DNA of 32,595 bases from Microcoleaceae cyanobacterium (GCA_051652765.1 JBOFUV010000109.1:1-32595), one strand, 5' to 3'. Positions 1 to 32,595 are shown, counted from the stretch's first letter. Numbers and translations are program-made. The notes: generated by a model not told the origin, from the letters alone.

Positions 1-939
1 ATGAAAGCGGGTTTTCCAGTTCTGCCTATTTTACCCATTGGACGGGATGCCTTGGGCCATCAAATTCAGGCTGAACTCCTTAGGGAAGCGGTTGCGTCCC
101 AGATGCCCGCTATTGTTACAGAATGGCTAGAAAGCGAACTCTTTCTGCTCCCTCACCTCAAAACTCAGCAATCTACCATTCTGGTTCAACAAGGAGCCCA
201 GCAAGGACTGAGAACGATTTTTACCGAACGTCCCCAAGGGGCTCAACATTTTTTTGAGGCTCTAAAAGCAAGGGTGGATCAACTTCCGGTCGAGATCAAA
301 GCGATCATGATTGGCGATATTCAGGCAGATAGTCCTGTGATTAATCCTGAACTTGCTGGCGCTTGTACTCAGTATTTGGTTAACAGGTTTACCCACCGGG
401 CAATGGTTTTAGCAAATCCCGGCATGAGCCAAATCATCTTGGGTCAGCCCTTTTGGGCGCAATGGCTCCAGCCCTTAAACATTCTGCAGCTTAACGTGGC
501 TGAAATGAGGACGCTTTTGCAACCCTTGATCTCATCCCCTGCCCTAGCAGACATGATTCATTGGCTGAACTCTAAGTCCATTACGGCTGTAATTACTCTG
601 GATCAGTTTGGAGTTGTTGCTTGCTACAAAGAAGGTCAAGAGGGAATCATTCTAGCCAGCGCCGTTGACCTCAAAGATCTCGTAGACACAACAGGAGCAG
701 GAGATGCATTTGCTGCAGCGTTGACCGCTCAACTTGATCCTGAGTTTTCCTTTGCGGACTTCAAAGCAGCGATCGCCGAAGCAAGACTATGGGCAGCTTA
801 TGCCTGTCGATATCTAGGGGGATCTGCCCATTGTCCAACTCAAGACCAGTTGAGTGCATTTAAACAAGCCATTGCTGACCAGGAGAAAAACTCCCCAACG
901 GTTAAGATTGTTGATATCGCTGAGATCCCATGCCTATAG
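1..939 (+). CDS. PfkB/ribokinase-family carbohydrate kinase (may be 5'-truncated by window edge)
   Basis: C-terminal PfkB signature DTTGAGDAF preceded by VITLDQFG; ORF starts at base 1, so the true start may lie upstream. Confidence 0.75.
   Translation: MKAGFPVLPILPIGRDALGHQIQAELLREAVASQMPAIVTEWLESELFLLPHLKTQQSTILVQQGAQQGLRTIFTERPQGAQHFFEALKARVDQLPVEIKAIMIGDIQADSPVINPELAGACTQYLVNRFTHRAMVLANPGMSQIILGQPFWAQWLQPLNILQLNVAEMRTLLQPLISSPALADMIHWLNSKSITAVITLDQFGVVACYKEGQEGIILASAVDLKDLVDTTGAGDAFAAALTAQLDPEFSFADFKAAIAEARLWAAYACRYLGGSAHCPTQDQLSAFKQAIADQEKNSPTVKIVDIAEIPCL
769..776. other. HIP1 octamer GCGATCGC (example of many copies)
   Basis: Also at 1517, 2835 and repeatedly through the window; typical of cyanobacterial DNA. 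Confidence 0.9.
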
Positions 940-981
940 CCCTGCTCAACCCAAATCAACTTGCCCAAATTTGTCCTGGCC

Positions 982-1860
982 ATGACTGAATTTCCAGATC
1001 TGCTTGTTTCTCCCCAGTGGTTAGCGACCCATCTAAATCATCCCAGTCTGGTGATTGTTGACTGTCGTTTTTCTCTGACAAATCCGGAGTTAGGACAGCA
1101 ACAGTATCAACAAGGTCATCTTCCTGGAGCGTTTTATCTGGATCTGAACCGGGATCTGTCCAGTCCCGTCCAAGCCCATGGCGGTCGTCATCCGCTGCCC
1201 AACCCTGAACACTTTGCCCAAACCCTATCTGCAATTGGTATTACCCATTCAGAAACCTTTGTGGTTGCCTATGATGATTCACGATTTGCGTTTGCGGCTC
1301 GTTTGTGGTGGTTATTGCGTTATTTTGGACATGAGCAAGTTGCCATTCTAGACGGAGGATGGAGTCAGTGGCAAGCTCAAGGTCATCCTCTCACCCTTGA
1401 ATTGCCCACGCCTCAACCCGGAAAATTCAACTATCAGCTTCAGTCCGAACGGGTTGTGGATATTCATACTGTCAAAGCCCGTCAAGATCAGCCCGGAGTT
1501 GTATTAGTAGATGCCCGCGATCGCGATCGTTATCTCGGGAAATATGAACCTATAGACCCAGTTGCGGGTCATATTCCGGGATCTGTGAATTATCCTTGGC
1601 AGGATGCAACTGAGGAGTCTGGATTTGCTAGATTGTCTAAACAGAAACAACGGTGGCAAGATCTACAAACTGCCCAAGAAAGTTCTGCAGAAGATGCTCA
1701 GGAAAGTTCCAAGAGAAGCCCTGAAGAAATTATTGTTTACTGTGGTTCGGGAGTAACGGCTTGTGTTAACCTTTGGTCATTAGAGGTAGCAGGAATCTCG
1801 CACGGAAAACTCTATGCCGGAAGTTGGAGTGACTGGTGCTCTTACTTAGGAAAAACATAA
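982..1860 (+). CDS. sseA: Two-domain rhodanese / 3-mercaptopyruvate sulfurtransferase (SseA-like)
   Basis: LVSPQWL, GHLPGA, GGRHPLP, LDGG, GHIPGS, active-site YCGSGVTAC, LYAGSWSDW; ATG at 982 preferred over TTG at 961. Confidence 0.9.
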   Translation: MTEFPDLLVSPQWLATHLNHPSLVIVDCRFSLTNPELGQQQYQQGHLPGAFYLDLNRDLSSPVQAHGGRHPLPNPEHFAQTLSAIGITHSETFVVAYDDSRFAFAARLWWLLRYFGHEQVAILDGGWSQWQAQGHPLTLELPTPQPGKFNYQLQSERVVDIHTVKARQDQPGVVLVDARDRDRYLGKYEPIDPVAGHIPGSVNYPWQDATEESGFARLSKQKQRWQDLQTAQESSAEDAQESSKRSPEEIIVYCGSGVTACVNLWSLEVAGISHGKLYAGSWSDWCSYLGKT

Positions 1861-2153
1861 GATACTAAAGTCACAGCAGTTTTAATACAGCGGTTTTTAA
1901 GGACATCTCAGCCAGTTAAATTTCCCCTTTCAGGGAAGATCTAAGGCGATCACGACGCATCGCCTCTGAGCAAAAGCGACTCAGTTAAGTGGAATCGATT
2001 CATTCGAACATAGAGCCTTTGCCTAACCCTTGGTGTTCGCTATCCCCCTTGACAAGGGAGACTACAGGGGTTCTTCTACTGAATGATGCTTACTTAAAAC
2101 CTACACACTACAATGTGTAAGTTTAATGTATAAACTCAAGGTGCAAACTTAAT

Positions 2154-2984
2154 ATGCAAACTCTAGATAGATCTGCAACCCCCCACGCCACTGATACCTC
2201 TCTAGTTATTGCTGGAAGAACCTTCACCTCTCGCTTGATGACTGGAACAGGCAAGTACCGAAGTCTTGAAGACATGCAGCGTAGCATTGTAGCGAGCGGG
2301 TGCGAGATTGTCACAGTAGCTGTACGACGGGTACAGACCCAAGCTCCTGGCCATGAAGGACTCGCTGAGGCAATTGACTGGACAAAAATCTGGATGCTTC
2401 CCAATACTGCAGGGTGTAAGACAGCCGAAGAAGCCGTCAGAGTGGCCCGACTGGGACGAGAAATGGCGAAGTTACTCGGTCAAGAAGACAACAACTTTAT
2501 CAAGCTCGAAGTGATCCCGGATGCCAAATACCTCCTCCCCGATCCCTTTGGAACTCTAGAAGCAGCAGAAATCTTAGTGAAGGAAGGGTTTGCTGTATTG
2601 CCCTACATCAACGCCGATCCGTTGCTAGCCAAACGTTTGGAAGAAGCTGGCTGTGCAACCGTGATGCCCTTGGGTTCTCCGATTGGTTCGGGTCAGGGCA
2701 TCAAAAATGCGGCGAATATTCAAATCATCATTGACAATGCTCAAGTTCCCGTCGTTGTGGATGCTGGGATTGGGGCCCCGAGTGAAGCCGCCAGTGCTAT
2801 GGAAATGGGCGCTGATGCCCTGTTAATTAACTCAGCGATCGCCCTAGCCCAAAATTCCGCCGGAATGGCAAGAGCCATGGGCTTAGCCACAGAAGCAGGT
2901 CGCTTGGCTTATCTTGCCGGACGGATTCCAGTCAAGGATTATGCGGTAGCCTCCTCTCCTCTCACAGGCACAATTGCCCCCTAA
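2154..2984 (+). CDS. thiG: Thiazole synthase
   Basis: [48 protein letters not shown]. Confidence 0.97.
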
Positions 2985-3054
2985 CGAAACCCTAACTAAA
3001 GGGAACAAAATTTGTTACTCTAAGTTAAATCAATGTTATTGAGGATGTTTACCT

Positions 3055-3225
3055 ATGCCTTACACCCTGGAAGATGGAAAGCTGAATAATTTTGCGGCTG
3101 AGCCAAAAGTCTATGAAGCAGAACCCCCAACTCAGAACCAGAAACGCAATTTTGTGATTTTGGGAGTTTTAGGAACCCTGTTAGTGACTGGGTTAATCAT
3201 CGTGGCGATAGCAGTTTCAGGTTAA
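3055..3225 (+). CDS. psb34: Ssl1498/Psb34-family small membrane protein (56 aa; absent from ORF track)
   Basis: Own translation MPYTLEDGKLNNFAAEPKVYEAEPPTQNQKRNFVILGVLGTLLVTGLIIVAIAVSG*; GxLNNFAxEPKVY motif plus one C-terminal TM helix; GAGGA upstream. Confidence 0.8.
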   Translation: MPYTLEDGKLNNFAAEPKVYEAEPPTQNQKRNFVILGVLGTLLVTGLIIVAIAVSG

Positions 3226-3530
3226 GATTTTAAGATTGATTAGAACCTGAGACTCTGTATTGTTTATTAGAATGTTCAATATTAGATTGAATATTCAGAG
3301 GCTAATTTAGCCTGAAGCCTGTGAGGGAACTGAGCTGAGTAATCTGATAGCATTCGTCCCAATCATTGGCTGAAGATACTGAAGATCAAGTGATACGGCA
3401 GGCAGTTCCCGGCATTTCAGTTCTAATCTATTTTTGGATCGGATTGAAACCTGTTTGTTTTTTAGCTTTTTTTTGACAATTTATTTTTGACAATTTATTA
3501 AAGTTTTAAAGCAATCAAAGCCAGAGTTAA

Positions 3531-3570
3531 AATAAGAGCATCTGAAGCTTCAGGTGCTCTTTTATTTTCT
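3531..3570. terminator. Probable intrinsic (possibly bidirectional) terminator
   Basis: Stem AAGAGCATCTGAA / TTCAGGTGCTCTT flanked by an A-rich 5' tract and a T-rich 3' tract. Confidence 0.55.
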
Positions 3571-3719
3571 AGTTTTACCTTTTGGCAGACAAAGTGAGAC
3601 TGGAGAATAGAAACCCTATCGGCCAACAGGGTAGGTAGTTCCTATTCACTCTTGACCAATGTCCTCAGAGGTCATATAGGTAAAGGTAAAGTTTTATAGC
3701 AGAAAGGAGCTAGTTAAGA

Positions 3720-5204
3720 ATGTACATCGTACAAGTCGCTGCTGAATGTGCCCCTGTTATCAAAGCTGGAGGCTTGGGCGATGTGGTGTATGGACTCAGT
3801 GCAGAGCTTGAGACTCAGGGTCACACTGTTGAAATTATTCTGCCGAAATATGACTGTATGCGATACGACCATATTTGGGGAATTCATGAGGCGTATCGAG
3901 ACCTGCAGGTTCCCTGGTACAAGGGAGTGATTTCCTGTACTGTCTATTGCGGCTGGGTGTATGGGCGGCTCTGCTTCTTTATTGAACCTGATTCTGAAGA
4001 TAATTTCTTCAATCGAGGTCTTTACTACGGTGCGGTTGATGACCACTTACGGTTTGCCTTCTTCAGTAAGGCTGCCTTAGAATTTTTGCTGCAAACGAAC
4101 AAGCGCCCCGATGTCATTCACTGCCATGATTGGCAAACCGGATTATTGCCTGTGATGCTCTATGAGATGTATAAGTTTCATGGACTGGGCCACCAACGGG
4201 TTTGCTACACGATTCACAACTTCAAACATCAAGGGGTTGCTGGAGCTAATGTTCTCTGGGCTACGGGGTTGAATCGCCAAGAGTATTACTTCAATCCAGA
4301 CCGTTTGCAGGATAACACCCATGACACAGCAATTAACTTCATGAAAGGGGGAATTGTCTATTCCAACTATGTGAATACGGTCTCTCCTCACCATGCTTGG
4401 GAGGCGCGTTTTTCTGAGGTTGGTTGTGGACTACAGGAAACCTTGAATCAACACCACTACAAATTTGGCGGGATTCTCAACGGAATTGACTATGAGGTCT
4501 GGAATCCAGAGGTTGATCGCTACATTCCCGAACATTACAGTGTGGATGATTTGACCGCGAAGGAAAAGAATAAAAAAGCCCTCCAGGAACGTCTCTGGTT
4601 AAGCTATAGTGACAAGCCAATTGTGGCTTACATTGGTCGCTTAGATCGTCAGAAGGGAGTCCATTTAGTTCATCATGCCTTGTACTATTCCCTGCATCAT
4701 GAAGCTCAATTTGTGTTGTTGGGATCAGCAACAGAATCTGGAATTCATAACTGGTTCTGGCATGAAAAAAATCATCTGAATGAGAATTCTGATTGTCATT
4801 TAGAACTCAGCTTTAATGAAGAACTATCCCACTTGATTTATGCCGGGGCAGATCTGATTATTGTGCCTAGCAATTATGAACCCTGTGGATTAACTCAAAT
4901 GATTGGGCTAAAGTATGGCACAGTTCCGATTGTTCGAGGAGTGGGAGGTCTAGTCAATACCGTATTTGATCGGGATTATGATTACAATCGACCCCCAGAA
5001 GAACGCAATGGCTACGTCTTTTATCAAACCGACAACGAAGCCTTAGAATCTGCGCTAGACCGAGCGATTGATCTCTGGTACAAGGAACCCGAAGAGTTTC
5101 AACAACTGATTCGTCAAGGGATGACCTGTGACTACTCTTGGAATTATCCCGCCACTCAGTATATTGAGGTCTATGACTATATCCGACATAAGGTAAGTCT
5201 CTAG
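3720..5204 (+). CDS. glgA: Glycogen synthase
   Basis: AECAPVIKAGGLGDV (KxGGL), HCHDWQTG, TIHN, GILNGID, PSNYEPCGLTQM. Confidence 0.96.
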   Translation: MYIVQVAAECAPVIKAGGLGDVVYGLSAELETQGHTVEIILPKYDCMRYDHIWGIHEAYRDLQVPWYKGVISCTVYCGWVYGRLCFFIEPDSEDNFFNRGLYYGAVDDHLRFAFFSKAALEFLLQTNKRPDVIHCHDWQTGLLPVMLYEMYKFHGLGHQRVCYTIHNFKHQGVAGANVLWATGLNRQEYYFNPDRLQDNTHDTAINFMKGGIVYSNYVNTVSPHHAWEARFSEVGCGLQETLNQHHYKFGGILNGIDYEVWNPEVDRYIPEHYSVDDLTAKEKNKKALQERLWLSYSDKPIVAYIGRLDRQKGVHLVHHALYYSLHHEAQFVLLGSATESGIHNWFWHEKNHLNENSDCHLELSFNEELSHLIYAGADLIIVPSNYEPCGLTQMIGLKYGTVPIVRGVGGLVNTVFDRDYDYNRPPEERNGYVFYQTDNEALESALDRAIDLWYKEPEEFQQLIRQGMTCDYSWNYPATQYIEVYDYIRHKVSL

Positions 5205-5338
5205 AAAGTAAGTCTCCAGAAGGCTGCTGAAAAAGTTAAGTTTGGTAACAAGTATTATCAAAATGTTGAGATTCTTTCCAAAACCTGATCCAACCTCTAA
5301 TCTAGAAATTTAAGAGTAATGTCATCAGCAGTGTCAAT

Positions 5339-5644
5339 ATGGATAAGCTACAAAAGTATCGTATGAACTGTACCCTAACCTTTGGGGATATCTATGGCCA
5401 AATCATGGTCTGGTTAATTGTTATTTTCTTCGCCTTGGCTTCCGCTTTAGCATTGTGGAGCAGCTCTCGCCAGATTTTTGCCTTAGCAACGGTTGGGTTG
5501 ATTGTTGTACTTTCCTTACCGTTTCTCCTATTTGCCTTCGTTACAACCTTGCTCAATCATATTGAGTTTATCCCAGCGGAGGAGATTGAGGAAGATTTTG
5601 AGCGGAGCATCATGGGTCAACAGACTCCCCAAATTGTGGGATAA
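5339..5644 (+). CDS. Small hypothetical membrane protein (two TM helices)
   Basis: CTLTFGDIYGQI followed by two hydrophobic segments; resembles a conserved cyanobacterial hypothetical family. Confidence 0.75.
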   Translation: MDKLQKYRMNCTLTFGDIYGQIMVWLIVIFFALASALALWSSSRQIFALATVGLIVVLSLPFLLFAFVTTLLNHIEFIPAEEIEEDFERSIMGQQTPQIVG

Positions 5645-5708
5645 AATTGCAGGGTTAGAGCAGTCGATTAAGACGATCACTTAAAGATCATTTCAAGAAA
5701 AAGCAAGT

Positions 5709-5853
5709 TACAGCGGTTTTTAAAATTAACAAAGGAAATAAAGAAAAGCTCAGCCCCTCAAGTCGCCTTTTTCTAGACGCGAAGCGACTCCTCGTTAGAG
5801 TAGGGAGATTTAAGGGGATCACTCGTTATCGCGCCCGAACAAAAACGGCTGTA
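5709..5853. mobile_element. MITE-like element with 13-bp terminal inverted repeats
   Basis: TACAGCGGTTTTT (5709-5721) and AAAAACGGCTGTA (5841-5853), one mismatch, TA at both ends; the same left end recurs near 1886. Confidence 0.55.
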
Positions 5854-5956
5854 GATCAGTAATCGGTTTATTAAGAACTTCCTTGATTTCTCACGGGGAG
5901 GTTTTTTTGTGATGCACCATAGAACTAGTGGAGAACCTGAACAGAGTAGAGAAACG

Positions 5957-7735
5957 ATGCTAGAACACGATGTCGTGATTATCGGTGGCGGTTTGGCAGG
6001 CAGCCGCGCTGCGGTAGAAATTGCCCGCAGAGATCCAAGATTAAAGATAGCCGTTGTCGCTAAAACCCATCCGATTCGCTCCCACTCCGTTGCGGCCCAG
6101 GGTGGCATTGCCGCCAGCCTAAAAAATGTTGATTCTGAGGATTCCTGGGAAGCCCATGCCTTTGACACCGTTAAGGGGTCTGATTACCTCGCTGATCAAG
6201 ATGCCGTAGAAATCCTGACGAACGAGGCCCCTGAGGTAATTATTGACCTAGAACACATGGGAGTGTTGTTTTCTCGATTGGCAGATGGGCGAATTGCTCA
6301 ACGGGCCTTCGGGGGGCACTCTCACAATCGCACCTGTTACGCTGCGGATAAAACAGGTCATGCCATCCTCCATGAATTGGTGAACAATTTACGTCGCTAC
6401 GGGGTTCAGATTTACGACGAATGGTATGTGATGCGGTTGGTGTTAGAGGAGGGACAAGCTAAGGGTGTGGTAATGTACCACATTGAAACCGGAGAACTTG
6501 TGGTTGTGCGAGCCAAGGCGGTGATGTTTGCGACTGGAGGCTATGGCAGGGTCTTCAACACCACCTCGAATGACTATGCCTCAACGGGGGACGGCTTGGC
6601 CATGGCGGCTTTAGCCGGGATTCCGCTACAAGATATCGAATTTGTGCAATTTCATCCAACGGGGCTGTATCCCGTTGGGGTATTAATTTCTGAAGCCGTC
6701 CGGGGGGAAGGAGCGTATTTGGTTAATAGCGAGGGCGATCGCTTTATGGCCAACTATGCCCCCAGTCGTATGGAACTTGCCCCAAGGGACATTACATCAC
6801 GGGCGATTACCTTGGAAATTCGGGCGGGACGGGGGATTCATCCTGACGGTAGCGCGGGCGGGCCATTTGTTTATCTTGACTTGCGTCATCTGGGACGGGA
6901 AAAAATCATGAGTCGGATTCCGTTCTGTTGGGAAGAAGCCCATCGGTTGCTGGGGGTTGATGCGGTGGAACAGCCCATGCCTGTCCGTCCGACGGTTCAC
7001 TATTCGATGGGAGGGATTCCAACTAATGTAAATGGTCAGGTGATTCTCAGTTCAGCCTTGCCCAGCGATTTTAAATTTGACCCCAATGACCCAATTTCAC
7101 CTCAGGATCATTTGGTGGACGGTTTATTTGCCGCTGGAGAGGCGGCCTGTGTCTCTGTCCATGGGGCCAATCGTTTGGGCAGTAACTCCCTGTTGGAATG
7201 TGTGGTCTATGGGCGCAGAACGGGAGCGGCGATCGCCCAATTTGTGCAGGGACGCAAGTTTCCAGAGGTCGATGAGCAACAATATCTTCAGGAGGCCCAT
7301 AACCAAATTCAAGCTTTATTGGGTCGTTCCGGAAAGGTACGGATTCATCAGGTTCGGCAGGAGTTTCAAGATGTGATGACCAGTCATTGTGGCGTGTTCA
7401 GGACTGAGTCTGTGATGCAAGAAGGGTTAGCAAAAATTCACCACTTGCAGGAGAAATACCAAGAGATTTACCTGGATGACCCCGGCAAATTATGGAATAC
7501 CGAGGTGATTGAAGCCCTGGAATTGCGAAGTCTGATGATTGTGGGTCAGATGATTTTAACCTCGGCCTTGAACCGCCAAGAAAGTCGCGGGGCCCACAGT
7601 CGAGAAGATTACCCTCAGCGAGACGACACCCATTTCCTCAAGCATACCTTGACTTATTATTCTCCAGCGGGGATTGATTTGTCCTACCGTCCGGTGAAAT
7701 TTACTCGTTTTCAACCCCAGGAACGCAAATACTAG
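5957..7735 (+). CDS. sdhA: Succinate dehydrogenase/fumarate reductase flavoprotein subunit
   Basis: [18 protein letters not shown] (FAD-linked His), [40 protein letters not shown] at 5957 preferred. Confidence 0.96.
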
Positions 7736-7753
7736 TTTTAAACCATCGGCGTT

Positions 7754-8008
7754 TTGGCACTGACCAATCTGGGCACTGCTTACAATTCACTGAGCCAGTC
7801 TCAGAAGGCAATCGAGTTCTTTCAACAATCGGTGCAGGTGACAGAAACGATTCGGGCTCAAATTTCTGCTGCGTCTCAGAAAGCTTACATGGCGACTGCT
7901 ATAACTAATCGGCGAAGCTCAATAAAGGTTCAGCAGGTTGCAACCCGTCTTTCAGTTGAAGAGGGGAGTAGACTTGATTCTGCGTCAGAAATTGCTTGCT
8001 TTGGCTAG
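7754..8008 (+). pseudogene. TPR-repeat gene fragment
   Basis: ALTNLGTAYNSLSQSQKAIEFFQQSVQVTETIRAQI is a single cyanobacterial-type TPR followed by the kind of linker that precedes CHAT domains; no good start and a degenerate tail. Confidence 0.6.
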
Positions 8009-8096
8009 GGTAAATTCGATGGCGCTTTAACCTGAACTTGCCCTCGCCTTGATGTTGCTCAAGCCTCATAAGCGCCTTTATTTTCAGCAAGGTCGC

Positions 8097-8239
8097 GCGA
8101 TGTGCAACTTTCCTGATTGCCTCACCACCCTAAATCCCTCTTCCGCTCTGGGAGAGGGACTTTAACCGATTCTAGCTCCCCTTCTCCCAAGGCAGGAGAA
8201 GGGGCTGGGGGATGAGGGATGACGTTAGTTGCACATCGC
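8097..8239. mobile_element. MITE-like/short dispersed repeat composite
   Basis: Perfect 13-bp inverted repeat GCGATGTGCAACT / AGTTGCACATCGC enclosing hairpins TCCCTCT..AGAGGGA and CCCCTTCTCC..GGAGAAGGGG; AAGGTC on both flanks. Confidence 0.6.
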
Positions 8240-8290
8240 ATAAGGTCTGAACGATCTATCCTTCATCCAGCAAACATCCTCTTGAAGGGC

Positions 8291-8526
8291 GTGAGATCAA
8301 CGCGGGTTTAGTGTGAGATCAACGCGGGTTTAGTAAAAGATCAATGCGGGTTTAGTAAAAGATCAACGCGGGTTTAGTGTGAGATCAATGCGGGTTTAGT
8401 AAAAGATCAACGCGGGTTTAGTAAAAGATCAACGCAGGTATGGTGTGAGATCAACGCGGGCATGGTGTGAGATCAATGCGGGTTTAGTGAAAGATCAACG
8501 CGGGTTTGATGTGAGATCAATGCGGG
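8291..8526. repeat. Tandem array of a 22-bp unit, 10 full copies plus 1 partial
   Basis: Unit (GTG/AAA)AGATCAAYGCGGGTTTAGT starting at 8291, 8313, 8335, 8357, 8379, 8401, 8423, 8445, 8467, 8489, 8511. Confidence 0.95.
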
Positions 8527-8636
8527 AGCGGGTCGCTGTTAACGAGCAAATGCTTTACGATAGCCTTGATCTTTCTCCGCGATCAACACGGGCAGAATGG
8601 TCTGGGCATCGTAACAACTGAATCGGTGAATTTTGC

Positions 8637-8667
8637 GAGTAGGGGTTGGGTCACCCAACCCCTACTC
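8637..8667. repeat. GTAG-type REP-like palindrome
   Basis: GAGTAGGGGTTGGGT-C-ACCCAACCCCTACTC, perfect 15-bp arms. Confidence 0.75.
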
Positions 8668-8719
8668 AGGTTTCCAACTAATCGGAGTTGAGTTTGCAGT
8701 TGATTTCGCAGATGAAAAA

Positions 8720-8764
8720 TTAGTAACCAATAATTTAGTAACCAATAATTTAGTAACCAATAAT
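8720..8764. repeat. AT-rich 15-bp tandem repeat x3
   Basis: TTAGTAACCAATAAT at 8720, 8735, 8750. Confidence 0.9.
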
Positions 8765-8873
8765 AGAGTTAGCCATTGTTAGCTTTGTAACTGTCTGGCA
8801 AACCCAAACATTGTCCAGGTCGAATAAGATGATGAAATAACTAGGGCTTCAGTCGTGGGGGAGGTTTGCAGTT

Positions 8874-9803
8874 GTGATGGAATCATCTGAGATTAATCCT
8901 GAATTACAGATACCGGACTTTGACCAGGCAGATGCCTTACTCTCCAACTTGCTTCAGGAGGCAGAAAAATGGGGTGGCTCCTTAAGTGGGGGTCAGCAAC
9001 GCAACCTGAGTGCCGGGGCAGTCAGCGCGCTATTTCAGAGCGAAGTTCGTTTGGGCAATCCCAGAGACAACCTGGTTCAACTCACGGAGGAAATCTTTGC
9101 TGAGAGTGGCGTTGAGCTGACAGACATCTACAAACAGCAGATGCAGAGCCAGTTTGACTTTTATTACATGACCTTCACCGTTGATTTACGTCCTCAGCCA
9201 GGGGCGCAGTTCTGGCGATTGGTCTGTCAATTGGACTATGGCCCTAAGGGAGACACTGAACCGATCATTCAACGATTATTCCCCACTGATCAATGGCGGT
9301 CAGTCATGAGTTTTGGCGTGGGCATGGATGTTGGGCTGGATGGCAATCTGAGCTGGAAGGGTAGTGTGAATAGTTCCCAGTTGGAGGGATTGCTCGGTGC
9401 TCTACCCCAGGAACTCAAAGCCAGCGTTACCACGAACAATAGTTTCAAAGCATTCCTGGCCATTCCCGCCTACAAATATGAACTGGGTCAGGCAGAAATT
9501 CTGGCCTCTGGCGAGGGCAACTCCATCTGTGACTGGCGCATCACTGCCGGAAACCTCCACAAAGTCGGCACAGCCAAGTTTGGGATTGTGTTCAAAGTTC
9601 CGAAAGGGATGGAGGCGATCGCCCTAGAAGCCAAAGCCTGGGCAGAACCCAACATGAACTGGTTAACGGCGGATTTGCGAGATGTCGCCGCAGAGCTTTC
9701 AGATCGGTTCAAGCAGCTTTTGAAAAAGCAAGAAGCCGCCAGTCAATTTGCCCGAGGCCAAGCCGAAGTCTGGAATCTGGCTCTCCCAAAAGCCAGTATC
9801 TGA
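8874..9803 (+). CDS. Hypothetical beta-rich protein, co-oriented immediately upstream of the CHAT protease
   Basis: 309-aa ORF with GGAGG RBS upstream; central amphipathic beta pattern; 37 bp from the next ATG. Confidence 0.8.
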   Translation: MMESSEINPELQIPDFDQADALLSNLLQEAEKWGGSLSGGQQRNLSAGAVSALFQSEVRLGNPRDNLVQLTEEIFAESGVELTDIYKQQMQSQFDFYYMTFTVDLRPQPGAQFWRLVCQLDYGPKGDTEPIIQRLFPTDQWRSVMSFGVGMDVGLDGNLSWKGSVNSSQLEGLLGALPQELKASVTTNNSFKAFLAIPAYKYELGQAEILASGEGNSICDWRITAGNLHKVGTAKFGIVFKVPKGMEAIALEAKAWAEPNMNWLTADLRDVAAELSDRFKQLLKKQEAASQFARGQAEVWNLALPKASI

Positions 9804-9840
9804 ACTGTTTCAGTCTATCACTCCAAACCGAACTCCCCAA

Positions 9841-11184
9841 ATGACCCATTCTGAAAAAACTTACTACACCTATCGGATTCGGATCGCCAATCCCGAACGG
9901 GTTCAGGTCGAGCGCCGTGACCCTGAAAACCAAACGATGGGAGAACCCGCTGGCGTTTTTCAGTATGAGGCAGAGCAGATCAAGCCCCTCCTTGAGGCCG
10001 CTGCTCAGAACGAGTTCAAAGACGAGAAACAAGCGCAATACCTAGGGGAAACCCTCTTCAATACTTTGTTTGACCCAACGCTTCGCCAGGACTTTGTGAA
10101 TTTCTATCAGCAGGTTGTGCGCCTTGAAAAGCAACTGTTGCGGGTGGAGCTGGATATTGATGAACAGGGAATGCCTGCGATCGCGGCTCTGCCCTGGGAG
10201 TTGATGTGTCTGCCCGAGAGCACCAATTTAGGAACGCTCTGGCTGGGAACCGATCCCAATCTTGTCTTTTCCCGTCGCCGCAATCAATGGCACGCTGCCC
10301 CACCCATTCAACTGGAAGCGGGTGAGAAACTCAGAATTGCCCTGGTGGTTTCAGCGTCGGAAAACTTGGGGCCAGTGGTCTATGAAAAAGCCCAGACTGC
10401 GTTGGAAAAGTTGGCACAGAGGCAACCAGAACAGATTGAGTTATTGCCAATTGTTCATTCTGCAACTCCTGAGAAGATTGATCAGATTCTGGAGCAACAA
10501 CCTCACATTTTTCACTTTATTGGCCATGGTCGATTTCAGGATGAAACCGGGAAGGAAGTCAGCCAAATTGCCCTAGTAGATGATGTATTTGATGATGCAT
10601 TGTGGGTTGATTCTCGTTTCTTCAGTGGTCTATTTGCTCGGCATCAACCTGGAATTGTTCTGTTACAGGCTTGTGAGGGTGGAAAATTATCAGATTCTCA
10701 AGCATTTGTGGGGGTTGCGTCGCGGGTTGTCCAGGAGAATATTCCGGTGGTGGTGGCGATGCAGTATGAGATTTCTAATGCAATGGCGAGTCGGTTTGCC
10801 TATCGTTTTTATGAGGGCTTGGCGAAGAATGAACCTGTAGATATTTCGGTGCAAAATGGACGGCGGGCGATCGCATTGAATACTCAGTATCGAAATCGAG
10901 ATTTTGCGACTCCTGTGATCTTGATGCGGGTGAATAATGGGTATCTTTTCAAACGAGATGAACCGGAGTTAGAAGTAGACAAAAACTCTCAAGCTGCGGG
11001 GAATGTTGGTTTTATTCAAAGTGGTTGGACGGTTCAAGGGGATGTGAATCAAGCTCAACGGGATGTCGTGATCAACAAAAGCTCTGAAACGTTTACCAAT
11101 AATTTGCAAGGAGCCAGCATTGGTAATTTTGCCAACAAGGTTCAGGGTCAGGCCCGTCAACAGAGCAACGTTGAGGAGGAGTAG
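9841..11184 (+). CDS. CHAT-domain (caspase HetF-associated) cysteine protease with N/Q-rich C-terminal tail
   Basis: LPWELM, LRIALVVSAS, catalytic HFIGHG and LQACEG, PVVVAMQYEI, FAYRFY; ATG at 9841 preferred (the 9748 start overlaps the upstream gene). Confidence 0.9.
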   Translation: MTHSEKTYYTYRIRIANPERVQVERRDPENQTMGEPAGVFQYEAEQIKPLLEAAAQNEFKDEKQAQYLGETLFNTLFDPTLRQDFVNFYQQVVRLEKQLLRVELDIDEQGMPAIAALPWELMCLPESTNLGTLWLGTDPNLVFSRRRNQWHAAPPIQLEAGEKLRIALVVSASENLGPVVYEKAQTALEKLAQRQPEQIELLPIVHSATPEKIDQILEQQPHIFHFIGHGRFQDETGKEVSQIALVDDVFDDALWVDSRFFSGLFARHQPGIVLLQACEGGKLSDSQAFVGVASRVVQENIPVVVAMQYEISNAMASRFAYRFYEGLAKNEPVDISVQNGRRAIALNTQYRNRDFATPVILMRVNNGYLFKRDEPELEVDKNSQAAGNVGFIQSGWTVQGDVNQAQRDVVINKSSETFTNNLQGASIGNFANKVQGQARQQSNVEEE

Positions 11185-11243
11185 ACCCCCTAAAGCCCCC
11201 CTAGCCCCCCAATTCTGGGGGGAACTGGATTTAGCCCCCCTAG
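11185..11243. repeat. Cyanobacterial short dispersed repeat (poly-C/poly-G type)
   Basis: CCCCCTAAAGCCCCCCTAGCCCCCCAATTCTGGGGGGAACTGGATTTAGCCCCCCTAG. Confidence 0.7.
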
Positions 11244-11337
11244 CTGTTGTTGCTGAAAATCCGCGAGAATTCAACAAGTTGGCGACCAGCACATCAACAT
11301 CTTCATCGAGATAAACGTGGATGAAAATATTGGTCAT
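11240..11337 (-). pseudogene. Truncated DUF5615 (PIN-like) toxin
   Basis: MTNIFIHVYLDEDVDVLVANLLNSRGFSATTAR is a DUF5615-type N-terminus coupled to the DUF433 stop; similarity ends at the dispersed repeat. Confidence 0.7.
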
Positions 11338-11615
11338 ACTCCCCGAACTCGTGGATCAATGAGATCATCCGATATGTGGTTGCGTTCGATATGTTTATTA
11401 ATCTCTGCCTGGTGATCCAGATAATAGCTGAGGGCATCGAAAACTTGAGCCAGAGTCAGGTGGGGCAAGCGCTGGGGAATTTCTTCAGGAGAAACGCCAA
11501 TCCGCCACAGTTCAACAATCGCTCGCACAGGGGTGCGTGTCCCGCGAATAATCGGTTCACCACTGAGAATTTCATCATTTCTAACGATGTAGCAGTGTTC
11601 AGTTAACTGAAGCAT
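11334..11615 (-). CDS. DUF433 antitoxin
   Basis: ILSGEPIIRGTRTPVRAIV...SPEEIPQRLPHLTLAQVFDALSYY; ATG at 11615. Confidence 0.88.
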   Translation of the reverse strand: MLQLTEHCYIVRNDEILSGEPIIRGTRTPVRAIVELWRIGVSPEEIPQRLPHLTLAQVFDALSYYLDHQAEINKHIERNHISDDLIDPRVRGV

Positions 11616-11719
11616 AGTTCTCTCAGAATGTTTTGATAACCTTATCCCTAATTGTAAAGGTCTCTTCAAAAAAACCATGCCAGAATGGAACTGTTGCCAA
11701 TGGAGGTGGGGCGTGGAAC
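11606..11719. repeat. Copy 1 of a duplicated divergent-promoter/gene-start segment
   Basis: 11606-11694 matches 12484-12572 (81/89); 11670-11719 matches 13215-13264 (49/50), including the Roco RBS and GTG start. Confidence 0.9.
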
Positions 11720-11727
11720 AGCAGAAA

Positions 11728-12201
11728 TTACAGGTATTTCTGAAGTAATCCTTCCAGAATTTGGGAAGAGATGCGGAAATTGGTTTGCTGCAATTGAGCG
11801 ATAACGTCAGGAAGGTGGATCAACCCCAGAGAAGCAGCGTCATCCAAAATACCAATCATGCCGATCACTACTACCCCACGCTGAATAGCAGCATTTCTAC
11901 CAGACCGTTCATCCATGATCAGTAATTGGGCGCTGAGTTGTTCAGCCAGAGCAATTGCAGCTTGTTCACCAGGGTCTAAGCGGCTTAGTGCTGGATCGGC
12001 AGGCTGCATCAGGGTTTGAACGTTCAGCCAGGATGGTGGTTGACTTATCCATTGCTGAAGTTTGATAGGTGCGTTGGCAGATTGCAGTTCCCTCAGAACA
12101 ACATCAGGAATAGTAATCTGGTCGTAGAGTCGGGGTAGGAGGTCAATCTGGTCGATCAAAACCAGGTAACAAATAGGAGAGGTGTCGGCAACAACAATCA
12201 T
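11728..12201 (-). CDS. PIN-domain toxin (DUF3368 type)
   Basis: MIVVADTSPI, LDPGEQAAIALA, LLIMDERSGR. Confidence 0.88.
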   Translation of the reverse strand: MIVVADTSPICYLVLIDQIDLLPRLYDQITIPDVVLRELQSANAPIKLQQWISQPPSWLNVQTLMQPADPALSRLDPGEQAAIALAEQLSAQLLIMDERSGRNAAIQRGVVVIGMIGILDDAASLGLIHLPDVIAQLQQTNFRISSQILEGLLQKYL

Positions 12202-12476
12202 GGTTGAGAAGACTGTGCCGTCCGAATTTCTTGGAGAACAGCGCGGTCATTTTCCAGGTCAGTTTCGTTGTAGTGAAGATAGGCTCTCGCTGCTTTCAGA
12301 AATGCATCCACCTCCCAACGCGAGAGATTCAGGATTTTACCCACTTCTGCGTGGGTCAATAATTCATCCCGATAGGCTTGAGCAACCATCGACTCCAGAG
12401 CACGGCGGGGCAAGTCAGGAATCCTTTGTTGAAGGTGTTCGGCGATTTCGTCTGGAATGGTGATTGTAATTTGCAT
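12198..12476 (-). CDS. UPF0175-family antitoxin
   Basis: MQITITIPDEI...LTHAEVGKILNLSRWEVDAFLK...YNETDLEND; 4-bp overlap with the PIN gene. Confidence 0.85.
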   Translation of the reverse strand: MQITITIPDEIAEHLQQRIPDLPRRALESMVAQAYRDELLTHAEVGKILNLSRWEVDAFLKAARAYLHYNETDLENDRAVLQEIRTAQSSQP

Positions 12477-12483
12477 ATTTCTG

Positions 12484-12572
12484 ACTGAAGCAGGGTTCTC
12501 TCAGAATGTTTTGATAACCTTATCCCCAATTGTAAAGGTCTCTTCACAAGAACTCTGCCAGAATAGAACTGT
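12484..12572. repeat. Copy 2 of the divergent-promoter segment
   Basis: ACTGAAGCA..GTTCTCTCAGAATGTTTTGATAACCTTATCCCCAATTGTAAAGGTCTCTTCA..TGCCAGAATAGAACTGT; contains TACAAT on the minus strand (candidate -10). Confidence 0.88.
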
Positions 12573-12593
12573 CGTGAACAAAGTTGCGAGTTG

Positions 12594-12785
12594 ATGACTA
12601 TCAAAGAAGAACTCATTCAAGAGATTGAGAATATTTCAGAAGCTGAATTAATTAGGGTGCTGGAGTTTGTGAAGACACTGAGAACGGACTCTGGGGCTGA
12701 ATCTGATACTCATCTGGTTTGGCAAGCCTATCTTCAATCTGAACAGGAACGAGAGGAGGTTTACCGCCGTCTTGCTGACTCCTAG
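12594..12785 (+). CDS. Small antitoxin, DUF2281-like
   Basis: MTIKEELIQEIENISEAELIRVLEFVKTL; overlaps the downstream doc gene. Confidence 0.75.
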   Translation: MTIKEELIQEIENISEAELIRVLEFVKTLRTDSGAESDTHLVWQAYLQSEQEREEVYRRLADS

Positions 12786-13164
12786 ATTTTTGACACAAGA
12801 GACTGTCTTGGCAATTCACGCTAGACAGATTGATCGATTCGGAGGAACATCTGGACTGCGAGATGCAGGACTATTAGACTCTGCTCTCGCTCAACCGCAA
12901 GCAACTTTTTCGGGAGAATTTTTACATCAGACCATTGCAGAACAGGCAGGGGCTTATCTGTATCACCTGGTCATGAATCATCCATTTATTGATGGCAATA
13001 AACGGACAGCTTTCGCGGTGATGGATACCTTTTTACGGGTGAATGGTTATACTCTAACTTTGACAGATCAGCAGGCGTGTGAACTAGTTGTAAGCGTTGT
13101 TGAAGGTGAAATAACCAAAGTTGAATTGATTGCTGAACTTAGAAATATTGTCGTTGGAACTTGA
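12772..13164 (+). CDS. doc: Death-on-curing (Doc/Fic) toxin
   Basis: FGGTSGLRDAGLLDSAL and the Fic motif HPFIDGNKRTA. Confidence 0.92.
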   Translation: MLTPRFLTQETVLAIHARQIDRFGGTSGLRDAGLLDSALAQPQATFSGEFLHQTIAEQAGAYLYHLVMNHPFIDGNKRTAFAVMDTFLRVNGYTLTLTDQQACELVVSVVEGEITKVELIAELRNIVVGT

Positions 13165-13257
13165 AGGTATCCATCACAGACATGAATTCATTTGACATGC
13201 GATCAATTTCTCACAAAAACCATGCCAGAATGGAACTGTTGCCAATGGAGGTGAGGC

Positions 13258-16200
13258 GTGGAACGGGCAGAATTATTAGCACTAATCGACCAAGCCGCAG
13301 AAGAAGGCTGGAAAGAACTTGATCTCGCTGGAAAAGAACTCACCGAACTCCCGCCCGAAATTGGCAAGTTAACTCAGCTTGAAACGTTAACTTTGGGGAA
13401 ATGGGATGAAGAGAAACGTGAATCGATTGGAAACCAACTGACAACTCTGCCCCCTGAAATCACTGCATTAGTAAACCTAAAAACGCTTAACCTCCATTCC
13501 AACCCAATCAAAGAGATACCTGAATGCATTGGACAATTGGCCAATCTGAAAGAACTTTACCTCTGGAAGAACCCAATCAAAGAGATACCTGAATTCATTG
13601 GGCAATTGGCCAATCTGAAAGAACTTTACCTCGGAAAGAACCAAATCACAGAGATACCTGAATTCATTGGGCAATTGACTAACCTGACAGAACTTTACCT
13701 CGGAAAGAACCAAATCACAGAGATTCCTGAATTCATTGGGCAATTAACCAATCTGACAAAACTTTACCTCTGGGAGACCCAAATCACAGAGATTCCTGAA
13801 TTCATTGGGCAATTAACCAATCTGACGGCGCTTTCCCTTAGTGACAACCCAATCAAAGAGATACCTGAATTCATTGGGCAGTTAACCAATCTGACAGAGC
13901 TTCACCTCTGGAAGAACCAAATCACAGAGATTCCTGAATTCATTGGGCAGTTAACCAATCTGAAAGAACTTTACCTTAGTGACAACCAAATTACAGAGAT
14001 ACCTGAATTCATTGGGCAATTAACTAACCTGACACAGCTTCGCCTAAGTGACAACCAAATTACAGAGATACCTGAATTCATTGGGCAGTTAACTAATCTG
14101 ACTGCGCTTCACCTCGGAAAGAACCAAATCACAGAGATACCTGAATGCATTGGGCAGTTAACCAATCTGAAAGAGCTTCACCTCTGGGAAAACCAAATCA
14201 AAGAGATACCTGAATGTATTGGGCAATTAACCAATCTGACTGAGCTTTACCTCAGGGAGAACCAAATCACAGAGATACCTGAATGTATTGGGCAGTTAAC
14301 TAATCTGACTGAGCTTCACCTCGGAAAGAACCAAATCACAGAGATACCTGAATGCATTGGACAATTGGCCAATCTGACTGTGCTTTCCCTTAGTGACAAC
14401 CCAATCACAGAAATACCTGAATGCATTGGGCAATTGGCCAATCTGACGGCGCTTTCCCTTGGTGGCAACCCAATCAAAGAGATACCTGAATGCATTGGGC
14501 AATTAACCAATCTGACTGCGCTTCACCTCTGGAAGAACCAAATCACAGAGATACCTGAATGCATTGGGCAATTAACCAATCTGACTGTGCTTCGCCTCGG
14601 TGGCAACCAAATCACAGAGATACCTGAATACATTGGGCAGTTAACTAATCTGAAAGAGCTTTCCCTTAATGACAACCCAATCAAAGAGATACCTGAATGT
14701 ATTGGGCAACTCACCAATCTGACACAGCTTCGCATCGGTGGCAACCAAATCAAAGAGATACCGGAATGTATTGGGCAATTAACCAACCTGACAGAGCTTT
14801 CCCTCTGGGGAAACCAAATCAGTGAGATTCCTGAATGTATTGGGCAACTCACCAATCTGACTGAGCTTGACCTCTGGGATAACCAAATCAAAGCAATTCC
14901 GATCTGTCTGGAAAATTTACCTAATCTCAAAGCATTAAGTTTAGCAAATAATCCGTTGCCGATTTCTCCTGAACTGTTGGCAGATTCTGAGAATCCAGAG
15001 GCGATTTTTGACTATTGTCGGCGGCTTCGTGGTGGTGAAGTGCGTCCCTTGAATGAAGCCAAGCTGTTGTTGGTGGGGCAGGGAAGTGTGGGCAAAACGT
15101 CGTTGATCAATCGGTTAATTCATGAGCAATTTGACCAGAATGAACCCCAAACTGATGGTTTGAATGTGACGGAATGGAGGGTTCATGTGAATAGTAAAGA
15201 CGTTCGGCTGAATGTGTGGGACTTTGGCGGGCAGGAAATTTATCATGCCACCCATCAGTTTTTTCTGACCAAACGCAGTCTGTACCTGTTGGTTTGCAAC
15301 TGTCGCACTAGCGAGGAGGCAAACCGGATTGAGTATTGGTTGCAGTTGATTCAGGGGTTTGGGGATGAATCTCCCGTGATTATTGTGGGGAATAAGTGCG
15401 ACGAACAACCCCTAGACATTAACCGTCGGGCGTTGCAAGAAAAATATCCGAATATCAAGGCCATTCTGGAAACCTCTTGTCAGGAGAACCGGGGAATTGA
15501 GGAATTGCGAGAGGCAATCACCCAGGAAATTGCGGAACTGCGGAATGTGTATGACCTGTTGCCCCTGTCTTGGTTTGAGGTGAAGGAAGAACTCGAACGC
15601 TTGGATAAGGATTTTATCCCCTATGAAAAATATGTCTGCATCTGCGATCGCCAAGACATTACTGAGGAATCCGATCAGGAACAGTTGGTGAAGCTGTTAC
15701 ATGATTTAGGGTTGGTGCTGAACTTTCGAGATCATCCGATTCTCCAATCCACCAATGTTCTGAATCCGGATTGGGTGACGGCGGGAATTTACAAGCTTCT
15801 CAGCGACGAGCAGTTGAAGACGGAAGGCAAGGGAATTTTGACTGGGGAAGACTTGAGTCGGGTACTCGATCCAGAACGTTACCCCGCCAAGCGCTATATC
15901 GTTCTGACGGAATTGATGAAGGAGTTTCAGCTTGGCTTTCAGGTTCTAGATCAACCGGGAACGTTCCTGATTCCAGGACTGCTACCCAAGGAGGAACCCA
16001 AGGAAACTGACCTAGAGGGCGACACCCTGGAATTTCAGTACCACTACGCCATTCTGCCGGGGAGTATTCTGTCGCGGTTCATTGTCCTCAGTCATGAAAA
16101 AATCCACAACCAAATTCACTGGCGCACGGGGGTGATGTTGGCCTATCGGGAAGGAACAGAAATTTGTAATATTGCTCGCGTTAAGTCCGATCCGGAAGAC

Positions 16201-16671
16201 CGAAAAATCTTCATTTCCATCAACGGTCGAGAATCCACCCGTCGTTCGTTCCTAGCCATGATTCGGGATGTGTTCCAGAGCATTCACAGCAGTTTCGGCA
16301 ATTTGCAGGTGGGAGAATGGGTTCCCGTTCCCGGTCATCCCGAACATGCACCGCTAGACTATCAGGAATTGTTGGGGTTAGAAGCGATGGGCGAAAAGGA
16401 TTATCCCATTGGTAAGCTGCGAATTCGGGTAAACCTGCGGCAACTGTTAGACGGCTACGAACCCCTTGAATCCCGGCAACGGAAACAGATGAAAGAGCAG
16501 GATCGGGAGTTTATGGAAGGTCGTCATTTTGAAGACCGCTATCCTGGGGGAATTCATATCAATGTTCACCAAAGCAATCAACCCACAACCAAAACCACCA
16601 ACAATCTCCAAGGGTCAACGGTCGGAAACTTTGCTAACAAGGTTGAAGACAATGCCCGTCAGCAAGCGTAG
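13258..16671 (+). CDS. Roco protein: LRR array + Roc GTPase + COR, with N/Q-rich C-terminal motif
   Basis: 23-aa LRRs; P-loop GQGSVGKTS, WDFGGQE (G3), GNKCD (G4), COR motifs LHDLGLVLNF, LNPDWVT, SRFIV, HWRTGV; GGAGG RBS. Confidence 0.95.
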   Translation: MERAELLALIDQAAEEGWKELDLAGKELTELPPEIGKLTQLETLTLGKWDEEKRESIGNQLTTLPPEITALVNLKTLNLHSNPIKEIPECIGQLANLKELYLWKNPIKEIPEFIGQLANLKELYLGKNQITEIPEFIGQLTNLTELYLGKNQITEIPEFIGQLTNLTKLYLWETQITEIPEFIGQLTNLTALSLSDNPIKEIPEFIGQLTNLTELHLWKNQITEIPEFIGQLTNLKELYLSDNQITEIPEFIGQLTNLTQLRLSDNQITEIPEFIGQLTNLTALHLGKNQITEIPECIGQLTNLKELHLWENQIKEIPECIGQLTNLTELYLRENQITEIPECIGQLTNLTELHLGKNQITEIPECIGQLANLTVLSLSDNPITEIPECIGQLANLTALSLGGNPIKEIPECIGQLTNLTALHLWKNQITEIPECIGQLTNLTVLRLGGNQITEIPEYIGQLTNLKELSLNDNPIKEIPECIGQLTNLTQLRIGGNQIKEIPECIGQLTNLTELSLWGNQISEIPECIGQLTNLTELDLWDNQIKAIPICLENLPNLKALSLANNPLPISPELLADSENPEAIFDYCRRLRGGEVRPLNEAKLLLVGQGSVGKTSLINRLIHEQFDQNEPQTDGLNVTEWRVHVNSKDVRLNVWDFGGQEIYHATHQFFLTKRSLYLLVCNCRTSEEANRIEYWLQLIQGFGDESPVIIVGNKCDEQPLDINRRALQEKYPNIKAILETSCQENRGIEELREAITQEIAELRNVYDLLPLSWFEVKEELERLDKDFIPYEKYVCICDRQDITEESDQEQLVKLLHDLGLVLNFRDHPILQSTNVLNPDWVTAGIYKLLSDEQLKTEGKGILTGEDLSRVLDPERYPAKRYIVLTELMKEFQLGFQVLDQPGTFLIPGLLPKEEPKETDLEGDTLEFQYHYAILPGSILSRFIVLSHEKIHNQIHWRTGVMLAYREGTEICNIARVKSDPEDRKIFISINGRESTRRSFLAMIRDVFQSIHSSFGNLQVGEWVPVPGHPEHAPLDYQELLGLEAMGEKDYPIGKLRIRVNLRQLLDGYEPLESRQRKQMKEQDREFMEGRHFEDRYPGGIHINVHQSNQPTTKTTNNLQGSTVGNFANKVEDNARQQA
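13501..14880 (+). repeat. 20 x 69-bp intragenic LRR repeat array
   Basis: Unit N(Q/P)I(T/K)EIPE(C/F)IGQL(T/A)NL(T/K)xLxLxx; 20 x 69 = 1380 bp fits exactly. Confidence 0.95.
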
Positions 16672-16829
16672 CCATCCGTCTTAGAACTCGTCAACTACCC
16701 AAGGGAGGCAAGTATAGCAGGGCCGAACGGCTGAGGCACGGAAGGTTTTAGATCTGTTGCGATGAGTAGTGATTTATGCAAAATAATGAACGCGATATTG
16801 CTTCACTTTGGGATATGAAACTGGCAGTT

Positions 16830-18758
16830 CTAACTCTTGCGTTCTGCTAGTTCTAGCCAGCGTTCCGTGGCAGTATCGATTGCCTGACTCAACTCGGCAA
16901 GCTGATTTGAGAGATTTTGCAGCTCGATAAAATCTTGAGGCGGGTTTTGATAGAGGGTATTCTCCAAGTCTATCTTTTGAGTTTCCATTTCTGGGATTTT
17001 AGCTTCCAGGGTTTCGTACTCGTGTTTTTCCTTGAACGACAATTTACGGGATTGGCTTGGGCTAGAGGATTTTGAGGATCTAAATTGTGATTTGGATTTG
17101 GATTTGGGTTGTTCAGTCAGAGTTACTGCGGCTTCAACGGCTGCTACCTCCTCTGCTTTTTTGTAGTCTAGATAGGTTGAATAGTTGCCGGGATACTGGC
17201 GCAGAGTCCCCCCCGGCTCAAAGGCAAAGATCGTTTCAACGGTTCGATCGAGGAAATAGCGATCGTGAGAAACCACAATCACACAGCCATTGAAATCTTC
17301 CAGATATTCCTCTAGAACTGCCAGGGTTTGGACATCCAGATCATTAGTCGGTTCATCCAGGATTAACAGGTTAGGCGCTTGCATCAACACCCGCAGTAGG
17401 AACAGGCGGCGCTTCTCGCCTCCAGATAGCTTGTGAATGGGGGCATATTGCTGATTGGGGGGAAACAGAAACCGCTCTAGCATCTGTGAGGCAGTAATCA
17501 CACTGCCGTCAGTAGTTTTCACCAGTTCTGCCACGCTCTTCAAATAGTCAATCACCCGCTGATCATCATTGAGTTCTATATCTTCGGAGTGCTGGTCAAA
17601 ATAGCCGATCTGAATGGTAGACCCAATTTCCACTTCTCCGGTATCCGGCTGCAGTTGCCCGATAATAATATTCATCAGCGTAGACTTGCCCGCTCCATTG
17701 GGGCCAATAATCCCAACTCGATCTTCAGGGGCGAAATTATAGGTAAAGTCTTTAATTAAAGTTCGGCCATTGTAAGCTTTACAAACCTCTTGTAGATTAA
17801 CCACCTTCTTACCGATCCGCCGACCCACCGTGGTGATATCAACTTTGCCGTGGGCTTGCTTGAATTCCTGATCTTGCATCTCCCGAACCCGATCAATTCG
17901 GGCTTTTTGCTTGGTGCTGCGAGCTTTTGGGCCTCGTTTGAGCCATTCGAGTTCCCGCCGCAACACGCCAGCGTGCTTGCGTTCGCTGCTGGCGGCGGAG
18001 AGTTCTGCCTCGGCCTTTTTTTCTAGGTAGTAGGCATAGTTGCCAGCATAGGGGTATAGATCGCCGCGATCAATTTCTAGGATGCGATTGGTGACCCGAT
18101 CTAGGAAGTAGCGGTCGTGGGTCACCAACAGCACAGCCCCCCGATAACGGCTCAAGTAACTCTGCAACCACTCAACGGAGAGGGCATCCAGGTGGTTTGT
18201 GGGTTCATCCATCAGAAGCACGTCGGGTTCTGAGAGCAGGGCAGTCGCGATCGCAATCCGTTTGCGATATCCCCCTGACAGATCCCCAATTCTGGCCTCA
18301 AAATCTTGAATGCCCAGCTTGGTGAGAATCACTTTAGTATTAGTTTCTAGCTCCCAGGCCCCCGCTGCTTCAATCTGGTGGGACAGACTCGAAAACCGGG
18401 CCATTAAGGTTTCAGTATCGTCAGACTCTTGGGCTAGCTGGACTGAAAGGGCTTCATATTCTCGCACCAGGGCCAACTGTTCACCGCTGTCAGCGAACAC
18501 CTGCTCTAAAACCGTGCGATTATCGTCTAGGTCAGGCTGTTGGGGGAGGTAAACAATTTTTGCCCCAGCATTTGTCCAGATATTCCCGCCATCTAAGGGC
18601 TCTAGTCCGGCCAGAATTTTCAGCAGGGTTGATTTCCCGGAACCGTTTATCCCAATCAATCCTACCTTGTCCCCTTCCTCAACGCTGAAGTTGGCATCCC
18701 GAAGAATTTCTTTGATGCCGAAGTCTTTTTGAACGGAGTGCAATGTGAGCAGAGTCAT
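16830..18758 (-). CDS. ABC-F family ATPase (Uup-like)
   Basis: Two ABC domains (GINGSGKS, LSGG, DEPTNHLD; GPNGAGKS, LSGGEKRR, DEPTNDLD), no TM segments, C-terminal coiled coil ending ERWLEL. Confidence 0.92.
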   Translation of the reverse strand: MTLLTLHSVQKDFGIKEILRDANFSVEEGDKVGLIGINGSGKSTLLKILAGLEPLDGGNIWTNAGAKIVYLPQQPDLDDNRTVLEQVFADSGEQLALVREYEALSVQLAQESDDTETLMARFSSLSHQIEAAGAWELETNTKVILTKLGIQDFEARIGDLSGGYRKRIAIATALLSEPDVLLMDEPTNHLDALSVEWLQSYLSRYRGAVLLVTHDRYFLDRVTNRILEIDRGDLYPYAGNYAYYLEKKAEAELSAASSERKHAGVLRRELEWLKRGPKARSTKQKARIDRVREMQDQEFKQAHGKVDITTVGRRIGKKVVNLQEVCKAYNGRTLIKDFTYNFAPEDRVGIIGPNGAGKSTLMNIIIGQLQPDTGEVEIGSTIQIGYFDQHSEDIELNDDQRVIDYLKSVAELVKTTDGSVITASQMLERFLFPPNQQYAPIHKLSGGEKRRLFLLRVLMQAPNLLILDEPTNDLDVQTLAVLEEYLEDFNGCVIVVSHDRYFLDRTVETIFAFEPGGTLRQYPGNYSTYLDYKKAEEVAAVEAAVTLTEQPKSKSKSQFRSSKSSSPSQSRKLSFKEKHEYETLEAKIPEMETQKIDLENTLYQNPPQDFIELQNLSNQLAELSQAIDTATERWLELAERKS

Positions 18759-18832
18759 AGGAAGATGAATAAGAGGACAGCCTGAGGCTCAGGAACACAT
18801 CTGGCGAGTAGAGGGTTGAATAGGTCAGAAAG

Positions 18833-18883
18833 CGGGTGTCTGGGGCTTCGCCCCAAGAAAGGGAACGATGTCCCCTCTCCCCC
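18833..18883. repeat. Short dispersed palindromic repeat
   Basis: TGGGGCTTCGCCCCA hairpin plus a second weak hairpin; related TTGGGGACTTCGCCCCAA near 31651. Confidence 0.5.
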
Positions 18884-19149
18884 AAATGGATCTGCTAATT
18901 AATTGCGCTTAGCCACTTAAACACTTCATCCTCATCTTAAATAGGATCTGAGAAGTTTGCAAAAAAACTATTGGGCCGGGATTGCGGCAAGATTTTGTTC
19001 TAAGGCGGATCAACTATAGTAATTTTACAATTGGATGATGACCCATTCCTGGCTCAGTGCCATACAGCGTTGGTCAGAACTGGCCCTAGCCTTGATACAG
19101 CCCCACAAGCGCCGCTATTTTTAACGGGATGCTGGCTCTATCCCCCTAT

Positions 19150-22100
19150 TCAGTAGCCATCCATTTTGCCTGTGTTGTCACCCTTAGAGTTGGATTCGAT
19201 ATCAGTCTCAGCACTAGGAACTGTTAGTTCAAAATCATCACAAAGTTTATTCACTAAATCTTCCATTTCCTTGAAAAAATAACTTCCTACAGTCTTCTGA
19301 TTTAATATTTTATATCTGCGATATATTTTTCCGAAGTCATCATATATTTCGTCTTCTGAGATATTAGAATTAATTTTGACGATTAATCGCTTACCCTCAT
19401 CGGATGCTCGAATATAAGCAAAGAAATCAATAATTTTTGATTCAAATTCACGAATTCGTTCTCCTTTTAAGTCCTCTTGCTCGTTACGCGCTTCAAGAAT
19501 AGCAAGCACATCAAATTGATGGGTGTTATAAGCTCCTGTTGCCTCTGCTACCTTAGTCACTTGCCTTTTCTTTGGCTCTGGATCTTGAGTTTCGACCTCA
19601 ATAATGCCAATTTGATTATCGAAATAGACCTCGATCGCGTCTTTTACATCATCAGTGCGATAAAGCCTGTTGTATATGGCGTTGAAGAATCGTAGAAATT
19701 CTAGCAGGGTGGATTCGCTATATTTCTCATCCAGAGTGATCACATACTCAATGCGGTTGAGAATAGTGAAATACTGGGCAGCTTTCGCTTTGGTATCAGC
19801 AGCGCGATTGGGGTTGGCGCTAATATACTTTTCGATGCTGCTTTCTAGATCAAGGTATCTTTCGGGGTCAGTGTGCTTGGCATCATCGTTAAAGATGGTG
19901 AGAAAGATCGTAAAGAATTCTACATAAATATCGGACTTTTTAAGCTCTGTGAACAGGATGTCTAAAACTCGTTGATCGCTGAAGGGATCAAAGTCGCTGA
20001 CGACTACATCCGAGAAATGCTCGAAGGCATCTTTGAGGTTTTGGACGTTGACGTTATTATAGGAAAAGTCAACAATTTTGCAGTCATTTTTATATTTGGC
20101 AGTGCGGTTGACTCGTGAAATGGCTTGAATTGCGGCAATGCCTTTGATTTCTTTGTCGAGAAATAGGGTGTGGAGTTTTTTCTCATCAAAGCCGGTTTGG
20201 AGTTTGGCAACAACGATAATTAAGCCGTTTTTCTTGAGTGCAAAGTTTTCTAGAACTTTTTCCTCGTTTAGTCCGTCGTTTAGTCCAGTGGCGCTTTGTT
20301 CATCTTGGTTGCTGGAATAGACGACATGAATGGGCGCGTCAGCATATTTGGCGTATTTGGGCTGCTTGATGAGTTCGTTAAAGTGTTGGGTGACTGCCTG
20401 TTTGTAGGCGATCGCCGCTTTAATTGAGTAAACGGCTAGCATGGCTTTGCCTGTGCCTCGAATTTGCCGATAGACATCTTTCACTAACAAATCGGCAATG
20501 TATTGGGCGATCGCATCAATTCGTTCACGATTTTCGTAGATGTCTTTTTTGTCTGCGTCTTTGTAGTTGGGTTCGGTAAAGCCTTCCAGTTGGTTGCTGG
20601 GTAGGTCAAACAGCATTTTGGAGGCGACGGGAACGATGTTTTTGAGCGGGTTGAGGATGAAGCCGTCTTCGATCGCTTCTTTCATGGTGTAGGAGTCGAA
20701 GGGTACCCAGAGTTTTTCGCTTTCGGCATAGCCGCTGAATTCACCAAAGCGGGCGAGGGTGTGGTCGTCGGGAGTGGCGGTGAAACCCACGATTAGGTTC
20801 TTTTTGGTGCGGAGGAGGCTGGTTTGGCGTTGGCTGAAAGAGTTTTGGAGATCGAAGGGGGTTTGGAGTTCGTCGAAGATATTGACCATTTCTTCGTGTT
20901 GGTCGCCGCTGTTGGATCGGTGGATTTCGTCGATTAGGAAGACGATGCGGAGTTGAGAGAGTTTTTCTAAGGTGTCGTCGTCGAGCATTTCTCGGACGGA
21001 GCCAAACTTTTGCAGGTTGACGATGACGAGGCGGGTGTCGGATTTGAGGGCGGTTTGGAAGGTGGTTTTGTTGTGGGCTTCGATGTACATCCGGTTGTCG
21101 ATGTTCATGTTCAGCAGTTTGGAGTCGATTTGGCTGCGGAGTTGGAGCCGATCTACGACGATCATGATTTTGTCGTAGACGTATTGACCGTTGCGGCGGA
21201 GGTCTTTGAGTTGGAGGGCTGTCCAGCCGATGATGTTGGATTTGCCGAATCCGGCGGCGTATTGGAGGAGGAGGGAGTAGACGTTTTTGTTGTTGGCGTA
21301 GGCGCTGCGTTTTTCGATCAGTTCGGCGCGTTTGCTGGGGGAGACGTTGGCGAGTTGTTGTTCTAGCTGATGGATGAAGTAGTCGTCTTCGGTTTCGTGG
21401 GCCAGGAATTCGTCGATTTTGGCGAGGATTTTGTCGGTACCAAATTTTTGTTTGGGACGGGGGGAGATTAGGTGGCCCAGTTCGTTTTTGAGTTCTTTTC
21501 GGCCATTGATGACATAGACATCGCGTTCGATGAAGTTGTAGTAGAGGATTTCTTTTTCGATATTGCTTTTGCTGTAGTGGGCGGTGAAGAGTTCTTTGAG
21601 TTTGTCTTTTTTGTCGGCGGCGGGGTTGAGCAGGGGGTAGGGCTTGAAGACTTTGAAGGTTTTCTTTTCGTAGTCTTCACGATCGAATTTGCCTTCGCGG
21701 CAGGTGGTGAGGATTTCGTCGAAGAAGTCGGAGAGGGTGCGAATGATGTAGGTTTCGCCAATGTCGGTGCTGGTGATGTGGATGGCTTTTTCAAATATTT
21801 TGAGGAAGTCTTTGCGGTAGGTGTCTTTTTCTTTGTCGCTGAGGTGGGGGTTGCGATCGAAGGTCTCGTAGTAGACTCGGACGGCCTCGAAGTAGTCTTT
21901 GATGACTTTACCGCGCCCATTTTTGCTGGCATTTTGGTTGGTGAGGTTGGATTTTAGTTCGCTGTAGCCGAGGTAGATGCCGTTGACGAAGAGGCTAATA
22001 TCGGGGCGAAACGAGAAGATCTGTTTACCTTGATATTTGTATTTGTAGGGGAGTTCTTGGACGACGGAGAAGATGTTTTGGGCGAAGAGGCGGCTGCCAT

Positions 22101-22437
22101 GGATAACGCTATCGTCGGTGTAGAACAGGTGGAGCTTGATGCCTTGGAGGGTGACGGATTTGTTGGCGTTGATGAAGAGGGCCATGTTACGACTGCTGGC
22201 GATCCGATCTTGGATCAGTACGATCAGTTCTGTTAGGAGTTTTTTGGCGTTGCCGTTGTATTTTTTGAGGAGGATTTCGTAGGCTTGTTGGTTGAGTTCG
22301 GTGGTTGCGATAAAGGTTTGGAGGTCTTCTTCGATGATCAGGCTATTGGTGATGGTGTTGGCTTTGACTTCTTGGTAGCCTAATTCATCCTGAAAGAAGG
22401 GAATGAGGAATTTATCTTGGAGGTGAAGTTCGCTCAT
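19150..22437 (-). CDS. hsdR: Type I restriction endonuclease subunit R
   Basis: Nuclease motif RPDISLFVNG..SELK, Walker A AAGFGKS, IDEIHRS, GFTATP, KLQTGFD, QAISRVNR. Confidence 0.92.
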   Translation of the reverse strand: MSELHLQDKFLIPFFQDELGYQEVKANTITNSLIIEEDLQTFIATTELNQQAYEILLKKYNGNAKKLLTELIVLIQDRIASSRNMALFINANKSVTLQGIKLHLFYTDDSVIHGSRLFAQNIFSVVQELPYKYKYQGKQIFSFRPDISLFVNGIYLGYSELKSNLTNQNASKNGRGKVIKDYFEAVRVYYETFDRNPHLSDKEKDTYRKDFLKIFEKAIHITSTDIGETYIIRTLSDFFDEILTTCREGKFDREDYEKKTFKVFKPYPLLNPAADKKDKLKELFTAHYSKSNIEKEILYYNFIERDVYVINGRKELKNELGHLISPRPKQKFGTDKILAKIDEFLAHETEDDYFIHQLEQQLANVSPSKRAELIEKRSAYANNKNVYSLLLQYAAGFGKSNIIGWTALQLKDLRRNGQYVYDKIMIVVDRLQLRSQIDSKLLNMNIDNRMYIEAHNKTTFQTALKSDTRLVIVNLQKFGSVREMLDDDTLEKLSQLRIVFLIDEIHRSNSGDQHEEMVNIFDELQTPFDLQNSFSQRQTSLLRTKKNLIVGFTATPDDHTLARFGEFSGYAESEKLWVPFDSYTMKEAIEDGFILNPLKNIVPVASKMLFDLPSNQLEGFTEPNYKDADKKDIYENRERIDAIAQYIADLLVKDVYRQIRGTGKAMLAVYSIKAAIAYKQAVTQHFNELIKQPKYAKYADAPIHVVYSSNQDEQSATGLNDGLNEEKVLENFALKKNGLIIVVAKLQTGFDEKKLHTLFLDKEIKGIAAIQAISRVNRTAKYKNDCKIVDFSYNNVNVQNLKDAFEHFSDVVVSDFDPFSDQRVLDILFTELKKSDIYVEFFTIFLTIFNDDAKHTDPERYLDLESSIEKYISANPNRAADTKAKAAQYFTILNRIEYVITLDEKYSESTLLEFLRFFNAIYNRLYRTDDVKDAIEVYFDNQIGIIEVETQDPEPKKRQVTKVAEATGAYNTHQFDVLAILEARNEQEDLKGERIREFESKIIDFFAYIRASDEGKRLIVKINSNISEDEIYDDFGKIYRRYKILNQKTVGSYFFKEMEDLVNKLCDDFELTVPSAETDIESNSKGDNTGKMDGY

Positions 22438-22498
22438 TGTTTTGCTGGAAGGCTATACTGAACTGGAATGGTTTTTAAAGTCTACATCTTAATATTGT

Positions 22499-22639
22499 AT
22501 GCTCAGAAAGTTAGCTGCTACTGATATTGCCGAATGGAACACAAAAAAGCAACGGGCTGATGTGGTGAGATCGAAGCTTATGGCACTAGATTTGAGTGAG
22601 CAGGATATTACCGATGCTATGGCTTGGGTGCGTAGTTAA
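22499..22639 (+). pseudogene. Probable C-terminal remnant of an AbrB/MazE-type antitoxin
   Basis: Own translation ends QRADVVRSKLMALDLSEQDITDAMAWVRS*, resembling the C-termini of AbrB antitoxins paired with PIN toxins; DNA-binding N-terminus absent. Confidence 0.45.
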
Positions 22640-22678
22640 TGACTGCACATAAGGTGTAGGTTGTTTGGGAGTATAAAC

Positions 22679-22960
22679 ATGGTTACGATAGAAACAATTG
22701 TGAATGAATTAAATTCAGTGCCAGAGCCGTTTTTAGCAGAGGTGCTGAAGTTTATTCGATCGGCGAAGGGCAAGACTATTAGTGGATCGAATCAGATAGA
22801 AGAGCTAGAGACAGGTCAACAAGTCGATCGGGATACTCGCGATCGCACTATTACAGAGCTACTCAAAAGCTTTCAAACTGATGAAGTTTCTTTAGAGACG
22901 ATTGATGCTGAGGCTGAGGTTGTAAGGGCTGAACTCTATGCCAAACAGCAAGCCCTTTAG
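22679..22960 (+). CDS. Antitoxin, DUF2281-like N-terminus
   Basis: MVTIETIVNELNSVPEPFLAEVLKFIRS...VSLETIDAEAEVVRAELYA; overlaps the PIN gene. Confidence 0.7.
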   Translation: MVTIETIVNELNSVPEPFLAEVLKFIRSAKGKTISGSNQIEELETGQQVDRDTRDRTITELLKSFQTDEVSLETIDAEAEVVRAELYAKQQAL

Positions 22961-23384
22961 AGTTATTATTGATACTAATCTTTGGATCAGTTTTTTGATT
23001 GGGAAGCAGCTTGCCAGCCTGAAATCACTTTTGGTTGAGGGGACGATTCTACCGGTATTTTCACAACAACTTCTGGATGAAATTACGCTTGTTACTCAAA
23101 GACCAAAGCTACAGAAGTATTTCTCTCCAGAAAAGGTCGCAGATTTAATGGTCTTCCTGAAGGAGATTGGGCTGTTTATAGAGATTAAATCGAATACCTC
23201 TATTTGTCGCGATCCCAAAGATAATTACCTGTTGGCTTTAGCTAAAGATAGTCAAGCAGATTATCTAATTACAGGCGATCTAGATCTATTGATTTTAGAA
23301 AATTTTGAAGGGACTGCTATTTTAGCTTATCAAGATTTTACTTCTAGGATAAGTATGGATATTAATGATATTAAGTCACCTTAA
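22938..23384 (+). CDS. PIN-family (VapC-like) toxin
   Basis: RVIIDTNLWIS, CRDPKDNYLLALA, LITGDLDLL. Confidence 0.9.
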   Translation: MPNSKPFRVIIDTNLWISFLIGKQLASLKSLLVEGTILPVFSQQLLDEITLVTQRPKLQKYFSPEKVADLMVFLKEIGLFIEIKSNTSICRDPKDNYLLALAKDSQADYLITGDLDLLILENFEGTAILAYQDFTSRISMDINDIKSP

Positions 23385-24684
23385 TTTTCCCAGTAACGAC
23401 ATCGTTGATTAGGGTTTTACGGAGTTCTTTGAGTTTTTCGATTTGGGTGTTGATGGTTTGGATGATTTGGTCGATCTGCCCAGTTTTGGTGTCGAGGTAA
23501 TGGGCGATCGCCTTTTGTTCGGAGAGTGGTGGAAGAATAGCAAAAACTCTTCCAAGATGAGTTGGTCCGTAATGTTGGATTGTAGTTCCTGACTTTTGTA
23601 AATCGATCTGATTTGTGAAAACATCACTAATTAAAAGGTATCTCAAATAGTCAATCGCCACTCCCTGACGAGGCTTAAATCTAATCAGACCTGTATAAGG
23701 GATAGCACCAAAAGTATCTTCATTTACTTTAGCTACAACTCCAGTAGTAGCACTTGCACTCACCAATAAATTGCCTTGCTTTAATTGAAAATGGCTCCAT
23801 TTTTTTGTCACTTTCATTGGATCTAAATAGTTACAGCCTTCTAATGACACTGTTGAGCCTTTCATTCCTGATATTCTAATTAAAGGGATACCTGTTTCCT
23901 TAAAATCATCACCCATAATTCCAGGACCTTCCTGATAAAATGCGATGTCTTTAAGTTTGCATAGCCTCCAATGTTCAGGCACATCCCCTATCCACTCAAT
24001 TCCACTATCCTTCATCACCACAGACCGATCGAGTCCGCGAGTCACAGCTTCATTGATAATCGATCGCTTGAGCTGCCCGTATTTCGTCGCTTTCTGGGTG
24101 AGTAGATCAATTTTGCGATCGATCTGCGCGGTTTTGGTGTCGAGGTAGTGGGCGATCGATTTTTGTTCATCTAATGAAGGTAAAACAGTCTCAATTTTAA
24201 AGAAATCTTTTGCATACAGACGAAGGCGAGATGACACAATACCTTTTGAATTTCTTGTCATCTCAACTATTGAATTAGGAGTTCTAAAAAAATAGTCAAA
24301 ATATTTATGATTATATGGAATTCCTTTTACGGGTTTGTAAACATTATAAGCAGGGCTACAAATACCTAATTCATTGCTAGTACCTAAAGCCCCCATCCAT
24401 GCCCACATTGTATTTATAACTAAATCACCTTGGCGACAGATCTTATAACCTTCCATTGTCTCTGCCATGAACATATTCACATTTTTCTCACTACGAGGAG
24501 TGACACCCGTAATATGAGAGACAGTGAGCAATGTTTCTTTGCCTGTAGTGCTTAGGCTACTACGCTCTTCAAAAATCTCTTTATTCCGAACAATAGACCA
24601 TGCTGCTGGTACATCGCCTAACCACTCAACCCCACTATCCTTGTAAGCTGGATAACAATGGGTTGCCGATCGATCAATTTTCAT
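23371..24684 (-). CDS. hsdS: Type I restriction-modification specificity subunit
   Basis: Duplicated conserved regions KDSGVEWLGDVP / KDSGIEWIGDVP and EQKxIAHYLDTKTxQID flanking two AT-rich TRDs. Confidence 0.95.
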   Translation of the reverse strand: MKIDRSATHCYPAYKDSGVEWLGDVPAAWSIVRNKEIFEERSSLSTTGKETLLTVSHITGVTPRSEKNVNMFMAETMEGYKICRQGDLVINTMWAWMGALGTSNELGICSPAYNVYKPVKGIPYNHKYFDYFFRTPNSIVEMTRNSKGIVSSRLRLYAKDFFKIETVLPSLDEQKSIAHYLDTKTAQIDRKIDLLTQKATKYGQLKRSIINEAVTRGLDRSVVMKDSGIEWIGDVPEHWRLCKLKDIAFYQEGPGIMGDDFKETGIPLIRISGMKGSTVSLEGCNYLDPMKVTKKWSHFQLKQGNLLVSASATTGVVAKVNEDTFGAIPYTGLIRFKPRQGVAIDYLRYLLISDVFTNQIDLQKSGTTIQHYGPTHLGRVFAILPPLSEQKAIAHYLDTKTGQIDQIIQTINTQIEKLKELRKTLINDVVTGKIKVT

Positions 24685-25052
24685 TGTTCGTTCTCCATTG
24701 TCTTCGGCTTTCTACGAATCCGAATTTTACGTTGCGTCGCAATCACAACAGCCCCAGCCTCTAGATCTTGTGCATGGTTTACCAAAACTTCCTCAAATAG
24801 AACCATTCTTTCCGATCGGGGTAAATTTTCCAATCTCAAAACCCCACAATGAACCCTTCCTTGTAACCAAATCATTTGCTCAAAATCCGAATCAGTTGTA
24901 ATGATAATGCGCTCCTCTCGAACCGCCCAACTCAAAATTTCTCCATCACTCATTTGAGAATCCACATGGCTCACACAAGCCACATCGTGACCTGCATCCA
25001 GAAGCAACGTAGACAACTTCCCACTCGCATTAACATCAAGTAAAAACTTCAT
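24681..25052 (-). CDS. DUF5615 PIN-like toxin
   Basis: MKFLLDVN, GHDV, SDGEILSWA, RIIITTDSDF; stop overlaps the hsdS start. Confidence 0.88.
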   Translation of the reverse strand: MKFLLDVNASGKLSTLLLDAGHDVACVSHVDSQMSDGEILSWAVREERIIITTDSDFEQMIWLQGRVHCGVLRLENLPRSERMVLFEEVLVNHAQDLEAGAVVIATQRKIRIRRKPKTMENEQ

Positions 25053-25054
25053 TA

Positions 25055-25306
25055 CTAAGATGCCGCCACCCGTTCAAAAACCTCCTCATTCTCCACAAGG
25101 TGATGGGCGTAGAGCAGCGCCGCATAAATATCAGCCATCTCCAGTTCCGGATAGTCCTCCAGAATTTCTGGCATCGCTGCACCCTTAGACAAAAGCTCCA
25201 AGATCATCGCCACCGAAATTCTCATCCCGCGAATGATCGGCTTACCACCCAAAACCTCTTGATTGAGAGTAATTCTTGATAATAAATTTTCAGACATCGT
25301 TTCCAT
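25055..25306 (-). CDS. DUF433 antitoxin
   Basis: VLGGKPIIRGMRISV...EILEDYPELEMADIYAALLYA. Confidence 0.9.
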   Translation of the reverse strand: METMSENLLSRITLNQEVLGGKPIIRGMRISVAMILELLSKGAAMPEILEDYPELEMADIYAALLYAHHLVENEEVFERVAAS

Positions 25307-25324
25307 CAGAAATCTCCTGTTTGA

Positions 25325-25528
25325 TTAACAATCAATCATCAACGACTCAAGCTTGCTCAACTCCTCATCTAGCGCCGCAATCTCTCCTAAAATATCCTCA
25401 ACACTCCGCAACCTCTCCGGCTGATAAAACACCTTATTAAAATTAATCTCCACCCCCACCACATTTTCCAAATACTCAAACGGCTTCGTAATATACTTCG
25501 CCATAAACACCGCGATCATATTCTCCAA
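25325..25528 (-). pseudogene. Orphan duplicate of the hsdM 3' end (divergent allele)
   Basis: FMAKYITKPFEYLENxVGVEINFNKVFYxPExLRSVExILGEI shared with the HsdM C-terminus; 25431-25508 matches 26361-26438 at 76/78. Confidence 0.9.
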
Positions 25529-25556
25529 TTATCAATTGATAATTGGCAATTAATAA

Positions 25557-25904
25557 TTAAAACCCCCCTTCCTCAATAATTGCCTCTATCTCAGCCAACA
25601 AAAGCGGCAGGCTTTCAGTAACAGTCTGCCAAACAATGTCATAATTCATCCCAAAATAAGCATGGACTAAACGGTTTCGCATCCCGATCATATCTTTCCA
25701 AGGAACGTGAGGATAACGTAATTGACAATCCATCGAAATATTGTTAGCTGCTTCACCAATAATTTCTAACTCCTTCACTAAAGCCAGTGCCAGCATCCGA
25801 TTGTTTTTTAAATTCTCCTTACTTTGACCTAAAATAAAGTTTTCCGCCTCATGGCAAGCATCCACAATATGCTTCAAGCGAGACAAATTATCTTGTGCTG
25901 TCAT
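25557..25904 (-). CDS. HEPN-domain RNase toxin (DUF86/HepT-like)
   Basis: LEIIGEAA, PWKDMIGMRNRLVHAY (Rx4H). Confidence 0.9.
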   Translation of the reverse strand: MTAQDNLSRLKHIVDACHEAENFILGQSKENLKNNRMLALALVKELEIIGEAANNISMDCQLRYPHVPWKDMIGMRNRLVHAYFGMNYDIVWQTVTESLPLLLAEIEAIIEEGGF

Positions 25905-26211
25905 ATTGAATCATCGCCTCCTTCAGCACCCGATCTCGAAAATAAGGACTTAACTCTTCCGGCGTTCTTAAATCAATCTTGCGACCCTGGAAGAATTTCG
26001 ACAACTCTCTTTCCATTTGCGCTAACTTGAAAAAAGTCGGTGTATAGCTCACCTTAAACTCAACCAAAAAATCTAGATCACTATCCTCTGTAAAGTCATC
26101 CCGTAACACCGAACCAAACAAAGATAGCTTGGCAATCTGATGGCGATCGCAAAATTGCTGCAACTCCTGGCGAGGAATTTTAATCGGTAAAATTAATGTG
26201 TTATCCATCAT
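25888..26211 (-). CDS. Minimal nucleotidyltransferase antitoxin (MntA-like)
   Basis: LFGSVLRDDFTEDSDLDFLVEF (GSx10DxD); overlaps the HEPN gene. Confidence 0.9.
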   Translation of the reverse strand: MMDNTLILPIKIPRQELQQFCDRHQIAKLSLFGSVLRDDFTEDSDLDFLVEFKVSYTPTFFKLAQMERELSKFFQGRKIDLRTPEELSPYFRDRVLKEAMIQYDSTR

Positions 26212-26257
26212 TTACATTGCCTCTCACTATCACCAGACTAAATTGCCTTTAACGATT

Positions 26258-28342
26258 TCAGAACGATAAGGACTGCTCTAGTTCCCTCAACTCCTGATCC
26301 AGCACCTCAATTTCACCTAAAATTTCCTCCACACTTCGCAACTTTTCTGGCTTGTAAAAAACCTTATTAAAATTAATCTCTACCCCCACCCCATTTTCCA
26401 AATACTCAAACGGCTTCGTAATATACTTCGCCATAAACGCCGCAATGGTTGACTGGTTCTCCCCCTCATCCCGCCGAAACGGAATAATCTCATAATCCTT
26501 CTGATAGTCCGGTGTTAGCTCCACAGTCACCTCAATCCGTTCTGGCTGAGTCTTCGTCCCCTTCTTCCACGCCGCCTTCACCACAATTTTCCCACAGCCC
26601 AACTCCTCCCGCTTCCCCAACGCATCCTTCACCAGCGTTTCCCGCTCTGCATCAAACCGATACATCGCCTGATCCGTCGTCGTCACCACCAACGGCTGCT
26701 CTTTGTAATCTAGCGAATCAATAAACGGCTTAACATCCTGCTCGTAAAATGCTAAGAGATCCCCCCAGCCCGCCTTATTAAGGGGGGTGCCGATAGGCGG
26801 GGGGATCGTAATTGTAAATTCTGTCAGCGATCGCTCCCCATTCTCCAGCTTCACCGGCGACAGCTTCAGGCTCGTCTTCCCCTCCTTCAACAGACTCGCA
26901 AACGTTCTGCCCTGCTCATCCACATTCGTGAGCATGATCGCCTGCTTATTAAAATAGAAAAACTCCTTCTCAAACACCCGCCCATAGTCATTATCCACAA
27001 ACCGCGCCAGCGTCTCTACAATCTTCAAGCGGCTGGTTTCATCCACCTCCTTCCGCTTCGATCCCTTATTCTTTTTCAGCGGCTTAAACTGATCGCTCGC
27101 GTTAATCAACATCACCCGATCCTTACGGTCAGCCGACTTCCGCTTGTTCAACACCCAAAGATAGGTATAAATCCCCGTGTTAAAAAACTCATCCGTCGGT
27201 AACTGAATCACCGCCTCCACGATATCCGAATCCAGCATCCATTTACGAATATTGCTCTCCGAAGACCCCGCATCCCCACTAAACAGCGTCGAGCCATTGT
27301 GAACCACCACTCCCATCCCCGTCGCATTCAGCTTCGCGACCAAATGCTGCATAAACAATAATTGACCATCCGAAATCGACGGCAAAAACTGAAACCGCTG
27401 CGTCTTATCGTTCCGCAGATCCTTCTCATAGCCCTTCCAACTCACCCCATAGGGCGGGTTAGCAATCACCACATCAAACTCATCGTTATAGAACTTGTCA
27501 TCCGTCAGCGTATTGCCATGCTCAATCTTAGAATCCACCCGAAACCGACTCTCAATTTTCGCCAACGCATACAGCGCATCATTCCAGTCCTGCCCAAAGG
27601 TTTGCGTTAGCCGCTTAGACCGTTCATGAATCCGATCCTCCACCCCAAACAGCAAATTCCCTCCGCCGCAGGTACAGTCGTAGATTTTGAGTAGGCGATC
27701 GGAATCCTCAATCTTCGAGGCAATAATCTCCGCAATTAGCCCAATCACATCATCCGGCGTATATTGCTCCCCTGCCGTCTCCGCCGAAATATCCGCCCAG
27801 CGCCGCTTAATATGTTCCTCTAGCGTCGTAATCGCCGAGTTGTCAAAAGGCTTGAGGTCAATCCCACTCCACTCCTTCGTATACCCCAGCAACACCTTCT
27901 TCGACTTCAGCTTGGCAACCACACCCTTAATATCCAGAAACTTCTCCCCCTCCGTTGCATCCACCCCCAGCAAATCCTTCGTCTCCCCATCAAAGCCCCG
28001 CAGATAAGCCTCAAAGTCCACATCAAAGGACTTATCGTTCTGACAAATATCCTTCAGCGTCTGGTTCTTCTCAAAAATAAACTTGTTATAGCCCTGCCCC
28101 TCATCATCAATCAAGGCAATCAAATCTTCCGGCAAAATCTCCGCCAACCTCGCTTCCCCAATTTTCGTCTTCAGCTCATCAAACATCCTCACCAAACGGC
28201 TCTCGATCATCACCAAAGCAAAGAACGGCATCATGTAGGACGGCCATTCCGACTCCTTAATGCCACTGCCCCGAAGCAGGTCAGCCGTTGCCCAGATTTT
28301 GGACTCGTATTGGAGAATATTCTGCGTTGCTATTGATCCCAT
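26258..28342 (-). CDS. hsdM: Type I restriction-modification N6-adenine methyltransferase
   Basis: IWATADLLRG, AGEQYTP, YDCTCGGGNLL (motif I), ANPPY (motif IV), FFNTGI. Confidence 0.95.
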   Translation of the reverse strand: MGSIATQNILQYESKIWATADLLRGSGIKESEWPSYMMPFFALVMIESRLVRMFDELKTKIGEARLAEILPEDLIALIDDEGQGYNKFIFEKNQTLKDICQNDKSFDVDFEAYLRGFDGETKDLLGVDATEGEKFLDIKGVVAKLKSKKVLLGYTKEWSGIDLKPFDNSAITTLEEHIKRRWADISAETAGEQYTPDDVIGLIAEIIASKIEDSDRLLKIYDCTCGGGNLLFGVEDRIHERSKRLTQTFGQDWNDALYALAKIESRFRVDSKIEHGNTLTDDKFYNDEFDVVIANPPYGVSWKGYEKDLRNDKTQRFQFLPSISDGQLLFMQHLVAKLNATGMGVVVHNGSTLFSGDAGSSESNIRKWMLDSDIVEAVIQLPTDEFFNTGIYTYLWVLNKRKSADRKDRVMLINASDQFKPLKKNKGSKRKEVDETSRLKIVETLARFVDNDYGRVFEKEFFYFNKQAIMLTNVDEQGRTFASLLKEGKTSLKLSPVKLENGERSLTEFTITIPPPIGTPLNKAGWGDLLAFYEQDVKPFIDSLDYKEQPLVVTTTDQAMYRFDAERETLVKDALGKREELGCGKIVVKAAWKKGTKTQPERIEVTVELTPDYQKDYEIIPFRRDEGENQSTIAAFMAKYITKPFEYLENGVGVEINFNKVFYKPEKLRSVEEILGEIEVLDQELRELEQSLSF
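26758..26807. repeat. Short dispersed repeat embedded in frame in hsdM
   Basis: GATCCCCCCAGCCCGCCTTATTAAGGGGGGTGCCGATAGGCGGGGGGATC, encoding IPPPIGTPLNKAGWGD. Confidence 0.7.
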
Positions 28343-28507
28343 TTTTCTCTAGCCCTACCTTCATTTTATCAGACAGTTTTAGAGAAACCTCTCAGCGAGA
28401 AACAAGATCTAACAGCCTAACTGCTAATTTAGAGAATTCGAGTAGTTGAAGCAGCGCTTAATTACAGAACAGGAGAGATATCAAATGGATTCTACATGGA
28501 TTAACTG

Positions 28508-29809
28508 CTAACCACAATGCACCGTCAGGATGGTTACCGGGTTCAGGGGGGAAAATCGAGTTAAATTTCCCACGGGTACGGAATGAGAAAGCTGAACCTG
28601 AAGCAAACGATAGTGCCAATTGGGTTCCACTTTAATGCGTTCCTCTAGCCAGCGTTGAGCTAGGCTCAAATGCTCTAGGGTGGCAAATGCCATGACCATG
28701 ACTCCCCTAGGCAACAACCTCAAGCTACAGACTCCTAGAACTTGATCCAACTGTCCACCACTTCCCCCAATAAAAACTCGATGGGGCGATCGCAAACGAT
28801 GCAAAATTTCAGGGGCTTCTCCATGAATAGAAACAATATTATTCACCTGAAATCGTTTCATATTTTGCTCAACTAAAATGCTTCCTGCTGCTGTTTTTTC
28901 AACTGCATAAACCGTTGAGTCAGGAAATAATCGAGCAATTTCAATCGAAATCGATCCAGTTCCAGCCCCCACATCCCAAATGACCTGACCGGGTTGTAAC
29001 GCCAATTCTCCCAGAATTAACGTTCGAACTTCGCGCTTGGTCATCAGTCCTGGGCGATCGCTATAGCTACAAAACAAACGATCTGGAATACCGAGCAGGG
29101 GCAACTGACTTATGTCTAGCGGCTCTTTTGGGTCTGCTGATTGATGGAGCAAGACGACAATATTTAAGGGCGAAAATGTTTGAGTCTGAACGGTCTCAAT
29201 GCTCCACTGTTGAACCTGTTCCTGGGGACTTCCCAGATTTTCGCAAACCCAAAATTGATAGTGAGTCGCTAAATCCACCGCGAGTAACAAACGAGCGATC
29301 GCCTTTGGCGTATGAATGTTATCCGTTAATATCGCAATTTTCTCGACTCGCTGGCGCAACGCTTGGGTTAACGTCTCAGAAGAACGCCCATGGACGCTCA
29401 CAACCTGAGCATCTTGCCATGGGACTTTAATGCGACTAAACGCAAGCTGAACTGAACTCACATGGGGATGGAAGATCAACTGTTCCGGTGGAAACTGCGC
29501 CAATAGCAGTCGCCCTAAGCCAAAAAACAAGGGATCACCGGACACTAAAACAACAACGTAAGGGCTAGACGTTATGCCTGTAGAGTTAAATGAAGCGTTC
29601 CAAGTCTCTAAGTGTTGGTGAATTTGCTGGGCAACTTCAATCAAATCTCCCAAAACCAGACGTTGAGCGTTACAGTCTGGAAAATAACTCAGATGGCGAT
29701 CGCTTCCGACCAAAACCGTTGCATGATTTACAATTTGCAGGATGGACTCCTTCAGTCCTACTGCTCCATCTAAGCCAATGCCGACAACGTGTATATTCTG
29801 GAGGTTCAA
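28508..29809 (-). CDS. cbiET: Bifunctional precorrin-6Y C5,15-methyltransferase (CbiE/CbiT, CobL)
   Basis: HVVGIG, VLVSGDPLFFGLG, VSVHGR, MTKREVR, WDVGAGTGSISIE, VFIGGSGG. Confidence 0.93.
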   Translation of the reverse strand: MNLQNIHVVGIGLDGAVGLKESILQIVNHATVLVGSDRHLSYFPDCNAQRLVLGDLIEVAQQIHQHLETWNASFNSTGITSSPYVVVLVSGDPLFFGLGRLLLAQFPPEQLIFHPHVSSVQLAFSRIKVPWQDAQVVSVHGRSSETLTQALRQRVEKIAILTDNIHTPKAIARLLLAVDLATHYQFWVCENLGSPQEQVQQWSIETVQTQTFSPLNIVVLLHQSADPKEPLDISQLPLLGIPDRLFCSYSDRPGLMTKREVRTLILGELALQPGQVIWDVGAGTGSISIEIARLFPDSTVYAVEKTAAGSILVEQNMKRFQVNNIVSIHGEAPEILHRLRSPHRVFIGGSGGQLDQVLGVCSLRLLPRGVMVMAFATLEHLSLAQRWLEERIKVEPNWHYRLLQVQLSHSVPVGNLTRFSPLNPVTILTVHCG

Positions 29810-29844
29810 AGTTGGAGTTTAAGGTTGGGGTTCAATCTGGAAGG

Positions 29845-30558
29845 TCAATGGCAGGTATTTGCAGTATCGGATGCTGATTCCCACGCCAATATCATTAAAG
29901 CATTCAAGATTGCCGCTGCTACAGGGGAACCTCCCTTACGTCCCTCAACTCGGATCTGGGGCACTTCTGTTTGAGCTAGAGCTACTTTTGCCTCAACCAC
30001 AGCTACAAACCCAACAGGCACCCCGACAACCAAGGCGGGAGTCATTCGGCCCTGCTGAATTTCGGCGCACAGGGATAGCAGCGCGGTGGGGGCGTTTCCC
30101 ACAACAAAAATAGCGCCAGGAAATTGGGCGATCGCCTGTAGCATTCCAGTTTCCGTTCTGGTTTTGTTGGCAAGAGGTTCTGTTGCAAAGTCTAGGGCAC
30201 AAACCAGAGGATTTTGAAAAGTTTTTGTGACCTTGTTTTGGATGCCCTGTTTGACCATATTGACATCGGTGACAATTGGAACCCTCTGTTGCAAAGCTTT
30301 GATTCCGGCAGCAATAGCATCAGGACTAAACCGAATTAACTGAGCAAAGTCAAAATCTGCTGTGGCATGAATCACTCGTTGCACAATGGCATATTCCTCT
30401 GGGGTGAAGCACTGTTTGGTGAGATAGGCTCCGATTTCTTGATCAATGCGTTGAAATGATTGCCGCATAATTTCATCTCCCAGCAGACCGTTCGCTTGAG
30501 GGGGGTTCAGATGATTGTCCTCCATCTCAAATAATTGGCTTCCTCTAAAAGTTTTCAT
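29845..30558 (-). CDS. cobH: Precorrin-8X methylmutase (start may be ATG at 30525)
   Basis: RVIHATADF, TDVNMV, VGNAPTAL, GVPVGFV, GRKGGSPVAAAILNAL. Confidence 0.95.
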   Translation of the reverse strand: MKTFRGSQLFEMEDNHLNPPQANGLLGDEIMRQSFQRIDQEIGAYLTKQCFTPEEYAIVQRVIHATADFDFAQLIRFSPDAIAAGIKALQQRVPIVTDVNMVKQGIQNKVTKTFQNPLVCALDFATEPLANKTRTETGMLQAIAQFPGAIFVVGNAPTALLSLCAEIQQGRMTPALVVGVPVGFVAVVEAKVALAQTEVPQIRVEGRKGGSPVAAAILNALMILAWESASDTANTCH

Positions 30559-30664
30559 CTGTCACTTTATCTGTCATTGTGATCTCATTTTGCGCGATCA
30601 CCCAAAATCCTGGGAAGGTTCTACTTTACAATAGCTTATACGGTGAGGAGAACTGAGGAAATAC

Positions 30665-31582
30665 ATGGCTTATTGGATAAAACAGCGGTTAAACGTTAGA
30701 TTTGGTCTGCGACTATGGGGTCAACTGATCTGTTTTCTATTGCTTTTTGCAATGAGTTTGACTCTTACCGGGGCTTCACAAGATGCTGATACGGTGAGAG
30801 TGCCAATTTTTGGGTTCCACGACATTATTGACTTAGATGATCCCCAGGAACTTCCGCCGAATCGACCTGGATTTGAGAGTGACTACACGAAACAAAATCT
30901 CTATCCATTTTTAAACTATTTAGTAGACCAAAACTACTGGTTTCTCTCTACTCAAGATTTGTACACGTATTTTATTAAGAGATCCGAGCCTGTTCCGGAA
31001 GAATATCTCGACCGTAAGCCGGTGATGATTACCTTTGATGATGGTTACTACAGTGCATACAAAAATGTGTTGCCAATTCTGAAAGATTTGGAGAGAAACT
31101 ATGGAGAAATCGTGAAAGTCGTCCTGTTTATCAACCCAAAATATACAGGTGCAAAGATGGCGGGTTATCTCCCCCATATAAGCTGTGAAGAAATGCAGGA
31201 AGGATATCGGTTGAAGTTCTATGATATTCAATCTCACGGACATACTCATCAACAACTCACGCGCTTAAAATTCAAGGGATTGCAAGAAGAGTTAGGACTT
31301 GCCAAAAATTCTCTCCGAAAATGCTTGAAGGATCTGGATACCAAAGGTTGGACATCTGCCCATATTGCTTATCCTTTTGGGGCGAGTTCAAAGCGAGTTG
31401 AAAAATCTTTGCCGCAGTATTATTTGACGGGATATCTGTACGACGATACAATCTCTAGACCCAACAAACTTCGGAATCCTTATCGTATTTCGCGTATCCG
31501 AACGAATCTGTCTATGAGTCCTAGTCAGTTAATTAAAATTGCGGAGCGGGCAACTTTAATTCGTAAGGAATATAACAACTAA
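30665..31582 (+). CDS. Exported polysaccharide deacetylase (NodB/CE4 family)
   Basis: N-terminal hydrophobic signal; VPIFGFH, ITFDDGY, QSHGHTH, AYPFG. Confidence 0.88.
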   Translation: MAYWIKQRLNVRFGLRLWGQLICFLLLFAMSLTLTGASQDADTVRVPIFGFHDIIDLDDPQELPPNRPGFESDYTKQNLYPFLNYLVDQNYWFLSTQDLYTYFIKRSEPVPEEYLDRKPVMITFDDGYYSAYKNVLPILKDLERNYGEIVKVVLFINPKYTGAKMAGYLPHISCEEMQEGYRLKFYDIQSHGHTHQQLTRLKFKGLQEELGLAKNSLRKCLKDLDTKGWTSAHIAYPFGASSKRVEKSLPQYYLTGYLYDDTISRPNKLRNPYRISRIRTNLSMSPSQLIKIAERATLIRKEYNN

Positions 31583-31731
31583 GCTGCCAGATATACCCCT
31601 GTTAACTAGATTTGATGTAGCAATTTCAATTCTAGTTAAATATAGGAAGTTTGGGGACTTCGCCCCAAACCCTATTGGTTCATATTTAATTGCGTGGAAA
31701 ACTCTATAGAGTCAAGCTTGACTAGACTCAA

Positions 31732-32469
31732 TTAAAACAAGTTTGCAGATGCAGAACCACTAAAGTATCCGGTGGGCAAGAAGAAGATTTCATCTCCAGC
31801 CATTTCTGCTTGAAACTCAGAGGGAATAGCAGTTCCTGCTTCAACCAAGAATATTTGTTTGACAACCAAATTGGATGTCGGAAGCAACAAACTATCTAGG
31901 TTTGCTACCTCTTGCTTTTGAGCTAACTCATTAGCAATATTTCCCTGAACCTCAGACAACGCCCCTTGTAGATCCTCGGGCTTAAGAGTCTCTAATCCTG
32001 CTCCTTGAAATCCTAGGTCATAGAGAGAACCACCCGCTTTTAATTGCTCAATTGCCTGGATCAGAGTAGCCTCGGACTCTCTCAACCCTGTTAACGGATC
32101 AGAAAGTTCAGAATTGCCTCCTAGCTCTGCACTATTTTCGGGATTGCTGTTGAGAAGACGACCAGAAAAGTCAATGCTAGGAAGCAACTGGAGTGGGTCA
32201 TTAATCATATCACCCAAACCGACGAGGCGTACTATATAACCATCAGACAAGGAATCACCAATGAGCAGATCCTGACCTTCCTGCCTGAACTCAACAATGT
32301 AAGGAATATCATCACTACTCGAAGTATTCAGAACATCAAAATTGAAAGAACTTACTCCCAATGCTCCAAATCCTCCAAATCCTAAACTATCACCTTCAGA
32401 TGAATTGAAATCAGAAAGTGAATCTCCACTGCTACTACTGTTTGTTCCGAAAATAACTGCCATGTTCAA
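31732..32469 (-). CDS. Hypothetical acidic Ser/Gly-rich protein
   Basis: 245-aa ORF with no competing frame; GGAG upstream of ATG at 32463; no recognisable motif. Confidence 0.6.
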   Translation of the reverse strand: MNMAVIFGTNSSSSGDSLSDFNSSEGDSLGFGGFGALGVSSFNFDVLNTSSSDDIPYIVEFRQEGQDLLIGDSLSDGYIVRLVGLGDMINDPLQLLPSIDFSGRLLNSNPENSAELGGNSELSDPLTGLRESEATLIQAIEQLKAGGSLYDLGFQGAGLETLKPEDLQGALSEVQGNIANELAQKQEVANLDSLLLPTSNLVVKQIFLVEAGTAIPSEFQAEMAGDEIFFLPTGYFSGSASANLF

Positions 32470-32595
32470 ACTCCAGATAAATTAGTAGAACTTTCTGCTG
32501 TGAACACCCCCGGTAAGTCAACTCACTTGTCAGAATAACAAAAAATTTATTGAATAAAAGCTAAGATAACAAATTCTAATTTATATCTATAAAGA

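Follow-up and report, generated by a model that had tools for sequence, protein, structure and literature searches.

The window, i.e., the whole stretch of 32,595 nucleotides analyzed here, belongs to a Microcoleaceae cyanobacterium (GCA_051652765.1, JBOFUV010000109.1:1-32595) with a genome of 5.04 Mb in 158 contigs and a completeness of 99.97%. The names of homologs also point to cyanobacteria. Three of its genes, all on the plus strand, are considered here. They code for a 309-aa protein whose structure model predicts an alpha-hemolysin/leukocidin-like beta-sandwich (8874..9803), for a CHAT caspase-like protease with a variable C-terminal tail (9748..11184; PF12770, E 1e-20), and for an LRR-Roc-COR (Roco/AP-GTPase) sensor (13258..16671) with intact P-loop, DFGG, and NKxD motifs, the only Roc-COR gene of the genome. 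The likely start of the CHAT protein is the ATG at 9841, giving 447 aa; its catalytic residues are His260 and Cys309 (478-aa numbering), and the GHG and AC motifs are intact. A short dispersed GC-rich repeat (11182..11245, plus strand) starts at or just past the CHAT stop codon. It has 11 other matches in the genome, ten of which begin 10 to 14 nt past the first base of this stop and one at the TAG itself, and it is a possible cause of the end of the CHAT tail. Between the CHAT stop (11184) and the Roco start (13258) there are three toxin-antitoxin-type cassettes (DUF433, DUF3368, UPF0175, and Fic/Doc by Pfam; 11334..13164), two of them on the opposite strand; the start region of Roco is also present there in duplicate (11666-11730, repeats D11 and D14). 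The same cassettes are found beside decayed Roco starts in another genome (G401) and on contig C112. Of these decayed Rocos of the lineage, the one on C112 is reduced to the LRRs and the one in G401 to the start. The CHAT/Roco locus is absent from both same-genus genomes. An Rfam search gave no match, and promoter and terminator scans stayed at chance level.

The CHAT and Roco products carry at their C-termini the same 23-aa peptide, hereafter motif B, encoded on the plus strand at 11095..11163 in CHAT, six residues before the stop, and at 16597..16665 in Roco, one residue before it. The copies are identical at 17/23 residues, and eight of the 17 identical residues use different codons, as had been pointed out in a sequence-only reading of this DNA whose coordinates and peptides proved exact; at the DNA level 48/69 nt are identical. 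A profile made from the two, run against 87,223 ORFs from a six-frame translation of the genome, recovered them with E values of 3.5e-14 and 1.4e-13, the next match being at 0.72, and a 21-sequence profile also retrieved these two alone (next E, 2.6). The genome has no further copy; the two are both terminal and lie 5.5 kb from each other, and their likeness exceeds chance. A search of plasmids for motif B gave no match. In the AlphaFold2 model the motif is partly helical, at low confidence, and has no strands, and a complex prediction with three CHAT and three Roco tails scored 0.02, the mark being 0.32, and gives no verdict. Neither copy has the RHIM core G-phi-Q-phi-G, its Q being replaced by S or T, while GAQIG is present in some family members outside the window; an Asn conserved in 40/47 outside copies is also missing from both. 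The CHAT tail has a second low-complexity motif (motif A, 11005..11079, plus strand), with 17/25 identity to the tail of a homolog (P0028) and a QAQRD core, a word that also occurs in BASS cluster C01. No partner or other carrier of motif A was found in the genome or among the fetched loci.

Outside the window, motif B is the front part of a mobile C-terminal module made of a Met, the motif, and a helical bundle of 90 to 105 aa. In the first genome search, all 19 outside matches had at least 90 residues after the motif, 18 of them continuing as a helical domain of 90 to 107 aa and one as a TPR tail, and the long tail is kept in 32/37 representatives. Among 71 Roco homologs, 50 have motif B, none ends at it, and 49 of the 50 have at least 75 residues beyond it. 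Since homologs keep this long tail, the window CHAT and Roco both have a shortened form of the motif plus helical bundle module, in agreement with a caveat of the sequence-only reading, that both peptides could be truncated linkers before a helical domain. Two features of its homologs are missing from the window Roco, the C-terminal bundle and an internal Met ahead of the motif. No bundle remnant was found 3' of either window stop, or elsewhere in frame with a motif. Incidentally, an unrelated ORF on contig C131 gives a bundle-like match without the motif. A profile search for carriers, already suggested in that reading, found the module on, among others, Roco, pentapeptide-repeat, AbiTii, TIR, DUF4926, TRADD-N, and GTPase proteins. 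Besides the TPR tail, the helical domains that follow motif B are of at least two or three distinct kinds. The model of the Roco-type module is a confident four-helix bundle, with a pLDDT below 50 in the motif region. Fold searches with the bundle returned generic four-helix bundles (best Z 11.9, below the bar of the tool for helical bundles); the 50 fold matches listed did not include a Bell, HeLo, or MLKL chain, which excludes nothing, and the Pfam DUF5955 (E 0.19) and PADLOC PDC-M14B (E 5e-5) matches are weak leads only. The module also bears marks of an internal start, with a Met in frame no more than 15 residues ahead of the motif in 33/44 carriers (a set of partly related sequences that includes both window copies, each without such a Met) against 116/732 control windows, and a Shine-Dalgarno match of at least 4 nt in 12/33 carrier Mets against 9/130 control Mets. 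Stand-alone look-alike clusters of 120 to 126 aa exist as well. Motif B is found in 44/401 genomes of the order; eight genomes have two matches, which sit together in three of them, the window genome included. In the family alignment (33 columns), N amounts to 22%, Q to 11%, P to 1.3%, L to 1.9%, and G and K to 4.5% each. The high N/Q and low P/L values fit the bias of BASS motifs, while those of G and K are not distinctive.

The sequence-only reading had taken the differing codons as a sign of selection on the peptide, which, for the pair as such, did not survive comparison with copies from elsewhere. The 47 distinct outside copies give 1,081 pairs, 26% of which share at least 17/23 residues, a figure inflated because these copies were chosen by their likeness to those of the window, and in 59% of the 61 outside pairs with 15 to 19 identities the share of synonymous codons is as large. 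Because outside pairs look alike, the codon differences do not show pair-specific selection; what they show is selection on the peptide across the whole family, and coevolution of the window pair is not demonstrable. A recent DNA duplication between the two copies had been discounted by the same reading and is rejected here too, since the Roco copy shares 53 and 51 of 69 nt with Roco copies from elsewhere and 48 with the CHAT copy, so that the two were not recently copied from each other.

The 309-aa gene upstream, which had gone unremarked in the sequence-only reading together with the BASS1-like motif A, probably codes for a pore-forming effector, judging from its predicted fold, and is the probable target of the protease. 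Its model (pLDDT 71.8) has extra N-terminal helices and, at the expected site of the stem, a low-confidence Gly-rich amphipathic segment (ca. residues 138 to 171). With VIA-align, the top 6 of 48,161 chains were all from the hemolysin/leukocidin family (best match, Z 10.1, rmsd 4.3 over 159 residues), and the first entries listed by Foldseek are all of this family too (best E 4.7e-7, with a TM of only 0.26). Leukocidin was the nearest named cluster by ESM features (0.86), which is only a lead. The protein had no match in Pfam, NCBIfam, PADLOC, or PDB sequences. As regards a possible gasdermin, there is likewise no Pfam match, and the fold lists are led by hemolysin/leukocidin chains, which leaves room for a family outside these lists. 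The resemblance to alpha-hemolysin/leukocidin, a beta-sandwich cap plus an amphipathic stem segment, is thus found in the predicted model only, and the 309-aa protein differs from that family in having no sequence-family match (Pfam, PDB). The CHAT gene lies directly 3' of the 309-aa gene in 79/93 loci, and the two-gene unit is present in 27/401 genomes of the order. Motif B is missing from all 93 further loci of this gene. Literature searches, with most subscription papers outside their scope, returned no description of motif B or of a CHAT plus hemolysin-fold defense unit.

The tails of 119 CHAT homologs are highly variable, and motif B is in none of them. We compared the tails with the other genes of their loci, starting from 94 loci with 75 complete CHAT ends; after removal of 12 that were open or redundant, 29 of the remaining 63 that were longer than 135 aa, and 3 of the remaining 34 with no other ORF at the locus, 31 tails of 20 to 135 aa could be tested against the non-CHAT ORFs of their own and of other loci. 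Using a score threshold of 48 derived from shuffled tails (maxima from 40 to 54), 21/31 tails matched an ORF of their own locus, when 6.4 were expected from other loci, and ten had no own-locus match. The summed score was reached in 0/20,000 permutations, a test that overstates the case, since related loci are counted as independent ones, and ca. 13 of the matches depend on one widespread motif, the EAD10 core. On VMAP genes the matched units are EAD1 or EAD-like domains; others include the EAD10 beta core, the N-terminal motif of NB-ARC-TPR proteins (L126 and, weakly, L002), and, at two loci (L019 and L020), a different motif that leads the helical tail of a pentapeptide protein. Motifs resembling BASS clusters C03, C01, and C09 by eye are also among the adaptors in these tails. 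The window CHAT tail scores 98 with its own Roco and 51 at most elsewhere. From these comparisons, the CHAT tail is a swappable slot that copies the adaptor of a neighbor, and the window conforms to this pattern, with a new motif.

The pair invites comparison with several known systems. In the accessible parts of 10.1101/2020.01.06.895854, BASS are motifs of ca. 25 aa, rich in N/Q and poor in P/L, on the products of close genes, and CHAT is a listed effector with a C-terminal motif; the Bab/Agp motif has been assigned to BASS11 (10.1101/2024.11.07.622273, in the portion available). Like a BASS pair, the window motif is shared by the products of genes within ca. 5 kb and lies at the C-terminus of a CHAT effector. 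Unlike BASS, in which the receptor is NB-ARC/NACHT (or TGP) with an N-terminal motif, the receptor here is an LRR-Roc-COR protein with a C-terminal motif, and the motif B family has the motif ahead of a helical domain, not behind it. The two copies of the genome leave no third one on an NB-ARC/NACHT gene. Four diagnostic five-letter words of motif B had no occurrences in the BASS1-10 cross-validation sequences examined from the PMC8086366 supplement, this being a word search and not a profile comparison, and a Pfam search of both window tails gave no RHIM or other match at E 10. Motif B has local likeness to BASS cluster C03, words of which also occur in other tails of the CHAT family. By word search and by the Pfam and core tests, motif B would not belong to BASS1-10 or RHIM. 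The earlier proposal of amyloid-like signaling thus holds in part: the shared N/Q-rich, proline-poor motif, the neighbor-matched tail slot, and some BASS-like tails speak for it, and the membership in a described family was not borne out. The C-terminal position after COR, which the same proposal had considered unusual, is in itself nothing out of the ordinary, since in bacterial Roco/AP-GTPases the variable slot, with caspases and EADs among its contents, is C-terminal according to the sections of Kaur et al. (PMC8195603) that deal with it. The window gene shares LRR, Roc, COR, and a variable C-terminal slot (by Pfam) with these conflict systems, and the C-termini of the Roco homologs do vary, with a bundle, TIR, a bare motif, or others. 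Matching adaptors on sensor and effector genes, here recognized by sequence, also follow the EAD principle set out in parts of PMC8195603 and PMC7159879. In contrast to the EADs described there, the adaptor is a 23-aa unstructured peptide derived from a module without a Pfam family, and neither the window tails nor the module had EAD matches in Pfam. The layout, in which the 5' gene is constant and the caspase-family gene behind it varies at its C-terminus, recalls EACC1/EACC2, although the constant gene codes for a 309-aa beta-rich protein without a Pfam match and not for the single-TM EACC1, so that the likeness is one of gene layout. Finally, a fused Roc-COR-CHAT protease cleaves gasdermin in Runella (10.1101/2021.06.07.447441, available part). 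There as here, a Roc-COR sensor, a CHAT protease, and an adjacent predicted pore-former come together, and, as in gasdermin-CHAT loci, the CHAT with intact His and Cys motifs is beside an effector gene. Here, however, sensor and protease are separate genes, linked, if at all, by the peptide, the effector is predicted to be of the hemolysin/leukocidin type, and its cleavage is only proposed.

Taking all this together, we propose, with about even confidence for and against, that the three genes form a cell-death defense locus in which Roco would use the shared peptide to recruit CHAT, which in turn would activate the pore-former. The LRRs would sense the invader and, as expected from the family, the Roc-COR part would shift its conformation or oligomerize; its C-terminal motif B would then cluster and template or bind the same motif on the CHAT tail, in an assembly that is probably cross-beta, the motif and the slot themselves being observed. 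Clustered CHAT, whose catalytic residues are intact, would become active and cleave the 309-aa hemolysin-fold protein, to which the observed gene linkage and predicted fold point, and the product would perforate the membrane and kill the infected cell. As for its origin, motif B would come from the mobile cyanobacterial module of Met, motif, and helical bundle; with the bundle lost and the motif kept in both proteins, the output of Roco would have been rewired from its own bundle to the protease. A more elaborate version, which we hold as tentative at best, makes motif B a new amyloid signaling family of reversed polarity. Roco would carry it at the C-terminus, and a small helical effector, translated from an internal start, at the N-terminus (one gene giving both seed and effector); in this genome it would have been rerouted to a CHAT that activates a hemolysin-fold pore, the protease tail swapping freely between amyloid motifs and globular adaptors. 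If true, this last version would amount to a bacterial inflammasome-like chain of LRR-GTPase, amyloid, caspase-like protease, and beta-barrel pore.

What speaks against the proposal is that the pairing of a CHAT-borne with a Roco-borne motif B has been seen once, and the CHAT/Roco arrangement may be a decayed remnant. Other points against it are the three cassettes that lie between the two genes, the Asn lost from both copies, the AlphaFold2 model of the motif with a helix and no strands, and the low Foldseek TM of the pore-former. CHAT and Roco would each have gained the motif plus bundle module and lost the bundle, by insertion of the repeat in CHAT and by deletion in Roco, and a defense hotspot would have made neighbors of two inert bare peptides, a scenario that we consider doubtful. 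It draws on the long tail retained elsewhere (19/19 outside matches, 32/37 representatives, and 49/50 motif-bearing Roco homologs), on the decay of Roco copies in the genus, on the dispersed repeat at the CHAT stop, on the lack of any likeness specific to the window pair, and on the two same-genus genomes that miss the locus; besides, CHAT was found near none of 14 full-length module-bearing Rocos (9 to 19 kb fetched around each). It has to contend, though, with two long open ORFs with intact catalytic motifs and with a motif so restricted (44/401 genomes) that two copies 5.5 kb apart are unlikely by accident, the more so when one occupies a tail slot in which adaptors of neighbors are habitually copied. 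Moreover, the motif is exactly spared by both cuts, which fall within six residues of it, something that, admittedly after the fact, would rarely happen twice if a 100-aa domain were cut at random.

The pairing might also be real and not amyloid, the true adaptor being the whole motif plus bundle module (an EAD-like homotypic domain), or else the peptide binding a folded partner as a short helix or strand, in which case the matched pair may by now be weakened. We find this improbable. Globular EADs do sit on other tails of the CHAT family, EAD10 is mixed alpha+beta in the relevant part of PMC7159879, with its beta core alone in many tails, the bundle is a confident four-helix fold, and both window copies miss the RHIM core; yet the joining of motif B to several distinct bundles and a TPR tail indicates an independent unit, and its composition and local words are like those of BASS clusters. 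Quite remote, in our opinion, is that motif B is mainly a junction, the leader of an internally started bundle protein and a homology site for the exchange of C-terminal cassettes, which would record recombination and not signaling. The frequency of upstream Mets (33/44 against 116/732) and of Shine-Dalgarno matches (12/33 against 9/130), the stand-alone look-alike clusters, and the lack of a Met in both window copies speak for it, but the many synonymous differences between copies (48/69 nt identical in the window) indicate that the peptide is conserved and not the DNA.

Should recruitment of CHAT by Roco through the shared peptide be true, signaling by amyloid-type or peptide adaptors would reach from NLRs to bacterial Roco GTPases, the relatives of LRRK2/DAPK, short beta-rich motifs and globular EADs would be interchangeable within one protease slot, and cyanobacterial immunity would include a hemolysin-fold effector activated by a protease. 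The weight rests on the pore-former/CHAT unit with its swappable tail as much as on the single motif pair, and, with the two-gene unit in 27/401 genomes, natural variants for a test are numerous, whether or not the window pairing is a remnant. A parallel on the Roco side speaks for the recruitment reading, motif B not being the only short peptide found at the end of these sensors. A different bare motif, rich in G/D, ends 13/71 Roco homologs, and at the two such loci examined (L102 and L045), where both Rocos are interrupted in the assembly, it recurs further downstream, in a DUF4926 gene, where it is followed by motif B or a relative and then by the bundle.

Motif B, the N/Q-rich peptide of the window's CHAT protease and Roco, is followed, at L097 (11608-12003) and about 40 other loci, by a four-helix bundle. 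There is no Pfam family for this module, which apparently has its own internal start codon with a ribosome-binding site. Its fusion partners are many immune-type proteins of cyanobacteria. Other motif arrangements were found as well. At two loci (L102, 7769-9719; L045, 402-1698) a split Roco terminates in a bare G/D-rich motif. A short cassette of two genes comes next, and its DUF4926 gene repeats the motif of the Roco, there placed before the module. Three adjoining ORFs of genome G576 (L096, 5447-8885; NACHT-HEAT, HEAT and an 82-aa protein) have in common a related motif with the core GAQIG, terminal in two of them and N-terminal in the third. In genome G422, two neighboring genes (L095, 8826-11181) have a copy of motif B apiece, and the helical domain behind it differs between the two.

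The LRRs of the window's Roco (13416-15026) comprise some 20 or more 69-nt units that are near-identical (ca. 80% DNA identity) and differ at a few surface positions, as expected for a diversifying sensor. Decayed copies, one LRR-only on another contig of the same genome (L195, C112 of G000, 8249-9313) and one start-only in a genome of the same genus (L194, G401, 8025-9886), adjoin the same toxin-antitoxin-type cassettes as found in the window.

Members of an unannotated 309-aa family (window 8874-9803; L001-L022 and L113-L183), for which modeling predicts a hemolysin/leukocidin fold, almost always have a CHAT gene immediately downstream. At L165, a family member and a vWA-type/NB-ARC/TPR protein share one frame. 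Upstream of the 309-aa gene in the window there is a tandem array (8272-8570) of ca. 10 to 11 copies of a 22-nt unit, and many of the genome's other contigs carry related arrays.

The second defense cluster of the window (19150-28342) contains type I restriction-modification genes R, S and M, identified by ORF inspection, with several toxin-antitoxin pairs interspersed among them.
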